Sequence record: PP892525.1 | DNA: 64,000 nt | Strand: one strand, 5' to 3' | Origin: Escherichia phage vB_EcoS_I14 | Part shown: in pieces, positions 1 to 64,000 of the stretch | Layout: each line of letters opens with the position of its first letter | Position numbering within the stretch: position 1 is the first letter of the stretch | Notes under the pieces: model-generated | Told to the model about the DNA's origin: nothing | Databases searched by the model: none | The model's input: the letters and a program-made list of their open reading frames with translations, nothing else | Position numbers and translations under genes: made by a program

Positions 1-573
1 CATCACACATAGCTTCACCGATCAGATCGACATCCGCAGCATATTGCTTAGATTCCGCACTGTTAGGATCTTGCAGCTTAATCTGGAACTGCATAGCAGC
101 AATCTGCTGTACATCATACTCAGTATCGAAACCTTTACCTTTTTTCTCGATAGAAATATCAATATCAAACGGAGTTGCCAGGCTCAGCTGCTTCATGATA
201 GACTGGATGCCTTTCAGAATAGTGGCCTTAACTTCCATTACTTTCAGTTTGTTATCAGAACGGTCAATAACAAAAGCGATATAGTTTTTCTTCGGTTTCA
301 GCGGAACACGATTACCATCTTTATCCAGCTCTTTCTCGAAGAAGCCCATCTCATGAACTGGATCAGCTTTACCACGAACAAAACTCTCTTTGTCACGGTT
401 AAAACGGAGACATTCGAAAGGAGCTACGTTACCCTCTTTATTAGTCAGCCAATAGACATAACGTGGAAGAACACCAGAAACGATACGAACACGAGTGATA
501 CCGTTGTTGAACTTCAGGAATTCGATTTTATCGTTAGAACCGCCAGTAGTTTCGCCCCAAGACTTAGCCATAT
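1..573 (-). CDS. hypothetical protein, 5' part of a gene that continues past the window start (N-terminus MAKSWGETTGG...)
   Basis: ATG at 573 on minus strand with upstream AGGAAATAAAAT; frame open to window edge; plus ORF 44..589 is its shadow. Confidence 0.55.
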
Positions 574-848
574 TTTATTTCCTCTTTAAAGATTAATTTT
601 GATTTGTTAATTGCGATTAGTGGGTTAGTGTCGATTACTAAACGTGGTATCCATACTGGAACATATTGCATGTCCAAACTAGGATCGTTTGTAAACTTGT
701 ATTCGGCATAATTTCGTAGACTTAAAATTCCTAGATATTCTGCCAGTTGTCTAATAGACAACTTATTTGGATTATCAACTATTGTTGATTCATTCAAAAT
801 GAATGAGGAACCGACCAATAATTGGTGAGCATCAGGCTCTGTAAGCAT
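564..848 (-). CDS. hypothetical protein (94 aa)
   Basis: ORF downstream of two tandem minus-strand promoters; weak RBS; no recognisable motif. Confidence 0.4.
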   Translation of the reverse strand: MLTEPDAHQLLVGSSFILNESTIVDNPNKLSIRQLAEYLGILSLRNYAEYKFTNDPSLDMQYVPVWIPRLVIDTNPLIAINKSKLIFKEEIKYG

Positions 849-955
849 TCTTTTGAAGAGCTTAATAATTAGGTCGGAATTTCCTCTAGCTAGTAAGTAT
901 AGCTTTTCATAATCGAAGAATTTAATTTTTGTTTTCTCCTCGAATTTATGTATAT

Positions 956-985
956 ATTATACTAGATTTCAAGAGAATTTAGCAA
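956..985 (-). promoter_or_regulatory. T5-type promoter (minus strand): -35 TTGCTA, -10 TATAAT
   Basis: plus strand shows ATTATA at 956-961 and TAGCAA at 980-985, 18 bp apart; followed by ATATACATAAATT start region. Confidence 0.6.
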
Positions 986-1056
986 CTAAAATTTTTATTT
1001 TTCTGCTTCGGACTTTCTTATCAATCCGAAACTTTCTCTCTCAAATTTATGTATAT

Positions 1057-1085
1057 ATTATACATCATTTATGAGCTGTTGCCAA
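1057..1085 (-). promoter_or_regulatory. T5-type promoter (minus strand) overlapping the 3' end of the helicase gene: -35 TTGGCA, -10 TATAAT
   Basis: ATTATA 1057-1062 and TGCCAA 1080-1085 on plus strand, 17 bp spacer; near-duplicate of promoter at 956. Confidence 0.55.
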
Positions 1086-2421
1086 ATGCAATTTTAGCTA
1101 ATTGAACTGCTTTCTCCGGAGTCATGGTAATAGTTTTCCACCCGTTGTTACGATATACTGACATACGTCCAGAAGCCTGTCTTAGTCCAGTGCCTCCTTT
1201 CATAATTAGATCTACAACAATAGGGTCGAGTTTACCTTCAACAATACGTTGAACACGACCTGCAAGCTGTTCAATGAGAGACTCATTATTAATAAGACTT
1301 CCCATTATTAAACAAGATAGCTCATTAAGGGAGATACCTTCAGAGAAGATACTCTGAGCTGCTGCAAGTACACAAGGTCCACCTTTTGCTATATCTTCCT
1401 GGATTTTTAATCGGTCATCTAAGTGGGTTGCCCCTATAATTTCATATGTTGTAACACCACGCTGTGCAAGAGCTTCTAGTACTGTCTGGATTAACTCTGT
1501 TCTATCGCTTACAATGAGTACTTTATGCCCCATATTCACGTATAAATGTGCTAGATTTATAATAGTCTCTCGATATTCAGGATGATTATATACATCGTTA
1601 GCACGTAATGCCCATGGTACGTTTTGGTTCCCTGATAACTCAACAGGTACGGAGTACCTATGGATTGTAGGTGCAACAGTATTATTAACCGGTGGGCTAA
1701 AGATCTTATATCCAAAGAAATCTTTGAACATAACTTGTAGACCATCTTTTCTTTTTAATGTACCAGATAGTCCAATCTTATAGCGAGCACATGATATTTC
1801 TAGGAAGTTAGTGAAAGTTGTAGCCACACAATGGTGAACTTCATCAACTATAACAGTACCGAATACTTTAGAAAGATTATTCGCATGTTTATTCACTGTT
1901 TGAATATTACTGACCACAATTGGTGGATCAATATTGTATTTTCCAGAACCTATGATACCTGGTTCAAACCCAAACCATCTACGAACTTCTGCCGCCCACA
2001 TTTCACGAATAGATGTATTAGTACAAATTACCAAAGTTTTCTGGCCAAATTTATATGCAAGTGCAAGGGCTAGGATAGTTTTACCAAATCCAGGCTTACC
2101 ATTAATAATACAGGTATCATCGCACTCTTCATATATTGGGAGTTGGTCTTCTTCACGCAGCGTGAACTTAGGTTTTGGTATATCTACCGGAGCTAATGTA
2201 CGTTTATCGACTAATTCGTATTTTACTCCTTTAGCATCTAGTAAATCCAGACGCGTGATAGGAATCCACTTAATCTCTTTGGCAACAACACCACTATTCT
2301 TATACATAATAGGGTATTTACTAGTCATTGTCTCTATGTGATAAGTGGTTTGCTTACTACAATAATCCCAAAGTTCATCATCGGGCTTGAAATAGGCTTT
2401 ATTAGATATAACAACCTTCAT
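1069..2421 (-). CDS. SF2 DNA helicase (T5 D10-like)
   Basis: Walker A GKPGFGKT, DEVHH motif II, C-terminal helicase domain; 450 aa. Confidence 0.8.
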   Translation of the reverse strand: MKVVISNKAYFKPDDELWDYCSKQTTYHIETMTSKYPIMYKNSGVVAKEIKWIPITRLDLLDAKGVKYELVDKRTLAPVDIPKPKFTLREEDQLPIYEECDDTCIINGKPGFGKTILALALAYKFGQKTLVICTNTSIREMWAAEVRRWFGFEPGIIGSGKYNIDPPIVVSNIQTVNKHANNLSKVFGTVIVDEVHHCVATTFTNFLEISCARYKIGLSGTLKRKDGLQVMFKDFFGYKIFSPPVNNTVAPTIHRYSVPVELSGNQNVPWALRANDVYNHPEYRETIINLAHLYVNMGHKVLIVSDRTELIQTVLEALAQRGVTTYEIIGATHLDDRLKIQEDIAKGGPCVLAAAQSIFSEGISLNELSCLIMGSLINNESLIEQLAGRVQRIVEGKLDPIVVDLIMKGGTGLRQASGRMSVYRNNGWKTITMTPEKAVQLAKIAFGNSS

Positions 2422-2915
2422 AATTTTATTCTAAGTCTAGGAATTTCAGGCTCCTCTTGATGGACTTGGTAAATAACAGGGCTATTATTTACCAGAATAT
2501 AGCTTATATAAGCTGGAACATAGGATAATACAAATGGATATGGAACTTTAGCTACATAGCATTGGTATTTTCCGTTATAAATTCTAGCTGAATGCAAAAC
2601 TTTAGAGGTGACAACATCATAGAACGTAGTTTTCTTCCAGTTAATAAGATTTCCATCAGAATCTATAAATTGGCTACGCTTTGACCCAACTAATTGAGAC
2701 AACATTGATATTCTGCCTCTAATAGGGTAGAGCTTGTATGGTAATTCTTTCCGTTTCTCAAATAGAATAAGCCTACGTTGAGAAAACGTGCCAGGCAACT
2801 TCCTGTTATCTAGCACATATTTATTATATCTTGTTGTAATTACGGAATAATCACCTTCTTGCTCAATTGATACAAACGCCCGTAAAGCATATACGGGCAA
2901 TTTGAAATCAAGCAC
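2418..2915 (-). CDS. hypothetical protein (165 aa)
   Basis: ORF start overlaps polymerase stop; no motif recognised. Confidence 0.5.
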   Translation of the reverse strand: MLDFKLPVYALRAFVSIEQEGDYSVITTRYNKYVLDNRKLPGTFSQRRLILFEKRKELPYKLYPIRGRISMLSQLVGSKRSQFIDSDGNLINWKKTTFYDVVTSKVLHSARIYNGKYQCYVAKVPYPFVLSYVPAYISYILVNNSPVIYQVHQEEPEIPRLRIKL

Positions 2916-5475
2916 CGAGAATCCTTCTCACGTTATCCAGATCTTTACATACAGCAATAAACTTATCATCCTTGTATTTGCTGTGATCTGGATGCTCTTT
3001 ATCCATTGCAGCTAGTTTCTTATACTCGAACTCTGCATCAAGTAATACACCCTTGACATAACGAGTATATTCATCATCATCAATACAAGCGATTGATGGG
3101 TGCTGCTTCTTCATCTTACCACAAGAGTAGTCACGAGAACCTCCAGCTTCAGAATCAGAATCAATACCAATCGGACAACCAGGAATACTGATACCACGGT
3201 CTTTCTGAATATTACGAATCAGGATTTCATTGTATTGGTCGATCAAATCCTCACGAACAATAGCAACTACGGAGTCGTGAACCAGCATAACAATCTTCAT
3301 CTCTTGTTCTAGGCCAAGAGAAATGATCTCATTATCTGCATCTACAGCACCTAAAAGGAGGCTATCAGAAGAAGCAGACTGAATGATTGCGTTAAATCCA
3401 GAACGGATTTCTTCACCTTGAACACCACGGTCTTCGGAGTGGATATTATGCAGACGACGTTTACGACCAAAGTGACTATAGATAAACCCATGATTCTTGA
3501 TCTGATCATGGCACTTATCAATCCAACGCTTAAGCTGCGGGAACTGACCGAAGTATGTCTCAATGTACTCTTTAGCATCTGCAACCGTACACTCTACAAA
3601 CGGTTCGCCTGTCTTAGCAGCCTGTTCCAGAAGAGCTTCGTTAACAGAATGAGCTACTTTAGCCGGGCCGGAACCATACAGAATACCAAAGGTGATTGCT
3701 TTAGCTGCTTGACGCAGAGCTGGGAATAACTTTTTAACATCACGAGGTTCGCATTGAAGCTTAAATACCATGTGTGCGATGTTAGAGTGGAAGTCAGGGT
3801 ATTTATCAGGCTCATTTCTCATGTTGATAAATACTTGTTGCATATTTCTATCACCAGATAGAACAGCAGCATAATAAACTTCCGCAGTTGTTAAGTCCCA
3901 TGCGATTACACGATACCCGGTAGGAGCTACTACACAACCCTTGATAATAGATTCATCACGAGGTAACTGTTGCAGGTTCAGTTTACCAGAAGAACTCAGA
4001 CGACCAGAAGTGGTCATGTGTTCGTGGAAGCCAGTACGAATGCAACCATCAGCATCAATACTCAGAAGAATCTTCTCAACATAAGTAGAGATCAGCTTAG
4101 TCAGCTTACGAATCTCTAGTAGAGTCTTAGCAATTGGATGCTGCGTAGACAATTCGTTCAGAGCCTCTGCATCTGTAGAGTCTGCTCCAGTATCCGTCAA
4201 TTTACCTGTTGGAGTTAACCCAACATAATCAAACAGAAGAACACGTAGCTGCTTAACAGAGTTTGGGTTAAACGCTTCGTTCTGGTCTTTCTCTAGCTGA
4301 ACGACTTCTGGATAAGTATACAGCTTCTCACGAGCTTTATTCAGATTATGAGTTAACTGGTACTGAGCTTCTTTTAAACGATCAATAGAAATAGGTACAC
4401 CACGATCCTCAACACGCTGGAGAAATACACAACCAGGCATTAGAACATCATAATACAGACTGCAAAGTTTTTCATTCTTCTCAATTTTTGGTAAGAAGAA
4501 GTTGTGCAAACGTATGGTGGCATCGGTATCTTTTGCAGCGTAAGGCCACATAATATCAAACGGAATTAAATCATAGGTGAAATCTTCTTTCTTGATTTTA
4601 TGTGCTTTGCAGTAATCCTCCTTGAACTTATCTAGCTCAAAGTCATAGTCACCCATATCGGTATACTTCATTGCTAGAGATTTCAAGCCATGAGTACCAC
4701 GACGCTCATCTAGAACATAATGCTGCAACATTGTATCATGGAGCCTGCGTTCTTTATGTGCTTTATCAAAAGTAAGTCCCAGATGGTACTTATAAAAGTG
4801 CATATCGAACTTCAAGTTGTGAAAAACAATAGTGTGGTTTTCACTATCCAGAATTTTCTGGAGATAATATACTGCAACCTCTGTGAGACAATCAGAATCG
4901 ATATATACACCCTGATACTCTTGGTGAGACATAGAAACACCAAGCAGATAACCATCTCGACAGTATAGTGCTGAGGTTTCGGAGTCGAATGCGACAGGTC
5001 CGATAACCATATTATACACCATCTTGATATATTCTTCCGCCTCGTCAGGGTCAGTAATAGGACGGTAATCACCAGCTTTTGCAATCTTCTCACGACCATT
5101 GATAATATCGTGGATATTCTCTACTGTTGCATCAAAAACTGGTTTCATTTCAGGCTTAAAGTGTAACTGGGCTGGGCTGATACTCGCAATCCAGTTAGCA
5201 TATCCATTATACTCTACACGTTTACCAGTATAATCCCCAATGCCTTTCTTTCCTGCAAAGTATAGGAAAGGTTCAGCACCTACCAGTATAACAAAATCAT
5301 AATCATTCGGGTCAAATGGGTTTTCTGGTGTTCCAATAGTAATATGCTTTTTAAGCAAACGACCAGATAACTTCTCGTTACACATATGGAATACATCAAC
5401 TTCCTCGCCGTATAGCTGGAAATGTTTATCATAACGAGTGTTATTTAGAGCTTTATCAACTACTGCGATTTTCAA
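2908..5475 (-). CDS. DNA polymerase, family A, with 3'-5' exonuclease domain
   Basis: 855 aa; exo motif VAFDSETSAL; PolA-type palm region with LVHDS; size matches T5-type polymerase. Confidence 0.9.
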   Translation of the reverse strand: MKIAVVDKALNNTRYDKHFQLYGEEVDVFHMCNEKLSGRLLKKHITIGTPENPFDPNDYDFVILVGAEPFLYFAGKKGIGDYTGKRVEYNGYANWIASISPAQLHFKPEMKPVFDATVENIHDIINGREKIAKAGDYRPITDPDEAEEYIKMVYNMVIGPVAFDSETSALYCRDGYLLGVSMSHQEYQGVYIDSDCLTEVAVYYLQKILDSENHTIVFHNLKFDMHFYKYHLGLTFDKAHKERRLHDTMLQHYVLDERRGTHGLKSLAMKYTDMGDYDFELDKFKEDYCKAHKIKKEDFTYDLIPFDIMWPYAAKDTDATIRLHNFFLPKIEKNEKLCSLYYDVLMPGCVFLQRVEDRGVPISIDRLKEAQYQLTHNLNKAREKLYTYPEVVQLEKDQNEAFNPNSVKQLRVLLFDYVGLTPTGKLTDTGADSTDAEALNELSTQHPIAKTLLEIRKLTKLISTYVEKILLSIDADGCIRTGFHEHMTTSGRLSSSGKLNLQQLPRDESIIKGCVVAPTGYRVIAWDLTTAEVYYAAVLSGDRNMQQVFINMRNEPDKYPDFHSNIAHMVFKLQCEPRDVKKLFPALRQAAKAITFGILYGSGPAKVAHSVNEALLEQAAKTGEPFVECTVADAKEYIETYFGQFPQLKRWIDKCHDQIKNHGFIYSHFGRKRRLHNIHSEDRGVQGEEIRSGFNAIIQSASSDSLLLGAVDADNEIISLGLEQEMKIVMLVHDSVVAIVREDLIDQYNEILIRNIQKDRGISIPGCPIGIDSDSEAGGSRDYSCGKMKKQHPSIACIDDDEYTRYVKGVLLDAEFEYKKLAAMDKEHPDHSKYKDDKFIAVCKDLDNVRRILGA

Positions 5476-5568
5476 ATTTAATCTCCTCTTGGTAAGTAAG
5501 TATAACTTCAGTGTTTCTTCTCTAACTTACCAATATATTATATCAAAATATTGGGATAATAGCAAATA

Positions 5569-5898
5569 CTATTTATAGGTGTGTAGTAATTTACGCATTT
5601 CATTGCGCTGCTTTTCTAGCACTCGAAATTCTTCATCTATACACAGAAAAGCATCTAGCACTTTCATAGATTGCTCAGTATTTTCTACAACAGCCCAATC
5701 ATATGTTAGGTACACCTCTTGACCTGTATCTTTTACTTTAAAGTAAATATAAGATGCAGGCAATTTAGGATCACCAAATAAATGGAAATTCTTTCGTTTA
5801 TTAATGGACTCCAGTGTTGTAAACCGCTCTAGTTTAACCTCTTTGTGTGTTATACTATCGTACACCGGAACATCCGCATAAATATATACATATTCCAT
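5569..5898 (-). CDS. hypothetical protein (109 aa)
   Basis: ORF between primase and polymerase genes. Confidence 0.5.
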   Translation of the reverse strand: MEYVYIYADVPVYDSITHKEVKLERFTTLESINKRKNFHLFGDPKLPASYIYFKVKDTGQEVYLTYDWAVVENTEQSMKVLDAFLCIDEEFRVLEKQRNEMRKLLHTYK

Positions 5899-5924
5899 AG
5901 TAGCTCCTCAGTTATTTAGGACTA

Positions 5925-6815
5925 TTATACCAAATCTTTAAGCGACTCAGCAACTAAAATTTCAATACGTTTTGCTAACATATCAATTTCATCTTTGTTT
6001 AAATCACCCGGATCTTTGCCTTCTGGCAGAAGAAAGTTAGCAACTACAGGTGTTAAACGCGTTTTTGTACGAATTAGCTTGGCCAACGCTTGTGCAGCTT
6101 TGTTACCAGAAGCATCATTATCTAGTAAGATAACAACAACTTTTACACCAGCAATAATATAAGGACTGAACTTATCTGCAATGTTATCCGAAGTAAACTG
6201 ATGTGTACCAAAGCAGCAAGAAGCATAGTCTATACCATTATCCTCTAGGTTAAGCATATCAAAGATACCTTCAACTAGAATAAGAACTGGAGTATTATAT
6301 CGTACAGGGAAAATCGGTGGTGAAACTTGTTTTGGTTTTACTAAGTATTTAGGAGGGGCAGAACTGTTTATAGAACGACCCAAAAATAGGATATTGCGTC
6401 CAACAGCATCTGTGATTGGGAATACAATTCTGCCTTCCCAGTCTGCTTGGTGTTGGAAAGCAAAATATTTCTTCAAGGTTTTAGAACTTATACCTCGGAA
6501 ATCACCTTCGAAAAGGTAAGCAGATTCAGGAATTGCAAGATTTGTAGATCCATTCCTAATCTCTGAAATCTTTTTACGTACCTGCGATAGTCTTGGAGAC
6601 TGTCGGTACTGAGTCTCGTTAAAATAATGGTAAATGCTCGGTATACCTTTACCGAAGCCACAACTCAAGCAGTGCATAATACCTGTTTCAGGATCAATAC
6701 GCAAACTTGGGTGTTTATCGTCATGATCTGGATTGAGACAACAGATGAGGATGTCCCCACCTGTGTCTTTATATTCAATGCCTTTCAGATCAAGTAGTTC
6801 TGTTATTCTACTCAT
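5925..6815 (-). CDS. DNA primase (zinc-binding plus Toprim)
   Basis: Cys/His cluster CCLNPDHDDKH...HCLSCGFGKG; Toprim acidic motifs LVEGIFD and VILLDNDASG. Confidence 0.85.
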   Translation of the reverse strand: MSRITELLDLKGIEYKDTGGDILICCLNPDHDDKHPSLRIDPETGIMHCLSCGFGKGIPSIYHYFNETQYRQSPRLSQVRKKISEIRNGSTNLAIPESAYLFEGDFRGISSKTLKKYFAFQHQADWEGRIVFPITDAVGRNILFLGRSINSSAPPKYLVKPKQVSPPIFPVRYNTPVLILVEGIFDMLNLEDNGIDYASCCFGTHQFTSDNIADKFSPYIIAGVKVVVILLDNDASGNKAAQALAKLIRTKTRLTPVVANFLLPEGKDPGDLNKDEIDMLAKRIEILVAESLKDLV

Positions 6816-8335
6816 ATATCGCTGGCCTGTTCACCTGTTGAATTTTCAGTTTTGTCTTTCTTAGCACGTTTAGGTTGAGCCGGCTTATCCTTCTCAATAG
6901 GGATAACGAACTCAGCTTCCATTTGAGATATATCTTCCATTGCTAGGTTGGTAGTGTTATCCATTCGCAGAGTTTCCCAATTCATTTTAGGCATAAACTT
7001 CACGCTATCAGAAGAACGAGTCTTAACGAAGTCAAACATAATAGCACCTTGACCATTATCAGCTTTAGCAGCATTAAGATTAGCAGCCATGTCTGCGGAA
7101 TCAAGAATCCCCTTTGACATACGTGTTCTACCATCTTGATCGATCTGGTAGGGAGCTACGCCAGCCACGTTATGTTTCTGGCAGATGGATTTGAAAGACG
7201 AGCTAACAACCATCTGTTCCTTCCAGTCATACATATCAATGGTTTTAGAATCTGGAAGTCGGGTTTGGTTAATATAGTCCAGTAAAGCTACTGTAACTTT
7301 ATCACCATATCTAGCAACTAATTTATTTAATTCTACGTCAACTGTTGTAATGGACAGTTCAGGGTCATAAACGATAATCATAGGAGTATGTAGTTCATAC
7401 CCTTCTATTAGCTTACTCTCCATATCGTAGAAATCACTCATCTTAGCCATTGTATACTGTTTAACGAAGTTATCGAAAAGCTCTTCACCCCCGTTGAACA
7501 TTCTAGCTCTAGTTCTGGCTAATCTCAATAGAGCTGCACCTTCTAGAGTATTATTACGCATTGCTAGTGCTGATACCCCGGCTAACATGGCTAGATTACG
7601 TCTAAATACTTCATGTTCTTTCATCTCAATTGAGAAGTATGGAGCAATATCTCCATTCAAATATTGCTGAACCTGTATGTTTGAACAGATAATGGATTTA
7701 CCAGTACCACGCCAACCACCAAGCAGTAACGTTTCTGTGCGAGCTAAACCAATTTGAGCGTCGAACTCATTACAAATACCAAGAGCGATTAAGTTCAGTT
7801 TGGTATCTTCTTCTCTCTGGAAAATACGCATGTTATCTGCGTTGAATACTTTTCCAGTATTCGTTACTTTCTCTTCTAATTTTAAGTGAAGGGAGGCAAC
7901 TCGGTTGAGAATTTCTCCCTGATCCAGCATTGTTAAATCTTGAAGCACGTCTGTTTCTAGAAGCTTCAGGAATAAATCCTGTGTATATTCAGCCTCTAGG
8001 ACTTCAAGTGCCTGTTCCATGCTCACTTCTGGAATTTGAGTGTTAGCTAAGACGACTAGAGCTTGAGAAAGGCGGGCGTTCCTATTAGCTTCAAGCATAA
8101 GTGCGTCAATGGACGGCATTGTGTTATATTTTTTATAATAATTCTGGACGGCTTGGTAAATTGAGGAGAAAGCGTCATTAAAATGATCTTTATGCAGTTT
8201 TGAGAATGTTTCCAATGCTATTTGCTTCTGTTCGGAAGCTAGAAGCATCTTTAACACTACAGCTTGCACGTTAAACAAGGTCATTCTCCTTTGCACGCTT
8301 TCGTGCCTTCTAAATGCAAAAAGGGGAAGGAGCAT
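6812..8335 (-). CDS. replicative DNA helicase (DnaB-like, RecA-fold)
   Basis: Walker A GGWRGTGKS, Walker B-like IIVYD; 507 aa; adjacent to primase. Confidence 0.75.
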   Translation of the reverse strand: MLLPLFAFRRHESVQRRMTLFNVQAVVLKMLLASEQKQIALETFSKLHKDHFNDAFSSIYQAVQNYYKKYNTMPSIDALMLEANRNARLSQALVVLANTQIPEVSMEQALEVLEAEYTQDLFLKLLETDVLQDLTMLDQGEILNRVASLHLKLEEKVTNTGKVFNADNMRIFQREEDTKLNLIALGICNEFDAQIGLARTETLLLGGWRGTGKSIICSNIQVQQYLNGDIAPYFSIEMKEHEVFRRNLAMLAGVSALAMRNNTLEGAALLRLARTRARMFNGGEELFDNFVKQYTMAKMSDFYDMESKLIEGYELHTPMIIVYDPELSITTVDVELNKLVARYGDKVTVALLDYINQTRLPDSKTIDMYDWKEQMVVSSSFKSICQKHNVAGVAPYQIDQDGRTRMSKGILDSADMAANLNAAKADNGQGAIMFDFVKTRSSDSVKFMPKMNWETLRMDNTTNLAMEDISQMEAEFVIPIEKDKPAQPKRAKKDKTENSTGEQASDI

Positions 8336-8366
8336 AGCCCCCTCCCCTTAGGTTTAATTTACCAGA

Positions 8367-9134
8367 TTATTCAGCAGCCGCAGCTTTTGCATCCAGTTTA
8401 GCACGCTTAGCGGCACCATCATAGTCCTTAGCAACCAGACCACGACGAGACAGCATAGATTTAACACCGCGCTCAGACTTACCAGTTTTCTCAGCGATCT
8501 CAGCAACAGTCATGTTAACCAGATCCAGACCTTCTAACAAATCTTCACGAGTTTTAGCACTTGAAGTTTCCTGTACCGGCATAGCAGCGATACGACCTTC
8601 ACGAAGCAGGCTCAGAGCTTTACCACGGATCTGCTTGATATTACGACCGAAGTGAGCAGCAATAGCTTCAATAGTAGCACCAGCAACAACCTGATTAACA
8701 AAATCAGTTTCTTCATCCGGAGTGAAGGAACGAACAGCGGCAGCTTTTTCAGTTGGTTTAACAGAAGCGGTCATTTCCAGACTCAGGATCTTACCCTGTA
8801 CCTGCTTAGCACCGAACTGACCACCAGCTACAGCAGCAGCGATTTCAGCATAGGTATACTGACCAGCATGAGCGTTCAGGAAATCAACCAGTTCAGCTTC
8901 CTGCTCGGGAGTCCACGGGGATTTCTGTACTTCGTTAGCTTTCTGTACTTCAAAACCTTCTTTACGCAGTTTAGAGCCAACAGAGCGAGCAGTAACATCT
9001 TTGCCAGTTTCAGCAGCCAGTTCAGCAGCGATAGCAGCTACTTGTTCTTGAGAGATTACAGCAACACCCAGAGCAGTGGCTTTTGCTTTCAGAGACTCGG
9101 TTACACCTTCTACGTTCCAGTTCAGTTTAGACAT
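8367..9134 (-). CDS. Ala-rich putative DNA-binding protein with four internal repeats (possibly T5 D5-like)
   Basis: 255 aa; repeated about 25 aa motif G-K-x-V/L-x-S-x-L-R-x-x-G. Confidence 0.55.
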   Translation of the reverse strand: MSKLNWNVEGVTESLKAKATALGVAVISQEQVAAIAAELAAETGKDVTARSVGSKLRKEGFEVQKANEVQKSPWTPEQEAELVDFLNAHAGQYTYAEIAAAVAGGQFGAKQVQGKILSLEMTASVKPTEKAAAVRSFTPDEETDFVNQVVAGATIEAIAAHFGRNIKQIRGKALSLLREGRIAAMPVQETSSAKTREDLLEGLDLVNMTVAEIAEKTGKSERGVKSMLSRRGLVAKDYDGAAKRAKLDAKAAAAE

Positions 9135-9909
9135 TATTATTTTTCTCCAATAGTTCTTTAATCGACAGGATTTCTATCCCATTCGTTTCGGCTTTCTTAT
9201 AAGATGAGGAAGAACGTTTTGATTCATCCTCACAGATTAGGTATTTGACGTCTTTAGTAACGGATTTCTTAACCGTATACCCTAGACTTTCTAAATAGTT
9301 TGTTGCATCCGTTCTATTTGCAAAATCTTGCAAAGATCCGGTAATACATACCGCGATTCCATTTGGCTGGGCAACTAATTCATCTGTAATGATGATATTA
9401 GCTTTAGTGCCCCTAATACCAGTTGAAAATTTCCACGGTAGTTCGATAACATCTTTGCCTTGTGGGGAATTTAGCCAGGCTTTATAATTTTCTCCAGCCT
9501 TGCCGTCAGCCTTCACATCGTGGAAGCTAGTGCAATTTTGGGATAATTTCTTTGCTGCAACCTCTCCAATTAGAGGGATTCCTAAAGAACCGAGAACTGA
9601 ACCAAAGTCAATGTCTCCGCGAACTTTAGTATTTAATTCGCTAATTAACTTAGCGGCAACCTTGCTACCCACGGCTCTAACCAAATCTTCTTCGGTTAGG
9701 TAAAATAGTTCTGAAATCTTCGTCAGCTCCAGCTTCTCAATAGTTTTTGGGCCAAAGCCCTTTAACTTCATTTTTGTACAGAAGTTCTCAATTAACTTAC
9801 TTGATTGTGCTGGACAGTTGGACTTATTACGACAGAATAATTGTCCGTTGACAAGATCTAGCTTAGAACCACAAGAGGGACATTGTGTTGGAATTTCGAT
9901 TTTCATCAA
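9127..9909 (-). CDS. lig: NAD-dependent DNA ligase, C-terminal half (Zn finger, HhH, BRCT)
   Basis: CPSCGSKL...CRNKSNCPAQ zinc motif, HhH GPKTIEKL, BRCT-like tail; separate ORF from the adenylation domain. Confidence 0.85.
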   Translation of the reverse strand: MMKIEIPTQCPSCGSKLDLVNGQLFCRNKSNCPAQSSKLIENFCTKMKLKGFGPKTIEKLELTKISELFYLTEEDLVRAVGSKVAAKLISELNTKVRGDIDFGSVLGSLGIPLIGEVAAKKLSQNCTSFHDVKADGKAGENYKAWLNSPQGKDVIELPWKFSTGIRGTKANIIITDELVAQPNGIAVCITGSLQDFANRTDATNYLESLGYTVKKSVTKDVKYLICEDESKRSSSSYKKAETNGIEILSIKELLEKNNNV

Positions 9910-9936
9910 ATTTCTTCCTTATCAATTTATATAAAT

Positions 9937-9965
9937 ATTATAGCAAGTATTTAAGCATTTAGCAA
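9937..9965 (-). promoter_or_regulatory. T5-type promoter (minus) in the gap between the two ligase ORFs: -35 TTGCTA, -10 TATAAT
   Basis: plus ATTATA 9937-9942, TAGCAA 9960-9965, 17 bp spacer; RBS AAGGAAG before ATG at 9909. Confidence 0.7.
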
Positions 9966-10108
9966 CTACAATTTTAACTAACTTTGCTTACCCTCGCCAT
10001 AACTTTCTATCCCTCAACTGAATGATAATAGTATATACCTAAGCGGCGAAAATGTCAATAACCACTTTATAATTCCGATATGGTAGATGGGTAGCAAAGG
10101 GTTATGTA

Positions 10109-11080
10109 TTAATCGTATACTCGCTCTACTATGCACGGGATTACACCACCAGCACGAATCACTCGAATCTGGCAACCGATCTCTAGATCAAGAGAGTTAA
10201 TATAATCAACGTTATTAAGAGTCGCTTTAACAATTGTAGCGTCATCAATAATTACCGGTTCGAAATAACCAACTGGAGTTACTTTACCAGAAGCCCCTAC
10301 CTGCCATTCAACTTTAGTAAGAGTTGTAATCTCGCCTTCTTCATCCTCTTTAATAGCGAATGCCCCACGAGGGAATTTATTAGTCCAGCCTTCACGGAAG
10401 AATTTGTTGTTGTCATTAATACGAACAACTTTACCGTCCGTCGGAATCCATTTAAAGAAGGAACGCACATTAACAACTGTTAAGAAATCTTCATTCTCTA
10501 GCCAGAGCATATCTTTTAAATATGATTCTGTAATACCTACAGATTCAGCAGAACACTGGATACCGTATGCAACAAAGATTAAACCACCTTCCCCGATACG
10601 TTGTACGAAATCATCGCTATCTTTGAGGTTAATAGCGCCAGAGGCAAAGTTACGTTTATTTTCTACTTCTTTTGTAATTAGAACTTCACCAGTAATTTGA
10701 GTAGGTACTTTTTGGGAAATCTTTTTAGGGATGTTCAGCAATCTTACGTTGCTTGTGACATCATTCCCTAGAATGCCATTACCGCGAGTTAGTGCTTGAA
10801 CAAATTCGCCATTAATATATAACAGAGAAATCGCACAACCATCTAACTTATCAGTTTCTACCTGACCTAATGGGTTAAACGGAGGTTTATCCCCACGATT
10901 ATAATAAACTTTCTGTAAAGAATACATACGATACAGATGTGGAATATCTCCCTTAGGCCCAATCTCTTCCTCTAGTGGGAATCTTTTAATCAGACGATCA
11001 TATTCTTCGTCAGAGATTAAAGACATTCCCTGGTAATACGCTTCTTGGCAACGTTTAATAAAGTCTTTTACATTAGTCAT
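10109..11080 (-). CDS. lig: NAD-dependent DNA ligase, N-terminal adenylation and OB domains
   Basis: KxDG adenylation motif in TDKLDGCAISLLY; 323 aa. Confidence 0.85.
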   Translation of the reverse strand: MTNVKDFIKRCQEAYYQGMSLISDEEYDRLIKRFPLEEEIGPKGDIPHLYRMYSLQKVYYNRGDKPPFNPLGQVETDKLDGCAISLLYINGEFVQALTRGNGILGNDVTSNVRLLNIPKKISQKVPTQITGEVLITKEVENKRNFASGAINLKDSDDFVQRIGEGGLIFVAYGIQCSAESVGITESYLKDMLWLENEDFLTVVNVRSFFKWIPTDGKVVRINDNNKFFREGWTNKFPRGAFAIKEDEEGEITTLTKVEWQVGASGKVTPVGYFEPVIIDDATIVKATLNNVDYINSLDLEIGCQIRVIRAGGVIPCIVERVYD

Positions 11081-11111
11081 TTATTTGTATCTCTCATTAA
11101 TTTATATAAAT

Positions 11112-11140
11112 ATTATATAACAAAACTGAGTTGAAAGCAA
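11112..11140 (-). promoter_or_regulatory. T5-type promoter (minus): -35 TTGCTT, -10 TATAAT
   Basis: plus ATTATA 11112-11117, AAGCAA 11135-11140, 17 bp spacer. Confidence 0.65.
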
Positions 11141-11149
11141 ATACATTTA

Positions 11150-11183
11150 TAAAGAAAAAGCCAAGAACTAGGCATTCTTGGCT
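11150..11183 (-). terminator. rho-independent terminator (minus strand)
   Basis: hairpin GCCAAGAA/TTCTTGGC followed on minus strand by CTTTTTCTTT. Confidence 0.65.
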
Positions 11184-11476
11184 TTGAGTTCTTCAGCTCG
11201 TTTCTGTACTTCATGTAAAACCTCAGATTCGCTAAGAATCTGGGTAAACGCATAGAAAAGCTGTGATGTTGTTTCTAGGGTGTAAGGAAAAGAGAAGCCA
11301 GATTTCGTTGGAAACCATTCATCATTAATATCAAGAAGCCAGTAACGAATACCCATGTATAGATTCCCACGAAATTCAGATACTGTTAATCTTACTTGTT
11401 CTCCCTCCTTCTCCCAGAGTATGATGGACTGGTCATCAACGTGTCCTTCATAGTTTTGATTTACCTGTTCGCTCAT
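11168..11476 (-). CDS. hypothetical protein (102 aa)
   Basis: ORF ending in the terminator hairpin. Confidence 0.5.
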   Translation of the reverse strand: MSEQVNQNYEGHVDDQSIILWEKEGEQVRLTVSEFRGNLYMGIRYWLLDINDEWFPTKSGFSFPYTLETTSQLFYAFTQILSESEVLHEVQKRAEELKAKNA

Positions 11477-11526
11477 TTACATATCCCAAATACACAAAAA
11501 GCCCCATATAGGGGCTAATTGGTTTC

Positions 11527-11823
11527 TTATCGGCCTACTGGAGAAGCACGATCTAACTCTGATTGGAGGCTAGTCACACGACGGACTTTCTCGACAGGAA
11601 TAAAACGGAAGCTATCATTAGTACGAGAGAAGACAAGGATCTCATCATCTTTCGCTTTACGAATACGTTCACGTTTAATACGCTCAGCCAGATATTTATC
11701 TTGGGCTGGATCAAATTCCATCGTACCCTGAAGGTACGTGGTTCCTTTCTGACGAAGTTTCTCGTAATGAAGATAAAACTCACCAAATTTTTCACATTGT
11801 GCGATAATTTCAGCTTTGGTCAT
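11527..11823 (-). CDS. hypothetical protein (98 aa)
   Basis: ORF; overlapping ORFs on both strands judged spurious. Confidence 0.5.
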   Translation of the reverse strand: MTKAEIIAQCEKFGEFYLHYEKLRQKGTTYLQGTMEFDPAQDKYLAERIKRERIRKAKDDEILVFSRTNDSFRFIPVEKVRRVTSLQSELDRASPVGR

Positions 11824-11859
11824 AACTGTGTTCCTTTTGTTGGTGGATTTATCTAAAAA

Positions 11860-12270
11860 TTACTTAGTGATAGCTCGGATTGCTTCTGCCAGATGAGCAG
11901 CCGCTTTACCGGTCAGTTTGTCGATAATTGCATCATCCAGAAAATCTGGTGCTAGGCCAGCATCAGAGAATGCTGAACGAAGGTCGGCATGAGCTTGGGC
12001 TTTGGAAGTACGAGAACCACCAGAAGCTTTTTCTCCAGTAGATGCGCTAGATTTAGAAGCAGAGCCAGCAGCTTTCTTGATATACAAACCTGCTTTAGTC
12101 AGCTTCATACGAAAACCGTTCGGAGTTACACCATTTTCCTGGGCAATTTCGCTAACAATTTCCATGCTAACACCTGGACGTTCATCCTCTGGGAATTGCT
12201 CCATACGAGCAACGTATTCGGAAGACATTTTTTCGAACAGTTCATCAGTCCACTGAGTTGGAGTAGTCAT
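11860..12270 (-). CDS. hypothetical protein with a motif shared with the 8367..9134 product
   Basis: 136 aa; segment NGFRMKLTKAGLYIKK resembles the repeat unit of the upstream gene. Confidence 0.5.
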   Translation of the reverse strand: MTTPTQWTDELFEKMSSEYVARMEQFPEDERPGVSMEIVSEIAQENGVTPNGFRMKLTKAGLYIKKAAGSASKSSASTGEKASGGSRTSKAQAHADLRSAFSDAGLAPDFLDDAIIDKLTGKAAAHLAEAIRAITK

Positions 12271-12376
12271 ATTTTATATTTCCTTAATTAAGAATTAAAC
12301 AGAATAGTTCTTTCAAACTATGAGAATATTATATCAAGAATTATAGGATTAAGCAACTGAAATTTTTCTGTAATTG

Positions 12377-12664
12377 CTACACATCTAGCTCAACGATCTC
12401 CCAATCATCCGCCAGAGCTTCTTCTAGGGTTAGGGAGGAGGTTTTCCATGTTGCGTCTTTTATATCGAACTTGGTATACCCATCTTCATTGGGCCACCAG
12501 GTAAACTCGACAATATCATTATTATCAACATCTACTTTTATAATAGTAGAGTAATAAGTACGAGAGTCCCAATTACCCCAGCTATCCCGCTGGAGATATT
12601 TTACATCTCCATCTTTGAGCAAATCTGTTAGCTTACTCACGGCGTTTTCCTTTTTCTTTATCAA
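12377..12664 (-). CDS. hypothetical protein (95 aa)
   Basis: ORF. Confidence 0.45.
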   Translation of the reverse strand: MIKKKENAVSKLTDLLKDGDVKYLQRDSWGNWDSRTYYSTIIKVDVDNNDIVEFTWWPNEDGYTKFDIKDATWKTSSLTLEEALADDWEIVELDV

Positions 12665-13337
12665 GCTTCAGGGCGGCCTTAACAGCTTCGTTAATCAACG
12701 TAATAATTTCTTCACGAGTCCACTTGTACCCTAGAGATTTTACGTCAACCCCTAGTTTTTCCAGATGTTTAACAGAAGCCAGCTCGTAATTCATATAATG
12801 AACGTTCTGTTGTTTGCCTTCCGATAGAAGCCATACACGGTAACAACCAACAGGATTATCCATTGCTTTTTTGATTTCACCGATACACTGGTATCCAGGA
12901 ACCCAAACAAGCTCACCAACTGCAAATTCTTCTGCTACAGCATCATCAGGAATAATCGGAGGATTCAATGGATCTACAATATCGTTCAAACGAAGTAGAG
13001 CACCATAGCGTTCCAGAACAGATTTAACCATTGCTACAGAGCGGTAATTACGATCGGCAATTTCTTCAAAAGAATCACCAGATAAATACTGCTCAATAAC
13101 GTTAGCTAACTCGATGCCTTCAATAAGTGTGCCACGTTTCTTTTTCTTCATTTCGGCAACTTGAATTTGGCGATCTTGCCACTCTTCAATCATCCTTTCC
13201 ATAGTTGGATTGGATGATACGCCGAGCATTTCACATGCTGCTTTCTTAGTACCACCGTTCTCCAGATGCTCTATAACCTTTTTAAAGACTTCATCAGGGA
13301 TTTCATGGATATGTTTCTTTCTACGAGAACCAGCCAT
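12633..13337 (-). CDS. putative HTH DNA-binding protein
   Basis: 234 aa; N-terminal segment TKKAACEMLGVSSNPTMERMIEEW looks like a helix-turn-helix. Confidence 0.5.
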   Translation of the reverse strand: MAGSRRKKHIHEIPDEVFKKVIEHLENGGTKKAACEMLGVSSNPTMERMIEEWQDRQIQVAEMKKKKRGTLIEGIELANVIEQYLSGDSFEEIADRNYRSVAMVKSVLERYGALLRLNDIVDPLNPPIIPDDAVAEEFAVGELVWVPGYQCIGEIKKAMDNPVGCYRVWLLSEGKQQNVHYMNYELASVKHLEKLGVDVKSLGYKWTREEIITLINEAVKAALKLDKEKGKRRE

Positions 13338-13405
13338 ATTTAAACTCCTCTCTCAAATTTATAAATCTATTATACAGAAATTTTTTGCACTATGCAAATA
13401 AATTT

Positions 13406-13648
13406 TTACGATTCCTTGAGCAAAGAAGCAAGTTCAGCATAGACTTTATCTAACTCAAAGCCGATGCGAAGAGACACGTTAGTTTTCCGTTGTTTAAGTA
13501 ACCACTCGGATATGTTAGGGATGCCAGCTAATCTATGTGGTACCACCCTACATAGCTTTTCCGAAGTGTCGTAAACAGGAACTTTACGTTCTTTTACTGG
13601 GAACTTCCTTGTTTCCCATTTTTTATTCTTCACTGTCATTTCTAGCAC
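13406..13648 (-). CDS. hypothetical protein (80 aa)
   Basis: ORF. Confidence 0.45.
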   Translation of the reverse strand: MLEMTVKNKKWETRKFPVKERKVPVYDTSEKLCRVVPHRLAGIPNISEWLLKQRKTNVSLRIGFELDKVYAELASLLKES

Positions 13649-16490
13649 CTAGCTCTGCCATTGCTTCATCATGCATATGTTTCTCCTCATCAGTCATAAA
13701 CTTATACGGGATTGGCATACATTCGATTTTACAATAGGTTCTGTACCAGTCTACAATATTCTCCGTGTTCATATCCTTACCAATACCCATCATACCAAGA
13801 TACATTCTGGCATATTTTGGGTTAGCACTCTGACCTGTTTTAAGGAAGAAATCTTTCTTCTTACCTTTCAGAGCTTCTATGAATGGTTTGATAGTGACAT
13901 TTGAGCACTTCTTAATATCTTCCCAGAACATCTCGTGCATTTTATGGAAGAATGCCGCTCGATCATTCGGTTTATCCTTGATATACTGCTCAACATGCTC
14001 AACTGTTACATCTTTAATAGACTCAAGATGATAATAGCGAACAAGAAGTAGTTTAGCTTCATACGCATCTGCATGACGTGGAGCACAATAATCAGGAGTT
14101 GAATACAAAATAGCTTTGATTCGCTCTTCCGTATATTCTTTTCCTGCACCTTCGATAGTTCCCCAGCTTTCACTGAAAATATCAATAGTTGCACCCTGAT
14201 CAAGCAAGTAATAACGTAAAGTACTAGTATAGTTCCTAGATTCCAGCTCCCTACGACGTGCGTATAATTGCTGTGCTAACTCCAGCCAACCTTCATCAAT
14301 GTTATACTGTTCAGAACCTGCGGAGAATCCACTCGTAGATTTATCAATAAAATAATAAATGTTCTGGGCACCACGGTCGCGCCTGATTGCTTGGAAACGC
14401 ATGTTTGGCGCTTGGTTGCTAGTTCTAGTAATAACGAATACGTTATCAAAATAGTTGAAGTCAACACCACTCGTTACGGATGGACTACATAATAAGCAAT
14501 CAATTTGTTGGTCAATTAACTCATTAGTTGTGTAATCCAGAATACGTCGAATATCTACATCAGACGTAGAGTTTGAGTGGATTTCCTTAACTAACGCACC
14601 CGTATTACGACGCAACGCCATGCCCTTCTCATTCAGTTCATCCGGCCCACAGTCAGATACTAGGATAGATTTCTCCCCCATCTCTAGAGATGTCTGAAGC
14701 GCAACCCAAATACTGGATTCATCAGGGAACTCATAAGCATGAGCTTTTGACAGCATTTTTCGGTGATGATTATAAAATGCAACCGGTTTATCAAACTCAA
14801 TCAAGGAACCATATGCTTCAATTGTTTCTGCACTAATATCACCATCAGATAATATAATGATTTTTGCAGTTGCAAGAATATCCCGAAGAACCTGAATGCA
14901 TTCACGACGTTGTTTAACAACCGGGGCGAATAGTAGGTCATTCATTACAGCATCACATTCATCGATAAAGATTGCATCAATTTGACCAATAAAACTCTTG
15001 AACTTATGCAAAGAGTGAATAGTTGTGGACATACGGTCAATAGCACCACGCTTAAAATTAAGCATATCTACAGACTTATCATATTGTCCTGCACTAAATT
15101 TCTTAGCATTTGAAGACACCAGTGCTCTAGTATTGGTAATTGCTAAGAAATTACCTTTAATAACTCCCGAATCTAACCAACGCACAACCGCCGTGGTTTT
15201 ACCTGTACCTAGACTTGCTTTTACAAAAGTCATATAACCTTCTGGTGGCACAGTATTTAATTTCAAGAAGTTATCAGTTTCTAGGGAGTTAGTTTCTAGC
15301 TTTTTAAGTGGAATACCTTTTAAAACATCAGGTATATCGCGTTTAGAATTATTAACAAACGCTTTCAGAGCCTGTTTACGACCGTTATTAAAGTAATCTT
15401 GAATATTACGACTATTATCTTTAGTTGCAATATATTCTGATAAGGCTGGGCGGATTTCTTTTTCTAGCCATGCAAAATCAACACCATCCTCTAAAGCCCT
15501 GTGATAGAGTTTAGGAATAATACGTAGATACACTCCATCCTCAGCTTCTTCTAGTTCGCTGATAGTTTCTTCTACTTTATCAGAGGCAGCTTTTTTACCC
15601 TTAATTTGGTCGAGTAAAGAGTAAAACTCCTCCTTAAACTCACCTCTAGTTGTTTCATAGTCAACCAGATTATTTGGTAAATTTACTTTAGAACCTTTAA
15701 CAAATACCAGACGTGAAGCACCCTCCGCCTTAAACGGATCTACTATACCATCGGTAAATAACGGATCTGCAAAATAATGGAGCTGTACGGAAGAGTAATA
15801 AGCTAAGTCGGCAATATCAAAGCCATACTTTTGTCTACTACTTTCGTTGATAGATGTAAATAAGAATTTGATTTGACCCTGAGTTACTTTAACATTAGAT
15901 TCTAGTATTAAGTGCATTCGGATACCTGGTTTTAGCCCAGCCGAAGATGATGCATGAGCGATAAACCCTGCATCAAGAGGAAACATATCCTCACTAATAC
16001 TATTTAACATTCTAATAATATGTCGAGCCATACCAACAAGATCAAACTTGTTACAACCACCTGTATCTACAATACCATCCACGTCCATTGCAATTATATG
16101 ACTTGGGTTAGATACATTAAAGTTGCCCTTCTTACGTCGCACATTATTTTTAGGTGCAAGACATCGACCTCGTACCGCAACGATATGAGGGTCAGACGTT
16201 AAACGCCTCATAAGAGGGAGCATTTCTACTAGGGTTTGAGGATCAACTTCATCAATTACATCAAACTTGAAGGGCATTGAAGCTGGTTTACCTTCAGGAT
16301 GCTTTGAGGAAAATCTTTTAGCAAAAAGATAGTCTTCTGCTTTAACTTCTCGCCAAATGCCTGTGGCTAAGTCGCGATGAAATCCTGCATGACCTTGTAG
16401 GATTGAGAACACAACAATACTCCTGTGTTGGAAATGAAATAAGTTTTCTTTAGGACTATTCAGAAAGAATAGAACAACTGTTACTGTCAA
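13623..16490 (-). CDS. large P-loop ATPase, helicase/origin-binding-like; start uncertain
   Basis: Walker A SLGTGKTT, Walker B IFIDECDAV; first codon of longest ORF is TTG at 16490, first ATG is at 16277. Confidence 0.65.
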   Translation of the reverse strand: MTVTVVLFFLNSPKENLFHFQHRSIVVFSILQGHAGFHRDLATGIWREVKAEDYLFAKRFSSKHPEGKPASMPFKFDVIDEVDPQTLVEMLPLMRRLTSDPHIVAVRGRCLAPKNNVRRKKGNFNVSNPSHIIAMDVDGIVDTGGCNKFDLVGMARHIIRMLNSISEDMFPLDAGFIAHASSSAGLKPGIRMHLILESNVKVTQGQIKFLFTSINESSRQKYGFDIADLAYYSSVQLHYFADPLFTDGIVDPFKAEGASRLVFVKGSKVNLPNNLVDYETTRGEFKEEFYSLLDQIKGKKAASDKVEETISELEEAEDGVYLRIIPKLYHRALEDGVDFAWLEKEIRPALSEYIATKDNSRNIQDYFNNGRKQALKAFVNNSKRDIPDVLKGIPLKKLETNSLETDNFLKLNTVPPEGYMTFVKASLGTGKTTAVVRWLDSGVIKGNFLAITNTRALVSSNAKKFSAGQYDKSVDMLNFKRGAIDRMSTTIHSLHKFKSFIGQIDAIFIDECDAVMNDLLFAPVVKQRRECIQVLRDILATAKIIILSDGDISAETIEAYGSLIEFDKPVAFYNHHRKMLSKAHAYEFPDESSIWVALQTSLEMGEKSILVSDCGPDELNEKGMALRRNTGALVKEIHSNSTSDVDIRRILDYTTNELIDQQIDCLLCSPSVTSGVDFNYFDNVFVITRTSNQAPNMRFQAIRRDRGAQNIYYFIDKSTSGFSAGSEQYNIDEGWLELAQQLYARRRELESRNYTSTLRYYLLDQGATIDIFSESWGTIEGAGKEYTEERIKAILYSTPDYCAPRHADAYEAKLLLVRYYHLESIKDVTVEHVEQYIKDKPNDRAAFFHKMHEMFWEDIKKCSNVTIKPFIEALKGKKKDFFLKTGQSANPKYARMYLGMMGIGKDMNTENIVDWYRTYCKIECMPIPYKFMTDEEKHMHDEAMAELGARNDSEE

Positions 16491-16911
16491 TTTCTCAACA
16501 AATTAATTGCAAATACTGAAGTGGGGTGGCAACTTCCACTTTCACGCTACACTGCCGCTTCACTATACCGCACAAATCCTTGAGGATGGCCGCTAAGCCA
16601 GATTTGCTCACCTAATGCTTCATGTACTAGCTCATACTAGATGTAGTATACCTTACGTCATCACTTCTCAGAGTTTTTCACTCTTCCCGTCTCACTTCAC
16701 AACCACCTCACACTAGGTTGCTTCGAGGCCTTACCAGGGTTCCTACGGGATGTAGATCGCTAAGTATTCTATTAATTATTTGTTTAAAAACTAACACGTA
16801 ACAGTTAAAACAACCCTTAATGGGGCAGCCTAACTGTTCCGTATCGCGGATTGTAAACAAGAAAAATTAGCAAAATCAATTTTTACTAATGTCTCTCAAT
16901 TCAATATAAAT

Positions 16912-16940
16912 ATTATATCAAGATTTTGGGCATCCTGCAA
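16912..16940 (-). promoter_or_regulatory. promoter (minus): -35 TTGCAG, -10 TATAAT, about 400 nt upstream of the ATPase gene
   Basis: plus ATTATA 16912-16917 and CTGCAA 16935-16940, 17 bp spacer. Confidence 0.5.
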
Positions 16941-17031
16941 GTAAAATTTTCCGGACGGTGCTATCATTGGTCTTGAGTACGGATAAAACCGAGCCAAAAT
17001 GACTCGGTAATCAGAGTTCAGCTAGTAAAAA

Positions 17032-17424
17032 TCATTCATCATTTAGGCCTGGAACATAGATCCCAACACGGTTTAATTGTTCTTTAGCTTCTTTGAGAAT
17101 ATCTGGAGTGTACTCCCAAATATCATCTTCCACCTGTAAAAGATGGGGCGAACAACCGTCATCCGGCACACGACATATGGCCAAACCACGTGGATGGAAC
17201 AAAGAGAAATTTAGGGCAACAATTAAACCCATAGCAGACAATTCATTCCAATCCAATTCCCATTCCCCCGCGTAGCCGGATAGGAAAACACCAACACAGG
17301 GATCATCTATTTGCTGCTCCGGAAAAGTGAGGGAGGCTTGTCTTACCCCCAACCAACGTTGTAGCAGCTTCTCCGCACGTTTCACCAAACTAGGGTCAAT
17401 CTGACGCCAATATACTTGTTCCAT
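17032..17424 (-). CDS. hypothetical protein, paralog of 17434..17862
   Basis: shared segments MGLIVALN, FHPRG, PGL. Confidence 0.55.
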   Translation of the reverse strand: MEQVYWRQIDPSLVKRAEKLLQRWLGVRQASLTFPEQQIDDPCVGVFLSGYAGEWELDWNELSAMGLIVALNFSLFHPRGLAICRVPDDGCSPHLLQVEDDIWEYTPDILKEAKEQLNRVGIYVPGLNDE

Positions 17425-17433
17425 TCTGCCTCC

Positions 17434-17862
17434 TTAAGCAGTTAAACCTGGGATCATATACCCGAAACGGCGAAGTTTTTGAATCCCCTCATTTACTTCT
17501 TCCGGTGAGTAAGACCAACCATAACGTTCATTAATCTGAAAACCAGGAGATTCACTAGTTTTATAGTTAACAACGAGGCGGTGCTTAGCAGGCATAAACA
17601 GCTTATAATTTAACGCAAAAACTAAGCCCATTTCGTCTAACTCTTTCCAGCCCACAATCTCTTCAAGACCATCCTCTACCTGAACAATTAAACCAATACA
17701 GGGAGCCTCATCAATATCATCTTTAAAAGCAAAGGAGATTTCGTTATTCTCACACCATATTTTCAAAGAGTTAATAGCCTCATTATACAGGCTAGCTGGG
17801 AGGGTACGCCAAAAGTTAACCAAAATTGGGTTAGCCTCTTTAGAGAAGACATTATTAAACAT
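17434..17862 (-). CDS. hypothetical protein, paralog of 17032..17424
   Basis: shared segments MGLVFALN, FMPAK, PGL; tandem arrangement. Confidence 0.55.
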   Translation of the reverse strand: MFNNVFSKEANPILVNFWRTLPASLYNEAINSLKIWCENNEISFAFKDDIDEAPCIGLIVQVEDGLEEIVGWKELDEMGLVFALNYKLFMPAKHRLVVNYKTSESPGFQINERYGWSYSPEEVNEGIQKLRRFGYMIPGLTA

Positions 17863-17864
17863 AT

Positions 17865-18371
17865 TTACACCTTAAATTGTTGTAGGGCTTTACACATTTC
17901 AAGATCTGGACTAAATTCTAACATATAGCTAACAGCTTTTAAATCTTGAAGATTTATTCCAGTCCTACCGTTGACTATAACCGTTGGATACTGATACATC
18001 ATAGCACCCGCATCATCAAGCACACACCAATGTTTGAGCTTATGCTTTTCAACGAAGCGAAGAACAGAATTGCCCCTAGATAATCCACCCCCAGTAAAAT
18101 CCGTTGTACCAAGAAAACGATCGATAAGGCCTAATCCGGTCATAATCTGAACGTTCTCCATCTCATTTCTGACAGAGAACCAAGATGATACTCCAACAAT
18201 CATTATCGGAGAAGGACGAATAAAGTCCTGAAAAGCCTTGAGAAGCGGTTTGAAAACCCAGTCACTTCCAAAGAAAATCTTTTCATTATCAGGTGCATGA
18301 TGGTGGGAGATGCTCGAATTGAGCACCCCATCAATATCTAGAAAAATAATTGGAGTATTACTTATTTCCAT
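17865..18371 (-). CDS. HAD-superfamily phosphatase (putative 5'-deoxynucleotidase)
   Basis: N-terminal motif FLDIDGVL (DxDG nucleophile). Confidence 0.65.
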   Translation of the reverse strand: MEISNTPIIFLDIDGVLNSSISHHHAPDNEKIFFGSDWVFKPLLKAFQDFIRPSPIMIVGVSSWFSVRNEMENVQIMTGLGLIDRFLGTTDFTGGGLSRGNSVLRFVEKHKLKHWCVLDDAGAMMYQYPTVIVNGRTGINLQDLKAVSYMLEFSPDLEMCKALQQFKV

Positions 18372-18567
18372 TTTTGTTCCTTTCTAAGAACGTATCATAC
18401 TCAACCGTATCAACATATATAACACCATAGTCATCGGATTTATAGTCCATTTCCCACAGCTCACAGCGATAGCACCAACTACCATCTGCCCATACAAATA
18501 TATCATCGGGATGTGTATAAACAGATTTAACTATGGACATATCTGTTTCCCTTGCTTCTCGACACAT
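18358..18567 (-). CDS. hypothetical protein (69 aa)
   Basis: ORF. Confidence 0.4.
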   Translation of the reverse strand: MCREARETDMSIVKSVYTHPDDIFVWADGSWCYRCELWEMDYKSDDYGVIYVDTVEYDTFLERNKNGNK

Positions 18568-19363
18568 AAGGTCTACCCTCTAAATGAGCTTCTACACGAG
18601 CAATAAAATCAGGGTCACTAAAAGCATCTACCGCACCTTTACTCCAGTAAGGGATACCGCGTTCTTCCAACTGGTACATCTCACTACGAGTCATACCTTG
18701 ATAGCCCGGTTCTGCTGCGAGGGCACTATCATAGTAGTTAACAACCATAAGTTTCGCAGCAGTCAAATTAAGAACAGGAAATAATTCCCAGTAGAAGTTA
18801 ATTACTTGGTTAGAGCAACCAACCACAATGATCATATCTTGACTGGTAATACCATCAAAAACATTATACATTTCTGCGTATGCAGGAGCATGTTCTCCAA
18901 AGAAGATTACATTAGGTTTAACCCATTTATAATCATCTGGATCAATAGAATTATACCCTACATCAATAATCCGTTTATTGCTACTATTGTAGCTATCAGC
19001 TACAACAACCTCTTTTAAATATCCGTGAATGTGCAGAATGTCACTATGTGGAACGCCAGCACGCTCAATAAGGTCATCAACGTTGGTAGTCAAGTTTACT
19101 ACTTGACCTGGATATTGTTTATACCATTCACCAATACGCAAATGTGCAAGATTGGGTTCAACAGTTTTTAGCTCTTCACGACGTTTGTTGTAAAACATAT
19201 GGGTTTTATGGTAAAAATTACCACGAAAGGCATGAATATTACATACTTCTTCTAGATCATAATCATCCCACAATGCTTTACCACTAGCAGTATCAGTACG
19301 AAAAGCTCGTACACCACTTTCAACACTCAAACCTGCACCGCTAATAATAATTACCCTACGCAT
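18527..19363 (-). CDS. Sir2-family NAD-dependent deacylase-like protein
   Basis: GAGLSVESGV..FR, TTNVDDLIERAG, HIHG, PNVIFFGE, IVVGCS match sirtuin motifs. Confidence 0.7.
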   Translation of the reverse strand: MRRVIIISGAGLSVESGVRAFRTDTASGKALWDDYDLEEVCNIHAFRGNFYHKTHMFYNKRREELKTVEPNLAHLRIGEWYKQYPGQVVNLTTNVDDLIERAGVPHSDILHIHGYLKEVVVADSYNSSNKRIIDVGYNSIDPDDYKWVKPNVIFFGEHAPAYAEMYNVFDGITSQDMIIVVGCSNQVINFYWELFPVLNLTAAKLMVVNYYDSALAAEPGYQGMTRSEMYQLEERGIPYWSKGAVDAFSDPDFIARVEAHLEGRPYVSRSKGNRYVHS

Positions 19364-19577
19364 TTTTCACCTGTTCTCTGAAGTTTTGCCCAATACTGTC
19401 TAATAGCTCAGCTAATTCTTTATTGCCTTTCTCCATTAAGGTATTAGCAATAACTTCTAGCATAGTAGCACAGGATTCAACACCATCCTTATAGCCAGTT
19501 TCCCAGTGCTGCATTAATGCGTTTTCCAAAGCGGAGTTTAAACCCTTATCTGGCAGCATCGGCTTCGAGAATGCCAT
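19356..19577 (-). CDS. hypothetical protein (73 aa)
   Basis: ORF. Confidence 0.4.
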   Translation of the reverse strand: MAFSKPMLPDKGLNSALENALMQHWETGYKDGVESCATMLEVIANTLMEKGNKELAELLDSIGQNFREQVKNA

Positions 19578-19749
19578 AAAGTTTCTCCTCTAGTTCCATA
19601 ACACGATTTTCATAAGAGGCACGCAACTTTTCAATTGCTAGCGCACGCACTGTAACCTCATTAGAATTAATAGCTAATTGGGCCAGATCTTCTGTTTCCA
19701 TACGTCCGTTGTAAATTAAGCGATATTTAAGATGTTTTACGTTTTTCAT
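19546..19749 (-). CDS. hypothetical protein (67 aa)
   Basis: ORF. Confidence 0.4.
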   Translation of the reverse strand: MKNVKHLKYRLIYNGRMETEDLAQLAINSNEVTVRALAIEKLRASYENRVMELEEKLYGILEADAAR

Positions 19750-19758
19750 TCTTGTTCC

Positions 19759-20040
19759 TTAGTTCTGTACTGTAAATTCATTCTTATCACAGTGAGCATA
19801 ATAATACCCGTACATACGATAAATTTTCACAGCCTTAGTAGACCCCTTCGATTCTTCATAATCGATCCAGAGCCACTTGTCTTTACCTACATAGTGTACC
19901 CGAAACTTCTTAACCTTCTTATCATTCCATGTTGCAACAACACGACGATAATCAAATCCACCCAACCAATCTAGAGCCTTACGTTCTTCACTAGGCTCTC
20001 CAAGATGGGAGACATCTACTTTAGGAAGCAACTCGCTCAT
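19759..20040 (-). CDS. hypothetical protein (93 aa)
   Basis: ORF directly downstream of the minus promoter at 20069. Confidence 0.45.
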   Translation of the reverse strand: MSELLPKVDVSHLGEPSEERKALDWLGGFDYRRVVATWNDKKVKKFRVHYVGKDKWLWIDYEESKGSTKAVKIYRMYGYYYAHCDKNEFTVQN

Positions 20041-20068
20041 AGCTTTCTCCTATCAAATTTATAAATCT

Positions 20069-20097
20069 ATTATATATAAATTTTTGGCTGAAAGCAA
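20069..20097 (-). promoter_or_regulatory. T5-type promoter (minus): -35 TTGCTT, -10 TATAAT
   Basis: plus ATTATA 20069-20074, AAGCAA 20092-20097, 17 bp spacer. Confidence 0.65.
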
Positions 20098-20132
20098 ATA
20101 AAATAAAAGCCAGGTCGACTAGCAACCCGGCT
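20098..20132 (-). terminator. rho-independent terminator (minus) after nrdD
   Basis: hairpin AGCCGGGTTGCTAGTCGACCTGGCT followed on minus strand by TTTATTTTATTT. Confidence 0.6.
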
Positions 20133-20139
20133 GATTAGC

Positions 20140-22014
20140 TTATTTAGCTCGAATATCCTGATGTTTCACCCTGCCCATAACCTCATGCTGTTTGCCTGGG
20201 TTAAATGGACGAGCACCTGGATTTCCAAGATACCCACAAACTCGACGAGTTACTTCAAGAGTTTCAGGGTCATGATTACCACAGATAGGGCACTTAAACC
20301 CATCTTCGGATGCTATTGTTTCACCTAAGAATCCACATTTACCACAAGAATCCACTGGAGTATTAATACCGAAGTAATGAACCTTACTAGCAGCATAATT
20401 AATAACCCATTCCAGTGCATCTGGGAATCGTTTCATATCCGGTAGTTCTACATAGGAAATACACCCACCAGAAGCAATCGGAGTAAAGTTAGATTCATAA
20501 TCAAATTTGACGTTAGGAGCAACTTTACGTTCCACATCAAGGTGGTGCGAGTTAGTGTAGTATCCTTTAGACAGAATATCTTCATGCTCTGGGAAATATT
20601 CACGGTCTAGACGACAAAAACGATCACATAGGGATTCTGATGGTGTAGCATACAGGCTATAACCTAACTTAGTTTCTTCCTTCTTCTGATCGACTCTATC
20701 CCGCATGTACTGCAATACACGCTGAACAAACTTGATGCAGGTCTCGGACATTGTGTCTACATCTTTGCCAAACATGAACTGTAGCATTTCATGGCAACCA
20801 ATATACCCTAGAGATACAGAAGCACGGTTATAGAAATGATCGAATACATATTCATCAGGCTCCAAGCGTAAACCAAAGGCTCCTGACATATAGAGGATAG
20901 GTGCAGCTTTAGCTTGGATGTATTTTAAGCGATCAACTCTCCACTCCAATGCTTTTAACGCTGTATCCACACGTAGCTCAAGCAAATCAAAGAATAGATC
21001 AATATTTCCTTCAGCTTCGATAGCAATTCTAGGCAAGTTTACAGAAACAACACCTAAGTTATTACGACCGGCAGTTTCACCATCTTCTGTAGCAGCTAAG
21101 AATGAACGACAGCCCATAGAAACTTTATAGTCTCCAGTAACTTCCACAACCTTATCATAGCTGATATAATCTGGATACATACGTTCAGCAGTACATTTCA
21201 TAGCTAACTTCTTGATGTCATAATTAACATCCCCTGGTTTCATATTTACGCCATCACGAAGTACAAATACCAGTTTCGGGAAGATAGCTGTACGTTTATT
21301 GATACCTAAACCATCCATGCGTACTTTGAGTATTGCTTTCTGTACTAGACGTGCTTCCCAAGAAGTTCCCAGACCAAAGCCAAAGGTAATAAATGGACTC
21401 TGACCATTAGAGTTGAACATGGTATTGATTTCATATTCTAGACCCTGACAGGCATCATAAACTTCTTTTTCAGTCATCTCCGTAGCCATTACTGATGCTT
21501 TGGCCTCATCCTTAGTCCAACGTTTTGCAAACGCATGATTTTTGTCATAGGATTTACGAACATAAGGAGCTAATACTTCATCAAGGCGATCCACGGAAGT
21601 ACCACCATACTGATGGGAACTAACCTGTGTGATAATCTGAGCTGTAATAGCCGCCGCAGTAGTGATAGAGTTTGGAGTGCTAATTTCAGCATTACCAACC
21701 TTCATACCATTCTTCAACATATCTTCCAGAGCTACCAGACAACAGTTAGTCATGCCTAATGCAGCATAATCAGCATCATGGAAATGAATATCCCCAATCA
21801 TATGAGCATTTCGAATCTGAATTGGCATTTCTTCTAGAATCAGATACTTACTCAATTCACCTGCAAGCATATCCCTTTGTGTAGGGAAACGTTCTGAGGG
21901 TTTATTGGCATTATTAAACAGCAGTTCTTCATCTGCTGACCCTTCGATAATCTCTTTGCAGTTTCTAATTAACGCCTGCATTCCTTTATACTTTAGTTCT
22001 TCATTGCGATTCAT
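20140..22014 (-). CDS. nrdD: anaerobic ribonucleoside-triphosphate reductase (class III)
   Basis: 624 aa; C-terminal glycyl-radical motif RVCGYLG; Cys cluster CGKCGF...CPICG; RBS AGGAGG. Confidence 0.9.
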   Translation of the reverse strand: MNRNEELKYKGMQALIRNCKEIIEGSADEELLFNNANKPSERFPTQRDMLAGELSKYLILEEMPIQIRNAHMIGDIHFHDADYAALGMTNCCLVALEDMLKNGMKVGNAEISTPNSITTAAAITAQIITQVSSHQYGGTSVDRLDEVLAPYVRKSYDKNHAFAKRWTKDEAKASVMATEMTEKEVYDACQGLEYEINTMFNSNGQSPFITFGFGLGTSWEARLVQKAILKVRMDGLGINKRTAIFPKLVFVLRDGVNMKPGDVNYDIKKLAMKCTAERMYPDYISYDKVVEVTGDYKVSMGCRSFLAATEDGETAGRNNLGVVSVNLPRIAIEAEGNIDLFFDLLELRVDTALKALEWRVDRLKYIQAKAAPILYMSGAFGLRLEPDEYVFDHFYNRASVSLGYIGCHEMLQFMFGKDVDTMSETCIKFVQRVLQYMRDRVDQKKEETKLGYSLYATPSESLCDRFCRLDREYFPEHEDILSKGYYTNSHHLDVERKVAPNVKFDYESNFTPIASGGCISYVELPDMKRFPDALEWVINYAASKVHYFGINTPVDSCGKCGFLGETIASEDGFKCPICGNHDPETLEVTRRVCGYLGNPGARPFNPGKQHEVMGRVKHQDIRAK

Positions 22015-22045
22015 TATACCCTCCTTCTCTAACTAAGACTACTAT

Positions 22046-22074
22046 TATAACTCATTCGAAGGCGGATGTCAACA
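22046..22074 (-). promoter_or_regulatory. consensus sigma70 promoter (minus) for nrdD: -35 TTGACA, -10 TATAAT
   Basis: plus ATTATA 22046-22051, TGTCAA 22069-22074, 17 bp spacer. Confidence 0.7.
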
Positions 22075-22123
22075 ATATTTTACTATAAAGTTCTATAACA
22101 TGATCTGAGTCAAAAAATTTTAT

Positions 22124-22152
22124 TTGCCAACCTCTACTAAAAATAGTATAAT
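22124..22152 (+). promoter_or_regulatory. T5-type promoter: -35 TTGCCA, -10 TATAAT
   Basis: 17 bp spacer; divergent from nrdD promoter. Confidence 0.6.
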
Positions 22153-22264
22153 CACGCACCCGTGTACGCGATATAAAATGATTATCTAGTACCATACATC
22201 TCCCAATAAAAGCAAGCAAATTTTTTATTTAAATGCAATATCATAGGCTTATTTAAAATTGTAG

Positions 22265-22293
22265 TTGCTTTCTCCCGTATATATTGGTATAAT
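22265..22293 (+). promoter_or_regulatory. T5-type promoter: -35 TTGCTT, -10 TATAAT
   Basis: 17 bp spacer; about 75 nt upstream of phoH. Confidence 0.65.
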
Positions 22294-22366
22294 ATATTTG
22301 TAAGTTGATAAACAAGATCTTTTTGTTGATCCTCTGTTAGCGAAGTACACTATAGGAGTGTTATTT

Positions 22367-23119
22367 ATGGGAAAAGCACGTCAAAAAAGAGAGAACCGCA
22401 ATGGTTCAAGAAAGCGTGGCAACAAGTACGAGAGTAACGTAATTCAAGCAGATTTCTCTGGTGATTACGCCAATCCAGTTGCTAAATCCCTAGTTGGTAA
22501 AAACCGTGAGCAAAAATCATATATCAATATGATCAAGAACAACACAGTGACTGTGGGTATCGGTGAACCAGGTACTGGTAAAACCTTTATCCCGTCCGTT
22601 CTTGCAGCTCAGGAACTCGTAGACATTCACTCAGATATTGAGCAAGTGATCCTCGTGCGTCCGAACGAACCTCTAGGTAAATCTCTTGGTATGCTCCCAG
22701 GTGATCTAGCAGAAAAGCTAGAGCCTTGGTTGGAACCAATAGCCGATGGCATGAAATGGGCAATCGGTGATCACGCCTATAAAGGATATGTCGAACGTCA
22801 GAAAATCAAATTCCTGGCTATCGAACATGCCCGTGGCCGAACTTTCAACAACTCCTATGTAATTGTCGATGAAGCTCAGAATATTTCCGTTGAGGCAATG
22901 ATTTGTCTTCTAACTCGTGTAGGGCAAGACTGCCGTTTAATTATCTGCGGAGATATAGCTCAGAAAGACATTAAAGGTGACTCAGGTCTAGCACTCCTTA
23001 TGGAAGTCTATGAGAAATACGAAAATGCCCCATTCTCAATGATCGAATTGATTGATAACGTTCGTTCTGTTGAGTCTAAAGCATTCTATGACATCTTTAA
23101 AGACATGGGGAAGGTGTAA
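22367..23119 (+). CDS. phoH: PhoH-like ATPase
   Basis: Walker A GEPGTGKTF, Walker B VIVDEAQN; ATG at 22367 with RBS AGGAG. Confidence 0.85.
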   Translation: MGKARQKRENRNGSRKRGNKYESNVIQADFSGDYANPVAKSLVGKNREQKSYINMIKNNTVTVGIGEPGTGKTFIPSVLAAQELVDIHSDIEQVILVRPNEPLGKSLGMLPGDLAEKLEPWLEPIADGMKWAIGDHAYKGYVERQKIKFLAIEHARGRTFNNSYVIVDEAQNISVEAMICLLTRVGQDCRLIICGDIAQKDIKGDSGLALLMEVYEKYENAPFSMIELIDNVRSVESKAFYDIFKDMGKV

Positions 23120-23120
23120 T

Positions 23121-23342
23121 ATGGGAAACGTCGTTCATCTGAGCCGTAAAACTAAAATACATCGTACTTCACTGAGTGCTGCTAATATAATTACACGTAA
23201 GGAAGGGGAAGAAAGTCCTAAGACAACCCTAGCGTGGAAAATTGTAACCTCAAATCCAAATAAACCATTCAATTATAATGAGCTGAGCACCTCCATAGAT
23301 ATTCTATTAAAAGAAGTGGCTAGAGCTAAAATAATTGAATAA
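23121..23342 (+). CDS. hypothetical protein (73 aa)
   Basis: ATG immediately after phoH stop. Confidence 0.45.
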   Translation: MGNVVHLSRKTKIHRTSLSAANIITRKEGEESPKTTLAWKIVTSNPNKPFNYNELSTSIDILLKEVARAKIIE

Positions 23343-23417
23343 ACTAAAAAGCTAGACTGGTAATATACAGGGCCTGGGTATGAAAATACTCGGGCCTTTT
23401 CTATCAGAAAATTTTAT

Positions 23418-23446
23418 TTGCCTAATGACCGATAATAAAGTAGAAT
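23418..23446 (+). promoter_or_regulatory. promoter: -35 TTGCCT, -10 TAGAAT
   Basis: 17 bp spacer; upstream of nrdA. Confidence 0.5.
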
Positions 23447-23475
23447 ATTCCTTAAATCCTGATAACTATAAAAAG

Positions 23476-25815
23476 GAAAGCCAAATGAGCCATCGCATTG
23501 AAAAAGTAATTAAACGTGACGGTACTGTAGAAGACTTTGCTCCTGAAAAAATCAATGGTTGGGCAGAGTATGGGTGCAAAACAGTTGATGTAAGTTGGTC
23601 AGCCATTACTATGGCTGCTCAAAAAACTCTGCCTAAAGGGGTTGTAGATTCCGACACTCTGATGGATGCATTAATTAAAGCTGCTGAAAGTCTTATTAAA
23701 GATAATCCAGCATATGATGTGCCAGCAAAGGAATTACGTCTTGCGCAAATGCGTAAACGCCTTTATGACTCTTTCGAACCACCTTCTCTACGCTTCTTCC
23801 ATGACCATATGGTTAGCGTAGGTGCATGGGAAGACATGAGTGCATGGATTACCGATGAGCAATTTGAAGCTCTGAATCAGGTTATCGACCATGACCGTGA
23901 CCGTCTTTTTACTAGTGGTGGGCTGAAGCAGTTCTTTGATAAGTATTCCCGTCGTAACATAGCCACTGGTGAAATTTACGAAACCCCGCAGTTTGCCTAC
24001 ATGGGTATGGCAATGGCGATGCTTTCTCAACCTAACTGGACAATTCTAGATGCAATCGACCTCTACAACGCAATGTCACTCCACAAAATCAACGTTCCTA
24101 CGCCGCCACTGGTTGGTCTGCGCTCTAGTGACCGTGGATTTGCTAGTTGCTGCCTCGTGGATTCCACTGACACGTTGGATTCAATCGACACCGCCGAGCA
24201 CATCGTCTTCAAAATGGTCGCAGCCAGAGCGGGAATCGGGTATCATCTTGAAAGCCGATCAATTGCTGATCCGGTGCGAAATGGGGCATTCCCGCATTCC
24301 GGAAAACTGCCATATTATCGACACATTGACCGCTCAGTAAAGGCCAATACTCAGCAAACTCGTGGTGGTTCTGCTACAGTGTCTTATCCGTACTTCGACC
24401 CTGAAATCATTCAATTGATGCAGGTTAAGCAACAACGTGCTACAGATGAGAATAAAATTGATAAGATGGATTATTCTCTAAGCTTTAACAATCTTTTGTT
24501 AAAACGTTATCTTAAAAACGAAGATATTACGCTAATGTCATACTTCTATGCTCCAGAAGTTCATGAAGCGTTTTATAGTGATGACGAGGCTAAATTTGAA
24601 GAAATCTACGTGGCAGCGGAGAAACGTGTGGCATCTCTTACAAAGATCGACCACGAAGGAAAAACAGTTCCAGCAGCTCCTAAAGTCTCTGCAAAAGAAA
24701 TCCTAGATACTTGGCTACGTATCCGAATGGAAACAGGACGTATGTATGCTCATCACATTGGGGAATCTAATCGTCACGGTAACTTCCTTGATCCGATCCG
24801 TATGACAAACCTTTGTGTTGAAATTACTCAGCCTACACGCCCGTTCCATCACATTACAGAGCTGTACAAGACAAAAGAGCAGCTTAATCAGATGAAGCCG
24901 GAGGATATTGGTGAAGTATCCCTGTGTAACTTAGGTGGTGTTGTACTTGGACGCATGGAATCTCTGGCTGAGTGGGAAAAAACTTGCTACATCCTTCTGA
25001 AGTTTGTTGATACAATTATTGAAATTCAGGATTACCCGTTCCCAACTATGGAATATACGGCTAAGAAACGTCGTAATGTTGGTATTGGCCTGATGAACGC
25101 AGCAGGTGCAATGGCAGCAGAAGGTCTGGCTTACGAAGGTATTGAAGCTCGTAACTGGATCCACCGTGAGGCTGAAAAACTGTCTTACTTCCTGCATAAA
25201 GCCTCTGTACGCCTGGCTAAGGAACAGGGTGCATGTGAGTGGTTTGATCGTACTAAACCATCTAAAGGAATTCTGGTAATCGACACGTACAAGAAAACTG
25301 TTGATGAGTTGGTATCCGTAGGTCTAGAAATGGACTGGGAGTCTCTGCGTGCAGATATTCTGAAATACGGTATGCGTAACTCTGTTCTGACTGCTCAGAT
25401 GCCAGGAGAAAGTTCTTCTGTTCTGTTAGGTGTTACTAACTCTATTGAACCGCCTCGTAAGATTGTATCTATCAAGGGTAGTGCAGTGAATAAAGTAATT
25501 GCAATTGCCCCGGGTGCAACCGATTGGGAAACGTTAATGAGCTATAAACTGGCTTATGATGTAGATCGTATAGAGTGGATCAAATGGGTAGCAACTATGC
25601 AGAAATTCTTCAGTCAGTCTATCAGTACGAATATGTACTATGACTACACCAAGTTTGAGAATGAAATCATTCCTGGCCCAGTAGTAGTTCGTGATTTCAT
25701 GACTGCTGTTAAATACGGGTGGAAAACTTGGTATTATGCTAACTTCAACACCGCAAATGGTGGTGGTGCTGGAGAAGAAGCAGCCGGTTGTGCATCAGGC
25801 GGTTGTACTATTTAA
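23476..25815 (+). CDS. nrdA: ribonucleoside-diphosphate reductase large subunit (class Ia)
   Basis: N-terminal ATP-cone KRDGTVEDF; about 780 aa; RBS AAAGGAAAG; ATG at 23380 lies upstream of the promoter and was not used. Confidence 0.9.
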   Translation, partial: ESQMSHRIEKVIKRDGTVEDFAPEKINGWAEYGCKTVDVSWSAITMAAQKTLPKGVVDSDTLMDALIKAAESLIKDNPAYDVPAKELRLAQMRKRLYDSFEPPSLRFFHDHMVSVGAWEDMSAWITDEQFEALNQVIDHDRDRLFTSGGLKQFFDKYSRRNIATGEIYETPQFAYMGMAMAMLSQPNWTILDAIDLYNAMSLHKINVPTPPLVGLRSSDRGFASCCLVDSTDTLDSIDTAEHIVFKMVAARAGIGYHLESRSIADPVRNGAFPHSGKLPYYRHIDRSVKANTQQTRGGSATVSYPYFDPEIIQLMQVKQQRATDENKIDKMDYSLSFNNLLLKRYLKNEDITLMSYFYAPEVHEAFYSDDEAKFEEIYVAAEKRVASLTKIDHEGKTVPAAPKVSAKEILDTWLRIRMETGRMYAHHIGESNRHGNFLDPIRMTNLCVEITQPTRPFHHITELYKTKEQLNQMKPEDIGEVSLCNLGGVVLGRMESLAEWEKTCYILLKFVDTIIEIQDYPFPTMEYTAKKRRNVGIGLMNAAGAMAAEGLAYEGIEARNWIHREAEKLSYFLHKASVRLAKEQGACEWFDRTKPSKGILVIDTYKKTVDELVSVGLEMDWESLRADILKYGMRNSVLTAQMPGESSSVLLGVTNSIEPPRKIVSIKGSAVNKVIAIAPGATDWETLMSYKLAYDVDRIEWIKWVATMQKFFSQSISTNMYYDYTKFENEIIPGPVVVRDFMTAVKYGWKTWYYANFNTANGGGAGEEAAGCASGGCTI

Positions 25816-25821
25816 TAAAAA

Positions 25822-25850
25822 CAAGGGGATCTTCGGGTCTCCTTTTTCTT
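25822..25850 (+). terminator. rho-independent terminator after nrdA
   Basis: hairpin around GGGGATCTTCGGGTCTCC followed by TTTTTCTTT. Confidence 0.55.
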
Positions 25851-25861
25851 TGAAATTTTAC

Positions 25862-25890
25862 TTGCTAATCGCTACCAGATTTGCTATAAT
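25862..25890 (+). promoter_or_regulatory. T5-type promoter: -35 TTGCTA, -10 TATAAT
   Basis: 17 bp spacer; RBS GAGAAAGAGGAAA before nrdB. Confidence 0.7.
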
Positions 25891-25921
25891 ATTCCTGAAA
25901 TAGTGAGAAAGAGGAAAATCA

Positions 25922-27067
25922 ATGACTACTTTACTAAACCTGAACTGGGATCATACTAACGCTGACCTTTTCCTGGGAGATTCTCTCGGTATCGCAGATT
26001 ATGTACGTGTAGCACATCCAGAACTAGAACGTCTGGCACTACTGCAACGCTCTCAATTTTGGACTGAAACTGAAATCAGTCTGGAAGCAGATAAGAAACA
26101 ATGGCCTAATCTCCCACGTGAAATTCAGGAAATTACACTCCTGAACTTAGCATGGCAAACCCAAACCGACTCCTTTATCAGTCGTGCCCCTGAAGCAGCT
26201 ATTATGCCGCTTGTAAGTCGTCCAGAATTGGAAGGTATGCTCAAGCAGTGGAGCTACTTCGAAGATCTGCATAGTCGTGCTTATAGTAATATTATTCGTA
26301 ATGTGCTGACTGATCCAGCAGAATTTATTGATTCTGTAACCAAAAATCAAGAAGCATTCGCACGAATCGCTGATTCTGTTGAGCTATTTGATGAGCTATA
26401 TCAGTTAGGCCAGTATTTCATCGCAGTACGCGATCATCGTGGTGACAATACATATCCAGAAACTGAGTTCCCTGAAGTTAAACGTGAAACTCAGGCTAAA
26501 CTATTAGACGCTTACTTTGCGATCTATGGTCTGGAAGCAATGCAGTTTTACGCATCCTTTGCATGTACTTTTGCATTAGCAGAGAATGATATTCTGCAAG
26601 GTATTGCTAAAAATCTGCAATTAATCGCTAAAGATGAAGCTCTGCACACTCAGATGTCCAAAGCAATCATCCAGATTATGTTCCAGCAGTTTGACAAAGA
26701 TCTGGTGGATGAAGCAGTGGCTAAAGCACCAGCACAGCTCCTGAAAACTCTGAAAACTGAAATTGAATGGGGTCATTTCATTTTCAAAGGTCGTAGTCTG
26801 ATTGGCTTGAATGCAGAACTTCTAGAAGAATATCTGTACTTTGTGGGGCGTAATGCATTTATGCACATCGGTGTAGAATGGCCTAGTCATTTACCAGTAA
26901 TCACCAAGAACCCCATTCCGTGGATCATGAACTGGCTGGATACCACTTCTTTACAGCCTGCTCCACAAGAAATCCAGATTGGTGCAGCATATCGTGTAGG
27001 TCAAGTCACCGAAACCTCTACTGATACTCTGAAAGATCTGGGTAATGAATTTGGAGATTTCTTATGA
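25922..27067 (+). CDS. nrdB: ribonucleoside-diphosphate reductase small subunit
   Basis: 381 aa; ferritin-like di-iron helices with E/H ligands; follows nrdA. Confidence 0.85.
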   Translation: MTTLLNLNWDHTNADLFLGDSLGIADYVRVAHPELERLALLQRSQFWTETEISLEADKKQWPNLPREIQEITLLNLAWQTQTDSFISRAPEAAIMPLVSRPELEGMLKQWSYFEDLHSRAYSNIIRNVLTDPAEFIDSVTKNQEAFARIADSVELFDELYQLGQYFIAVRDHRGDNTYPETEFPEVKRETQAKLLDAYFAIYGLEAMQFYASFACTFALAENDILQGIAKNLQLIAKDEALHTQMSKAIIQIMFQQFDKDLVDEAVAKAPAQLLKTLKTEIEWGHFIFKGRSLIGLNAELLEEYLYFVGRNAFMHIGVEWPSHLPVITKNPIPWIMNWLDTTSLQPAPQEIQIGAAYRVGQVTETSTDTLKDLGNEFGDFL

Positions 27068-27597
27068 TTACAGCAATGTATGCAGTTGGGCCGAATGGGG
27101 AGTTCGGCCTCCACGGTAAACTTCCGTGGGGTTCCTTCAAAGAAGAACTAGATGCTTTCTATTCTCAACTGGACGTGTTGAATCCAGATAACATCATCAT
27201 TGGTGCTGGTACTTATTTAGCTCTTCCATACGCCGTTAGGGAACGTATGATTGGAGCTTCTGATCTATTTATTCGTGCTGATCGTCCACTGCCAGACGAT
27301 ATTACACATGGTATTTACACCCCAATTTCTAAGATTGGGGATACATTGCCTACGTTCTTAAAAGATCAACAGACAGTGGTTTTAGGTGGCGCAACATTAC
27401 TGTACGAAATGTATATTCACGGTCATATTGAAAGTGCTTTCGTATCCACAATCTTTAGTGATCAAAAACTAGAGGCAGATGTACATCTGGATAATACGAT
27501 TCTAGATTACAACTATGAATCTACTCGTTTAGTTTACGCAACTGGCGCAAACAGTGATAACAGCCTGCGATTTGTACAGGAATTGGTTACTTATTAA
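27064..27597 (+). CDS. dihydrofolate reductase
   Basis: N-terminus AVGPNGEFGLHGKLPW matches the DHFR glycine-rich signature; start overlaps nrdB stop. Confidence 0.75.
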   Translation: MITAMYAVGPNGEFGLHGKLPWGSFKEELDAFYSQLDVLNPDNIIIGAGTYLALPYAVRERMIGASDLFIRADRPLPDDITHGIYTPISKIGDTLPTFLKDQQTVVLGGATLLYEMYIHGHIESAFVSTIFSDQKLEADVHLDNTILDYNYESTRLVYATGANSDNSLRFVQELVTY

Positions 27598-28436
27598 TGC
27601 AACAATATTTAAAAATTCTAACAGATGTAATTTTACTGGGTGAACCACGTAACGATCGTACAGGAACAGGCACAGTTTCAATTTTCGATTCCTATGCTAA
27701 GTTCGACCTACGTGAAGGATTCCCTGCCGTAACTACTAAACGTCTAGCTTGGAAATCGGTAGTTGGGGAACTCTTATGGTTCCTATCTGGATCTACAAAT
27801 CTCCATGATCTGCGTGTATTCACGTTTGGGCGTGACCAAGGACAGTGGACTATCTGGACCCCAAATTATGAAGACCAAGCTATAAGCATGGGTTATGACA
27901 ATGGTAATCTAGGACCAGTATACGGTAAACAATGGCGCAACTTTGGCGGACGAGATCAGATTTTAGAACTCATTGAGGGACTCAATAATAATCCACATAG
28001 TCGTAGACACCTAGTATCTGCATGGAACGTTGCTGAACTGGATAAGATGGCACTACCACCATGTCATTATGGTTTTCAGTGTTACGTAAGTAATGATGGA
28101 TACCTAGATCTTAAATGGACACAACGTTCTGTAGACTGTTTTCTAGGCCTACCTTTCAATATTGCTAGTTATGCTTTATTAACACATATACTAGCAAAAC
28201 TGACTGGACTAAAACCTCGTTATCTCATCTTTAGTGGTGGAGATACACATATTTACAGTGATCATATAGAGCAAGTAGAGGAGCAAATGAAACGTAAACC
28301 ACGTCCTCTGCCAACTCTAGTAATGCCAGAATTTGTAGATCTCTATGATTTATTAGAGAATAATACTGCGGCTTGGTCCTTCCAGCTTGAAGGATATGAT
28401 CCGCATCCAGCTCTTAAAGCTAAAATGTCTTCTTAA
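27597..28436 (+). CDS. thyA: thymidylate synthase
   Basis: active-site Cys in MALPPCHY; conserved RRHLVSAWN and DTHIY segments. Confidence 0.9.
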   Translation: MQQYLKILTDVILLGEPRNDRTGTGTVSIFDSYAKFDLREGFPAVTTKRLAWKSVVGELLWFLSGSTNLHDLRVFTFGRDQGQWTIWTPNYEDQAISMGYDNGNLGPVYGKQWRNFGGRDQILELIEGLNNNPHSRRHLVSAWNVAELDKMALPPCHYGFQCYVSNDGYLDLKWTQRSVDCFLGLPFNIASYALLTHILAKLTGLKPRYLIFSGGDTHIYSDHIEQVEEQMKRKPRPLPTLVMPEFVDLYDLLENNTAAWSFQLEGYDPHPALKAKMSS

Positions 28437-28440
28437 TTTA

Positions 28441-28470
28441 AATAGCCCTTCGGGGCTATTATATTTAAAT
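28441..28470 (+). terminator. rho-independent terminator after thyA
   Basis: hairpin TAGCCCTTCGGGGCTA followed by T-rich tract. Confidence 0.6.
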
Positions 28471-28475
28471 TTCAT

Positions 28476-28504
28476 TTGCTTATTTAGTGAAATTTAAATA
28501 TAAT
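28476..28504 (+). promoter_or_regulatory. T5-type promoter: -35 TTGCTT, -10 TATAAT
   Basis: 17 bp spacer. Confidence 0.7.
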
Positions 28505-28529
28505 ATATTTTATAAATTGGAGGTATATA

Positions 28530-28811
28530 ATGATTTCAGCCAAAGAAGCTCAAGAACTTGCAGGATTAACAGAAGTACCCGCATTTCTAAAGTTTATAGA
28601 AGAAAAGATTGTAGAAGCTGCTAAGTCTGGAAATACAGAAGTAATTATTCGAGATAATCCTTACGCTAGGTGGCTATATAATCCTAGAGAAATGCCAGGA
28701 GCCGCTAAATCGGTACTAAAAACCTTATCGGATAAGGGGTATCATCTCTCACAATACTACCGAGAAGCCGCCTTTGTAGACATGGGTCTTAAAATTAGTT
28801 GGGAGGTATAA
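28530..28811 (+). CDS. hypothetical protein (93 aa)
   Basis: RBS GGAGG before ATG. Confidence 0.5.
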   Translation: MISAKEAQELAGLTEVPAFLKFIEEKIVEAAKSGNTEVIIRDNPYARWLYNPREMPGAAKSVLKTLSDKGYHLSQYYREAAFVDMGLKISWEV

Positions 28812-29287
28812 TGTCGGTTTTCCACATTTACACAGATGGTGCTTGTAAGTCTAACCCAGGTCCGGGTGCTTGGGGTTTTATTGTCTATGATGGTAACGAC
28901 GATCGTTTAGGTTCTAAATCTGGTTATAATCCTAAAACCACAAATAATGAGATGGAACTCACAGCTATCGTAGAAGCCCTACGTTGGTCTGTTAAAAAAG
29001 ATAATAGACCAATTGCTATCTATACTGACTCTGCTTATTGCAAAAATGGCATGGAAAGTTGGATGTTTTCTTGGCAAAGGAAAGGCTGGAAGAAAGCAGA
29101 TGGTGAAGTCCCTCTTAATCTAGAACTTTGGCAGGAAGCATTTAAATTAACACAGCAGTATATCAACTTTCATAATACTAACCCTACCTTTATTAAGGTT
29201 AAAGGACATTCTGGTATTAGTGGTAATGAAGCTGTAGATGCATTGTGTAACACAGTTATTACTGAAGCTGAAATGGCTGAGATGTGA
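28811..29287 (+). CDS. rnh: ribonuclease H (RNase HI family)
   Basis: HIYTDGACKSNPGPGAWG and TNNEMEL motifs; ATG at 28811 with RBS GGGAGG. Confidence 0.8.
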   Translation: MSVFHIYTDGACKSNPGPGAWGFIVYDGNDDRLGSKSGYNPKTTNNEMELTAIVEALRWSVKKDNRPIAIYTDSAYCKNGMESWMFSWQRKGWKKADGEVPLNLELWQEAFKLTQQYINFHNTNPTFIKVKGHSGISGNEAVDALCNTVITEAEMAEM

Positions 29288-29307
29288 TAAATAAATTAAA
29301 AATTTTC

Positions 29308-29336
29308 TTGCTTAAAGCCCTCTAATTTAGTATAAT
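29308..29336 (+). promoter_or_regulatory. T5-type promoter: -35 TTGCTT, -10 TATAAT
   Basis: 17 bp spacer. Confidence 0.7.
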
Positions 29337-29363
29337 ATTCTTATTGAAAGTGAGGAGGGCTTT

Positions 29364-29642
29364 ATGCGAATTTATAACTCAAATTCACTAGGATTTAAAC
29401 CATTGAGAAAACGTGCACAATCACCTCGTCAAATAAGAAAGGCTAATATTGGTGAGCCAGAAACACGTCTTCCACCTCCTCCAGAGCAACGTTTAGTTTA
29501 TCTGGATGAAGAATTAGCTGAACGCGAAAGAAAAGCTCAGGAAGAGATTGAGCGTAAGAAAATGTGTACTGCTCCGGCGTATAATAAAGGAGCGTATCAA
29601 TATGTCTCAGATGCTGAACAAGCTAAGATGGTTGGTAGATAA
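29364..29642 (+). CDS. hypothetical protein (92 aa)
   Basis: RBS GAGGAGGG. Confidence 0.5.
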   Translation: MRIYNSNSLGFKPLRKRAQSPRQIRKANIGEPETRLPPPPEQRLVYLDEELAERERKAQEEIERKKMCTAPAYNKGAYQYVSDAEQAKMVGR

Positions 29643-29660
29643 TTTTTAAAAAAAATTCAT

Positions 29661-29689
29661 TTGCTAAACGCTTCAAATTCTCGTATAAT
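29661..29689 (+). promoter_or_regulatory. T5-type promoter: -35 TTGCTA, -10 TATAAT
   Basis: 17 bp spacer; downstream CATAAATTGATAAAC. Confidence 0.7.
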
Positions 29690-29727
29690 ATACTTCATAA
29701 ATTGATAAACAAAAAGGAAAATAAATA

Positions 29728-30243
29728 ATGGCTAAGCAGAAAAACGCAAAAACTCAAGCAGCTCCGGCAGTTAAAACTTTCCCACAGACCGAGGCTAATC
29801 GCAAAGCTCGTCTGGAACGCCACCTGCGTAAGCATCCTACCGATGCTCAGGCTGCGCAAGCACTGAATAGTCCGGCTCCGATTCGTCAGAAGCCTAAAGC
29901 TAAAAATGCCACCCGTAAATCCTACAAAATGGTTATGTATGTAGAAAATTACGGCCACAAATCTGTCTCAGTTTCCCTGAGCTTTAACGCTGGGGCTGAA
30001 TTGTTCTCTCGTAATGGTATGTCCATGAAAGACTATGAGAAAGCAGTTAACCAGAAGCGTAAACCAACAGCAGATGTATTACGTGATACTCGTGGACAGT
30101 TTGGTTCTGTTAAGCCAAATATCTTTGGCGTAGAGTATAGTAAAGATAATGTTCGTGCTCTGTGTTACGGTGTAGGCATTAAGTTCACTGGTGATTCTGC
30201 TCGTAAATCTGCTAAACCAGCTCGCAAGCGTAAAGCGAAGTAA
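29728..30243 (+). CDS. hypothetical basic (Lys/Arg-rich) protein
   Basis: 171 aa; RBS AAGGAAA. Confidence 0.5.
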   Translation: MAKQKNAKTQAAPAVKTFPQTEANRKARLERHLRKHPTDAQAAQALNSPAPIRQKPKAKNATRKSYKMVMYVENYGHKSVSVSLSFNAGAELFSRNGMSMKDYEKAVNQKRKPTADVLRDTRGQFGSVKPNIFGVEYSKDNVRALCYGVGIKFTGDSARKSAKPARKRKAK

Positions 30244-30307
30244 TAGATAAATAGGGGCAGAAGCCCCTACAATCTACTAATTCTCTAACTAATCAAGGAT
30301 ATTTTTT

Positions 30308-30523
30308 ATGTTCTCTAAGAAACCACGTTCTGTTACTGAAATCGTTGCTTCCTTTACCACTATCACTGATGAGCTTCAAGCTCGTATTGAGGCTGATCAA
30401 AAAATTGCTGCGGATATTCAGAAACAGCAGGAAGAACTCGCTTTAAAGTTGGCTGAAACCAACAAGAGTGAAAAATCTGCCCAAACTATTATGGAAAATA
30501 TCTTTAAACTGCTGGGCAAGTGA
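30308..30523 (+). CDS. hypothetical protein (71 aa)
   Basis: ORF flanked by two GNRA-type hairpins. Confidence 0.45.
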   Translation: MFSKKPRSVTEIVASFTTITDELQARIEADQKIAADIQKQQEELALKLAETNKSEKSAQTIMENIFKLLGK

Positions 30524-30564
30524 TTTAAATCAGGGGGCGAAAGCCCCTCTTATTTGGAGAAACT

Positions 30565-30801
30565 ATGCGTAATTTTGTAGCAAAGAATGATTTTAACCGT
30601 GCTAGCACTCATAAGTCCGCTAGAGATTATACACGACTTTCTAGTCATGAGGTAATGGATACCTGTTATGAAGAGCTGGAAGGTAGCTGGAATGAATGGC
30701 CCGGCCTCTCTATGGAAGAGAACTGGGATGTCAGTGAGGATATGCTTCCTGGTTTTAAAGACCCCAAGAAGTGGGAGTCTATTAAAGAGACAGCTCTTTA
30801 A
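30565..30801 (+). CDS. hypothetical protein (78 aa)
   Basis: ORF. Confidence 0.45.
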   Translation: MRNFVAKNDFNRASTHKSARDYTRLSSHEVMDTCYEELEGSWNEWPGLSMEENWDVSEDMLPGFKDPKKWESIKETAL

Positions 30802-30829
30802 TAGTTTTCTACACAATAAAGGATAAGTT

Positions 30830-31531
30830 ATGAAAGTAAAACCATTTGGTATGCTAGATATTGAATCTCTAGGAACTCCAGGAGATTGTGGTACTACTCA
30901 TATCGCAATGCCTTCTTTCGCTTTTGTGGCTATGCATGGAATTGATAAAGACCCTGATCTAGTATTTGTTACCTTAGATGTACAAGATCAACTTAATTCT
31001 GGTGCCAAAGTTACAGCATCTACTCTAGCATTCTGGATGGATCAGGCTAAACATAGCCCGTCTGCTATCCACATTATGGAAGCTATGAATGAGCGTAATC
31101 CAAAACTGATTGCCTTCCAAAATGGTAAACATCATTGCACTAATAAACTTGGCTCTAACCATGCTGCCTTCTCTATGGCTCAAAATATTATGGAGTTGGC
31201 TCTAGGTGAAAATGCTTTGTACTATGGCAATGGCCCAGAGTTTGATATGACTATCTACTCTGCAAACACTTTCCATGCTGGAACCAATGAAGAAATAGTT
31301 CCGTGGAAATTCTGGAACTTGGGTAATGTTAGATCTCTTCGTAATCTCTGGATGCAAACTGGCTATAGTTATAAAGCTCTAGAAACCGAAGGTATTAGCT
31401 GGGCAATAGCTAAAATGGAGAAGATGGACACCATTCGTTATGGGATCTATCCGGTTAAGCACGACCCAGCATTCGATGCCCTAGTTGAGAGCTATTGTGT
31501 TGCAGCTATGATCGAAAAAATGAAAATTTGA
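30830..31531 (+). CDS. putative DEDDh-type 3'-5' exonuclease (DnaQ-like fold)
   Basis: Exo I-like FGMLDIESLG; C-terminal H-x4-D in KHDPAFDALVE. Confidence 0.55.
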   Translation: MKVKPFGMLDIESLGTPGDCGTTHIAMPSFAFVAMHGIDKDPDLVFVTLDVQDQLNSGAKVTASTLAFWMDQAKHSPSAIHIMEAMNERNPKLIAFQNGKHHCTNKLGSNHAAFSMAQNIMELALGENALYYGNGPEFDMTIYSANTFHAGTNEEIVPWKFWNLGNVRSLRNLWMQTGYSYKALETEGISWAIAKMEKMDTIRYGIYPVKHDPAFDALVESYCVAAMIEKMKI

Positions 31532-31532
31532 T

Positions 31533-31561
31533 TTGCTTCCGGCTCCAAAATTCTGTATAAT
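31533..31561 (+). promoter_or_regulatory. T5-type promoter: -35 TTGCTT, -10 TATAAT
   Basis: 17 bp spacer. Confidence 0.7.
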
Positions 31562-31601
31562 ATATTCATAAATTTGAGAAAACAATAAAAGGAAAACAAA
31601 T

Positions 31602-31784
31602 ATGCCAGTATCTAAAAATGTTCGTAAAAATGGTAAGAAAGCTACTCGTAATCTGGGTATCCGTCGTATGGCTGAACGTCAATCAGGTATCCAGAAAATC
31701 TTTGATCTGCTAAATCGTGCTAATCCTAAAATTGATAACAGTAACGATACTGTTCTGCGCACCCTGCTGGCAATTGGTCTGTAA
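31602..31784 (+). CDS. hypothetical basic protein (60 aa)
   Basis: RBS AAAGGAAA. Confidence 0.45.
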   Translation: MPVSKNVRKNGKKATRNLGIRRMAERQSGIQKIFDLLNRANPKIDNSNDTVLRTLLAIGL

Positions 31785-31837
31785 TAGACCAAATTTAAAC
31801 AAATTCAAATCTCAAACTTCATATAAGGAAGCAAATA

Positions 31838-32476
31838 ATGACTACTCGTATCTCTAAAACTCGCGCTCTGGCAACTATCAAATCTCTGGAAGCTAAAATC
31901 CGTAAAGCTACTGAACAACAGCTTCTGATCGCTGTTGGTGAAGGTAAGGATAAAAACCAGGTTGTAGTTGGCGCTGCAATCGAAGTAGATGCCCTGTCTA
32001 CTCGTATTAAAACTGATTTCCAATCTCTGCTGGATATGATGTCTCAGCGTGATCGTATTAAATCTGCTCTGATTAAGAGCAATGCAGAAACAATCGTTGA
32101 GATTGGTTCTCGTAAGATGACTGTTGCGGAAGCAATTGAAGCTAAGCGTTCTATGGAGCTTAAAGCTCAGCTGCTGGCTAACATGCGTAAGCAGTTCCAT
32201 GCCGCTACGGTTAAGTTTAATACGCAGAAAGCACAGTTTGATGCTAAATATGAGCGTTTGCAGGATAGCATGGCTACCCGCGATAAGAAAACTTCCGAAG
32301 ATGAAGTTAAAATGCAGCTCAATCTGCTGGAACTCAAGAATACTCCATTCTTGATTGATCCGCTGGAACTGGAGAAGCTGATTAAGCAGCATGACGAGGA
32401 ATACCAGGACTTTGCAACAAATGTTGACTTTGTTCTATCCGAGTCTAACGCCTCTACCTTCATTGAAGTAGAGTAA
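31838..32476 (+). CDS. hypothetical protein (212 aa)
   Basis: RBS AAGGAAG; minus ORF 31805..32392 is its shadow. Confidence 0.55.
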   Translation: MTTRISKTRALATIKSLEAKIRKATEQQLLIAVGEGKDKNQVVVGAAIEVDALSTRIKTDFQSLLDMMSQRDRIKSALIKSNAETIVEIGSRKMTVAEAIEAKRSMELKAQLLANMRKQFHAATVKFNTQKAQFDAKYERLQDSMATRDKKTSEDEVKMQLNLLELKNTPFLIDPLELEKLIKQHDEEYQDFATNVDFVLSESNASTFIEVE

Positions 32477-32859
32477 TAATTTAAAAGCTAGTAAATCGGT
32501 AGACGAAAGCCCAAGCATCTTACCTCGCAGCAGCGGTTGAAATACGAGGTTAAATAAGACCGCTGACCATACTATAAAGTATAATCTATTGGAGATTATG
32601 TTTATTACACCAGCCTTTTAAGCTGACACGTAAGAACAAAGCGTCGTTGATATTACCGACACAACTTCAAAGATCAACATTTAAGTATGAAAGCTGAAAA
32701 GTTTAAAGAACTCAAACTTCTAAACTTCTAAAGCTAAAAGATGCAAAGTATTCGTTGATGATTCAAACCCTAGATCAAAGGTACATGGCTCATAAGATAT
32801 GGCCTGTGGCGCCTCTAGGCTGTTTATCGGTTTACTAGTTTCACAATTTAAAAATGTAT

Positions 32860-32888
32860 TTGCTAATTTACTAAGTTATCTGTATAAT
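32860..32888 (+). promoter_or_regulatory. T5-type promoter: -35 TTGCTA, -10 TATAAT
   Basis: 17 bp spacer. Confidence 0.7.
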
Positions 32889-32918
32889 ATATTTTTAAAT
32901 TGATGAAACGAGGCTATT

Positions 32919-33236
32919 ATGACTTTTCATATTTTGATTGATGATGTGCGTAATCTTCACGGAATGGACATTATCATTCGAACCCCAGAAGCCGCTGTAG
33001 AGTTTCTGAATAAAACTGATACCACCGGCCATTTCGTTTATATGGATAATGACTTGGCTGTAGATGGTATGGAAGGTTATCAAATTCTTCGTTTACTCTT
33101 AGAATTTGGGCAGAGACCAAAGAAAGTGGTACTAGTAACCTCGAACCCAGTAGCTAAGCAAAATATGCGTAATGATTTGCTTGACTTAGGGTATAAAGAA
33201 AATCCCAATCGTGTTGAATATGATTGGCAGGAGTAA
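32919..33236 (+). CDS. small protein resembling a CheY-like receiver (REC) domain
   Basis: ILIDDV acidic pair, FVYMDNDLAVDGMEGY candidate phospho-acceptor loop, VVLVTS, later Lys; 105 aa. Confidence 0.45.
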   Translation: MTFHILIDDVRNLHGMDIIIRTPEAAVEFLNKTDTTGHFVYMDNDLAVDGMEGYQILRLLLEFGQRPKKVVLVTSNPVAKQNMRNDLLDLGYKENPNRVEYDWQE

Positions 33237-33241
33237 AAAGA

Positions 33242-33691
33242 ATGAAGGCAGCTTTGCTTTTAGTAGCTGCCCTTACCTTCAGCTTTAGTAGTCAGGCATC
33301 GCACGATGCAAAAGAAATAGATTGCATTGCTAAAAATATCTATTTCGAGAGTCGTGGTGAGGGCATAAAGGGAATGACGGCAATTGCACATGTTACTAAA
33401 AACCGTGTAAACTCCGGTAAATTCCCAGATTCCTACTGTAAAGTAGTATATCAGTCTAACCAGTTCTCTTGGGTATCTAAGAGACCAAAAGTTGATAAAA
33501 CTGATGAGGCTTGGCAAACCGCTAAGAATTTAGCTAGAGTGATATACTACGTTGATTTACCACAAGATCCTACACATGGAGCACTATACTTCCATAGTGG
33601 TAAAGATAAACCTTACTGGACAAAGAAATTTAAGAAAACAACTAAGATTAAGGGACATACGTTTTATAAACCTGTTGTCACTAAAACTTAA
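33242..33691 (+). CDS. secreted SleB-like cell-wall hydrolase domain protein
   Basis: signal peptide MKAALLLVAALTFSFSSQA; NIYFESRGEG and ALYFHSG resemble the SleB/Hydrolase_2 family. Confidence 0.55.
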   Translation: MKAALLLVAALTFSFSSQASHDAKEIDCIAKNIYFESRGEGIKGMTAIAHVTKNRVNSGKFPDSYCKVVYQSNQFSWVSKRPKVDKTDEAWQTAKNLARVIYYVDLPQDPTHGALYFHSGKDKPYWTKKFKKTTKIKGHTFYKPVVTKT

Positions 33692-33699
33692 AAATTTAC

Positions 33700-33728
33700 T
33701 TGCTTAAATACTTAAATTTCTGTATAAT
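33700..33728 (+). promoter_or_regulatory. T5-type promoter: -35 TTGCTT, -10 TATAAT
   Basis: 17 bp spacer. Confidence 0.7.
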
Positions 33729-33759
33729 ACTTCCATAAATTAATGAGAGGAAGCGAAAT

Positions 33760-33930
33760 ATGAAATCAGTTGTAATTATTGGTGTTAACACTCGCGGTAT
33801 TCGTACTACGAAAACTGTTAAAACTTCTAACGTTGCTGAGATCACTACGAACCCTAAAAAGTTTGATTTCGCCAAAGTCTCAGCAGTTATGACAGAACAA
33901 TCTTTTAACCAAGCATTGGGGATGAAATAA
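33760..33930 (+). CDS. hypothetical small protein (56 aa), below the ORF-track length cutoff
   Basis: ATG at 33760 after RBS GAGAGGAAG; stop overlaps next start. Confidence 0.4.
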   Translation: MKSVVIIGVNTRGIRTTKTVKTSNVAEITTNPKKFDFAKVSAVMTEQSFNQALGMK

Positions 33931-34364
33931 TGGGTACGAATATGATTCGTGTGCTGCGAGAATTAATTGAAAAAGCTCGCAAACACGGTGATACTGTGTC
34001 AGTCAAGCACCTTAGTACGATTTTAGGTGACTTACAACGAATTGATAAAGATTGCGTATCTAGACTAGAGTTTACTAACTGGATTAAATCACAGTTCAAA
34101 GCAATTGAGAGTACAATGACTTCTGCTGCAAAAGCAAATATCGAGTATACTCCAGATGCTGAATATCTCGACTTGTTAGCAGGTCTAGAGTATGAATATG
34201 CTCTAGAGCAGTTAACTGAAGTTCAGATTCGTGAGTATTTTGCAGAACTGGTTAAATTAAACCCAGGTATTACCAAAGCTCTATTAATGAAAACTATTAA
34301 GGCAGAATTTCCTGGACGTTATGACGGTAAAACAACTGCTTTGATTGCTAGTGAATTTTTCTAA
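33930..34364 (+). CDS. hypothetical protein (144 aa)
   Basis: ORF. Confidence 0.5.
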   Translation: MGTNMIRVLRELIEKARKHGDTVSVKHLSTILGDLQRIDKDCVSRLEFTNWIKSQFKAIESTMTSAAKANIEYTPDAEYLDLLAGLEYEYALEQLTEVQIREYFAELVKLNPGITKALLMKTIKAEFPGRYDGKTTALIASEFF

Positions 34365-34372
34365 AAATTCAC

Positions 34373-34401
34373 TTGCTAAATGCTTATAAATTCTGTATAA
34401 T
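34373..34401 (+). promoter_or_regulatory. T5-type promoter at the head of the tRNA array: -35 TTGCTA, -10 TATAAT
   Basis: 17 bp spacer. Confidence 0.7.
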
Positions 34402-34477
34402 ATATTCATAAATTAGAGAGTAATTTCTATCTAATTTATAAATAGTGGGGTGTGGAAATCACTTATGTAGTAACACT

Positions 34478-34549
34478 GCCGTCCTAGTATAATTGGTATT
34501 ATCAAGCCGTAACTGGTGGAAGATGTAGGTTCGAATCCTACGGTCGGTA
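34478..34549 (+). tRNA. tRNA-like element (degenerate; anticodon arm does not fold)
   Basis: canonical T arm GTAGG-TTCGAAT-CCTAC and acceptor GCCGTCC/GGTCGGT with mismatches. Confidence 0.35.
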
Positions 34550-35052
34550 AGAACTGGATAACTGATGCTTTTAACGTAAAAGCTTCCGAGGTTAGTTGCG
34601 CACTGCCTAAACCACGCGGTAGTTGGTTCCAGACTAACCAACCAGTCTGCTGAATAGTTTTATTACGATTTAACTATGTCCAGGCTAAAGAAGAACTTTA
34701 GAAGGTATTTCTAGGATAGTGAAGTTCTTTCTCCATATCGGAGTAGTTTTTCAAGCTATCCACAAAGTGGGAAATGCTGACATGAGAGATGTCACTAATG
34801 GTGCACAATAGCACAGGTAATTCGCGATAACTCCTGTTGAGTAGCAGCAAAAGGCGGGAAGTCATGACCCCAAGCCTAACCGAGTCCTCAATATACCGCA
34901 GGACATAACCACTAAGTCACCCTGACTTAAACTGGAAAATAATAGACGTTACTGTATTTTGTCTTGAAATACTTAATGAGTGAGACTTATGATTCTCCCG
35001 GTATCGTCTGTATTTTTAAGAGTTTTTACGAGAGTTCTTAAAAATACTTAAA

Positions 35053-35127
35053 CGGGGTGTAGTCTAATGGAGAGGCAGGAGTCTTCTAAATTCCTTTATG
35101 CAGGTTCGAATCCTGTCACCTCGGCCA
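35053..35127 (+). tRNA. tRNA-Arg (anticodon TCT)
   Basis: acceptor CGGGGTG/CACCTCG, anticodon loop CTTCTAA, T loop TTCGAAT, encoded CCA. Confidence 0.8.
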
Positions 35128-35161
35128 ATTTTATTAACTGTAACTAAAACAAAGGAAACAT

Positions 35162-36109
35162 ATGTTTAATACTAAAAATATGAAAGAATTGACTTCTGAG
35201 CAGAAAGTAATTCGTACTATTAAACGTTGGGGTATTGGTGCTATAGTTGGTTTAGCAGGTTTAATCCTAGCTTTTAATTCGTATACCATTGTTTCTGATG
35301 GTACGGTTAAAACCCAAACATTCCTGGGTAAAGTAGACCCTAATCCAGTATTACCTGGTTTCCATCTTGTAAACCCGTTTGCATCTTTCGATACTTTTAG
35401 TACAAAAGATATTGCTGTAAAATTAGATAAACTTCAGGTTCCTAGCCAGGATAAGTTTAAATCCACTGTTGACCTGACTGTTATGTTGCAGTTTGATGGT
35501 TCTAAGGCACCAATTAACCGTATTAACGCAGGTACTCAGGATCAAGCGTTAGACAAGTATGTAACTGAAAAATTACTGTCTACTATTCGTGAGTTTGGTA
35601 AGTCTGTACCTAAAGCACAAGATTTGTTTGATGCTAAAATTCAGGCTCAATTGCAAACCGCAATTCAACAAGAAGTTGAAGAGTATGCACGCCCATATGG
35701 TTACACAGTTAAGCAGGTATTCCTTCAGGATATTACTCTACCACCAGTAATCATGGAACAGGTACAGAATACCAAAGTTCGTGAAGAGCAAGTTAATGCT
35801 GCGAAAGCTGAATTGGCTCGTGTTGAACAGGAAGCACAGCAAAAAGTTAAACAAGCAGAAGCAGATCGTGAAGCTCGCAACAACCAAGCTATTGCTAATG
35901 AACGTGACGCAGATGCTAAACTGTACGCAGCTAAGAAAGAAGCTGAAGCTAACGCCGCACTGCAACGTACCATTACTCCTGAGATGATTCGTTGGAAACA
36001 ACTGGAAGTTGAGATGATTCGTGCTCAGAAATATCAAGGTGGTGTACCGCAGACTGTGGTTGGCACTGGCTATGATGGCCAAATGATTATGGATATGCGT
36101 AATAAATAA
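35162..36109 (+). CDS. SPFH/band-7 (prohibitin/HflC-like) membrane protein
   Basis: N-terminal TM helix GIGAIVGLAGLILAF, SPFH-like core, Ala/Glu/Gln-rich coiled-coil tail; 315 aa. Confidence 0.65.
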   Translation: MFNTKNMKELTSEQKVIRTIKRWGIGAIVGLAGLILAFNSYTIVSDGTVKTQTFLGKVDPNPVLPGFHLVNPFASFDTFSTKDIAVKLDKLQVPSQDKFKSTVDLTVMLQFDGSKAPINRINAGTQDQALDKYVTEKLLSTIREFGKSVPKAQDLFDAKIQAQLQTAIQQEVEEYARPYGYTVKQVFLQDITLPPVIMEQVQNTKVREEQVNAAKAELARVEQEAQQKVKQAEADREARNNQAIANERDADAKLYAAKKEAEANAALQRTITPEMIRWKQLEVEMIRAQKYQGGVPQTVVGTGYDGQMIMDMRNK

Positions 36110-36134
36110 TACCCGCACGTAACATCTGAAGTGA

Positions 36135-36170
36135 GCCCTGCGTTCCCTGGAGAGCGCAGGGCTTTTCTAT
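36135..36170 (+). terminator. rho-independent terminator
   Basis: 8 bp stem GCCCTGCG/CGCAGGGC followed by TTTTCTAT. Confidence 0.75.
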
Positions 36171-36205
36171 ATAATGTATTTGTAAATCTAACTAGGAGAT
36201 CAAAT

Positions 36206-36724
36206 ATGAATGTTGATGAGCTAATACAGCACCTCTTATCTAGGGGATTTGATACAGATAAATATCATTGCTGGTTAAGTCCGGAAGGATGGCTAACAGT
36301 CCCGTTGTATGACTTCTCTGGGATGTTGAGAGGCTATCAGACTTATAATCCTTCTGCTCCCAAAAGGCAGGGTAAGTGCCCATTTGAAGCTAAATATTTT
36401 ACCCATTCTACTACACAGTGTGTATGGGGGCTAGAAACTCTCAATGGAGATGAAAAAGTAGTATTGATTGCTGAATCTGTATTTAAGGCAGTTGCGTTAC
36501 ATAACGCTGGTTATCCCGCCCTAGCAATGTTGGGTTCTTCTCCGGGAAAAGCATTATTAAAGCAACTGAAATTACTACCTTTTAAATTGATAGCTATTGG
36601 TGACAATGATCCCGATGGTGAAAAATTTGCTAGAAAATTAAACGGCTTTGTTTCTCCCGTAGATGTGGATGAGATGTCTACCGAAAACTTGAAAAATTTT
36701 CTTGCTATGAAGCTAAATTTCTAA
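36206..36724 (+). CDS. small Toprim-domain protein
   Basis: VVLIAESVFKA (conserved Glu) and IAIGDNDPDGEKF (DxD); ATG at 36206 with RBS AGGAG. Confidence 0.5.
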   Translation: MNVDELIQHLLSRGFDTDKYHCWLSPEGWLTVPLYDFSGMLRGYQTYNPSAPKRQGKCPFEAKYFTHSTTQCVWGLETLNGDEKVVLIAESVFKAVALHNAGYPALAMLGSSPGKALLKQLKLLPFKLIAIGDNDPDGEKFARKLNGFVSPVDVDEMSTENLKNFLAMKLNF

Positions 36725-36730
36725 TATAAT
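36702..36730 (+). promoter_or_regulatory. T5-type promoter overlapping the 3' end of the Toprim ORF
   Basis: -35 TTGCTA 36702-36707, -10 TATAAT 36725-36730; tRNA-Ser begins 16 nt downstream. Confidence 0.65.
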
Positions 36731-36745
36731 ATATCTTATAAATTC

Positions 36746-36834
36746 GGAAGAATAGCATAACGGTATTGCAGCAGATTGCTAATCTGTCGGTTTGAAATAT
36801 AGCCTTGTGGGTTCGATTCCCACTTCTTCCGCCA
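36746..36834 (+). tRNA. tRNA-Ser (anticodon GCT), long variable arm
   Basis: acceptor GGAAGAA/TTCTTCC, anticodon loop TTGCTAA, T loop TTCGATT, encoded CCA. Confidence 0.8.
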
Positions 36835-36840
36835 GATTTT

Positions 36841-36918
36841 GGTTCTCAAGCTCATATGGTATGAGCACCCGGCTCATAACCGGAAGGTACGTAGGTTCGA
36901 ATCCTCGGGGAGCCACCA
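36841..36918 (+). tRNA. tRNA with anticodon CAT (Met, fMet or Ile-lysidine)
   Basis: anticodon loop CTCATAA; acceptor GGTTCTC/GGGAGCC; T stem imperfect. Confidence 0.6.
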
Positions 36919-37134
36919 ATTAAATAGAGGTCACAAATGGATCTATATATATAGTTTATGTTGTGTTTATCCAAGATAGAGAATACCCGGATGAATATAA
37001 AAAAGGATATAGGTTAGCCAGAGCTACTTCTGAAGCCCAAGCTATGGATAAAGTGGCAGATTATATGATTACAGTAGAAAACGTACACTATATCGACTAC
37101 CTTGAAGCCTCAAAAGTAATTGACTAAACTACAT

Positions 37135-37211
37135 GGGGGTGTAATCGAATTGGCATAGGTACTGGACTTAAAATTCAGGTTTTGTGGGTTCGAATCCCAC
37201 CACCCCTACCA
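37135..37211 (+). tRNA. tRNA with anticodon TAA on a short-variable-loop scaffold
   Basis: acceptor GGGGGTG/CACCCCT, anticodon stem CTGGA/TTCAG with loop CTTAAAA, T arm GTGGG-TTCGAAT-CCCAC, CCA; D arm weak. Confidence 0.55.
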
Positions 37212-37226
37212 AATTAAGGAAATAAG

Positions 37227-37394
37227 ATGTATAGACATCCACCTCCGCCAACACGTCGTTCTAGAGAAGTTATCCTCATGGAATTAACTAAAAACTTCAA
37301 GGCAACTCTTGAAGATAGAGATCTAGGCACGGATGAAGACATTGATTTTATTTGTAGACTACTAAAGATGAAACTGGAGAAACAACATGGCTAA
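37227..37394 (+). CDS. hypothetical small protein (55 aa), below the ORF-track cutoff
   Basis: ATG at 37227 after RBS AAGGAAA; stop overlaps next start (ATGGCTAA). Confidence 0.4.
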   Translation: MYRHPPPPTRRSREVILMELTKNFKATLEDRDLGTDEDIDFICRLLKMKLEKQHG

Positions 37395-37593
37395 TCCTGA
37401 AATTACCGCACAACGTTTCATGCTTAAAGGCATGATTGCTGAAGCAGGTATGACTCAAGAGGTTGCAGACTTTCATAAGCAAATTCTTGATATTATAACT
37501 CTAGCTAAAGAGACTGGAGAAAAAGAGCACGCAGCAGCAATTATGGCTATATCTCTTATTAGTCTAGACTTGGCTGAAGAATCTGGAGTTTAG
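37387..37593 (+). CDS. hypothetical protein (68 aa)
   Basis: ORF. Confidence 0.45.
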   Translation: MANPEITAQRFMLKGMIAEAGMTQEVADFHKQILDIITLAKETGEKEHAAAIMAISLISLDLAEESGV

Positions 37594-37623
37594 CTCCTCC
37601 AAACAGAATTTTTAAAAATGTAC

Positions 37624-37653
37624 TTGCCTTTTGCTTTAAATTTCTGATATAAT
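37624..37653 (+). promoter_or_regulatory. T5-type promoter: -35 TTGCCT, -10 TATAAT
   Basis: 18 bp spacer; RBS AAGGAG before 37684. Confidence 0.6.
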
Positions 37654-37683
37654 AGTTATATAAATTGATGAAGGAGTTAACGA

Positions 37684-37959
37684 ATGCAAAATCGTGTTGT
37701 AGCAGCTGGTATTGAAAGTGCAATCTGTAAATCCTGGGAAGGCTGGGAAGGTGAGATTGAATGGCTTTATTTCTACGATGTAGAACTTCTTCCAGAAGTT
37801 AAAGCTAAATGTGTTGAAGCTGGCATGGCTCCAGATGCAAAAGCTGATATTGATATTTCAATGTCTGAACTTAAAGGTCGTGTAATTACTGTTGGTGATG
37901 AGGGCGAAGAAGTTTTCGAACTTCCGTTCTCCTTAACTGTCACTCCTAAGTTCGACTAA
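37684..37959 (+). CDS. hypothetical acidic protein (91 aa)
   Basis: ORF. Confidence 0.5.
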   Translation: MQNRVVAAGIESAICKSWEGWEGEIEWLYFYDVELLPEVKAKCVEAGMAPDAKADIDISMSELKGRVITVGDEGEEVFELPFSLTVTPKFD

Positions 37960-37995
37960 CTAATACAGCACTGAGCAAGTTCTTTAAAATTTGAC

Positions 37996-38024
37996 TTGCT
38001 CAGTGCCTTAAAACTTGGTATAAT
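37996..38024 (+). promoter_or_regulatory. T5-type promoter: -35 TTGCTC (overlapping TTGACT), -10 TATAAT
   Basis: 17 bp spacer; drives tRNA-Tyr. Confidence 0.6.
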
Positions 38025-38087
38025 AGTTATCTAATTTGGAAACATATTTAAAAGTGTTTAAACTAATATTTGAATACTTTTAAATAT

Positions 38088-38175
38088 GGGCGTTTATTCC
38101 GTAAGTGGTAGCGGAGGGGATTGTAAATCCCTGGTCATTGCGACTCGAGTGGTTCGACTCCATTAACGCCCACCA
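38088..38175 (+). tRNA. tRNA-Tyr (anticodon GTA), long variable arm
   Basis: acceptor GGGCGTT/AACGCCC, anticodon loop TTGTAAA, T loop TTCGACT, CCA. Confidence 0.8.
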
Positions 38176-38192
38176 AATTAAAGGTAAAGGAT

Positions 38193-38684
38193 ATGTATAT
38201 TGATAGGATAATTCAAGAAGCTGCAAATAGGGGTATTATACAGTTAGGTTCACCCGCTGATATAAACAAAGATCTAATATTAGAGAGCCTCACATTTGGT
38301 ACAGCTAACTTTGGTCGCGATAGTAATCGTCGGTATAGTTTGAAGTTATCTGCTCTATCTTTTATCAAGTATAACAAAAGTATTGGAGAAAAATCCAGCT
38401 GTGGTTTTATTTATGCAATAACTAACCCAGCTTGGGATAACTATGTAAAAATTGGTATGTCTTCTGATCCTAAAACAAGATTAGGAAATTACCAGACTTA
38501 CTCTCCTTTACGTGATTATAAGTTAATACATTGGTCATTTTGGTTTAATGCTAGAGAAGCTGAGAAAATGCTTCATAATAGCTTTCCCGAACGGCTTAAT
38601 GAATGGGTAGTATTAGATAGAAGTGTAGATGAAATACTTTCTGAGTTTAATAATCTATCCAATAAACAATTTAAGTCCTGTTAG
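38193..38684 (+). CDS. GIY-YIG motif protein (homing-endonuclease-like)
   Basis: CGFIYAITNPAWDNYVKIGMSS...R...Y matches the GIY-(10)-YIG pattern, unusually in the C-terminal half. Confidence 0.5.
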   Translation: MYIDRIIQEAANRGIIQLGSPADINKDLILESLTFGTANFGRDSNRRYSLKLSALSFIKYNKSIGEKSSCGFIYAITNPAWDNYVKIGMSSDPKTRLGNYQTYSPLRDYKLIHWSFWFNAREAEKMLHNSFPERLNEWVVLDRSVDEILSEFNNLSNKQFKSC

Positions 38685-38751
38685 ACAAACTGGTAAAGTC
38701 ACTACCCTTTCAAGGTAGGGTTTGTGGGTTCGATCCCCGCACAGGACGCCA
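38675..38751 (+). tRNA. tRNA-Glu (anticodon TTC)
   Basis: perfect acceptor GTCCTGT/ACAGGAC, anticodon stem CTACC/GGTAG with loop CTTTCAA, T loop TTCGATC, CCA. Confidence 0.85.
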
Positions 38752-38759
38752 ATTTCTGC

Positions 38760-38836
38760 ATTCCTAGAGTGTTACTGGACAGCATGTCGGTCTCCAAAAC
38801 CGTACGGTCTAGGTTCGAGTCCTAGTAGGTTTGCCA
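38760..38836 (+). tRNA. possible tRNA-Trp (anticodon CCA) with a mismatched acceptor stem
   Basis: anticodon loop CTCCAAA, T arm CTAGG-TTCGAGT-CCTAG, CCA; acceptor has two U-U oppositions. Confidence 0.45.
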
Positions 38837-38842
38837 AAATTT

Positions 38843-38917
38843 GCACCTTTAGCTGAGATGGATTAGCGCTTGCCTGAAGAGCTTGAGAGGTTCGTTCGAT
38901 ACGAACAGGGTGCACCA
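38843..38917 (+). tRNA. probable tRNA-Phe (anticodon GAA)
   Basis: acceptor GCACCTT/AGGGTGC, anticodon loop CTGAAGA, T arm GTTCG-TTCGATA-CGAAC, CCA; two mismatches in anticodon stem. Confidence 0.55.
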
Positions 38918-38919
38918 AA

Positions 38920-39207
38920 TTGAAGGAGCTGCTGATGCATCCTGAAAACTTCTTTATTTACTGCGCTGATAAGTCGCTAAAACGTAGAATTAACAAAGTC
39001 TATCATTATCGTGCTAGTCAACAGCCTTATGTATATGCTTTTGACGGTGATCACATTCCACTAGAACAATTATCTTGTGATTACATGATATTGAAGAACT
39101 TTGACGAGACGAAGATCTCAAGCGTTCACAATCGACAGAATCCATTAACGTGGAAATATAAGAAGAAAAAGAAAGGAATCAAATTCTTAAAAAATGTAGT
39201 TGCTTAG
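38920..39207 (+). CDS. hypothetical protein (95 aa)
   Basis: ORF. Confidence 0.45.
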   Translation: MKELLMHPENFFIYCADKSLKRRINKVYHYRASQQPYVYAFDGDHIPLEQLSCDYMILKNFDETKISSVHNRQNPLTWKYKKKKKGIKFLKNVVA

Positions 39208-39228
39208 TTTCCAAAAGTTCTGTATAAT
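39200..39228 (+). promoter_or_regulatory. T5-type promoter: -35 TTGCTT, -10 TATAAT
   Basis: 17 bp spacer. Confidence 0.65.
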
Positions 39229-39239
39229 AATTACATAAA

Positions 39240-39482
39240 TTGAACTGGAGAAGCAACATGACAGAACAAGAATTGAATGAACGTAAGCTGGTAATGCTTC
39301 GCTTACTAAATATTTTCTCTGGTATGGACGGTGGAATTGACTTTGTTCATCTACGTTCTTTCGTAGAAGAAGCCGAAGGCGAATCTATCACTAAAATCCT
39401 TAAACACATGGGATTACTTTTAGATGCTGCTAATGTGGCTACTGAATATAAACTAGAAGATCTACCGGAGCGTGTTAAATGA
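39240..39482 (+). CDS. hypothetical protein (80 aa)
   Basis: RBS GGAG. Confidence 0.5.
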   Translation: MNWRSNMTEQELNERKLVMLRLLNIFSGMDGGIDFVHLRSFVEEAEGESITKILKHMGLLLDAANVATEYKLEDLPERVK

Positions 39483-39670
39483 AACGATTAGTTAGATTTA
39501 AGTGTTGTGGTTCTGAACATATTTTCACACATCTTCGTGAATTTAAAATGTGTGATTGTGGTAAATCAGGCTATGACTCAGGAGATGGGTTCTACGCCCG
39601 TACTCTAGGGAACTTCAATGATCTAGAATTTGAAGATCTCGAAAAGCAAGATAAATCGACCGTTGGCTGA
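39479..39670 (+). CDS. hypothetical zinc-ribbon-like protein (63 aa)
   Basis: Cys pairs CCGSEH...CDCGKSG. Confidence 0.45.
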   Translation: MKRLVRFKCCGSEHIFTHLREFKMCDCGKSGYDSGDGFYARTLGNFNDLEFEDLEKQDKSTVG

Positions 39671-39732
39671 ATGGCTTAGGCGAAGGATTGCAAATCCTTT
39701 TTATGTGAGTTCAAATCTCATGCGGTCGTCCA
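39657..39732 (+). tRNA. tRNA-Cys (anticodon GCA)
   Basis: acceptor CGACCGT/GCGGTCG, anticodon stem AAGGA/TCCTT with loop TTGCAAA, T loop TTCAAAT, CCA. Confidence 0.8.
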
Positions 39733-39739
39733 AATTTTA

Positions 39740-39822
39740 GGGTCGTTAGCCAAGCGGTTTGGCGGCGGATTGTTAATCCGTGTCGAAAGACAACGTAGGT
39801 TCGAATCCTACACGGCCCGCCA
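39740..39822 (+). tRNA. tRNA with anticodon GTT on a long-variable-arm (type II) scaffold
   Basis: acceptor GGGTCGT/ACGGCCC, anticodon stem GCGGA/TCCGT with loop TTGTTAA, 13 nt variable arm GTCGAAAGACAAC, T arm GTAGG-TTCGAAT-CCTAC, CCA. Confidence 0.6.
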
Positions 39823-39924
39823 AATTCTGTGTAGAGTTAAGTAAACCGGTAGCCAACCAGCTATCATTGCTGACATCGAATTCAGCCACAGATACCATTT
39901 TCATTAATAACTGAGGAAACAAGC

Positions 39925-40110
39925 ATGTCCAAGAATGTAATTGCACAGTTAGAAGTTCATCGTGATAACACAGCTAATAACATTAAGTGCCGACAAAAAG
40001 ATATTGAAGCTCGAAAGGCTGATCTTTTAATGAGTATTCGAGAGCTTAATGTACGAAAAGAGTTTCTTAAAGAACTTAATGCAGCTATTGAAAAACTCAA
40101 AGCTGAGTAA
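39925..40110 (+). CDS. hypothetical protein (61 aa)
   Basis: RBS GAGGAAA. Confidence 0.45.
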   Translation: MSKNVIAQLEVHRDNTANNIKCRQKDIEARKADLLMSIRELNVRKEFLKELNAAIEKLKAE

Positions 40111-40119
40111 ATGAATTAT

Positions 40120-40196
40120 GCGACCGGGGCTGGCTTGGTAATGGTACTCCCCTGTCACGGGAGGGAATGTGGGTTCAAATCCCATCGGTCGCGCCA
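40120..40196 (+). tRNA. tRNA-Asp (anticodon GTC)
   Basis: perfect acceptor GCGACCG/CGGTCGC, anticodon stem CTCCC/GGGAG with loop CTGTCAC, T loop TTCAAAT, CCA. Confidence 0.85.
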
Positions 40197-40222
40197 AACT
40201 AAACTAGCACGAGAAATATGAT

Positions 40223-40570
40223 ATGGTTAATGCTAAAGAAGAATTGTTACTTGCCCTAAAGAATACTAATTCTGAAGTTAAGTGTATTAAGATAGAATTC
40301 GGTTATTATGGGGACAAAGAAGTTTGGGTATTACCCATAGGTTATACAGAAAAAGATATTGAAGATTTTCTAAATAATCTAGACTTTAAATATGATTCTG
40401 GTTTCGGTGGACAATTGCTTTATGGTAACGTATGGTTTACTGATGGAACTTGGTTAGAACGTGGTGAATACGACGGTTCTGAATGGTGGGAATATAAGGC
40501 TACACCAGCAATCCCAGAAGAATGCCGAACAATTAATGGTGAAGTAGATCGTACTTTACTATTAAATTAA
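40223..40570 (+). CDS. hypothetical protein (115 aa)
   Basis: ORF. Confidence 0.5.
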   Translation: MVNAKEELLLALKNTNSEVKCIKIEFGYYGDKEVWVLPIGYTEKDIEDFLNNLDFKYDSGFGGQLLYGNVWFTDGTWLERGEYDGSEWWEYKATPAIPEECRTINGEVDRTLLLN

Positions 40571-40692
40571 CAAAATTTCAGTGCAGAACACGGAGCTAGC
40601 AATTCGGAAGTGCTGACTCATGATAAGCTGCCTATGTACTTGCGAAGCGGTCGTGTCCAAGACTCGGACTCTTGCACTGAAAACAATCAAAC

Positions 40693-40813
40693 ATTCTAGC
40701 GTGGTTGATGGGGAAACCAGCTTGGCTAGGGCAGAAGCTCGTTCGATTCGAGTGAAAGAATGGTTCTCGTAAGTCCGCACAAGTGATAGCAGGTTCGAGT
40801 CCTGTCTAGAATG
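40693..40813 (+). ncRNA. candidate tRNA-like RNA of about 121 nt with an enlarged central region
   Basis: 7 bp acceptor-like helix ATTCTAG/CTAGAAT, D-arm-like TGGTT...AACCA, canonical T arm GCAGG-TTCGAGT-CCTGT, but about 68 nt where an anticodon arm should be. Confidence 0.35.
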
Positions 40814-40962
40814 ACACTATAAAGTTTACTTATTATGTAGGTTCCGATAGATCGGCGGGTCTATTCTGGCATTTAAGAGAAGTCTCGCAAACTTTTTTGT
40901 CAGCCGTGGGGTTGGTAGCCTCCAGGTGGCCTACACAATAAGTAAATTTATTAAAAATTCAT

Positions 40963-40991
40963 TTGCTATTCTGCTTTATTATCTGTATAAT
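40963..40991 (+). promoter_or_regulatory. T5-type promoter: -35 TTGCTA, -10 TATAAT
   Basis: 17 bp spacer. Confidence 0.7.
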
Positions 40992-41023
40992 ATATTTTAT
41001 AAAGTGAAGAGAAGGAAAGCAAA

Positions 41024-41182
41024 ATGAAACACAAGATAGCTCAAGTCTTTATGGCATTATGGTGTATGCCAATAGCTATAACAGCATTTAATCTAGATAC
41101 TTTTACTATAGAAGAAAAATATATCGGATTAGTTAGCGGCTTTAGTATGCTGGGCTTATCTTTGCTGTGGTTAAAGAAATAA
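41024..41182 (+). CDS. hypothetical small membrane protein (52 aa), below the ORF-track cutoff
   Basis: ATG at 41024 after RBS AAGGAAAG; hydrophobic. Confidence 0.4.
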   Translation: MKHKIAQVFMALWCMPIAITAFNLDTFTIEEKYIGLVSGFSMLGLSLLWLKK

Positions 41183-41186
41183 TATT

Positions 41187-41264
41187 CTCCGTGTAGCTCA
41201 GTTTGGCCAGAGCGTTTCGTCTGGAGCGATAGGGTCGGGGGTTCAAATCCTCCCACGGAGACCA
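41187..41264 (+). tRNA. possible tRNA-Pro (anticodon TGG), atypical anticodon loop
   Basis: acceptor CTCCGTG/CACGGAG, D stem GCTC/GAGC, loop TCTGGAG with C at position 33, T arm GGGGG-TTCAAAT-CCTCC, CCA. Confidence 0.5.
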
Positions 41265-41270
41265 AATAAT

Positions 41271-41348
41271 TGCGGGTTAGATCTCTGGTAGAGATCGCTA
41301 GTCTCATAAGCTAGAAAGAGGTAGGTTCGATTCCTGCACCCGCTTCCA
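41271..41348 (+). tRNA. tRNA with anticodon CAT (Met, fMet or Ile-lysidine)
   Basis: anticodon stem CTAGT/GCTAG with loop CTCATAA, D stem GATC/GATC, T loop TTCGATT, CCA; position 1-72 mispaired. Confidence 0.65.
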
Positions 41349-41368
41349 TTTTAATAGAGGATTTCGAA

Positions 41369-41536
41369 ATGAAAGTATTTCGATTAGTAGTAAGTGACAA
41401 ACGCTTAGGTAAGAATACATCAAAATCCTTACTTGCTCATTATGGTAGAAATTGGGATGAAGTAATGGCAGAGTTTAGTACTAATCACCCTTACTTGAAA
41501 GTTCACTCTATTAAAGAAGTATACAATGGTTACTAA
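41369..41536 (+). CDS. hypothetical small protein (55 aa), below the ORF-track cutoff
   Basis: ATG at 41369; ends 2 nt before tRNA-Lys. Confidence 0.4.
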   Translation: MKVFRLVVSDKRLGKNTSKSLLAHYGRNWDEVMAEFSTNHPYLKVHSIKEVYNGY

Positions 41537-41537
41537 T

Positions 41538-41616
41538 AGATCGCTAGCTCAATAGGTTTAGTAGCATCCGACTTTTAATCGGAAGGTTCTGGGTTCGAGT
41601 CCCAGGCGATCTACCA
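41538..41616 (+). tRNA. tRNA-Lys (anticodon TTT)
   Basis: perfect acceptor AGATCGC/GCGATCT, anticodon stem TCCGA/TCGGA with loop CTTTTAA, T arm CTGGG-TTCGAGT-CCCAG, CCA. Confidence 0.85.
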
Positions 41617-41620
41617 AATT

Positions 41621-41694
41621 GCTCGGTTAGTTTAATGGGAGAACCCCGTCTTTACACGGCGGTTGCGATAGTTCGATTCTATCACCGAGTACCA
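41621..41694 (+). tRNA. tRNA-Val (anticodon TAC)
   Basis: acceptor GCTCGGT/ACCGAGT, anticodon loop TTTACAC, T arm GATAG-TTCGATT-CTATC, CCA. Confidence 0.8.
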
Positions 41695-41713
41695 ATTAAC
41701 TCAAAATAAGGAA

Positions 41714-42073
41714 TTGCAAATGCAATTATCAAGCAAGGTTCAAGGCTATTTCGGTCATGTAACAATGGAGTTCGCTATCTCTAAAGGTTGGGACTTCGAA
41801 CAAGATTTAGCTGAGTTCTACAAAGATATTGATCTGAACGTACCATATATGGGACTTTCTACTGGTCAGGAGATCACAGAAGCCGATGTATTCAAGGCAA
41901 GTCAAGGTGAGGTAACACCTAGTTTTGCCGAGTTCTGGTTAGGCATTACGTTAAAAGAAGATGCACCAGATAGTGGTGTACTAATGTCTAGTTTGCACTC
42001 TGGAAGTTCCGATTACCTTTTCATTAGCGATGTTAAGGAAATACAAGAAGTCTGCAAAAATGTACTTGCTTGA
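41714..42073 (+). CDS. hypothetical protein (119 aa)
   Basis: RBS AAGGAA; 3' end overlaps next promoter. Confidence 0.5.
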   Translation: MQMQLSSKVQGYFGHVTMEFAISKGWDFEQDLAEFYKDIDLNVPYMGLSTGQEITEADVFKASQGEVTPSFAEFWLGITLKEDAPDSGVLMSSLHSGSSDYLFISDVKEIQEVCKNVLA

Positions 42074-42094
42074 TGCTTAATTTCTTGTTATAAT
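42066..42094 (+). promoter_or_regulatory. T5-type promoter: -35 TTGCTT, -10 TATAAT, driving a non-coding transcript
   Basis: 17 bp spacer; no ORF follows, only a structured region and then tRNA-Ala. Confidence 0.65.
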
Positions 42095-42120
42095 ATTTAT
42101 ATAAATTGATGAGGATTTCT

Positions 42121-42310
42121 CCTCATCATAGTTCACTAAGGTATTAGCTCGACCTAGGACTGGCTGCCAAAAAGCACGATCCCTACGATTCGGGAGAAGT
42201 TCTAGATTAGTCCACTAGATTCAGCGGCAACTGAATAGTGTATTGGGTTTGCGAGATGACGCGGTTCCTTCCGCTCGAAGCGAAGGTGCTGTAGTTACGC
42301 CGAGCTAATA
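42121..42310 (+). ncRNA. candidate structured small RNA of about 190 nt
   Basis: terminal clamp ATTAGCTCG (42143-42151) pairing with CGAGCTAAT (42301-42309); internal hairpins GCGGTTCCTTCCGC and CTTCGC/GCGAAG; no ORF. Confidence 0.4.
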
Positions 42311-42332
42311 GCCTTAGTAAACTAAAGAATTT

Positions 42333-42406
42333 GGGGATATAGTTTAATGGTAGAACATCTGCTTTGCACGCAGAAGACGAGGGTTCAACTCCCTCTTTCT
42401 CCACCA
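42333..42406 (+). tRNA. tRNA-Ala (anticodon TGC)
   Basis: anticodon stem TCTGC/GCAGA with loop TTTGCAC, T arm GAGGG-TTCAACT-CCCTC, CCA; one U-U in acceptor. Confidence 0.7.
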
Positions 42407-42412
42407 AAATTC

Positions 42413-42497
42413 GGGGCTATGCTGGAACTGGTAGACAATACGGCCTTAGATTCCGTAGCTTAAATGCGTGGGAGTTCGAGTCTCCCTAGCCCCACCA
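42413..42497 (+). tRNA. tRNA-Leu (anticodon TAG), long variable arm
   Basis: perfect acceptor GGGGCTA/TAGCCCC, anticodon loop CTTAGAT, T arm GGGAG-TTCGAGT-CTCCC, CCA. Confidence 0.75.
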
Positions 42498-42513
42498 ACT
42501 TATAGGGTAATGT

Positions 42514-43098
42514 ATGCAGTTTGTACCAATAAAAGATGCACCAGGGTATTTAGTAAATGAAACAGGGGATGTGTTATCTACATTTACTAATAAAATTTTA
42601 TCAAGATATATAGTTGATGGATACCCTGCTGTAAAATTACAGATAAATGGTAAGCAAACTTCGGTACTTATACACCGAATTATTTCTCATGTATTTGGGG
42701 ACTTATATAATCTATTTGACCCTGAATTAGAAGTAGATCACAAGGATAGAGATAGGCTGAATCTATCTAAAGATAATCTTCAAGTTTTATCAAAAATAGA
42801 ACATCAGAAGAAAACTAATAAAGATAATGGATGGTCTGATAGTAGAGTACCTTGCCCCTTATGTGGAAATCTAATGCTTCAGAGATCAGTAACATGTACA
42901 AATTGTAAGCCAAAACCTACAGGAAAGTTAATAAAACCAGAGTTGTCCTTAGAAGACATAACTGAAAAGGTTTTATTAATGGGGTGGGTTAAGGCAGCTA
43001 AAGATCTAGAAGTATCAGAGTCCACTTTACGTAGACGATATACTAAACTAACCGGATTAAGCCCAAAAGTATTAACAGAACAACGGAAAAGCAAATAG
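42514..43098 (+). CDS. HNH homing endonuclease-like protein
   Basis: HNH motif in VDHKDRDRLNLSKDNLQVLSKIEHQ plus C-terminal Cys cluster; embedded in tRNA array. Confidence 0.7.
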   Translation: MQFVPIKDAPGYLVNETGDVLSTFTNKILSRYIVDGYPAVKLQINGKQTSVLIHRIISHVFGDLYNLFDPELEVDHKDRDRLNLSKDNLQVLSKIEHQKKTNKDNGWSDSRVPCPLCGNLMLQRSVTCTNCKPKPTGKLIKPELSLEDITEKVLLMGWVKAAKDLEVSESTLRRRYTKLTGLSPKVLTEQRKSK

Positions 43099-43178
43099 AC
43101 TGGTGACTAAACCCGATTGGAAATCGGTTGAGTGGTAGCAATACCGCCTTATGGGTTCAACTCCCATCTTTTCCGCCA
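43085..43178 (+). tRNA. tRNA-Ser (anticodon GGA), long variable arm
   Basis: perfect acceptor GGAAAAG/CTTTTCC, anticodon loop TTGGAAA, T arm ATGGG-TTCAACT-CCCAT, CCA. Confidence 0.8.
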
Positions 43179-43190
43179 AACAATTTATAT

Positions 43191-43285
43191 GGTAGGTCAA
43201 TCCAACGGCTGGCGCTGGACTCCGACTTGAAATCGGTTGATCGTAGTGATACGGTGTAAGGGTTCGATCCCCTTACCTACCTCCA
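43191..43285 (+). tRNA. tRNA-Ser (anticodon TGA), long variable arm
   Basis: perfect acceptor GGTAGGT/ACCTACC, anticodon loop CTTGAAA, T arm AAGGG-TTCGATC-CCCTT, CCA. Confidence 0.8.
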
Positions 43286-43651
43286 AATCTTGAAGTATGC
43301 CGGAATCGGTAGACGGGGCTGCCTAAAAGGTTTATAGGGAACATCCACTCCCTGCAACATACCTCATAAAGCGGCTGAGATAAATGGTCTATCTCGTGAA
43401 GGTTCAAGTCCTTCTGCTTCTTGATACATCTATGGCTCAAAGTGTAACGGTGCTATTTGATGCTCTTGGTAAGACTTCCCCGACATGCGTTCGGGAGTAA
43501 GCTGCTAAGGCTAGGGTAGAAGAGTTTCTGAGAGCCGCCACAATTGAAAATTCGTACTCGTCTTGAGCTGCGTGCAATAGGAGATAACTTGATTAGTATT
43601 CTAGAACATGCTAATTGAGGAAGGTTTCGCTAACCCTGCGAGTTTTCAATT

Positions 43652-43728
43652 GTGGCTATATCATAATTGGTTAATGATCCTGATTGTGAATCAGGCCTAT
43701 GTGGATTCGAATTCCACTAGCCACCCCA
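43652..43728 (+). tRNA. tRNA-His (anticodon GTG)
   Basis: perfect acceptor GTGGCTA/TAGCCAC, anticodon stem CCTGA/TCAGG with loop TTGTGAA, T arm GTGGA-TTCGAAT-TCCAC, CCA. Confidence 0.85.
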
Positions 43729-43752
43729 AATTAACTTAAATAGGAAATAAAT

Positions 43753-43947
43753 ATGGCTGATTTCTGCAAACAATGCTCCATTGATATGTGGGGCAGAGAT
43801 ACTGGTGATCTTTCTGGTTTGATTACAGAAGCTGAAGTTAAAGAAGGCTACGGTGCTGTTGTGGTTTGCGAAGGATGCGGAGTTATTCGAGTAGATCATG
43901 AAGGCAAACGTTTGGAAGAATCTGAGCCAACAACGATTTTTCCGTAG
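43753..43947 (+). CDS. hypothetical zinc-ribbon protein (64 aa)
   Basis: CKQC...CEGCG Cys pairs; RBS TAGGAAA. Confidence 0.5.
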   Translation: MADFCKQCSIDMWGRDTGDLSGLITEAEVKEGYGAVVVCEGCGVIRVDHEGKRLEESEPTTIFP

Positions 43948-43963
43948 AATAAGATGAAATTAT

Positions 43964-44039
43964 TGGGATGTAGATCAATTGGCAGATCGTCGGTTTCTGA
44001 CATCGAAGGTTCCACGTTCGATCCGTGGCATCCCAGCCA
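43964..44039 (+). tRNA. tRNA-Gln (anticodon CTG)
   Basis: perfect acceptor TGGGATG/CATCCCA (U1-A72), anticodon loop TTCTGAC, T arm CCACG-TTCGATC-CGTGG, CCA. Confidence 0.8.
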
Positions 44040-44045
44040 AACAAT

Positions 44046-44120
44046 TGGAAAGTAGTGTAATGGTTAGCACTGGAGATTTTGAATCTCTTAGTTAGGGTTC
44101 GAATCCCTACTTTCCTGCCA
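44046..44120 (+). tRNA. tRNA-Gln (anticodon TTG)
   Basis: anticodon stem GGAGA/TCTCT with loop TTTTGAA, T arm TAGGG-TTCGAAT-CCCTA, CCA; position 1-72 is U-U. Confidence 0.7.
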
Positions 44121-44126
44121 ATTTAC

Positions 44127-44201
44127 GCGTGATTAGTTCAGTGGCTAGAATAACTGGCTTCCAACCAGTAGACACGAGTTCGACTCTCGTATCCCGCACC
44201 A
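44127..44201 (+). tRNA. tRNA-Gly (anticodon TCC)
   Basis: anticodon stem ACTGG/CCAGT with loop CTTCCAA, T arm ACGAG-TTCGACT-CTCGT, CCA. Confidence 0.75.
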
Positions 44202-44218
44202 ATTTTTAAGGAAACGTT

Positions 44219-44440
44219 ATGCACGTTTTTGAATTTCGTAATAAAAGTACCGATAAACGAGTTATTGTTATTGGAGAAACATACCGAGCATACGAACAAA
44301 CTGACGGCTCTGTTATCTTGAATGACGAGAAAGGAGGTTTTAGCTTTTATCCCAAAGAAACTTACGAAGAATTTCGTACAAAGTTTCTTCTACCAGACTG
44401 GCTAGAAGTAGCGCAGCAACGAGAACCCGAAGATGGCTGA
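44219..44440 (+). CDS. hypothetical protein (73 aa)
   Basis: RBS AAGGAAA. Confidence 0.5.
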   Translation: MHVFEFRNKSTDKRVIVIGETYRAYEQTDGSVILNDEKGGFSFYPKETYEEFRTKFLLPDWLEVAQQREPEDG

Positions 44441-44597
44441 TAACCTAAAAGTCAAGATCGATAAACAAAAGAAACGTGTAGAAGTAGAGATTGGTGAAGA
44501 ACGTGTAGCCTTCACCTTTGAATTTCTACAACAAATGGCAATGACAGTTATGACTGATAAGTCTCCTGTTATTGAAAAAGAAATCCCGTTAAAATAA
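44433..44597 (+). CDS. hypothetical small protein (54 aa), below the ORF-track cutoff
   Basis: ATG at 44433 overlapping previous stop; stop codon sits inside palindrome ATCCCGTT-AAAA-TAACGGGAT. Confidence 0.4.
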   Translation: MADNLKVKIDKQKKRVEVEIGEERVAFTFEFLQQMAMTVMTDKSPVIEKEIPLK

Positions 44598-44605
44598 CGG
44601 GATCT

Positions 44606-44692
44606 GCTGGGTTGGCAGAATGGTTGAATGCACCTGATTTGTAATCAGGAGGAGTAATCCCGTTGCAGGTTCGAATCCTGTGCCCAGCACCA
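44606..44692 (+). tRNA. tRNA-Thr (anticodon TGT) with a 15 nt variable region
   Basis: acceptor GCTGGGT/GCCCAGC, anticodon stem CCTGA/TCAGG with loop TTTGTAA, T loop TTCGAAT, CCA; variable region AGGAG plus TAATCCCGTT. Confidence 0.6.
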
Positions 44693-44706
44693 ACTTAAGG
44701 ACTAGT

Positions 44707-44874
44707 ATGTTTAAACTGTTAGTAGTTATCTGGTATAGTCAATCAAATAGAGCGAATACCTCCCACGTTATAGACTTTAATACTAAAAATGAAGCTGAAA
44801 AAGCATACGCTAATTTAATAGAACGTAATAAAGAATCTCGTAGTATAGTTTATGAAGTGACTAAACTTTATTAA
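44707..44874 (+). CDS. hypothetical small protein (55 aa)
   Basis: ATG at 44707 after RBS AAGGA; the longer ORF-track start 44680 would overlap the tRNA. Confidence 0.4.
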   Translation: MFKLLVVIWYSQSNRANTSHVIDFNTKNEAEKAYANLIERNKESRSIVYEVTKLY

Positions 44875-44882
44875 AAATTCAT

Positions 44883-44911
44883 TTGCCTTCTCTCTTATTT
44901 CTTGTTATAAT
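44883..44911 (+). promoter_or_regulatory. T5-type promoter: -35 TTGCCT, -10 TATAAT
   Basis: 17 bp spacer. Confidence 0.65.
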
Positions 44912-44941
44912 ATTTATATAAATTAATGAGAGGGAAACCAA

Positions 44942-45235
44942 ATGAAACGTTATATTTCTGTTATGTTCCAAACTGGTGGTCAACGCTATACATATGAATT
45001 TCCATCTTCTTGGAAAATCAAAGAAGGTGATCAAGTAGTTGTACTAACACCTCGTGATGGGTACAAGGTAGTAACGGTTAAGCAAGTCTTCCCAAAAGAT
45101 TATACGCCATCTAAGTCTATTAATTATAAAATGATTCATGGTGTAGTTCGTCAAGTACCACGAGCGGAAGTCGAAATCAAAGTAGATAAAGATGGTAAAC
45201 TTAAATATACCTCTTGCTTAGAAGAGTTGCTATAA
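44942..45235 (+). CDS. hypothetical protein (97 aa)
   Basis: RBS GAGAGGGAAA. Confidence 0.5.
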   Translation: MKRYISVMFQTGGQRYTYEFPSSWKIKEGDQVVVLTPRDGYKVVTVKQVFPKDYTPSKSINYKMIHGVVRQVPRAEVEIKVDKDGKLKYTSCLEELL

Positions 45236-45441
45236 TGAGGATTACTTTTACAGAAAAGATCATGAGTAATGGTGTTATGATCATTACTGCATGGGATGGT
45301 AATCAGTGGTGTAGTGTCTCAGGTATTAAGCCTGAAGAACAAACACTAGATAATATCTCAAAGATTAAGCGAAGAATGACAGAACGTGCACGACTTCCAG
45401 GTGCACCTAGAAATGGCAAACGTTCTGCTGCAAAATGTTAA
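45235..45441 (+). CDS. hypothetical protein (68 aa)
   Basis: ATG at 45235 overlapping previous stop. Confidence 0.45.
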   Translation: MRITFTEKIMSNGVMIITAWDGNQWCSVSGIKPEEQTLDNISKIKRRMTERARLPGAPRNGKRSAAKC

Positions 45442-45442
45442 T

Positions 45443-45519
45443 GCTTCGGTAGCTTAGCGATCTAAAGCACTCGGCTGATAACCGAGAGATCGGGGGTTTA
45501 AATCCCTCCCGGAGTACCA
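45443..45519 (+). tRNA. tRNA-Ile (anticodon GAT), non-canonical T loop
   Basis: anticodon stem CTCGG/CCGAG with loop CTGATAA, D stem GCTT/AAGC, T arm GGGGG-TTTAAAT-CCCTC, CCA. Confidence 0.75.
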
Positions 45520-45615
45520 AATTTAGGAATTAAGACTATGCGTCCAGGAAAGTTTAAAAAAGCTAATTGGTCTAAAGAGTATAAAGAATACTTACTTAGT
45601 CTAGTAAAACATAAT

Positions 45616-45691
45616 AGTTAGTTGGCAGAGTGGTTATGCACCTCCTTCATACGGAGCGACTACAGTGGTTCAAATCCACTACTAACTACCA
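45616..45691 (+). tRNA. tRNA with anticodon CAT (Met, fMet or Ile-lysidine)
   Basis: perfect acceptor AGTTAGT/ACTAACT, anticodon loop TTCATAC, T arm AGTGG-TTCAAAT-CCACT, CCA. Confidence 0.7.
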
Positions 45692-45728
45692 TTAAAAGAG
45701 CTAGAGATAGCTAACTTTAGGAGCAGCT

Positions 45729-45923
45729 ATGTTAACAATTAAAATAATGTCAGCCAAGAATGGGGAACAGATTCATACAGGCAAAAGTGTAAGCTTTAAT
45801 CCTAGAAATAAAAGACTGGCTATAGTTGGAGTAGACCAAGCCATCTTTTTAAAAGAAGATGAAGTAGCATATGTCATGAACCAAACTGGTAAGACAGTTT
45901 CCGTATACTATGGAAAAGTATAA
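45729..45923 (+). CDS. hypothetical protein (64 aa)
   Basis: RBS TAGGAG. Confidence 0.5.
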   Translation: MLTIKIMSAKNGEQIHTGKSVSFNPRNKRLAIVGVDQAIFLKEDEVAYVMNQTGKTVSVYYGKV

Positions 45924-45965
45924 AGAATAAATAGCTGAGCCAAATTCTAACATCGGGGAGATCTA

Positions 45966-46334
45966 ATGAAAGCATATCAAAACCTTAAATCTGGCGTAAT
46001 TAATATTGTTCATAATAATCAGATCATTCAGCTATACTCCGACAACGGTGAACTTAAACAGAAAGTTCTAGTTGAAGATCTAGAAGGTATCACACCACAA
46101 TTCGATCCTGAAGCCTTCCGTGAAGTTAAGGTGGAAGTCGCCCCTCAAATCGAAGGTGGTCAGCACCTAAATGTCAATGTGTTAAGCCGTGATCAGCTTT
46201 TGGATGCGCAGAAACACCCTGAAAAATATCCTCAGTTGACCATCCGTGTCTCTGGCTACGCTGTTCGATTTAATGCACTGACTCGTGAACAACAGAACGA
46301 CGTTATTAGTCGTACATTTACTCAGGCGATGTAA
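45966..46334 (+). CDS. grcA: GrcA/YfiD-like autonomous glycyl radical cofactor
   Basis: [11 protein letters not shown] and [21 protein letters not shown] match the glycyl-radical C-terminal module of GrcA/PflB as recalled. Confidence 0.8.
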
Positions 46335-46415
46335 TGGGGTTTGGATACGATTTCTCCCAGCTACGCAAGGTAGTCGAGCAAACTCCGTTTATCTCCCAAG
46401 TTTTAGGAGAAATGT

Positions 46416-46721
46416 GTGGATCGAGCATTAAGACGTCATCACAGGCAACGTGTAAAGAACAACCGCAAGAAGTACTGGACAGTCTTTCCACATGAAGAAA
46501 GCCCTAAGCGGTTAGGTATTATCACTACTACTCCTTGCATCTGTTCTTGTTGGATGTGTGGGAACCCTCGCAAGTACTATAAGAATAGTAAAGCAGGCAT
46601 GAAAACCTCGGAGATCAGGAAAATGGAAGCGATGATTGCGGGCATCACCTATACTGGTGGTATTTCAAATGATGAATTTGATGGCTTTGTGTCGTTCGAA
46701 GATGAACGCCCCGATCTGTAA
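46416..46721 (+). CDS. hypothetical Cys-rich basic protein (101 aa)
   Basis: CICSCWMCG cluster. Confidence 0.45.
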   Translation: MDRALRRHHRQRVKNNRKKYWTVFPHEESPKRLGIITTTPCICSCWMCGNPRKYYKNSKAGMKTSEIRKMEAMIAGITYTGGISNDEFDGFVSFEDERPDL

Positions 46722-46730
46722 TTAATAACA

Positions 46731-46768
46731 AACCCCAGCTATTGAATAAGTAGTCTGGGGTTTTTCTG
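46731..46768 (+). terminator. rho-independent terminator
   Basis: stem AACCCCAG/CTGGGGTT followed by TTTCTG. Confidence 0.7.
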
Positions 46769-46842
46769 TATAAAGGTACATAATATATGTATAATAAAAT
46801 TCATCCACATTAGGTTAATTTAAAAGACTTAATGGAGGTAAT

Positions 46843-47190
46843 ATGAGCCGTACTTATCGTAAACAATCTGGTGATCAGTGGTGGAAGTCTAAAGAACACT
46901 TCTCTCAAGAATATTCTTTCTTCAAAGAAAATGGCTACTGGATTCGTGTTATTTATCCCAAATCCTGGGACGACATCAAAAAAGAAATGAAGGAAGCAAC
47001 CATTCGTAATGAGAAAAAGGATGGTTATAACTGGAATTCCATTAGTAAGAATGTTAAGTGGCACTCTAATAAAATGGTTCGTCAAGGGAATCGTCAAGAA
47101 CTTCACCGCGTGATGAAAGATCCAGAAAATTACGACTATAATCGCGATCATGACATGCGTAAGCGTGGGTTATGGTGGTGCTATGACTAA
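46843..47190 (+). CDS. hypothetical protein (115 aa)
   Basis: RBS GGAGG. Confidence 0.5.
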   Translation: MSRTYRKQSGDQWWKSKEHFSQEYSFFKENGYWIRVIYPKSWDDIKKEMKEATIRNEKKDGYNWNSISKNVKWHSNKMVRQGNRQELHRVMKDPENYDYNRDHDMRKRGLWWCYD

Positions 47191-47207
47191 ATTCTGAAAT
47201 AATTCAT

Positions 47208-47236
47208 TTGCTAAACCTCTCTTTTCTTGCTATAAT
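47208..47236 (+). promoter_or_regulatory. T5-type promoter: -35 TTGCTA, -10 TATAAT
   Basis: 17 bp spacer. Confidence 0.7.
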
Positions 47237-47266
47237 ATGTTTATAAATTGATGAGAGAGGTTTGAA

Positions 47267-47548
47267 ATGAAAACTCGTCTAGACTGTGCTGTTCATGTTC
47301 TTGAGCATGATGTTGCTGGAACCTGTATGTCTTACCACGAAGCAGGTCGTTTAATTAAAGAACGTGTGGCAGATGTGTGTGGATTGAAGATTACTGCTGA
47401 GGAAGCTGATGATCTTTTAGGTCAAGCACTGGAGAAAACTGAAATGTTCCTCTGCGATTCTTGTTCTTGGTGGGGTGAAGCTCACGAACGTTCTTTCAAC
47501 GATTATGATGTATGTCGTGATTGTAGTGGGGAGGATGAAGATGAATAA
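47267..47548 (+). CDS. hypothetical Cys/His-rich protein (93 aa)
   Basis: CAVHVLEHD...C...CDSCSWW...CRDCSG. Confidence 0.5.
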   Translation: MKTRLDCAVHVLEHDVAGTCMSYHEAGRLIKERVADVCGLKITAEEADDLLGQALEKTEMFLCDSCSWWGEAHERSFNDYDVCRDCSGEDEDE

Positions 47549-47840
47549 GTTTATTATTGCACTGATGATCTCCGCAGTTAGTTTCGGTTCTCTGGCGTCT
47601 ACCAAAGTTTCTATGAAAAATGGTAATGTTAAAGTTCAACAGAACGGCATTATTACCGAGTATGGTAAAGTTCGTGATGTTAAGGAACGTAATGGTAAAG
47701 TAGAAATATATACTAATAAAAACTTCTCTACTCCAGCCGTTACTATTAGCAAACGCGGTGAAATAACCACTCAACGTACTAATAGCTCCAGTTCTTTTAC
47801 TTGTCGTTATGATTGCGACTTTGAAGGTGAAGATGAATAA
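47541..47840 (+). CDS. hypothetical secreted protein (99 aa)
   Basis: ATG at 47541 with RBS GGGAGGATG; signal peptide MNKFIIALMISAVSFGSLAS. Confidence 0.5.
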   Translation: MNKFIIALMISAVSFGSLASTKVSMKNGNVKVQQNGIITEYGKVRDVKERNGKVEIYTNKNFSTPAVTISKRGEITTQRTNSSSSFTCRYDCDFEGEDE

Positions 47841-48228
47841 TTTAGACCCTAGAATTAAATTTGCAATTACAGAAATCCAAGATCAAATTGATGAGGACTT
47901 CACCGTTTGGTCAAGGTCTGGTAATGGAGAATATTGCCAGCTTTATAGCATGAAAATGGGTATCTCAATTGAGCTTAATATCAACTCTGAAGGTAGAGTA
48001 GAAGCCCAACCCATGTTCAGTGTTCCAGGCTTCTCTGGATTTGTTGCAGGTATAAAATTGTGTCTACCAAATAACCATCTTCATCGAGTTATTTGTCAGC
48101 TAGAGACTATTAAGCATTTCTTGCCAGAAGATAACATTAATGACTACTACCACGAAGTTGTAGCAGCTCATATGATGAAAGAATCTAAACGTCGGAGAGA
48201 AGAACGTGAAAAGACTAAACATCAATAG
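47833..48228 (+). CDS. hypothetical protein (131 aa)
   Basis: ATG at 47833 with RBS GAAGGTGAAG. Confidence 0.45.
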   Translation: MNNLDPRIKFAITEIQDQIDEDFTVWSRSGNGEYCQLYSMKMGISIELNINSEGRVEAQPMFSVPGFSGFVAGIKLCLPNNHLHRVICQLETIKHFLPEDNINDYYHEVVAAHMMKESKRRREEREKTKHQ

Positions 48229-48502
48229 CACGGTGCAGATTCCAGCAACTAAGGATGTTTTAACATTCCTACGAAGTGAAAACGCTCAGTTTTGGCATGA
48301 TCATGTTGTAAAGAACGGTAGTACTCCAGATGTAGTTGCCTTTGCCAAAAAACGTATCGAGGAGTATAAAGATCCAGAGATTAAAGATGGTACGATAACT
48401 ATGCAGTTATGGGTAGCCATGCAAACCTTTGGCCCCACAATGCGTTTAGGAAATATCCCATTATTTACAAATATTTTAATTAATGAAAAGGATCTGAAAT
48501 GA
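48206..48502 (+). CDS. hypothetical protein (98 aa)
   Basis: ORF. Confidence 0.45.
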   Translation: MKRLNINSTVQIPATKDVLTFLRSENAQFWHDHVVKNGSTPDVVAFAKKRIEEYKDPEIKDGTITMQLWVAMQTFGPTMRLGNIPLFTNILINEKDLK

Positions 48503-48783
48503 TTATCTCTCCATTTGCTCTTTGGTTCGTCATTGGATCTATAGTAGCTATTTACAGCTTGGTTGATGATCTGTATATTTCTAAGAATAAAGATGTAATA
48601 TTATACGTTATACATAAAACTCGACCGTTAGATCTGCCTCCTCTTGATGATAAAACATTACTCAGATGTGCTAGATCTATGATATTTATTGTAGATATTC
48701 TTCTAGGCCCAACATCTGTGTTTTTCTTTTATAGAAAGACTCGTAATATGAAAAAATTTAAAGCTGAAATGCAGAATACCTAA
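48499..48783 (+). CDS. hypothetical membrane protein (94 aa)
   Basis: N-terminal hydrophobic helix. Confidence 0.45.
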   Translation: MIISPFALWFVIGSIVAIYSLVDDLYISKNKDVILYVIHKTRPLDLPPLDDKTLLRCARSMIFIVDILLGPTSVFFFYRKTRNMKKFKAEMQNT

Positions 48784-48893
48784 AGAACTCGCGTAGGACC
48801 GAGTTGCGTCACCTGCAACTGTTACGGATAAGGGAGTCGTGCCCCTTAGTGCGGTAAGTGGTGAGGTGGCTGCTAGCCCTAACTGGAGATAAT

Positions 48894-49238
48894 ATGACTA
48901 CATTACTAATTCTTGTTACAACTTGGTTTTTAATCGGTGCTGGATATGCGATAGCTATTATTAGACATCTGGACGAATATTCTGCTGAATGGTTTGTTAA
49001 GTATCTACGTATTGATGATCAAGAACAGAAGTTTAAAGATGAAAAGCAGAAAAAAGCAGTAAATAATATGACAGCCAAAGAATGCTTGTTCTACATGCGT
49101 ATTGTAGGGTTCTTTGGACTATTAGTTGCTGGCCCAATTGGTTCTACCATTGCCCCATATAAAGAAACAGTTGCTGACATCAAATTGTGGAGAAATGCAG
49201 GGGTACTACGCAAAGCTAGAGAAACTAATATTACATAA
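48894..49238 (+). CDS. hypothetical membrane protein (114 aa)
   Basis: ATG at 48894 with RBS GGAG; two hydrophobic helices. Confidence 0.45.
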   Translation: MTTLLILVTTWFLIGAGYAIAIIRHLDEYSAEWFVKYLRIDDQEQKFKDEKQKKAVNNMTAKECLFYMRIVGFFGLLVAGPIGSTIAPYKETVADIKLWRNAGVLRKARETNIT

Positions 49239-49282
49239 GATTGATACTAAATCAACTTACTAGCAAAAGCAAATAATGACAA

Positions 49283-49318
49283 AGCCCAGCCTGCACTTTT
49301 GCGACTGGGCTATTTTTA
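49283..49318 (+). terminator. rho-independent terminator
   Basis: stem AGCCCAG/CTGGGCT followed by ATTTTTAT. Confidence 0.65.
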
Positions 49319-49333
49319 TAATAAAATTTTAGT

Positions 49334-49361
49334 TGCTTAGATGCCCAAATTTTTGTATAAT
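49334..49361 (+). promoter_or_regulatory. T5-type promoter: -35 TTGCTT, -10 TATAAT
   Basis: 16 bp spacer. Confidence 0.6.
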
Positions 49362-49392
49362 ATGTTTATAGATTGAGGCAAGAGGATTAAAT

Positions 49393-50091
49393 ATGAGGAT
49401 CATTTCTAAATTCGCCGATGTATATGATTTGCAGAACAGTTTATTTGATGCAGATCGTGTTTGGGAGCGTAAAACTGAAGAGCTACTGGTTAAAGTAACC
49501 GATGATGCAGAAAAGAACATTGTGCATACTCGCCAGGTATTTCGTGATGGCTCACTATCCTTTCGTGGTGATTTCGAATATTTTGTAAACCCACTATTTG
49601 TTGCAGGTGAAGTTTACTGGTTGCACGAGCTGTACTGCTGGCATCCAGCATTTAGCTTCAAAACGTTTAATCTCGACACTATGTTCGATAAAATGGAAGA
49701 GATGGGATTACATGCTCGCTCTTACTTAATGGATAAGAGTCGCGGAGATGTTCGTGAAACAATGCGTGATTTGCTCGCTGAAGCAAAACCTAAAGCAGAA
49801 CGTATCTTATCCGAACTGCGTGTACCGATTGCATATGTGAAAGGTATTAAGAAGAACGATAACGATGATGTTCGTAACTTCGTGATTCAGACTAATATTC
49901 GTTTCCATCAGTCAGGTATTCCGTGGCAGGAAATTGAAAGTAACTTATACCGTTTACACCAAGTTCTCGAACAGTATATCTTCGGTGTACTAGGAACTGG
50001 TGAGCCTGATATGATTAAAGTATCAGATAAAGACAGGTTAGCAGCGCATGGATTTGATACAAAAACTTCTTTCAGGAATATGGCACGGTAA
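49393..50091 (+). CDS. hypothetical protein (232 aa)
   Basis: RBS AAGAGGA. Confidence 0.55.
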   Translation: MRIISKFADVYDLQNSLFDADRVWERKTEELLVKVTDDAEKNIVHTRQVFRDGSLSFRGDFEYFVNPLFVAGEVYWLHELYCWHPAFSFKTFNLDTMFDKMEEMGLHARSYLMDKSRGDVRETMRDLLAEAKPKAERILSELRVPIAYVKGIKKNDNDDVRNFVIQTNIRFHQSGIPWQEIESNLYRLHQVLEQYIFGVLGTGEPDMIKVSDKDRLAAHGFDTKTSFRNMAR

Positions 50092-50497
50092 GTGGTATAT
50101 CCTGGGAGCAGGTCTAGCGATAGGCATCGGGTTCGGTGCGTATCACTTAGTAAATAAAGTGGAGACTTTAGCGGGAGATCTTGCGGTAGCTACTAAAAAG
50201 ATTTCCTCTCTAGAGACTTCCCTTAATAAGGTGAAAGCTGAAAGTGAACTTCGTGAGACTAGAATGAATCAGTATTTCACAGTGAATAATATTTCGCAAG
50301 CAGATCTAGACAAAAAGATTAAGCAGTTAGATAAAGCTCTTAGTCGACAAGATATTATAGCTGCAAAGCCTGGATTGGTAACATTAATTGCTAAAAAGCA
50401 GAGTAAAGAGTTCGAGGAAAGATTAGCGTGTTTAACTGGAAACTTGGAATACTGCTCGCAGCCGCAATCACAATCACAGGCTGTGCAGAAGAAATAA
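50048..50497 (+). CDS. type II membrane protein with coiled coil (i-spanin-like candidate)
   Basis: N-terminal TM WYILGAGLAIGIGFGAYHLV followed by heptad-rich periplasmic segment; overlaps both neighbours. Confidence 0.4.
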   Translation: MDLIQKLLSGIWHGKWYILGAGLAIGIGFGAYHLVNKVETLAGDLAVATKKISSLETSLNKVKAESELRETRMNQYFTVNNISQADLDKKIKQLDKALSRQDIIAAKPGLVTLIAKKQSKEFEERLACLTGNLEYCSQPQSQSQAVQKK

Positions 50498-50781
50498 AAC
50501 CAGAGCCATCTCATGAGTTAAAGCAAGCTCATGTAGACTGGCCTAAAGGACTTCAACCTTGTAGCTTTGACTTTAAGTTTGAAAAGAAATTAGCTACAAA
50601 TGGAGAAGATGGCGTAGTAGTTGTTGTACCATACAAAGATTGGAATGCAAAAGCAAAATGTGAGGAAGCAGTTTACTCTTACATTTCACGACTGACTGGT
50701 ATGGTTTGCTTCTATCGCCAAGATTTACAAGAAAAACGTTGCTTAGTTTACTATCCACCAATTAACAATAGGAAAGATTAA
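50428..50781 (+). CDS. lipoprotein (o-spanin-like candidate), GTG start
   Basis: signal peptide with lipobox ITGC; starts inside the previous ORF in another frame. Confidence 0.45.
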   Translation: MFNWKLGILLAAAITITGCAEEIKPEPSHELKQAHVDWPKGLQPCSFDFKFEKKLATNGEDGVVVVVPYKDWNAKAKCEEAVYSYISRLTGMVCFYRQDLQEKRCLVYYPPINNRKD

Positions 50782-51533
50782 TGTCAGTATTAGTCGGTTT
50801 ACATGGTGAAGCTGGTTCGGGAAAAGATACCGTTGCAAAATTAATTATCGATTGGTGTAATGACACGTATCCAACATGTTTATCACGTCGTTATAGTTTT
50901 GCTAAGCCCGTTTATGAACTTGCATCCGTAATCCTCGGTGTAACTCCGGAGTTTCTAGGAGAGCGCAGGGGAAAAGAGATTGACCAATGGTTTACTGTCA
51001 CACAATCTCAATTGGAGCGAGCCAGAGATGTGTGGTTTAAGTACGGTATCGATAAGTTTGAAGACTTCTCGTACATTTGGCCTATTTTTGAGGAAAAGTA
51101 TCTTAATCCTCAACAACTTATCTCAGAGAATAAAGAAGACGGACTTTATAGTTTATTTATTTCTCCGAGAAAAATGTTACAGCTCGTAGGGACAGAGCTA
51201 GGAAGGCAGCTGGTGCATGAACGCATTTGGCTCATAATTCTGGAGCAATCCATCGCTAAAGACGACCCAGATGTCGCCGTAATAACAGATGTTAGATTCC
51301 CCAATGAAGGAGAGTTACTCAGAGAAACAAACCATTTAGATATGGATTCTTTGATAGTAAATGTAGTACCCGCTGAGCAGAAGTTCACTATTAAATCAGA
51401 TCATCCATCTGAAAGTGGTATTCCTGCAAAATATATTACGCACGAATTAGTTAATAAATTCGATGGTATCAATAACCTTAAACTAGAAGTTTATAACTTC
51501 TGTGACTTAGAGCTAGAACCACTAGTTGGATAA
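50781..51533 (+). CDS. deoxynucleoside monophosphate kinase-like P-loop protein
   Basis: GLHGEAGSGKDT P-loop near N-terminus. Confidence 0.6.
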   Translation: MSVLVGLHGEAGSGKDTVAKLIIDWCNDTYPTCLSRRYSFAKPVYELASVILGVTPEFLGERRGKEIDQWFTVTQSQLERARDVWFKYGIDKFEDFSYIWPIFEEKYLNPQQLISENKEDGLYSLFISPRKMLQLVGTELGRQLVHERIWLIILEQSIAKDDPDVAVITDVRFPNEGELLRETNHLDMDSLIVNVVPAEQKFTIKSDHPSESGIPAKYITHELVNKFDGINNLKLEVYNFCDLELEPLVG

Positions 51534-51545
51534 TCAAGGATCGCT

Positions 51546-52145
51546 ATGACTAATAAAAAAGAAGAAAAGACTAACCTGTTTCACTCCATTCGCCAATCTA
51601 ATGAGTATACCTTTTTCTTTGATGAAGAATTAGGTCCACCTGATGAATACCGTGATTTATCAATGGTACTTATGCAGGCAAATGAGGACGACGAAATTAA
51701 TCTGATGATTAATGGCCCGGGTGGTTATGTTGATACTGCTGCACAGTTATCTAACTTAATTGCTAATTGCCGTGGAACAGTTATAGGACATCTGGTTGGT
51801 CCTAGTGCTTCTGCTTACTGCACAATTTTTCTATCCTGTCATGGATGGGTAGTACACCCACATGCTACGCTAATGGGCCACACGTTCTCTGGTGGGTTCT
51901 GTGAGAAAGGTCAGGAAATCAAGAAAGCCTATGAATCTTACAACAAGTTTGTAGAAGATATGATGCTAGATGTCTACTATCCCTTTTTCTCAATAGATGA
52001 AATCGACGAGATGGTAAAAGACAACAAAAATATCTATCTAGATAGCAAGGAAATCCATAAGCGTATTGAAATCTTGGCGAAATATCGATCTGAGCAATAT
52101 AATAAAGCCCAGTTACCTCAATCCGAGGAGCACAACGAAGAGTAA
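51546..52145 (+). CDS. ClpP-like serine protease fold protein
   Basis: LMINGPGGYVDTA resembles the ClpP INSPGG segment. Confidence 0.45.
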   Translation: MTNKKEEKTNLFHSIRQSNEYTFFFDEELGPPDEYRDLSMVLMQANEDDEINLMINGPGGYVDTAAQLSNLIANCRGTVIGHLVGPSASAYCTIFLSCHGWVVHPHATLMGHTFSGGFCEKGQEIKKAYESYNKFVEDMMLDVYYPFFSIDEIDEMVKDNKNIYLDSKEIHKRIEILAKYRSEQYNKAQLPQSEEHNEE

Positions 52146-52153
52146 GTAATTTT

Positions 52154-52186
52154 AAGCCAGGGTTTAACGACCCTGGCTTTTCTTTT
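52154..52186 (+). terminator. rho-independent terminator
   Basis: stem GCCAGGG/CCCTGGC followed by TTTTCTTTTAT. Confidence 0.7.
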
Positions 52187-52247
52187 ATCTAAAATTCTTC
52201 TTGACAACGACAAAATTTTGTGCTCCAAAGAAAATCTTTAAAAACAC

Positions 52248-52276
52248 ATTGTAATTTTCCTCCAAAATTAGTATAA
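52248..52276 (+). promoter_or_regulatory. promoter: -35 TTGTAA, -10 TATAAT (also TTGACA at 52200)
   Basis: 17 bp spacer; RBS GAGGAGG before 52302. Confidence 0.5.
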
Positions 52277-52301
52277 TGGTACTGGTTAGAGGAGGTTACA
52301 A

Positions 52302-52958
52302 TTGGAAAAGTTCTTACAATTATTAACGGTACTGCTCCAAGAAGCGAAAGATCCAGCATCGCTTCTTAAACGTCTGCTAACTATCTTAGTTGCTGTCATT
52401 ATTTTCTTATTTGTTAGTAATACTAGCGAGGTGATGTCATTCTTAAAGACTTTCTCCACGTCTGCGGTTCTACAGGATGTTCAAACTCAAAGGATAGATA
52501 ACTTTCCTAATGTAGCTAGAGAAAAGAGCATGGTACTCTTTTCTCAAACGGGTGCGGATGCTGTTTTTGTAGTCAAGTATAAACCCGATGCCATTAATGA
52601 TTATTCTAACATTATTGCATGGGAAAGCAATGCGCAATTAGATAGGGCTGACTTGGCCGATAAAGCAGTAAATAAAACGTCTGAGCTATACAGACGTCAC
52701 TTAGAGGGCTTTAACTACGCATCGGATTTAAGTGTAAGAGTAAATAAATATACGGGGTTAAATATACCTGCGTTTAAGAACGTTACTTTTAATTACATAT
52801 ACACTTGTCCATATTTCAATCTAAACAATATCTATGCTGGATATATTGGTATTGCTTGGAAAGATAATCCTGTAGATGCAGCCGATTCTGAGAAATTTAA
52901 GGAATATTTAACAAAGCTCTGTTCTCCACAACAGAGATCTTTAGGTAGATCAATATGA
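52302..52958 (+). CDS. membrane protein upstream of the endolysin (putative holin)
   Basis: single N-terminal TM LLTILVAVIIFLFV; start overlaps endolysin by 4 nt. Confidence 0.45.
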   Translation: MEKFLQLLTVLLQEAKDPASLLKRLLTILVAVIIFLFVSNTSEVMSFLKTFSTSAVLQDVQTQRIDNFPNVAREKSMVLFSQTGADAVFVVKYKPDAINDYSNIIAWESNAQLDRADLADKAVNKTSELYRRHLEGFNYASDLSVRVNKYTGLNIPAFKNVTFNYIYTCPYFNLNNIYAGYIGIAWKDNPVDAADSEKFKEYLTKLCSPQQRSLGRSI

Positions 52959-53368
52959 GTTTTAAATTTGGTAAAAATAGCGAAAAACAATTAGCTACCG
53001 TTAAGCCAGAGCTACAAAAAGTAGCTCGTAGAGCTTTAGAATTATCTCCATATGATTTCACGATCGTACAGGGTATTCGTACAGTAGCACAAAGTGCCCA
53101 GAATATTGCTAATGGTACTTCATTTTTAAAAGATCCTAGTAAAAGCAAGCATATTACTGGGGATGCTCTTGATTTTGCTCCATACATTAATGGCAAGATT
53201 GATTGGAATGACTTAGAAGCATTTTGGGCAGTTAAAAAGGCTTTTGAACAAGCAGGTAAAGAACTAGGCATTAAACTTCGTTTTGGTGCTGATTGGAATG
53301 CTTCGGGAGATTATCACGATGAAATAAAACGTGGTACCTATGATGGCGGTCATGTCGAACTAGTTTAA
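52955..53368 (+). CDS. endolysin, L-alanyl-D-glutamate peptidase (zinc peptidase M15-like)
   Basis: 137 aa; metal-ligand pattern KHITGDALDF ... GGHVEL. Confidence 0.75.
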   Translation: MSFKFGKNSEKQLATVKPELQKVARRALELSPYDFTIVQGIRTVAQSAQNIANGTSFLKDPSKSKHITGDALDFAPYINGKIDWNDLEAFWAVKKAFEQAGKELGIKLRFGADWNASGDYHDEIKRGTYDGGHVELV

Positions 53369-53378
53369 TTAATAACTG

Positions 53379-53404
53379 AGGCGGGAATATTCCCGCCTTT
53401 TTAG
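53379..53404 (+). terminator. rho-independent terminator after the endolysin
   Basis: stem GGCGGGAA/TTCCCGCC followed by TTTTTT. Confidence 0.75.
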
Positions 53405-53445
53405 GCAAAGGGGGCTTTAATAATTTTTGAAGATAGGAGAAAGCC

Positions 53446-53862
53446 ATGTTTGCAGAACTATTCACTATGATGCTGCTAGGTATCTGGAAAATAAGTCTAG
53501 TAGTATTCGTTTTAATGATAGTCTTTACTATCCTTGCATTAACTACCCGAAATAGCTTGTTAATAAAGGTTATTCACGGACTAGAGTATATAATTATGGG
53601 TTCATTCGGCGTTTGTAAATGCAATTGCCATAGAGATACGAAATATTGTTGGTTATGGATGGAACTAGAGAATCCTATATCCATAGCTTTGGCTGTTTCA
53701 TTCGGCATGATTCTTATGGCCCTTACTCTAGCATTAATACCTTTGATGTTAGCTGGGGGAGTTACAGCGTATTTCACCCTTTTCTCCCCGATACTTATGT
53801 ACTCAATTTACCCAATAACTATGTATCTAGTTAGGAAAAGATTTATACACGCAGAAGATTAA
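53446..53862 (+). CDS. polytopic membrane protein (138 aa)
   Basis: about four hydrophobic helices plus CKCNCH cluster; RBS TAGGAGAAAG. Confidence 0.5.
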   Translation: MFAELFTMMLLGIWKISLVVFVLMIVFTILALTTRNSLLIKVIHGLEYIIMGSFGVCKCNCHRDTKYCWLWMELENPISIALAVSFGMILMALTLALIPLMLAGGVTAYFTLFSPILMYSIYPITMYLVRKRFIHAED

Positions 53863-53874
53863 GATAAAAAAGTA

Positions 53875-53903
53875 TTTGACTTTTAGCCCTAGTTATTATA
53901 TAA
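53875..53903 (+). promoter_or_regulatory. promoter: -35 TTGACT, -10 TATAAT
   Basis: 17 bp spacer. Confidence 0.6.
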
Positions 53904-53937
53904 TATATACATAAATTAGTTAAGAGAGGTATATATT

Positions 53938-54369
53938 ATGTCTGATCGTTTCTATACTCAAATGGCGGAACATTTTCGTATACCACATTACGAGCTAAAC
54001 ATTGCACTCCGTGATCATGACTCTCCTGAGTACAAAAAGCTCGAAAAGAAAGCGGAAAAATCTATTGATACAAAGGTAGGTGCATCTATGTCTAAGGGCA
54101 AAAAGTTAACTCGTCTTGATCTTAATAAAATTTTAACTGAACTTTTGGGTACTGATATTGAAGGTGCTAAATTACCACTTCTTGTACTAGAGACTATGAT
54201 TAAAAAGGTCAAAAATAAAGAGTATAAAAAGGTAGAAGTCCCAGAAGGCAGATTAAAGGCTCCTTATCAGGAAGCATTAACCGAGTGTTTGGGTGTAAAT
54301 CTTGATCTGAGCACCGCAACCGTAAAAACTATGAAAAACTTCTTAGAGGCCATTAATAACTATGAGTAA
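53938..54369 (+). CDS. hypothetical protein (143 aa)
   Basis: RBS AGAGAGG. Confidence 0.5.
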   Translation: MSDRFYTQMAEHFRIPHYELNIALRDHDSPEYKKLEKKAEKSIDTKVGASMSKGKKLTRLDLNKILTELLGTDIEGAKLPLLVLETMIKKVKNKEYKKVEVPEGRLKAPYQEALTECLGVNLDLSTATVKTMKNFLEAINNYE

Positions 54370-54652
54370 ATTAGTATATTTATTAAAAGGTTCCACTTGC
54401 AATCCTTGCAAACTTTTCGAGCCAGTGTTTGATAAAGTAGTCAGTGACTATAATTTGGAAATCCATAAAGAGACTGATAATACAGAATTAATGCAGAAAT
54501 TTGGTGTGCGCCAAGTTCCTGTAGTAGTTCTGGCGGATCGTTTACCTAATGGTCGAGTAGAAGCTAATCATATTTTGATTGGACGTCAGCTTCGTAAAGA
54601 AACTATGCACGAAGCTATTAAAAATTTCCTGGAGGATAATCCAGAGGACTAA
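54362..54652 (+). CDS. thioredoxin-fold CxxC protein
   Basis: CNPC redox motif near N-terminus; 96 aa. Confidence 0.5.
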   Translation: MSKLVYLLKGSTCNPCKLFEPVFDKVVSDYNLEIHKETDNTELMQKFGVRQVPVVVLADRLPNGRVEANHILIGRQLRKETMHEAIKNFLEDNPED

Positions 54653-54658
54653 TAAACA

Positions 54659-54692
54659 AAGCCTGATCTTAGCTGATCAGGCTTTTATTTTA
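54659..54692 (+). terminator. rho-independent terminator
   Basis: stem AGCCTGATC/GATCAGGCT followed by TTTATTTTA. Confidence 0.75.
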
Positions 54693-54693
54693 C

Positions 54694-54722
54694 TTGCTTT
54701 TTGCTAAAAATCTTGGTATAAT
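54694..54722 (+). promoter_or_regulatory. T5-type promoter: -35 TTGCTT, -10 TATAAT
   Basis: 17 bp spacer. Confidence 0.7.
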
Positions 54723-54750
54723 ACTTATATAAATTGATAGGAGTATTACG

Positions 54751-55128
54751 ATGAACTATGCATATCTAATTATTAATAACAATGTAGTTTGTGGTACTCG
54801 CGCCGTTGAGATGGGTATTACAGAAGAAAAGTATAAGTCACTCCCAGGAAAGGAACAACAATATTATGTTGAAGAAGCTGCTTGGGAATATGCTGATGTT
54901 TATCCCGAACAACGTGAAGATCGCGTTACTATTGTTGTTTCTTTGGGGCTGGTTGGCTGTGATACCGAAATTGATACAGACCTAGAGACTTTAGAAGAGT
55001 GGGAAGAATTAGACATTTCAGCTAAAAACTCTTTAATCCGTGAGGCTTTTTGGGAAGCAGTTGACTGCCATGTTGTCTTTGAACCTAACGATGAGGAAGC
55101 TGAGAAGCATACTAACCAATGGAGATAA
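54751..55128 (+). CDS. hypothetical acidic protein (125 aa)
   Basis: RBS TAGGAG. Confidence 0.5.
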   Translation: MNYAYLIINNNVVCGTRAVEMGITEEKYKSLPGKEQQYYVEEAAWEYADVYPEQREDRVTIVVSLGLVGCDTEIDTDLETLEEWEELDISAKNSLIREAFWEAVDCHVVFEPNDEEAEKHTNQWR

Positions 55129-55132
55129 TTAA

Positions 55133-55378
55133 ATGTTAGCGGAACAAGCAAAACGTTTAGCCAGGATAAATAGAGCTGTACTCCTTAAGAGCAAGAAGAA
55201 AACGTATAAGTATGTTAAAAAGAGAATAGTTTCTTCCGTAGGTATTGGAGGTTCTTTTGTACAGTTTAATCGTGATGAAATTAGTTATGAAGCTATAAAA
55301 GCCCTCTATAAAGAGGGGTATACTCTCCAACTATCTAATGATTATGGCACAACTATTTTAACTGTTATTTGGGAATAA
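55133..55378 (+). CDS. hypothetical protein (81 aa)
   Basis: ORF. Confidence 0.45.
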   Translation: MLAEQAKRLARINRAVLLKSKKKTYKYVKKRIVSSVGIGGSFVQFNRDEISYEAIKALYKEGYTLQLSNDYGTTILTVIWE

Positions 55379-55380
55379 TT

Positions 55381-56244
55381 ATGAAAAAAGAATTTAATGT
55401 ACATAAAACTCTAGTAGTGCCGGATGATGCCAACTTGTTTTTCGTTGGTGATATTCATGGATGCAATGATTTGCTAGAAGATGCGTTGAAATTAGCTGGG
55501 TATAATAGCAAAAAAGATTGCGTAGTATGTGTTGGTGACTTAATTGACCGAGGCACACAAAACTTACAAGTTTTAGCCAAATTCTTGTATAATCCACGTT
55601 TTATCAGTGTCCGTGGTAATCATGACCAATTTATGATTGCAGGAGATTGGGCTAATTGGATGTATAATGGTGGTATGTGGGCTATGAATGAGCTGGATGC
55701 AGATACAATTAAAAATATTGCCGAAGATATGGCTGAAAAAATGCCAGTATTCCTAACTGTCAGACATCGTGGTAATAAATTTGGTGTTGTTCACGGTGGT
55801 GTACCTTTTACGTACAAAGAATGTGGTAATGAGGTAGAAACCCCAGTATGGAATAATCTTATTGCACAAGTAGAAGCAGCTAAAGAAGACCCGCATGACC
55901 ATCCTGAATACCATATTGAGCCATATTTATGGGACCGAGATGTAATCCAAGAAATAGGCTTCCACTTGTCCAAAAAGGGTGAGGAACACCCATATTTCCA
56001 GCGTTATGCAGGATTTAAGGAAAAATACATGGTAGAAGTGCCAGAGGTTAAAGGGGTAGATTTCGTATTTCACGGACATACTGGGGTTCCTTACCCACTT
56101 CTTTATAAAAACCGTGTTTATCTTGATACTGGCGGTGTTTTCAACGGGCAGTTGACGGTTGCGCAAGTTAACGATGAAACAGGTAAAATCACCACATTTA
56201 CCACAGACAAAAATAATAGCTGCGGTGTACAGAGGGTTCTTTAA
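55381..56244 (+). CDS. serine/threonine protein phosphatase (calcineurin-like metallophosphatase)
   Basis: GDIHGC, GDLIDRG, GNHD motifs; ATG at 55381. Confidence 0.8.
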   Translation: MKKEFNVHKTLVVPDDANLFFVGDIHGCNDLLEDALKLAGYNSKKDCVVCVGDLIDRGTQNLQVLAKFLYNPRFISVRGNHDQFMIAGDWANWMYNGGMWAMNELDADTIKNIAEDMAEKMPVFLTVRHRGNKFGVVHGGVPFTYKECGNEVETPVWNNLIAQVEAAKEDPHDHPEYHIEPYLWDRDVIQEIGFHLSKKGEEHPYFQRYAGFKEKYMVEVPEVKGVDFVFHGHTGVPYPLLYKNRVYLDTGGVFNGQLTVAQVNDETGKITTFTTDKNNSCGVQRVL

Positions 56245-56543
56245 TGAATGATAGCACAAAAGATACACAAGAACAGCTAGAATCAATGCATATTGATGCC
56301 CTTCGTTGGAGGGCATTAGTTAATGCTTTCGTCAAAGGAGATACCGGAGTAATATATTCTGGAATAGCAGTCAATTTTTGTTTTAATTCTCCTGCTGAAA
56401 TAGAGATAGAAACAAGGCTTACTACCTACCTTAATGAGGTAGATCTTAAGGAAGGAGAGACTCCCGAGGAGTTTAAAACCAAAGTGTTAACCTCTTGGGC
56501 TAATAGTTTAATACGGAATAAGGAAAAGAATAATGAAAGTTAA
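56244..56543 (+). CDS. hypothetical protein (99 aa)
   Basis: ORF. Confidence 0.45.
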   Translation: MNDSTKDTQEQLESMHIDALRWRALVNAFVKGDTGVIYSGIAVNFCFNSPAEIEIETRLTTYLNEVDLKEGETPEEFKTKVLTSWANSLIRNKEKNNES

Positions 56544-57123
56544 ATTCTGGTCAGACTTGCACCTAGACCACCCTGGAGCGTTACGTTTCCGTCCGTGGTT
56601 TAAGAACATGAAAGAGCACGATGAGTATATTCTAGATACTTTGTCCAAGCATATTGGTAAACGAACAAAACTTATTTTGCTAGGAGATATTGCAGTAGGT
56701 CGTGAAGGTCTAGCTAAATTAAAGTCGGTTATCCACAATGTTCCTAATCAACTGATTATGGGTAATCATGATGCGGAGCGTCAAGGACTGAGTATTAGGG
56801 ACTTAGCGGAAGTTTATGATGATATTCAGGCTCTAGGTAAACAGACTGGAGGTGGCAAAAAGTTTTGGTTATCTCACTGCCCTTTGCACCCCAATGAACT
56901 TCGTGGCAAACTAAATATTCATGGACACGTACATACTACTTCTCTACGTGATCCACGTTATATCAATGTTTCATTTGAAATGAGTAAAACTCCAATTTCA
57001 TTAGAGGATATTGTGTCTGGTAAGTTTACTAGTTACGATAGAATAGTTAACTGTACTACCGGCGAGGTATTACAAATAGGGGAAGACGTAGCTGCTGTAT
57101 TGCGTGGTGATATAAATGTATAA
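56533..57123 (+). CDS. metallophosphoesterase (second calcineurin-like fold)
   Basis: DLHLD, GDIAVG, GNHD, HGHVH motifs. Confidence 0.7.
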   Translation: MKVKFWSDLHLDHPGALRFRPWFKNMKEHDEYILDTLSKHIGKRTKLILLGDIAVGREGLAKLKSVIHNVPNQLIMGNHDAERQGLSIRDLAEVYDDIQALGKQTGGGKKFWLSHCPLHPNELRGKLNIHGHVHTTSLRDPRYINVSFEMSKTPISLEDIVSGKFTSYDRIVNCTTGEVLQIGEDVAAVLRGDINV

Positions 57124-57231
57124 GTATATAGCTGAGGCTATTATTAAACGAATCATACAAGCGATAGCAATACTTATAATCATTTGTATTGCTATTGGCA
57201 CAGGACTAGGCATTTTAATTAAAAGTTTTAT

Positions 57232-57260
57232 TTGCTAAAATGCTTAAGTTTCTGTATAAT
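57232..57260 (+). promoter_or_regulatory. T5-type promoter: -35 TTGCTA, -10 TATAAT
   Basis: 17 bp spacer. Confidence 0.7.
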
Positions 57261-57290
57261 TACTTTATAAATTGATGAGAAGGAATCAAA

Positions 57291-57722
57291 ATGAACAAAG
57301 TTGATAAAGCTCTAGTTTTCGCAGCAGCAGATAAGTTTGAACAAGTTAAGGCAACTTTCCGAACCTTGTTCCAGTCTTACGTTCAGGATAAGTCTAATCC
57401 TATCTCTGAACGTTTGATGGTCTGGGAATGTCATGCTTGCAATGCCCTATTAATTGCGGATTATCGTAGCGATATGGATAAAGATCTGTGCGAAATTCTT
57501 ATCGCTGAGGAGGCAGAACGTTATCAGTTAATCTCTTTCCAAGATTTGGCGGAGCATATCATTCCTGATGATCTTTGGGATAAATACTACGGTGATCCTG
57601 AAGATGAGGGAATGACTCCAGAAGCCTGTATTGAGCTGATCTGCAAAGATCATCCTGAAATTGCAGAGAAATTTGAAAAAGTTTTTGCTTCTGAGTTCTC
57701 CGGCGTTGTTAACGATTGGTAA
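57291..57722 (+). CDS. hypothetical acidic protein (143 aa)
   Basis: RBS GAGAAGGAA. Confidence 0.5.
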   Translation: MNKVDKALVFAAADKFEQVKATFRTLFQSYVQDKSNPISERLMVWECHACNALLIADYRSDMDKDLCEILIAEEAERYQLISFQDLAEHIIPDDLWDKYYGDPEDEGMTPEACIELICKDHPEIAEKFEKVFASEFSGVVNDW

Positions 57723-57739
57723 GTAATTAAAAAATTCAG

Positions 57740-57768
57740 TTGCTTTAAGCCTTAAAATTCTGTATAAT
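57740..57768 (+). promoter_or_regulatory. T5-type promoter: -35 TTGCTT, -10 TATAAT
   Basis: 17 bp spacer. Confidence 0.7.
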
Positions 57769-57800
57769 AAGTTTATAAATTAATGAGAGAGGAAATTCTA

Positions 57801-58052
57801 ATGGAAAACATGACTAAAAATGAAATGGCTAACGTTCTGGCAATTCTCCTCGACATGCAGGGTTTTGAAGGCCAGCTCATGAAGATGTCTATTCCGGCAA
57901 TGAAAAAGATGTATGATTCCCTGAATAAGAATGCTATGGCGTTCAACCTTGCAAAACAGGAAGCACGTTTTGCGAAAGAACATCAGGCAACTGCCGAACG
58001 TCGTGCAGCATCTTTTGAGCGTGAAGTTAAGCAACTGAAAGGTAAGAAATAA
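57801..58052 (+). CDS. hypothetical protein (83 aa)
   Basis: ATG at 57801 after RBS GAGAGAGGAAA. Confidence 0.5.
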   Translation: MENMTKNEMANVLAILLDMQGFEGQLMKMSIPAMKKMYDSLNKNAMAFNLAKQEARFAKEHQATAERRAASFEREVKQLKGKK

Positions 58053-58213
58053 TGGAGAATAAACTAGCATTAGTAGCAATAATGGTAGTTTTCCAAGCGA
58101 TATTTTTGGGACTTATCCACAATAAAGTTTCTAAACTAGAAAACTCAGCAAAAGAACTGAAAGTAGAAATGTGTAAATTAGTCCCGGATAACGAAAAATG
58201 TAGGGGTATTTAA
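58052..58213 (+). CDS. hypothetical small membrane protein (53 aa), below the ORF-track cutoff
   Basis: ATG at 58052 after RBS AAGGTAAGAAA; hydrophobic. Confidence 0.4.
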   Translation: MENKLALVAIMVVFQAIFLGLIHNKVSKLENSAKELKVEMCKLVPDNEKCRGI

Positions 58214-58494
58214 TGTTAATTGAAATTCTCATTGGATTGCTAGTGCTTATGACACTAGTAGCTATAGGTGGGATTATTGGTATTGTAAGCATGCGAAAAA
58301 ATATAGAGAGTATGCTTACTACTAATAGTGGACTTCACTGCCGCTTAATAGAACAAGAACAAGATATTGAACTAGCACAGAGACGCTCAGATATTCTAAA
58401 AGAAAAACTAAACAATATTGAAACAATTGCTGGGAATACAAAACTACCTAATAAAGTAATGCGTGCTCAGATAATTACGGAGATTAAAAAATGA
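58213..58494 (+). CDS. hypothetical membrane protein (93 aa)
   Basis: N-terminal TM helix. Confidence 0.45.
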   Translation: MLIEILIGLLVLMTLVAIGGIIGIVSMRKNIESMLTTNSGLHCRLIEQEQDIELAQRRSDILKEKLNNIETIAGNTKLPNKVMRAQIITEIKK

Positions 58495-58736
58495 TGATGT
58501 TTATTCTAGCGTTTTATCTAATTGTGGTTGGTGTACTGGTTACTAAGTATCACACATGGACACCAAAGAATGTAGCTAAGGTAGCTTTATTTGTTATTCC
58601 AGTCCCACTTATTATCTTTTCTATGCTAATGGTGATGTTAGTTGGTAAAGTAACAAAAACAGATATTAAACGAATTGCGGAGGAATTGCAACAGTCTTGC
58701 GATATGGTAGAGGATATTCTTAAAGATGAAGCTTAA
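58491..58736 (+). CDS. hypothetical membrane protein (81 aa)
   Basis: two hydrophobic helices. Confidence 0.45.
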   Translation: MMMFILAFYLIVVGVLVTKYHTWTPKNVAKVALFVIPVPLIIFSMLMVMLVGKVTKTDIKRIAEELQQSCDMVEDILKDEA

Positions 58737-59052
58737 TTTTAATGAATTAAATACCTTACATGAGATATTACAGTTTGTGAATAACAATATTAGTATTCCA
58801 GATGATACACTAGAAGTTCTCATGTTAATAGAGAAAAAGGTAGGAATTGAAATTGAGGACTCTTGGAAACCACTTTCTGTATTAACACCACTTAATATGA
58901 AAGTGATAGTTAAAAATATTGATACTGGTGAAGAGTGTGAAATGATTCGTAAAGAACTAGCTGATAGCTATTCACCAAAGTCTGTAGTAATGTACCATGA
59001 TGATACCGCTAAGACTCTACAGACAGCTAATTACGTATGGCGTCTCCCATGA
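58726..59052 (+). CDS. hypothetical protein (108 aa)
   Basis: ORF. Confidence 0.45.
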   Translation: MKLNFNELNTLHEILQFVNNNISIPDDTLEVLMLIEKKVGIEIEDSWKPLSVLTPLNMKVIVKNIDTGEECEMIRKELADSYSPKSVVMYHDDTAKTLQTANYVWRLP

Positions 59053-59151
59053 TTGATTTAGTACCAATTACTGCGGGGCTAATAGCGCTATTAGTGCTTG
59101 CAGTTTTTATTATTGTGGAGCAGGCCAAAGTAATAAGGAGACTTAAAAACA

Positions 59152-59352
59152 ATGATAAAACGTCTTGTTTATCAGGCACCAAAGATTGTAACTGAGTATT
59201 TTGTATTACTGCCTCAGATTGTATTTCTAACAGCATTATTTAATATACTTTTTCGACATCTAGGAATAACGGAAAATATCTTCTACACTTCTGAACTACT
59301 TCCTTTTATGTACGAAGGCATCATCGTGGCAATTAATGGAGTTCGTAAATGA
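59152..59352 (+). CDS. hypothetical membrane protein (66 aa)
   Basis: ORF. Confidence 0.4.
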   Translation: MIKRLVYQAPKIVTEYFVLLPQIVFLTALFNILFRHLGITENIFYTSELLPFMYEGIIVAINGVRK

Positions 59353-59810
59353 CAGCACTACAACAACTACAGAATTACTGGTTTGATAACCAATTTAACG
59401 ATCTCTTCATCCAGTTGTTTGTCGAAACGAACGGACGCTTCAACTACCGATTCTTTAATAAGTTTCACGAAACAAAATTCTCTCATACAGAAATTAATGC
59501 AGCGATCCAAGACCTAACCGGTTCTAAAGTAATTCAGTATCGTGAAGTAGACTTTACACCTGATTGTTTTGGGTTTGAGCTGTTTAAGAAAGCGTATAAA
59601 TTTGGTAAGTTTGAGGATGCTCGTCAATGGGTTCATGATTTCTGGTACAACACTGATATTGTTCCTAGTCGTGTACTGATTCTTAACTGGATTGCTAAAC
59701 AACATCCACCTAAAGCTCAATCGTCCTTCTTACCAACTGACACAGGAAACCTTTACCATGACAGAAAAGAAAAATCCATTGCTGGAGCAGATGAAGGAAT
59801 GGGAGAGTAA
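59349..59810 (+). CDS. hypothetical protein (153 aa)
   Basis: ORF. Confidence 0.5.
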   Translation: MTALQQLQNYWFDNQFNDLFIQLFVETNGRFNYRFFNKFHETKFSHTEINAAIQDLTGSKVIQYREVDFTPDCFGFELFKKAYKFGKFEDARQWVHDFWYNTDIVPSRVLILNWIAKQHPPKAQSSFLPTDTGNLYHDRKEKSIAGADEGMGE

Positions 59811-60129
59811 TATTGAATCTGGTCTAGTAGACGGAGAAGATATTGTTAACTCTATGCTAGAAGTAACAATAGATAATATTAACCCTATTTTGGCCAGTGA
59901 AACCTCAGATCTTATAGGACTTTCTAGTACTTTCGATTCTTTAGCTAAATTAGCTTTAGATAATGAAGAGATAACCAAAGAAGATCTCGCCTCAGCTATG
60001 AATATGGCTATTAACGCTTACATTGGCAAACGTACCGATGAACTCGACAAACAAATCAAAAAGCGGGATACAACGTTAAATCTTATGGAAACGGCCACTA
60101 TTTTAAGAAGTGGTAAACAACTTCATTAA
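59758..60129 (+). CDS. hypothetical acidic protein (123 aa)
   Basis: ATG at 59758 with RBS AGGAAA. Confidence 0.45.
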   Translation: MTEKKNPLLEQMKEWESNIESGLVDGEDIVNSMLEVTIDNINPILASETSDLIGLSSTFDSLAKLALDNEEITKEDLASAMNMAINAYIGKRTDELDKQIKKRDTTLNLMETATILRSGKQLH

Positions 60130-60132
60130 TTC

Positions 60133-60169
60133 TAGAGGCCAGGACTTAATTGTTCTGGCCTTTTGTGTT
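60133..60169 (+). terminator. rho-independent terminator
   Basis: stem GGCCAG/CTGGCC followed by TTTTGTGTTT. Confidence 0.65.
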
Positions 60170-60381
60170 TCAAGGAACTTAGTATGAAAACATTAGATAA
60201 CTACCTAAAGGCTAGATATAGCCCTACGGAAGATCAATCTGCTGTAACCTGTGAAATAAGCAAAAATAAAACAGTACGATTAGCTCAAAAAGGTGGAGGA
60301 ACATCCCCCAATATTATTTGGCTATCCGAAGAACAAGCAAAAGACTTATACTGTAAACTAAATAAGTTATTTAATAAGTAA
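60163..60381 (+). CDS. hypothetical protein (72 aa)
   Basis: ORF. Confidence 0.45.
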   Translation: MCFKELSMKTLDNYLKARYSPTEDQSAVTCEISKNKTVRLAQKGGGTSPNIIWLSEEQAKDLYCKLNKLFNK

Positions 60382-60382
60382 C

Positions 60383-60829
60383 ATGCGTGATAAAATAAAT
60401 GAATTATTAATCGAGGAAGCGAACAACTTCCCAATAAATAGGTTTACCAAATCAGATGGGTCTATTAATAGAACTAAGATTAAGCAGCTACATCCCGACT
60501 TTCAACAGGAAGCGCTAAACCTTATCTTTATCAAGAAAGCTGTTGCAGTTCATGGAGCTTTCTTTGGATATGAACGTGTAAATTATAAAACAATGCAACA
60601 GCAAGTCGAGATCTATTGTCCAGATCATGATGGTTATTACTGGCAAACTGCTAGATCTCATTTAGAAGGGCATGGTTGTAGACTGTGTGCACACAAGGTT
60701 GTGCAGCGTGTCACGGATTATGGAACTTATACCGTACCAGCATGTTATCATAAATTTGTAGTTGACGATAATCATATAGTTTGGTATAATAAGTTTTCAA
60801 AGTTAAGAATGGAGATAAATAGTGAGTAG
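60383..60829 (+). CDS. hypothetical Cys/His-rich protein (148 aa)
   Basis: CPDHDGYYW...HLEGHGCRLCAH cluster. Confidence 0.5.
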   Translation: MRDKINELLIEEANNFPINRFTKSDGSINRTKIKQLHPDFQQEALNLIFIKKAVAVHGAFFGYERVNYKTMQQQVEIYCPDHDGYYWQTARSHLEGHGCRLCAHKVVQRVTDYGTYTVPACYHKFVVDDNHIVWYNKFSKLRMEINSE

Positions 60830-61112
60830 CTATATTATATGGTCAAATCCATTAGCAGCACTTAGTAACAAACTATTTAAAACAACGTGGGGCTATAATG
60901 AAATAGACTTAAGCAGTCGCCCAATATCAAATACATGCTCTCTAGTCCCAGATCTGTATAAAGTAGTAATAAATAACGTAGAATATTTGGTTGACGAATT
61001 TGACAGAAAGTATATACTAGAGTGCGTTTATGATAACAACACATCAATGAATGAACTGATAGATCATGCCCAAATGTGTGATAAAAGCTGGATGTTAATA
61101 TGGAAATCATAG
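60822..61112 (+). CDS. hypothetical protein (96 aa)
   Basis: ORF. Confidence 0.45.
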   Translation: MSSYIIWSNPLAALSNKLFKTTWGYNEIDLSSRPISNTCSLVPDLYKVVINNVEYLVDEFDRKYILECVYDNNTSMNELIDHAQMCDKSWMLIWKS

Positions 61113-61333
61113 CAATTATTTTAGTAGTTATGTTATTCATCGTAGTACTTGTATCTTTTGCTATTATGCGTAGAGCTAGAGAACTAGCAGAAGATCTGGT
61201 AAAATTACGGGGTGAGTTGGCTGCTCTTAAGTTACAACGTGAAGCTCTCAAGCTATTCGTAGCTCAAGGTAGCGTAGAGCATACAGCAGAAGACTTCATC
61301 GTATATCTTAAACGTTACATGGGAATCAAATAA
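61100..61333 (+). CDS. hypothetical membrane protein (77 aa)
   Basis: N-terminal TM helix. Confidence 0.45.
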   Translation: MEIIAIILVVMLFIVVLVSFAIMRRARELAEDLVKLRGELAALKLQREALKLFVAQGSVEHTAEDFIVYLKRYMGIK

Positions 61334-61518
61334 TGGAAACTCTTTTTCTTTTAATGCTCGTAGGTTCTCTGTTACTAATACTAGCACTTCTACTAATCTG
61401 CAACATTCTTAATAATAAGAATTTAGAGTTAAAGTGTGAGAACCAAATCCTTAATCGTGAACTTAAACAATATAACCTAGCAGCCCATAAACTGTTAGAC
61501 AAACTGGAGAATAAATAA
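61333..61518 (+). CDS. hypothetical membrane protein (61 aa)
   Basis: N-terminal TM helix. Confidence 0.45.
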   Translation: METLFLLMLVGSLLLILALLLICNILNNKNLELKCENQILNRELKQYNLAAHKLLDKLENK

Positions 61519-62138
61519 TGACATTTAATGCACAACAACCTATTCAAGTAGTACCAGACCATGAACTGAATACGTGGGATTATAGCTTTAAAGATTTAAC
61601 TGCTACTGTACAATTCAAATCTATGAAGCTAACATTTGCACACAATGACCTTAGAGCATGTAAAGATCTTGAGGGTAAGCTCGAAGATGCTCGTAAGATT
61701 TTTGGTAAGGCTCGCATCCCAGCTGATAATCTAATTAACGCATTAATCGATGCATGGTATAAACTTGTGAAGACTGAGGTAAATCGGCCCAGTACTCCAG
61801 TGACTATTAGAGATCCGTGGCAGTTAGGGACAATCTCAATGCTGAATAACTCCGATAAAAGATTAATGTCGGATATGCACAATGTTCCTTGTGGGGGTGT
61901 GGGAAGTAGTACGCAGTCATATAAGTTAGGAGAAGATTACGGCCCTTCTGTACAGTTGAAACATACTCAAGAAGCTTTTGAATCTGATATGCGAAGCGTA
62001 GCACCTGCGGATGCTGGAGTTTCTAGGAGTTCTGTTTGTACTATTCATTTTAATAATCCTAGTAAACATGGAAGCTTAGAAGATGCTATTATGGGGGCGC
62101 TGGGAGCCTCTATTAATGAAGATAAAAGAGGTAATTAA
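61518..62138 (+). CDS. hypothetical protein (206 aa)
   Basis: ORF. Confidence 0.5.
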   Translation: MTFNAQQPIQVVPDHELNTWDYSFKDLTATVQFKSMKLTFAHNDLRACKDLEGKLEDARKIFGKARIPADNLINALIDAWYKLVKTEVNRPSTPVTIRDPWQLGTISMLNNSDKRLMSDMHNVPCGGVGSSTQSYKLGEDYGPSVQLKHTQEAFESDMRSVAPADAGVSRSSVCTIHFNNPSKHGSLEDAIMGALGASINEDKRGN

Positions 62139-62626
62139 TGAAAGAAGCACTTAAGTTTGCTAATATACTATTTGAACCGACGGAGGACTCGTCGGTTTAC
62201 TTTCTACAAATAACTGATGGTGCAAATGTACGACGTTATCTAACTGTATTAACTTTTGAAGCTATTACGCTTATTGAAGCTATTAGAAAAGTCTCTTATG
62301 ACTCAGAAGATGTCCAAACTATTGGATTCCTGAATTTCTTGAAGGAACAGAAATGTGCAGTGATTCCTATGAAAGAACATATTCCTGTTGATAGTACGGG
62401 AATACTAGAGTCTTTCCCACTTACTAAATATACTCAATTACATTTGAAAGAGTATACTATATGTCTGGGAGAGGAAGAGTTTGAGGTTCCTAATCCTAGA
62501 GTCTTATTTGACCTAATAAAGAGAACAGCCAAAAATAAATCTGATGCAAAAGATATTATTAATGGTATCTTGAAACGTGAAAGAAGATTAGCAGCAACAG
62601 CTAGTGGACAGGCGGATGATATATGA
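62138..62626 (+). CDS. hypothetical protein (162 aa)
   Basis: ORF. Confidence 0.5.
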   Translation: MKEALKFANILFEPTEDSSVYFLQITDGANVRRYLTVLTFEAITLIEAIRKVSYDSEDVQTIGFLNFLKEQKCAVIPMKEHIPVDSTGILESFPLTKYTQLHLKEYTICLGEEEFEVPNPRVLFDLIKRTAKNKSDAKDIINGILKRERRLAATASGQADDI

Positions 62627-63348
62627 GTATTAAAAAGAATTTAGCAGAGATTATTAAATTAGCTAGAGCTTGTAATGGAAAATGTGTTTCTCAGCTTAAT
62701 GAACTAGAGGCACATGCAGTAGCATTTTGTGCAGAGTTTTATCCTGCATATATTAATGCTAGTGGACAACCTAAGTATAATAAAAATGCGGAAGAAGTTA
62801 CTTTAGCTCCTTCATATATTAGCTTGCGTCGCCTAATCCAAACTGTTGATCCTACTATTAAAGGATTTTCAGCAGACTCATTCCACGTCTTTGCAGATAA
62901 AGAACTCCCACATTTTAAAGAAGGAAATGCAAAGTCATGTCTAGAATGTTATCCAAATATTCTGATGATTCCTCAAAAGCAATGTAAATACGATCATCTC
63001 CCTAGACTTACAAAGAAAGTAGAACCACCTTATTCTTCTCTATCTGAGTTAAAGCTAGGAATTGTATCTACACTTGCGCAGGTTCATCTAAGTATAGTTG
63101 ACGAATCAACAACATCTAACCCTATTCTAGATGCTGCTCACTTTGAAATTTTACGTGATCCTGAACAAGCTAGAAAAGTTGCAAAGTCTGTTAAGTTTGA
63201 TATATCAACAATTCTTGACACTAAACAAGAAACTAGACCTAGAGGAAGTGTAGATTATTCTGCGCTAAATTCCGAGTCATCTTACTTAGCAACATTCCTT
63301 TTCATGGCATCGAAGGGAATCATACTCAAAGTCAATCACGATATATAA
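62623..63348 (+). CDS. hypothetical protein (241 aa)
   Basis: ORF. Confidence 0.5.
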   Translation: MSIKKNLAEIIKLARACNGKCVSQLNELEAHAVAFCAEFYPAYINASGQPKYNKNAEEVTLAPSYISLRRLIQTVDPTIKGFSADSFHVFADKELPHFKEGNAKSCLECYPNILMIPQKQCKYDHLPRLTKKVEPPYSSLSELKLGIVSTLAQVHLSIVDESTTSNPILDAAHFEILRDPEQARKVAKSVKFDISTILDTKQETRPRGSVDYSALNSESSYLATFLFMASKGIILKVNHDI

Positions 63349-63365
63349 ACGTTAACGAAAAATTC

Positions 63366-63394
63366 TTGACATTATTTGAGCTGTATGTTATAAT
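63366..63394 (+). promoter_or_regulatory. consensus sigma70 promoter: -35 TTGACA, -10 TATAAT, reading into the repeat region
   Basis: TTGACA 63366-63371, 17 bp spacer, TATAAT 63389-63394; no ORF follows. Confidence 0.65.
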
Positions 63395-63687
63395 AATCTC
63401 ATAGATTAAAAACATCAACTTGTTTTTACCTCTAGGCCGTAGATTTACATCATTCCTCGTAGGAAAACACTTGATGACGGTTCTGGTACAGGTTCTCGTC
63501 AATTGTTCTTCCACACCGAGACTTAGGAGGATGTATCAAATCGCACGCGCCTAGAGGGGCTAACTCTCATGAAATGGGGGTATATTTACTTTTAAATAAC
63601 TAAAAATATTTAAAGGCAATATCTGTGTTCAAGATGATACACCTGTTGCCGCTCATCTGCTAGGATGGTACAACACTTTCTTCTAGA

Positions 63688-63935
63688 CTCCTAAGTTTCT
63701 AGGAATACTCACCCTTTCTAGGGCGGTTCTCCTAAGTTTCTAGGAACATATACTAGGCGGTTTAATACAGGGCGGTTTAATACAGGGCGGTTTAATACAG
63801 GGCGGTTATTGGGAGGGCGGTTATTTCTAGAAGACATTTTTCTAAAACACATTTCCAGAAATTACTGTCGGATTTGCACACTGACATAAGTTTAAAAACT
63901 GGTCGGATTTGCACAATCGCCTAAGTTTTTAGGAA
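63688..63935. repeat. three copies of an 18 bp repeat (C-T/G-CCTAAGTTT-C/T-TAGGAA, centred on a short palindrome) and two copies of GTCGGATTTGCACA
   Basis: copies at 63688, 63729 and 63918; GTCGGATTTGCACA at 63867 and 63902. Confidence 0.7.
63721..63825. repeat. iteron-like direct repeat array (GGCGGTTTAATACAG x3 plus degenerate GGGCGGTT units)
   Basis: tandem 15 bp units from 63757 to 63800 with flanking GGGCGGTTCT, GGCGGTTATT and GGGCGGTTAT. Confidence 0.75.
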
Positions 63936-64000
63936 CATATAATCTCCTGAAAATGGCAGCATTATTTCGGGCCGAAGGCCCATGATTGCCTGAGTTTTTA

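What the first reader, a model, noticed from the sequence alone, without database searches (positions are those of the whole stretch)
50048..50781. Overlapping type II membrane/coiled-coil protein and lipoprotein: candidate spanin pair 1.5 kb from the lysis genes
ORF 50048..50497 has an N-terminal TM helix followed by a heptad-rich periplasmic segment (i-spanin-like). ORF 50428..50781 starts with GTG inside it in another frame and encodes a signal peptide with lipobox ITGC (o-spanin-like). Overlapped architecture is typical of Rz/Rz1. The pair is separated from the putative holin/endolysin (52302..53368) by dNMP kinase and a ClpP-like gene, and the lipoprotein is larger than typical o-spanins and not Pro-rich, so identity is uncertain.
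Basis: inference. Interest (0 to 1): 0.45.

Follow-up and report, generated by a model that had tools for sequence, protein, structure and literature searches.

The report
T5-type spanin gene pair
These two overlapping genes are the already catalogued spanin pair of T5-like phages, relatives of phage T4's PseT.3/PseT.2, which break the host's outer membrane in the last step of lysis; the finding is correct but ordinary.

Summary
The window is a T5-like phage (Tequintavirus; about 98% identical to many Salmonella and E. coli phages). ORF 50048-50497 (149 aa: N-terminal TM helix, then a helical, heptad-patterned periplasmic domain) and ORF 50428-50781 (117 aa: GTG start, lipobox ITGC, Ala at +2) correspond to T5.045 and T5.044. 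GenBank records annotate them 'Rz-like spanin' or i-spanin/o-spanin. Kongari et al. 2018 list them as the 'T5 family' of overlapped two-component spanins with a 70-bp overlap, which is exactly the overlap here. Both proteins fall in the same PHROG families (739 and 812) as T4 PseT.3 and PseT.2, a pair that has been tested by experiment. The two cysteines essential in T4 PseT.2 align with C94 and C105 here. The gene order spanins, dNMP kinase, Clp-like protease, holin, endolysin is conserved across Demerecviridae. Both frames show purifying selection. The lipobox cysteine is present in every relative with a complete N-terminus. No direct experiment on the T5 pair was found, so function rests on homology. 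Novelty: already known. Interest: low.

The parts
50048..50497 (+). i-spanin gene (149 aa), homologue of T5.045 and T4 pseT.3
   Evidence: ORF. phrog_739 E 8.2e-37. Annotated i-spanin / Rz-like spanin. BLASTP against T4 PseT.3: 26% identity, E 8e-6, including the shared KPGLV motif.
50093..50152 (+). Predicted N-terminal transmembrane helix of the i-spanin (residues about 16-35)
   Evidence: Kyte-Doolittle 19-residue maximum 1.55 at residues 17-35. This is the only hydrophobic segment. Prediction only.
50428..50781 (+). o-spanin gene (117 aa precursor, GTG start), homologue of T5.044 and T4 pseT.2
   Evidence: ORF. phrog_812 E 3.5e-30. Annotated o-spanin. BLASTP against T4 PseT.2: 29% identity, E 3e-7.
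50414..50418 (+). GAGGA Shine-Dalgarno sequence 9 nt upstream of the o-spanin GTG, inside the i-spanin coding sequence
   Evidence: Read directly from the sequence.
50428..50497 (+). 70-nt out-of-frame overlap. It encodes the i-spanin C-terminal C-L-T-G-N-L-E-Y-C tail in one frame and the o-spanin signal peptide and lipobox in the other.
   Evidence: The 70-bp overlap is reported for T5 in PMC6139136. There are 0-2 substitutions against relatives.
50473..50484 (+). Lipobox I-T-G-C (residues 16-19); Cys19 is the predicted lipidated first residue of the mature protein, followed by Ala at +2
   Evidence: The Cys is conserved in every homologue with a complete N-terminus, and none has Asp at +2.
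52302..52958 (+). Class III (T4 gpt-type) holin, functional partner in lysis
   Evidence: Pfam PF11031 Phage_holin_T, E 2.8e-112. phrog_860 holin. Same gene model in T5 and DaisyDussoix.
52955..53368 (+). Endolysin (M15-type peptidase, 137 aa), functional partner in lysis
   Evidence: phrog_465 endolysin, E 2.2e-54. Sub-threshold Pfam Peptidase_M15_4 hit. Annotated endolysin / L-alanyl-D-glutamate peptidase.
52154..52179 (+). Intrinsic terminator-like hairpin (11-bp stem plus T run) that ends the transcription unit containing the spanin genes, ahead of the holin promoter region
   Evidence: T5 has a putative terminator and a promoter annotated at the equivalent places.

Best explanation
The two genes encode the two-component spanin of a T5-like phage.

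The 149-aa product is a bitopic (type II) inner-membrane protein. One N-terminal TM helix anchors it, and a mostly alpha-helical, partly coiled-coil domain reaches into the periplasm. The 117-aa product is made from an internal GTG in another reading frame. It is exported, lipidated on Cys19 after signal peptidase II cleavage, and sent by the Lol pathway to the inner leaflet of the outer membrane, because residue +2 is Ala and not Asp.

The C-terminal parts of the two proteins bind each other, so the complex spans the periplasm and threads through the peptidoglycan mesh. The holin (52302-52958) lets the endolysin (52955-53368) destroy the peptidoglycan. The spanin complexes are then free to move and change conformation, and they disrupt the outer membrane, most likely by fusing it with the inner membrane. 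This completes lysis.

Shown here: the gene models, the signals, the homology, the conservation and the synteny. Inferred from established work on lambda Rz/Rz1 and T4 PseT.3/PseT.2: topology, lipidation, complex formation, disulfide bonding and membrane fusion.
For: - Identity of the phage: 98% nucleotide identity to T5-like phages.
- Family assignment: phrog_739 and phrog_812, the same two families that T4 PseT.3 and PseT.2 match, at E 1.3e-37 and 5e-42.
- Pairwise homology to the T4 pair. T4 C87 and C98 align with C94 and C105 here. Kongari et al. found both T4 cysteines essential for lysis and showed that pseT.3/pseT.2 complement lambda RzamRz1am (PMC6139136).
- T5.045 and T5.044 are annotated 'Rz-like spanin', with notes citing similarity to T4 and RB69 PseT.2.
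- PMC6139136 lists the T5 spanin family with a 70-bp overlap.
- The TM helix, heptads, lipobox and +2 Ala are present.
- Across 23 aligned family members (the window protein, 19 of the 20 representative clusters found, plus T4, PR1 and My1), every complete sequence keeps the lipobox Cys. The W-P motif and the two C-terminal Cys are at least 90% conserved.
- The order i-spanin, o-spanin, dNMP kinase, Clp-like protease, holin, endolysin is conserved in Tequintavirus, Klebsiella T5-like phages, Priunavirus PR1 and Myunavirus My1.
- Third-codon-position bias in both genes and a near-invariant overlap.
Against: - I found no experiment on the T5-family pair itself, so function rests on roughly 26-29% identity to the T4 pair plus shared architecture.
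- The i-spanin start has only a weak AGG ribosome-binding motif and lies inside the upstream ORF.
- Pfam-A and NCBIfam (the local copies) have no model that recognises either protein.
- The structure models were low confidence.
- The genes sit in a different transcription unit from the holin and endolysin.
Confidence: 0.93

Rival explanations
1. The lipoprotein is a receptor-blocking or superinfection-exclusion lipoprotein (as T5 Llp or the Cor proteins are), and the upstream membrane protein is functionally unrelated. The overlap is only gene packing.
For: T5-like phages are known (my own knowledge) to encode a small lipoprotein, Llp, that blocks FhuA. The genes lie with early-type genes (dNMP kinase) rather than in the holin-endolysin operon.
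Against: The protein is homologous to T4 PseT.2, including both cysteines essential for its lysis function (PMC6139136). [quoted passage not shown] From my own knowledge, Llp lies next to the receptor-binding protein gene, not here. The i-spanin tail and the o-spanin signal peptide share 70 highly conserved nucleotides.
Confidence: 0.02
2. The pair descends from spanins but is dispensable for lysis in T5-like phages or has another main role in the envelope, because it is transcribed with nucleotide-metabolism genes rather than with the holin and endolysin.
For: A terminator-like hairpin and a promoter-like site separate the spanin unit from the holin unit (T5 annotation). No direct experimental test was found.
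Against: T4's functional spanin genes are likewise far from genes t and e (PMC6139136). Every defining sequence feature is kept under purifying selection across at least four genera of Demerecviridae. Spanins are harmless until the peptidoglycan is removed, so early synthesis costs nothing (established lambda model; my own knowledge).
Confidence: 0.04
3. One or both ORFs are chance open frames, for example the GTG ORF is a shadow of the first gene.
For: The i-spanin ribosome-binding site is weak. An antisense 81-aa ORF (50269-50514) shows that spurious ORFs do occur here.
Against: There are hundreds of homologues, down to 26-46% identity, with conserved motifs. Third-position substitution bias is seen in each frame. 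In IrisVonRoten a homing endonuclease gene separates the two genes, and both remain intact. The antisense ORF has no PHROG hit.
Confidence: 0.005

Closest known systems
Phage T5 T5.045 / T5.044 (the 'T5 family' of two-component spanins; Kongari et al. 2018, PMC6139136)
   Same: Orthologues. The o-spanin has the same length (117 aa), the overlap is the same 70 nt, the neighbours are the same (dnk, Clp-like protease, holin, lys), and the periplasmic domains are nearly identical.
   Different: In T5 an HNH homing endonuclease gene (hegF, T5.046) lies immediately upstream of the i-spanin gene. The window lacks it, and the first 13 or so residues of the i-spanin differ (149 aa here, 147 aa in T5).
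Phage T4 PseT.3 / PseT.2 (spanin pair validated by experiment)
   Same: - Same PHROG families, 739 and 812.
- 26% and 29% identity.
- Shared KPGLV motif in the i-spanin.
- Shared W-P motif and C-x-Y-R-x-x-L-x-E-x-x-C hairpin in the o-spanin.
- The o-spanin is structured (beta-alpha-beta type secondary structure; against PMC6139136) and is not proline-rich.
- The genes are not next to the holin and endolysin.
   Different: - The T4 genes overlap by only 4 nt and are classed as 'separated'.
- T4 PseT.3 has no periplasmic Cys, whereas the protein here has a C-terminal C-x7-C extension.
- T4 PseT.2 lacks the extra Cys45/Cys78 pair.
Lambda Rz / Rz1
   Same: Same functional class and logic: a type II inner-membrane protein with coiled-coil propensity, plus an outer-membrane lipoprotein encoded downstream in a different frame of shared DNA.
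   Different: Lambda Rz1 is wholly embedded in Rz and is unstructured (PMC6139136). From my own knowledge, its mature form is about 40 aa and proline-rich. The i-spanin here matched no PHROG family other than 739, the T4/T5-type one; the lambda sequences themselves were not compared. Only the first periplasmic helix shows coiled-coil character, as described for T4.
P2 LysB / LysC (from my own knowledge, the prototype of the 'overlapped' architecture; one search lists it only as one of three paradigm spanin pairs)
   Same: The o-spanin gene starts inside the i-spanin gene in another frame and runs past its end.
   Different: No PHROG match other than 739 and 812, which points to a different protein family; the P2 proteins themselves were not compared.

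Membership tests
Two-component spanin (functional class; Summer et al. 2007, Kongari et al. 2018) | i-spanin: a single N-terminal transmembrane domain with the rest of the protein periplasmic (type II topology) | tested here: met
   There is one hydrophobic segment, at residues about 16-35, and none elsewhere. Topology is predicted, not measured.
Two-component spanin (functional class; Summer et al. 2007, Kongari et al. 2018) | o-spanin: a lipoprotein signal peptide with a lipobox Cys and an outer-membrane sorting signal (no Asp at +2) | tested here: met
   ITGC at residues 16-19 with Ala at +2. The Cys is conserved in all homologues with a complete N-terminus, and none has Asp at +2. LipoP and SignalP were not available.
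Two-component spanin (functional class; Summer et al. 2007, Kongari et al. 2018) | The o-spanin gene is embedded in, overlaps, or immediately follows the i-spanin gene | tested here: met
   A 70-nt overlap in a shifted reading frame. The overlap is 34-88 nt in other Demerecviridae.
Two-component spanin (functional class; Summer et al. 2007, Kongari et al. 2018) | Periplasmic cysteines able to form intermolecular disulfide bonds | tested here: met
   The i-spanin has C128 and C136. The mature o-spanin has C45, C78, C94 and C105. The disulfide bonds themselves were not tested.
Two-component spanin (functional class; Summer et al. 2007, Kongari et al. 2018) | The phage infects a Gram-negative host and also encodes a holin and an endolysin | tested here: met
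   Hosts of close relatives are Salmonella and E. coli. The holin and endolysin lie at 52302-53368.
Two-component spanin (functional class; Summer et al. 2007, Kongari et al. 2018) | Required for outer-membrane disruption; complements lambda RzamRz1am | not testable with these tools
   Shown for the T4 homologues (PMC6139136). I found no report for the T5-family pair.
T4 PseT.3/PseT.2 - T5 spanin superfamily (PHROG 739 / 812) | Significant match of both proteins to the family profiles | tested here: met
   phrog_739 E 8.2e-37 and phrog_812 E 3.5e-30. T4 PseT.3 and PseT.2 match the same profiles.
T4 PseT.3/PseT.2 - T5 spanin superfamily (PHROG 739 / 812) | The two C-terminal o-spanin cysteines, essential in T4 (C87 and C98) | tested here: met
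   They align with C94 and C105 and are at least 90% conserved in the 23-sequence alignment.
Lambda Rz/Rz1 sequence family | Sequence similarity to Rz/Rz1, an embedded Rz1, and a short proline-rich o-spanin | tested here: not met
   Only phrog_739 and phrog_812 match; the lambda sequences were not compared directly. The architecture is overlapped, not embedded. The mature o-spanin is 99 aa with 7% Pro. It works like Rz/Rz1 but is not a member of that sequence family.

The most novel reading that the evidence does not exclude
The T5-type spanin may use a disulfide arrangement different from both lambda and T4.

- The o-spanin carries an extra pair, Cys45 and Cys78, that is strictly co-inherited: both present in 16 family members, both absent in 5, and never one alone in complete sequences. 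This suggests an added intramolecular disulfide.
- The i-spanin ends in a conserved C-x7-C loop that T4 PseT.3 lacks. The loop is encoded entirely inside the 70-nt overlap.
- That loop could form a covalent bond between the i-spanin and the o-spanin, or a redox-controlled lock.
- The conserved 'NWK' in the o-spanin signal peptide would then be a by-product of selection on the other reading frame.
Probability: 0.12. Interest if true: 0.3.

Novelty: already known. Interest (0 to 1): 0.08.

Why it matters
It matters little beyond correct annotation. Many GenBank records of T5-like phages still call these two genes 'hypothetical protein', label the o-spanin as 'i-spanin', or truncate it so that the lipobox is lost. 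The local copies of Pfam-A and NCBIfam do not recognise either protein. A clear statement that this pair is the T5-family spanin, homologous to T4 PseT.3/PseT.2, therefore helps annotation and phage engineering. It also shows that T5-like and T4-like phages share both a class III holin and a spanin type while using different endolysins.

Tried and rejected
- Pfam-A and NCBIfam scans gave no hit above threshold for either spanin. The weak FtsL-like match (21 bits against a cut-off of 50) only reflects the TM-plus-coiled-coil shape.
- The sequence search of the PDB gave no meaningful hit.
- Single-sequence AlphaFold models were low confidence (mean pLDDT 57 and 66). I used them only for secondary structure, ran no fold search, and did not read disulfide geometry from them.
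- The word-indexed homologue search returned only 5 close clusters, too shallow for a better model. Those clusters carry a precomputed Pfam accession, PF26831.1, that the local Pfam copy did not report for the query.
- RNA folding around the o-spanin start showed no unusual structure (z = 0.16).
- The promoter-pattern scan was not enriched over shuffles (11 found against 13.5 expected). The promoter sites are therefore cited only because they coincide with T5's annotated promoters.
- A literature search for T5.044/T5.045 locus tags found nothing.
- I considered and rejected two other readings: a receptor-blocking lipoprotein (Llp/Cor-like) and chance ORFs (see the rival explanations).

Full report
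**What is there.** The window carries two same-strand ORFs at exactly the reported coordinates: 50048..50497 (ATG, 149 aa) and 50428..50781 (GTG, 117 aa). They share 70 nt, and the second ORF is read in a frame offset by 2 nt from the first.

The first protein has one hydrophobic segment, residues about 16-35 (Kyte-Doolittle 19-residue maximum 1.55). After it comes a stretch with strong a/d heptad periodicity: windows starting at residues 26-40 score at least 0.8 on a simple home-made measure. A low-confidence single-sequence AlphaFold model (mean pLDDT 66) is helical over 2-79, 84-98, 107-115 and 120-129.

The second protein begins MFNWKLGILLAAAITITG|CAEE. That is a basic n-region, a hydrophobic core, the lipobox I-T-G-C at residues 16-19, and Ala at +2. 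A GAGGA motif lies 9 nt before its GTG. The mature protein would be 99 aa with 7% Pro and four Cys besides the lipidated one. The i-spanin start has only an AGG 10 nt upstream and lies 44 nt inside the preceding ORF 49393..50091. RNA folding around the internal GTG shows nothing unusual.

**What the window is.** Region 49300-53500 is 97.6-98.5% identical to the 25 best-matching T5-like phages of Salmonella, E. coli and Citrobacter (453 phage records match in all). A cluster of 24 tRNA genes lies upstream. The neighbours are a dNMP kinase (50781..51533), a Clp-like protease (51546..52145), a T4-gpt-type holin (52302..52958; Pfam PF11031, E 2.8e-112) and an M15-type endolysin (52955..53368).

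**Identity of the pair.**
- The proteins match PHROG 739 (E 8.2e-37) and PHROG 812 (E 3.5e-30), both in the 'lysis' category as 'Rz-like spanin'.
- The same gene models (450 nt and 354 nt) are annotated i-spanin and o-spanin in phage DaisyDussoix. That annotation used the SpaninDataBase (PMC8594841). Phage WP85 has them as 'Rz-like spanin'.
- In the T5 reference genome the orthologues are T5.045 and T5.044, 'Rz-like spanin', with notes citing similarity to T4 and RB69 PseT.2.
- Kongari et al. 2018 list a 'T5' family among both i-spanins and o-spanins and state that 'the T5 spanins overlap by 70 bp' (PMC6139136). That is the overlap found here.

**Relation to T4.** T4 PseT.3 and PseT.2 match the same two PHROG profiles, at E 1.3e-37 and 5e-42. 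Direct BLASTP gives 26% identity (E 8e-6) for the i-spanins, including a shared A-x-K-P-G-L-V motif, and 29% identity (E 3e-7) for the o-spanins. T4 C87 and C98 align with C94 and C105 here.

According to PMC6139136:
- pseT.3/pseT.2 complement a lambda RzamRz1am lysis defect.
- Both PseT.2 cysteines are essential.
- PseT.2 has a beta-alpha-beta organisation instead of lambda Rz1's unstructured form.
- In PseT.3 only the first periplasmic helix has coiled-coil propensity.
- The T4 genes are not near t and e.

The single-sequence model of the o-spanin here gives strand 63-69, helix 72-85, and strands 91-97 and 102-109. C94 and C105 lie on the two strands of the last hairpin. The model is low confidence (mean pLDDT 57) and was used for secondary structure only.

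**Conservation.**
- tblastn finds the i-spanin in 539 phage records and the o-spanin in 559. Hits reach down to Klebsiella T5-like phages (38% and 46% identity), Providencia PR1 (36%), Pectobacterium My1, and T4-like phages where the hit is annotated pseT.2.
- The gene order i-spanin, o-spanin, dNMP kinase, Clp-like protease, holin, endolysin is kept in all four Demerecviridae lineages examined. The overlap varies between 34 and 88 nt.
- An exhaustive HMMER search of 1.84 billion representative proteins found 20 clusters.
- I aligned 19 of those clusters with the window protein and with T4, PR1 and My1 (23 sequences). Every sequence with a complete N-terminus has the lipobox Cys, none has Asp at +2, and W38, P39, C94 and C105 are at least 90% conserved.
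- Against close relatives, substitutions fall mainly on third codon positions of each gene's own frame: against T5, 6/2/25 in the i-only part and 8/6/25 in the o-only part. The overlap has only 0-2 changes. Both frames are therefore under purifying selection.
- In IrisVonRoten, as in Shivani (PMC6139136), a homing endonuclease gene sits between the two genes and both remain intact.

**Mechanism (inferred from the lambda and T4 work).** The i-spanin is anchored in the inner membrane. The o-spanin is lipidated and sorted to the outer membrane. Their C-terminal regions bind each other, and the complex is held in check by the peptidoglycan mesh. Once the holin and endolysin remove the peptidoglycan, the complexes disrupt the outer membrane, most likely by fusing the two membranes.

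A strong terminator-like hairpin at 52154-52179 and a promoter-like site at 52249-52277 coincide with T5's annotated putative terminator and promoter. The spanin genes are therefore transcribed with the dNMP kinase and the Clp-like protease, separately from the holin-endolysin operon. This does not conflict with spanin function, because spanins are inert until the wall is gone.

**Small extras.**
- The i-spanin's C-terminal C-L-T-G-N-L-E-Y-C (C128, C136) is absent from T4 but conserved in all Demerecviridae examined. It is encoded wholly inside the overlap.
- The conserved 'NWK' in the o-spanin signal peptide is the other reading frame of 'CLTGN'. It is lost where the genes are separated (Iris: MRKIK...). 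It is probably a by-product of constraint on the i-spanin. This is inference.
- Cys45 and Cys78 of the o-spanin occur together in 16 sequences and are absent together in 5. One occurs alone only in two incomplete sequences. This suggests an extra intramolecular disulfide. This too is inference.

**Limits.** I found no experiment on the T5-family pair itself. Pfam-A and NCBIfam (the local copies) have no model for it, and no solved structure matches. LipoP, SignalP and TMHMM were not available, so I used hydropathy, lipobox pattern matching and family-wide conservation in their place.

**Verdict.** This is the known T5-family spanin pair, homologous to T4 PseT.3/PseT.2. Novelty: already known. 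Interest: low.

Noticed in passing
window 49393-50091 / 50048; L006 (T5) 3246-3743: T5 carries the HNH homing endonuclease gene hegF (F-TflVI, T5.046) between the T5.047 homologue and the i-spanin gene. The window lacks it. Here ORF 49393-50091 overlaps the i-spanin start by 44 nt, and the first 13 or so residues of the i-spanin differ from T5 (MDLIQKLLSGIWHGKW against MRKWFVDLVWNNKM).
   Followed up: partly
L010 (IrisVonRoten) 1909-3354: In some Tequintavirus genomes a putative homing endonuclease gene (699 nt) is inserted between the i- and o-spanin genes. This converts the overlapped architecture into a separated one. The i-spanin keeps its C-x7-C tail, and the o-spanin acquires a new n-region (MRKIK instead of MFNWK).
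   Followed up: partly
window 50428-50497: The i-spanin C-terminal motif C-L-T-G-N-x-x-Y-C (absent from T4 PseT.3) and the o-spanin signal-peptide n-region 'NWK' are two readings of the same conserved DNA. 'NWK' is conserved in Klebsiella, Providencia and Pectobacterium relatives but lost where the genes are separated, so it probably hitch-hikes on the i-spanin constraint.
   Followed up: partly
window 50560-50562 and 50659-50661 (o-spanin Cys45 and Cys78): The two cysteines are strictly co-inherited across the family: both present in 16 sequences and both replaced (mostly by aromatic residues; Val or Gly in some) in 5, including T4 and PR1. This suggests an additional intramolecular disulfide in the T5-type o-spanin.
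   Followed up: partly
window 50957-50970 (inside the dNMP kinase gene): The sequence GGAGAGCGCAGGGG matches the site annotated in T5 as a 'major DNA single-chain interruption' (nick consensus Pu-GCGC). The T5-type nick site appears to be conserved in this phage.
   Followed up: partly
window 35053-45691: A cluster of 24 tRNA genes, all on the + strand, typical of the T5 early region.
   Followed up: no
window 53446-53862: A 138-aa ORF that looks multi-spanning from its runs of hydrophobic residues (no hydropathy calculation was run on it) lies immediately downstream of the endolysin gene. It matches phrog_5944 (unknown function). Two further ORFs lie upstream at 48499-48783 and 48858-49238, whose T5 counterparts are annotated as two-TM proteins; they match phrog_5265 and phrog_5468 (unknown function). 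Any role in lysis control is untested.
   Followed up: partly
window 52302-53368: The phage combines a T4-gpt-type class III holin (PF11031, E 2.8e-112) and a T4-type spanin with an M15 peptidase endolysin instead of a T4 E-type lysozyme. [quoted passage not shown]
   Followed up: partly
L007 (Klebsiella phage vB_Kpn_K7_rec11) 3001-3330; various GenBank records: Annotation of this pair is inconsistent in public records. Many call one or both genes 'hypothetical protein', some label the o-spanin 'i-spanin', PR1 annotates an i-spanin start that omits the TM helix, and K7_rec11 truncates the o-spanin to 156 nt, losing the lipobox.
   Followed up: partly
window 50269-50514 (- strand): An 81-aa antisense ORF lies across the spanin overlap. 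It has no PHROG match and is probably a shadow ORF.
   Followed up: yes
proteins P0001-P0005: Homologues of the o-spanin carry a precomputed Pfam accession, PF26831.1, which the local Pfam-A scan did not report for the query. A newer Pfam release may already contain a model for this o-spanin family.
   Followed up: no

What the first reader, a model, noticed from the sequence alone, without database searches (positions are those of the whole stretch)
63350..64000. Repeat-rich non-coding terminus with a consensus promoter and iteron-like array
After the last ORF (63348) a perfect TTGACA-17-TATAAT promoter points into 600 bp without ORFs. The region holds three tandem copies of GGCGGTTTAATACAG plus degenerate GGGCGGTT units (63721-63825), three copies of an 18 bp repeat centred on a short palindrome (C-T/G-CCTAAGTTT-C/T-TAGGAA at 63688, 63729, 63918) and two copies of GTCGGATTTGCACA (63867, 63902). 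Iterons next to an AT-rich promoter are typical of replication origins or protein-binding control regions; in T5-like genomes this could lie near the terminal-repeat boundary.
Basis: seen in the sequence. Interest (0 to 1): 0.55.

Follow-up and report, generated by a model that had tools for sequence, protein, structure and literature searches.

The report
T5 terminal-repeat edge: repeats plus RNA
This is the non-coding DNA just outside the left terminal repeat of a T5-like phage: the repeats belong to an already described, conserved repeat tract of unknown function, while the strong promoter drives a conserved folded RNA of about 190 bases that is neither annotated in any record I examined nor present in Rfam.

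Summary

The window comes from a T5-like phage, read in reverse relative to the T5 map. Base 64000 is the last unique base before the left terminal repeat, as shown independently in T5, Spc35 and BF23.

Positions 63628-64000 are the unique-side arm of T5's published "Repeat Region 3" (the injection-stop region). The GTCGGATTTGCACA pair is T5 direct repeat D, copies 8 and 7. The block occurs in 442 phage records. Its core motifs (TCGGATWTGCAC and paired GGGCGGTT) also survive in the distant phage My1. The three-copy 15-mer is a local expansion by slippage.

The promoter has a product. It starts a non-coding RNA of about 190 nt (about 63401-63590) made of a 5' hairpin, a long imperfect rod and a terminator hairpin. 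At least 12 unrelated sequence versions keep this shape (z -2.8 to -6.4). The RNA has no Rfam match and is not annotated in T5 or BF23 records.

The replication-origin reading has no positive support. I favour protein-binding arrays that mark the fixed site where concatemers are cut at the repeat edge. A role in the injection pause is the main rival. Both mechanisms are inferred.

The parts
62623..63348 (+). Last early ORF (241 aa), in the position of T5.018. It is context rather than part of the element. It has no Pfam domain and is replaced by unrelated genes in T5 and other relatives.
63366..63394 (+). Consensus sigma-70 promoter with an extended -10: TTGACA, 17 nt, TG-n-TATAAT. The predicted transcription start is near 63401.
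   Evidence: A promoter scoring at least 11/12 with TG is present at the same relative place in 17 of 21 sequences (the window plus 20 relatives). The other four have TTGCAT, 18 nt, TGTTATAAT. The same holds in My1, L161 and L165.
63401..63595 (+). Predicted non-coding RNA of about 190 nt. It has a 5' hairpin (63407-63428), a long imperfect rod (63429-63557), and a terminator-like hairpin (63563-63581) that ends in GGGGG and is followed by a U-rich tail.
   Evidence: Fold of 63401-63600: -63.7 kcal/mol, z = -5.3. Nine unrelated sequence versions keep the same shape with z from -3.5 to -6.4, and three more give z of -5.6, -5.0 and -2.8. The + strand folds better than the - strand in 32 of 32 sequences. 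Compensatory pair changes are seen. Frameshifting indels rule out coding. No Rfam family matches.
63582..63627 (.). AT-rich spacer (about 20% G+C) between the RNA 3' end and the conserved block. It exists in two alternative versions among relatives.
63628..64000 (.). Conserved non-coding block. It is the unique-side arm of T5 'Repeat Region 3' and aligns to T5 10608-10220 at 81% identity.
   Evidence: It is present in 442 phage records, 420 of them at 80% coverage or more. Literature.
63690..63705 (.). Palindrome-centred repeat CCTAAGTTTCTAGGAA, copy 1. This position is shared with T5.
63731..63746 (.). Palindrome-centred repeat, copy 2. It lies in an alternative segment that replaces the DRD copy 9 segment found in T5 and Spc35.
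63721..63824 (+). GGCGGTT array of six units on a 15-bp period. The last two units (GGGCGGTTAT-N5-GGGCGGTTATTTCTAG, 63800-63830) are invariant in all relatives. The extra TTTAATACAG units are a lineage-specific expansion.
   Evidence: Paired GGGCGGTT also occurs in My1 (16-bp spacing) and in L161/L165 (29-bp spacing).
63867..63880 (+). GTCGGATTTGCACA, corresponding to T5 direct repeat D (DRD) copy 8.
63902..63915 (+). GTCGGATTTGCACA, corresponding to T5 direct repeat D (DRD) copy 7.
63920..63935 (.). Palindrome-centred repeat CCTAAGTTTTTAGGAA, copy 3. It sits at a fixed distance (-49) from the GC hairpin in most relatives.
63969..63981 (.). GC hairpin GGGCC-GAA-GGCCC, 19 nt before the repeat edge. 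In the L161/L165 lineage a different hairpin (CACGGTG-TGT-CACCGTG) occupies the same place.
63995..64000 (.). TTTTTA, the last unique bases. The inner edge of the left terminal repeat follows immediately (TTTTTA|GAGCC in T5, Spc35, TUMS_E3 and L161/L165). In BF23 the edge is set by coordinates only.
   Evidence: BF23 repeat length of 9743 bp by PhageTerm: PMC10644984.
61868..61881 (+). Outlying DRD-like copy (GTCGGATATGCACA) inside the T5.019 homologue. T5 has a perfect copy at the matching place (12153).

Best explanation
[quoted passage not shown] Window base 64000 is the last unique base. The stretch holds two separate things.

(1) Positions 63366 to about 63595 are a self-contained small-RNA gene. 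A consensus extended -10 promoter drives a transcript of about 190 nt, made of a 5' hairpin, a rod of about 130 nt and a terminator hairpin ending in GGGGG plus a U-rich tail. All early genes next to it are transcribed towards the repeat. By inference, this is therefore the first complete transcription unit to enter the cell when second-step DNA transfer resumes.

(2) Positions 63628-64000 are the unique-side arm of the conserved cis-acting repeat tract that T5 workers call Repeat Region 3, or the iss region. It holds palindromes, GGGCGGTT units, DRD copies 8 and 7, a GC hairpin, and then the repeat edge.

Inferred mechanism. DRD (TCGGATWTGCAC) and GGGCGGTT are arrays of binding sites for an unidentified phage or host protein. 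Together with the six DRD copies just inside the repeat, they flank the fixed position at which replicated concatemers are nicked or cut to form the genome's right end and to duplicate the repeat. T5 ejects its left end first, so by the rule that the last DNA packaged is the first ejected, the right end should be packaged first. This edge would then be the packaging-initiation site.

The tract is not an iteron-type origin.

How sure each step is: identity and location are shown (about 0.95). The RNA gene is strongly predicted but its expression is untested (about 0.75). The end-formation role is inference (about 0.35).
For: Location. The window's end coincides with the repeat edge in three independently annotated genomes (BF23 edge by PhageTerm).

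Identity. The AY587007 record annotates DRD copies 7-9 on the unique side. T5 has six DRD copies inside the repeat and three outside, all in one orientation. Davison's preprint says Repeat Region 3 overruns the repeat by 270 bp and lies within a 1662-bp non-coding stretch.

Constraint. Conservation runs without a break across the edge and is highest (about 0.9) from T5 10147 to 10407. DRD, paired GGGCGGTT, a hairpin near the edge and the edge sequence persist in My1 (a different subfamily) and in L161/L165, even though spacings change.

Specificity. The motifs are absent from the other repeat boundary, from the rest of the 64-kb window and from bacterial chromosomes.

End-formation model. Direct terminal repeats, with T5 named as an example, are described as arising from staggered nicks at fixed positions followed by 3' extension (PMC5557969).

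RNA. In L161/L165 an intrinsic terminator closes the upstream operon just before the promoter, which shows the RNA is an independent unit there.
Against: No experiment links any of these motifs to terminase, to nicking or to any protein.

The packaging direction is deduced from a general rule, not measured for T5.

The other repeat boundary, which must also be cut, carries none of the motifs.

The T5 literature attributes the tract to injection stop.

Expression of the RNA is not shown. Its terminator is weak in the T5-type version. The strand asymmetry is absent in My1 and L165, and the L165 fold is only modestly better than shuffles (z = -2.8).
Confidence: 0.55

Rival explanations
1. Injection-stop or restart apparatus. 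The block is the outer part of the iss. During the pause after first-step transfer, the DNA still inside the tail and portal includes this block. The repeats, alone or bound by a virion or host protein, would help hold the DNA until proteins A1 and A2 release it.
For: The block is continuous with, and conserved like, the tract assigned to iss. It flanks only the left repeat, which is the end that is ejected first. A geometric inference also fits. The estimated shear point is about 9618 in AY587007 coordinates. Adding 470-735 bp, the DNA length that fits a tail of 160-250 nm, gives about 10090-10350. That range spans the repeat edge (10139) and DRD copies 7 and 8 (10225-10274).
Against: [quoted passage not shown] The 7.9% estimate is imprecise. 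The tail-length argument is my own arithmetic, not a measurement. No binding protein is known.
Confidence: 0.25
2. Replication origin. The promoter transcript would form an R-loop at the invariant GGGGG and AT-rich element and prime DNA synthesis. The GGGCGGTT and DRD arrays would be initiator or DnaA-like binding sites.
For: The layout resembles transcript-primed origins: a promoter, a G-run, then a stretch of about 45 bp at 20% G+C, then direct repeats. DRD contains ATTTGCACA, an 8/9 match to the DnaA box consensus TTWTNCACA. No T5 origin has been defined at sequence level.
Against: There is no perfect DnaA box, and 1-mismatch boxes are not clearly enriched (4.6 against 2.7 per kb). No adjacent initiator gene exists. 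The number and type of repeat units are unstable. Papers that cite the early electron-microscopy studies place the origins internally or near the centre. GC skew is uninformative here; its only sharp turn, near 22 kb, coincides with a point of divergent transcription.
Confidence: 0.12
3. The rod is only a 3' end structure. It would serve as an RNase-resistant cap and terminator for the early operon. The promoter would be incidental, or would serve to read into the repeat as antisense to pre-early genes 011-017.
For: In the window no terminator lies between the last ORF (end 63348) and the promoter, so operon transcripts should run into the rod and stop at 63563-63581.
Against: A near-consensus promoter is kept in every lineage examined. 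In L161/L165 the operon has its own terminator upstream of that promoter. I recall from the older T5 literature, without checking it here, that pre-early shut-off does not require second-step transfer.
Confidence: 0.06
4. The repeats are neutral slippage products in dispensable spacer DNA.
For: The copy number and the unit type of the 15-mer vary between close relatives.
Against: The flanking units, the DRD copies, the palindrome at -49 and the hairpin are invariant or nearly so across 20 or more relatives, and the core motifs persist across subfamilies.
Confidence: 0.02

Closest known systems
Phage T5 'Repeat Region 3' / injection-stop (iss) region. Sources: the AY587007 annotation, and Davison 2020 bioRxiv 10.1101/866236, which cites the earlier descriptions.
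   Same: Same map position, straddling the inner edge of the left terminal repeat. Same DRD sequence and orientation. Same order of elements. Non-coding and conserved among T5-like phages.
   Different: Only the unique-side arm lies in the window. This phage has six GGCGGTT units instead of 3-4, a second palindrome copy, and no DRD copy 9. The GGCGGTT units and the CCTAAGTTTYTAGGAA palindromes are not named in any T5 record I read. The function is unknown in T5 as well.
Phage T7 concatemer-junction region: promoters phiOR/phiOL, short-repeat arrays SRL/SRR beside the 160-bp terminal repeat, and an RNA polymerase pause site needed for processing. This is recalled from memory and was not checked here.
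   Same: After the last gene, a promoter points at a direct terminal repeat across non-coding DNA that carries arrays of short repeats. The ends are made at fixed positions.
   Different: T7 uses its own RNA polymerase and has a repeat 60 times shorter. There is no sequence similarity. In T5-like phages a role for transcription in end formation is untested, and the transcript appears to terminate about 400 bp before the edge.
Terminase recognition sites with repeated boxes on both sides of the cut (SPP1 pacL/pacR around pacC; lambda cosB R sites). Established knowledge, recalled from memory.
   Same: Direct repeats of one motif lie on both sides of a fixed cleavage position: six DRD copies inside the repeat and two or three outside.
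   Different: No evidence exists that T5 terminase binds DRD. The nearest copies lie 85 bp and about 260 bp from the edge. The second cut site, at the other repeat boundary, lacks the motifs.
Iteron-type replication origins (plasmids such as P1, F and pSC101; lambda ori)
   Same: Tandem direct repeats near an AT-rich stretch and a promoter.
   Different: No neighbouring initiator gene, no perfect DnaA box, a 15-bp unit with unstable copy number and type, and literature that places T5 origins elsewhere.
Rod-shaped or sequence-divergent structured RNAs: 6S RNA, and phi29 packaging RNA (encoded near a genome end, with a conserved shape and divergent sequence). Recalled from memory.
   Same: A size of about 170-200 nt, a largely double-stranded rod, and a shape that is conserved while the sequence is replaced. 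Like the phi29 pRNA gene, it lies beside a genome end.
   Different: No Rfam match to 6S or to any other family. The 5' and 3' ends do not pair with each other as they do in 6S. T5 has a conventional terminase, so a pRNA-like role is not expected.

Membership tests
T5 Repeat Region 3 (unique-side arm of the iss-region repeat tract) | Lies immediately outside the inner edge of the left terminal repeat | tested here: met
   Window 64000 corresponds to T5 10220, Spc35 9574 and BF23 9744. The repeats end at 10219, 9573 and 9743.
T5 Repeat Region 3 (unique-side arm of the iss-region repeat tract) | Carries direct repeat D (TGTCGGATTTGCACA) copies in the same orientation as the copies inside the repeat | tested here: met
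   Exact copies at 63867 and 63902, aligned with T5 DRD copies 8 and 7.
T5 Repeat Region 3 (unique-side arm of the iss-region repeat tract) | Non-coding, with the same order of elements in other T5-like phages | tested here: met
   Alignment of 21 unique sequences (the window plus 20 relatives) and a conservation profile of 24. 442 phage records carry the block. Frameshifting indels occur in the ORFs over the RNA region.
T5 Repeat Region 3 (unique-side arm of the iss-region repeat tract) | Acts in cis to stop or restart DNA transfer | not testable with these tools
   This has not been shown experimentally even for T5.
Iteron-type replication origin | Array of directly repeated initiator-binding units with stable number and spacing | tested here: inconclusive
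   The window has six GGCGGTT units on a 15-bp period. Relatives have 3-4, and the nearest relative has a different mix of unit types.
Iteron-type replication origin | Adjacent gene for the initiator protein | tested here: not met
   The three upstream ORFs have no Pfam domain, and the last one is replaced by unrelated genes in relatives.
Iteron-type replication origin | DnaA boxes and an AT-rich unwinding element | tested here: inconclusive
   No perfect TTWTNCACA is present, and the two DRD copies match 8/9. An AT-rich stretch at 20% G+C lies at 63582-63627.
Iteron-type replication origin | Replication initiates here | not testable with these tools
   Papers citing the early electron-microscopy work place T5 origins internally or near the centre. 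The primary paper, PMC515544, could not be retrieved.
Independently transcribed bacterial-type small RNA gene | Own promoter and own terminator | tested here: met
   A 12/12 extended -10 promoter and a terminator-like hairpin at 63563-63581. A promoter is kept in all lineages. The terminator is canonical in the L007 type and weak in the T5 type.
Independently transcribed bacterial-type small RNA gene | Secondary structure under selection | tested here: met
   Twelve sequence versions give z scores from -2.8 to -6.4. Three rod pairs in the T5 type and three of six 5'-hairpin pairs across types show double compensatory changes. Cross-type pair counts for the rod were not possible because MAFFT loses the structural register.
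Independently transcribed bacterial-type small RNA gene | Not protein-coding | tested here: met
   A 1-nt indel at the rod apex frameshifts both overlapping ORFs in near-identical relatives, and no ORF is shared between types.
Independently transcribed bacterial-type small RNA gene | The transcript is detected in infected cells | not testable with these tools
   No T5 transcriptome paper was found in the held library.
Any Rfam 15 family | Covariance-model match | tested here: not met
   The window region gave no match at E up to 1. The eight loci that carry the other RNA versions gave none within the RNA region; four unrelated sub-threshold hits lay elsewhere in those loci.
Terminase recognition / end-formation site | Located at the fixed cleavage position | tested here: met
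   The repeat edge follows base 64000, and the edge sequence TTTTTA|GAGCC is conserved.
Terminase recognition / end-formation site | Bound and cut by the phage terminase | not testable with these tools
   I found no T5 data on this. The general model for direct terminal repeats comes from PMC5557969.

The most novel reading that the evidence does not exclude
The rod RNA of about 190 nt is a previously undescribed RNA found across the T5-like phages examined. It is made from the first promoter to enter the cell at second-step transfer. Its wholesale sequence replacement with preserved shape (at least 12 versions, and four unrelated apices on one conserved basal stem) would reflect a specificity or arms-race function. 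Examples would be a decoy against a host defence or nuclease, or a cis-acting partner of the neighbouring boundary repeats in end processing or priming.
Probability: 0.25. Interest if true: 0.75.

Novelty: new member of a known kind. Interest (0 to 1): 0.5.

Why it matters
How T5 stops and restarts DNA injection, and how its 10-kb terminal repeats are cut and duplicated, have been open questions for decades. The non-coding tract at the repeat edge is the main cis-acting candidate, yet it has resisted genetics.

The comparison made here narrows that tract to a short list of elements that survive across subfamilies: TCGGATWTGCAC, paired GGGCGGTT, a hairpin about 20 nt from the edge, and the edge sequence itself. 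It also shows which parts are free to vary. That makes targeted mutagenesis and protein-binding tests practical.

The comparison also reveals a strongly promoted structured RNA in this tract that is not annotated in any record I examined.

For genome annotation, the result gives a simple way to place the terminal-repeat edge in the hundreds of T5-like assemblies that were opened at arbitrary points.

Tried and rejected
Rfam scans of the window region and of eight loci carrying other RNA versions found nothing for the RNA.

The classical T5 promoter PN25, using the sequence as I recall it, is not at this locus or in any held locus, so the check is uninformative.

Antisense-target search. [quoted passage not shown] The window RNA's best matches (12 nt) do not exceed shuffled controls. 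For the T5 RNA the best hits were 13-17 nt, and no shuffle control was run for it.

Host mimicry. The RNA region has no similarity to 5,426 E. coli genomes.

Host-chromosome DRD arrays. A scan of one genome per bacterial species gave one T5-like contig binned into a MAG and six unrelated tandem repeats.

A scan for GGGCGGTT-N7-GGGCGGTT in viral contigs returned mostly chance hits in GC-rich contigs, and it missed My1, whose spacing is N8.

The other repeat boundary of T5 (late genes | right repeat) has none of the motifs, so there is no symmetric signal.

GC skew as an origin indicator. The only sharp turn, near 22 kb, coincides with a divergent-transcription point between nrdD-like and phoH-like genes, so it is uninformative.

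Cross-type covariation on a MAFFT alignment of basal RNA segments. Only the 5' hairpin stays in register, and the rod base does not.

Small ORFs. ORFs 63420-63554 (+) and 63332-63514 (-) are rejected by frameshifts in relatives. ORF 63718-63852 (-) lies over the copy-number-variable array. ORF 63792-63914 (-) was not tested.

The 11/12 complementarity between RNA positions 63518-63529 and the palindrome repeats has no visible counterpart in the T5-type RNA, so I treat it as chance.

Literature. The 1976 origin-mapping paper, PMC515544, could not be retrieved. The 2026 T5 deletion study removed genes up to 017 but not the non-coding tract, so it says nothing about whether the tract is essential.

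The window's own genome is not in the phage collection; the best records are 94-95% identical.
Full report
**1. The observation**

- The promoter is TTGACA (63366), 17 nt, TATAAT (to 63394), preceded by TG. It is the only 12/12 match in the last 18 kb of the window.
- Tandem Repeats Finder reports 3.5 perfect copies of GGCGGTTTAATACAG at 63756-63807, score 104.
- With the degenerate units there are six GGCGGTT units between 63721 and 63824. They account for six of the eleven near-matches to GGGCGGTTWW in the whole 64 kb.
- The palindrome-centred repeat CCTAAGTTT(C/T)TAGGAA occurs at 63690, 63731 and 63920.
- GTCGGATTTGCACA occurs exactly at 63867 and 63902. The window holds four matches at up to 2 mismatches against 0.29 expected, and no shuffle reaches four.

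The stretch is not literally free of ORFs, since four of 40-60 aa exist. The two that overlap the RNA region are frameshifted in near-identical relatives.

**2. Where the window sits**

The window carries 24 tRNA genes. Its last kilobase matches several hundred Salmonella and Escherichia T5-like phages.

It runs in reverse relative to the standard T5 map. Positions 63628-64000 align to T5 10608-10220 at 81% identity.

In T5 (NC_005859) the left terminal repeat is annotated 1-10219. In Spc35 it is 1-9573, and the window's match ends at 9574. In BF23 the match starts at 9744, and the published repeat length, determined from read starts with PhageTerm, is 9743 bp (PMC10644984).

Window base 64000 is therefore the last unique base. 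The repeat would begin with GAGCC, as it does in T5, Spc35 and the nearest relative TUMS_E3.

**3. The repeats are known in T5**

Davison's preprint (10.1101/866236) describes three untranslated repeat regions in the T5 repeat. [quoted passage not shown] It lies within a 1662-bp non-coding stretch, and it contains nine copies of direct repeat D (DRD).

The AY587007 record annotates DRD copies 7, 8 and 9 at 10225-10238, 10260-10274 and 10397-10409, on the unique side. In the T5 sequence I count six copies of GTCGGATT(T/C)GCACA inside the repeat and three outside, all in one orientation. A tenth copy lies inside gene T5.019.

The GGCGGTT units and the palindromes are not named in any of the three T5 records or in BF23. 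The function of the tract is stated to be unknown.

**4. Conservation**

I fetched relatives through conserved DNA words. I aligned 21 unique sequences, the window plus 20 relatives.

From 63628 to the edge the order of elements is the same in all of them. The following are invariant or nearly so:
- ACAGGGCGGTTAT-N5-GGGCGGTTATTTCTAG
- AAAACACATTT
- both DRD copies, at fixed offsets
- GCCTAAGTTTT
- the last 50 bases, including the hairpin GGGCC-GAA-GGCCC

A profile over 24 sequences shows conservation running without a break across the repeat edge into the iss region. It is highest from T5 10147 to 10407. The block is present in 442 phage records, 420 of them at 80% coverage or more.

Some parts vary:
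- The segment that carries DRD copy 9 in T5 and Spc35 is replaced in the window by one with a second palindrome.
- The window has 30 extra bases of the 15-mer.
- The nearest relative, TUMS_E3, also has six GGCGGTT units but a different mix of unit types.

The three-copy tandem is therefore a recent slippage product built on an invariant core.

**5. Deep conservation**

Pectobacterium phage My1 belongs to another subfamily, and its repeat ends at 12854. The same layout holds there:
- a TTGACA-17-TAAAAT promoter with TG after the last early gene
- a short structured RNA
- four TCGGATTTGCAC-type copies outside the repeat and six inside
- GGGCGGTT-N8-GGGCGGTTAT about 150 bp from the edge
- a homologous sequence just inside the edge

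A third lineage (L161 and L165) keeps the DRD copies, a GGGCGGTT pair 29 bp apart, and the same edge sequence TTTTTA|GAGCC. At the place of GGGCC-GAA-GGCCC it has a different hairpin.

Motifs that survive this divergence while their spacing changes are most simply explained as protein-binding sites.

They are absent from the other repeat boundary of T5 and from the rest of the window. Bacterial chromosomes do not carry them as arrays either.

**6. The promoter has a product**

The 200 nt after the promoter fold at -63.7 kcal/mol against -41.3 for shuffles, z = -5.3. The fold is a 5' hairpin (63407-63428), a long imperfect rod (63429-63557) and a hairpin (63563-63581) ending in GGGGG before a U-rich tail. 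The terminator scan picks up that last hairpin independently.

*Promoter.* In the first set of 21 unique sequences, a promoter scoring at least 11/12 with TG sits 250-270 nt upstream of the conserved block in 17. The other four have TTGCAT-18-TGTTATAAT.

*Sequence versions.* The 32 unique promoter-to-block modules, from 39 loci, fall into five unrelated sequence clusters. One cluster has a conserved basal stem carrying four unrelated apical versions.

*Shape.* All nine distinct versions fold into the same shape, with z from -3.5 to -6.4. My1, L161 and L165 add three more, at -5.6, -5.0 and -2.8.

*Strand.* The + strand folds about 10 kcal/mol better than its complement in 32 of 32 sequences. 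That is expected for an RNA with G-U pairs and not for a DNA palindrome. My1 and L165 do not show this asymmetry.

*Compensatory changes.* Within the T5 type, three rod pairs show double compensatory changes and one pair is broken. Across types, three of the six 5'-hairpin pairs do the same.

*Coding.* A 1-nt indel at the rod apex frameshifts both overlapping ORFs in near-identical relatives.

*Independence.* In L161 and L165 a strong terminator closes the upstream operon just before the promoter, so there the RNA is its own transcription unit.

*Prior knowledge.* No Rfam family matches any version. None of the T5 or BF23 records annotates a promoter, terminator or RNA here. I found no paper describing it in the held library. 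Older subscription literature could not be searched.

**7. What the RNA does**

This is unknown. I found no antisense target in the phage DNA examined, no resemblance to E. coli DNA, and no second copy of its promoter-proximal sequence in the window.

One contextual inference stands. The neighbouring early genes are all transcribed towards the repeat, so their promoters enter the cell after them. This promoter lies only about 0.6 kb beyond the repeat edge. The RNA should therefore be the first complete early transcription unit available when second-step transfer resumes.

**8. What the DNA repeats do**

All three readings below are inferences.

*(a) End formation, which I favour.* Direct terminal repeats, with T5 named as an example, are described as arising from staggered nicks at fixed positions followed by 3' extension (PMC5557969). 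The repeat edge at 64000 is one of those two positions. It lies in the most conserved part of the tract and is flanked on both sides by copies of one motif in one orientation.

T5 ejects its left end first. By the general rule that the last DNA packaged is the first ejected, packaging should begin at the right end. In a concatemer that right end is this same edge.

The nearest analogues, recalled from memory, are the repeated boxes around the SPP1 pac cut and the lambda cosB sites. Another is the T7 concatemer junction, where a promoter after the last gene points at the terminal repeat across short-repeat arrays.

Against this reading, the other boundary has none of the motifs, and nothing has been tested experimentally.

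*(b) Injection pause.* The tract is continuous with the region assigned to iss. With tails of 160-250 nm, equivalent to about 470-735 bp of DNA, the DNA inside the tail and portal at the pause would span roughly AY587007 10090-10350. That range covers the edge and DRD copies 7 and 8. This is arithmetic on an imprecise 7.9% estimate, so it is only a lead.

*(c) Origin.* The layout of promoter, G-run, AT-rich stretch and direct repeats does resemble transcript-primed origins. DRD contains an 8/9 DnaA box.

However, there is no perfect DnaA box. There is no adjacent initiator gene. The array is unstable. Papers citing the early electron microscopy place the origins internally or near the centre. 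GC skew does not help.

**9. Verdict**

The finding is real, and its placement at the terminal-repeat boundary is correct. Its repeats are a new example of a described but unexplained T5 feature.

The origin interpretation is the least supported part. The promoter drives a conserved, non-coding, shape-conserved RNA that does not appear in Rfam or in any annotation I examined. That RNA, together with the short list of motifs that survive across subfamilies, is what deserves follow-up.

My confidence is about 0.95 for identity and location, about 0.75 that the RNA is real, and no more than about 0.35 for any single mechanism.

Noticed in passing
window 61868-61881 (inside ORF 61518-62138, the T5.019 homologue); T5 12153: A DRD-like copy (GTCGGATATGCACA; a perfect copy in T5) sits inside a coding gene about 2 kb from the main cluster, at the homologous place in both phages.
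   Followed up: partly
window 62623-63627 compared with T5 10609-11820 (L001): The last early gene and the RNA module are mosaic. T5.018 (294 aa) is replaced here by an unrelated 241-aa ORF with no Pfam domain. The same RNA type is found behind different last genes in L006 and L011.
   Followed up: partly
window 63350-64000: CTAG, usually rare in enterobacterial DNA, occurs 9 times here (13.8 per kb against 4.6 per kb in the window). Only 5 of 634 tiles of equal size reach that count. Most copies are in TTCTAG or CTAGG contexts that recur in relatives.
   Followed up: partly
window 22015-22357: The cumulative GC skew has its minimum at a 343-bp divergent intergenic region between an nrdD-like gene (- strand) and a phoH-like gene (+ strand). 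This is roughly the centre of the T5 map. The region contains promoter-like sites on both strands. It was not examined as an origin candidate.
   Followed up: partly
window 35053-45691: A cluster of 24 tRNA genes, all on the + strand, as is typical of T5-like phages.
   Followed up: no
window 60134-60163 and 60762-60790: A strong intrinsic terminator is followed by an 11/12 promoter with TG, inside the homologue of T5.023 where T5 annotates a promoter. Together they define the last early operon, which has no terminator of its own before the RNA promoter.
   Followed up: partly
L161 and L165 (reverse strand), between the GGGCGGTT pair and the DRD cluster: This lineage carries two further repeat families not seen in the window: CACGAAGTYCYCACA, and GCCTAAGTYYTAAGCGTCA, which is related to the palindrome repeat.
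   Followed up: no
T5 about 10197-10202 (L001), with the same place in Spc35, My1 and L161: A TTGACA hexamer is conserved 17-18 bp inside the repeat from its edge in T5, Spc35 and L161 (22 bp in My1). Its spacing to any -10-like sequence is too long for a standard promoter.
   Followed up: no
L168 (SABI01000336.1, Spirochaetia MAG): A 2.6-kb contig binned into a Spirochaetia metagenome-assembled genome is a fragment of a T5-like phage repeat-edge region. It is probably a binning contaminant.
   Followed up: no
L170 (CAZMBF010000179.1, 2273-bp contig of an alphaproteobacterial MAG): An unrelated array of about ten 22-bp units (TATAGTCGGATTTGCACCATTT-like, several degenerate) happens to share the DRD core 12-mer. 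It looks like an iteron array of some small replicon.
   Followed up: no
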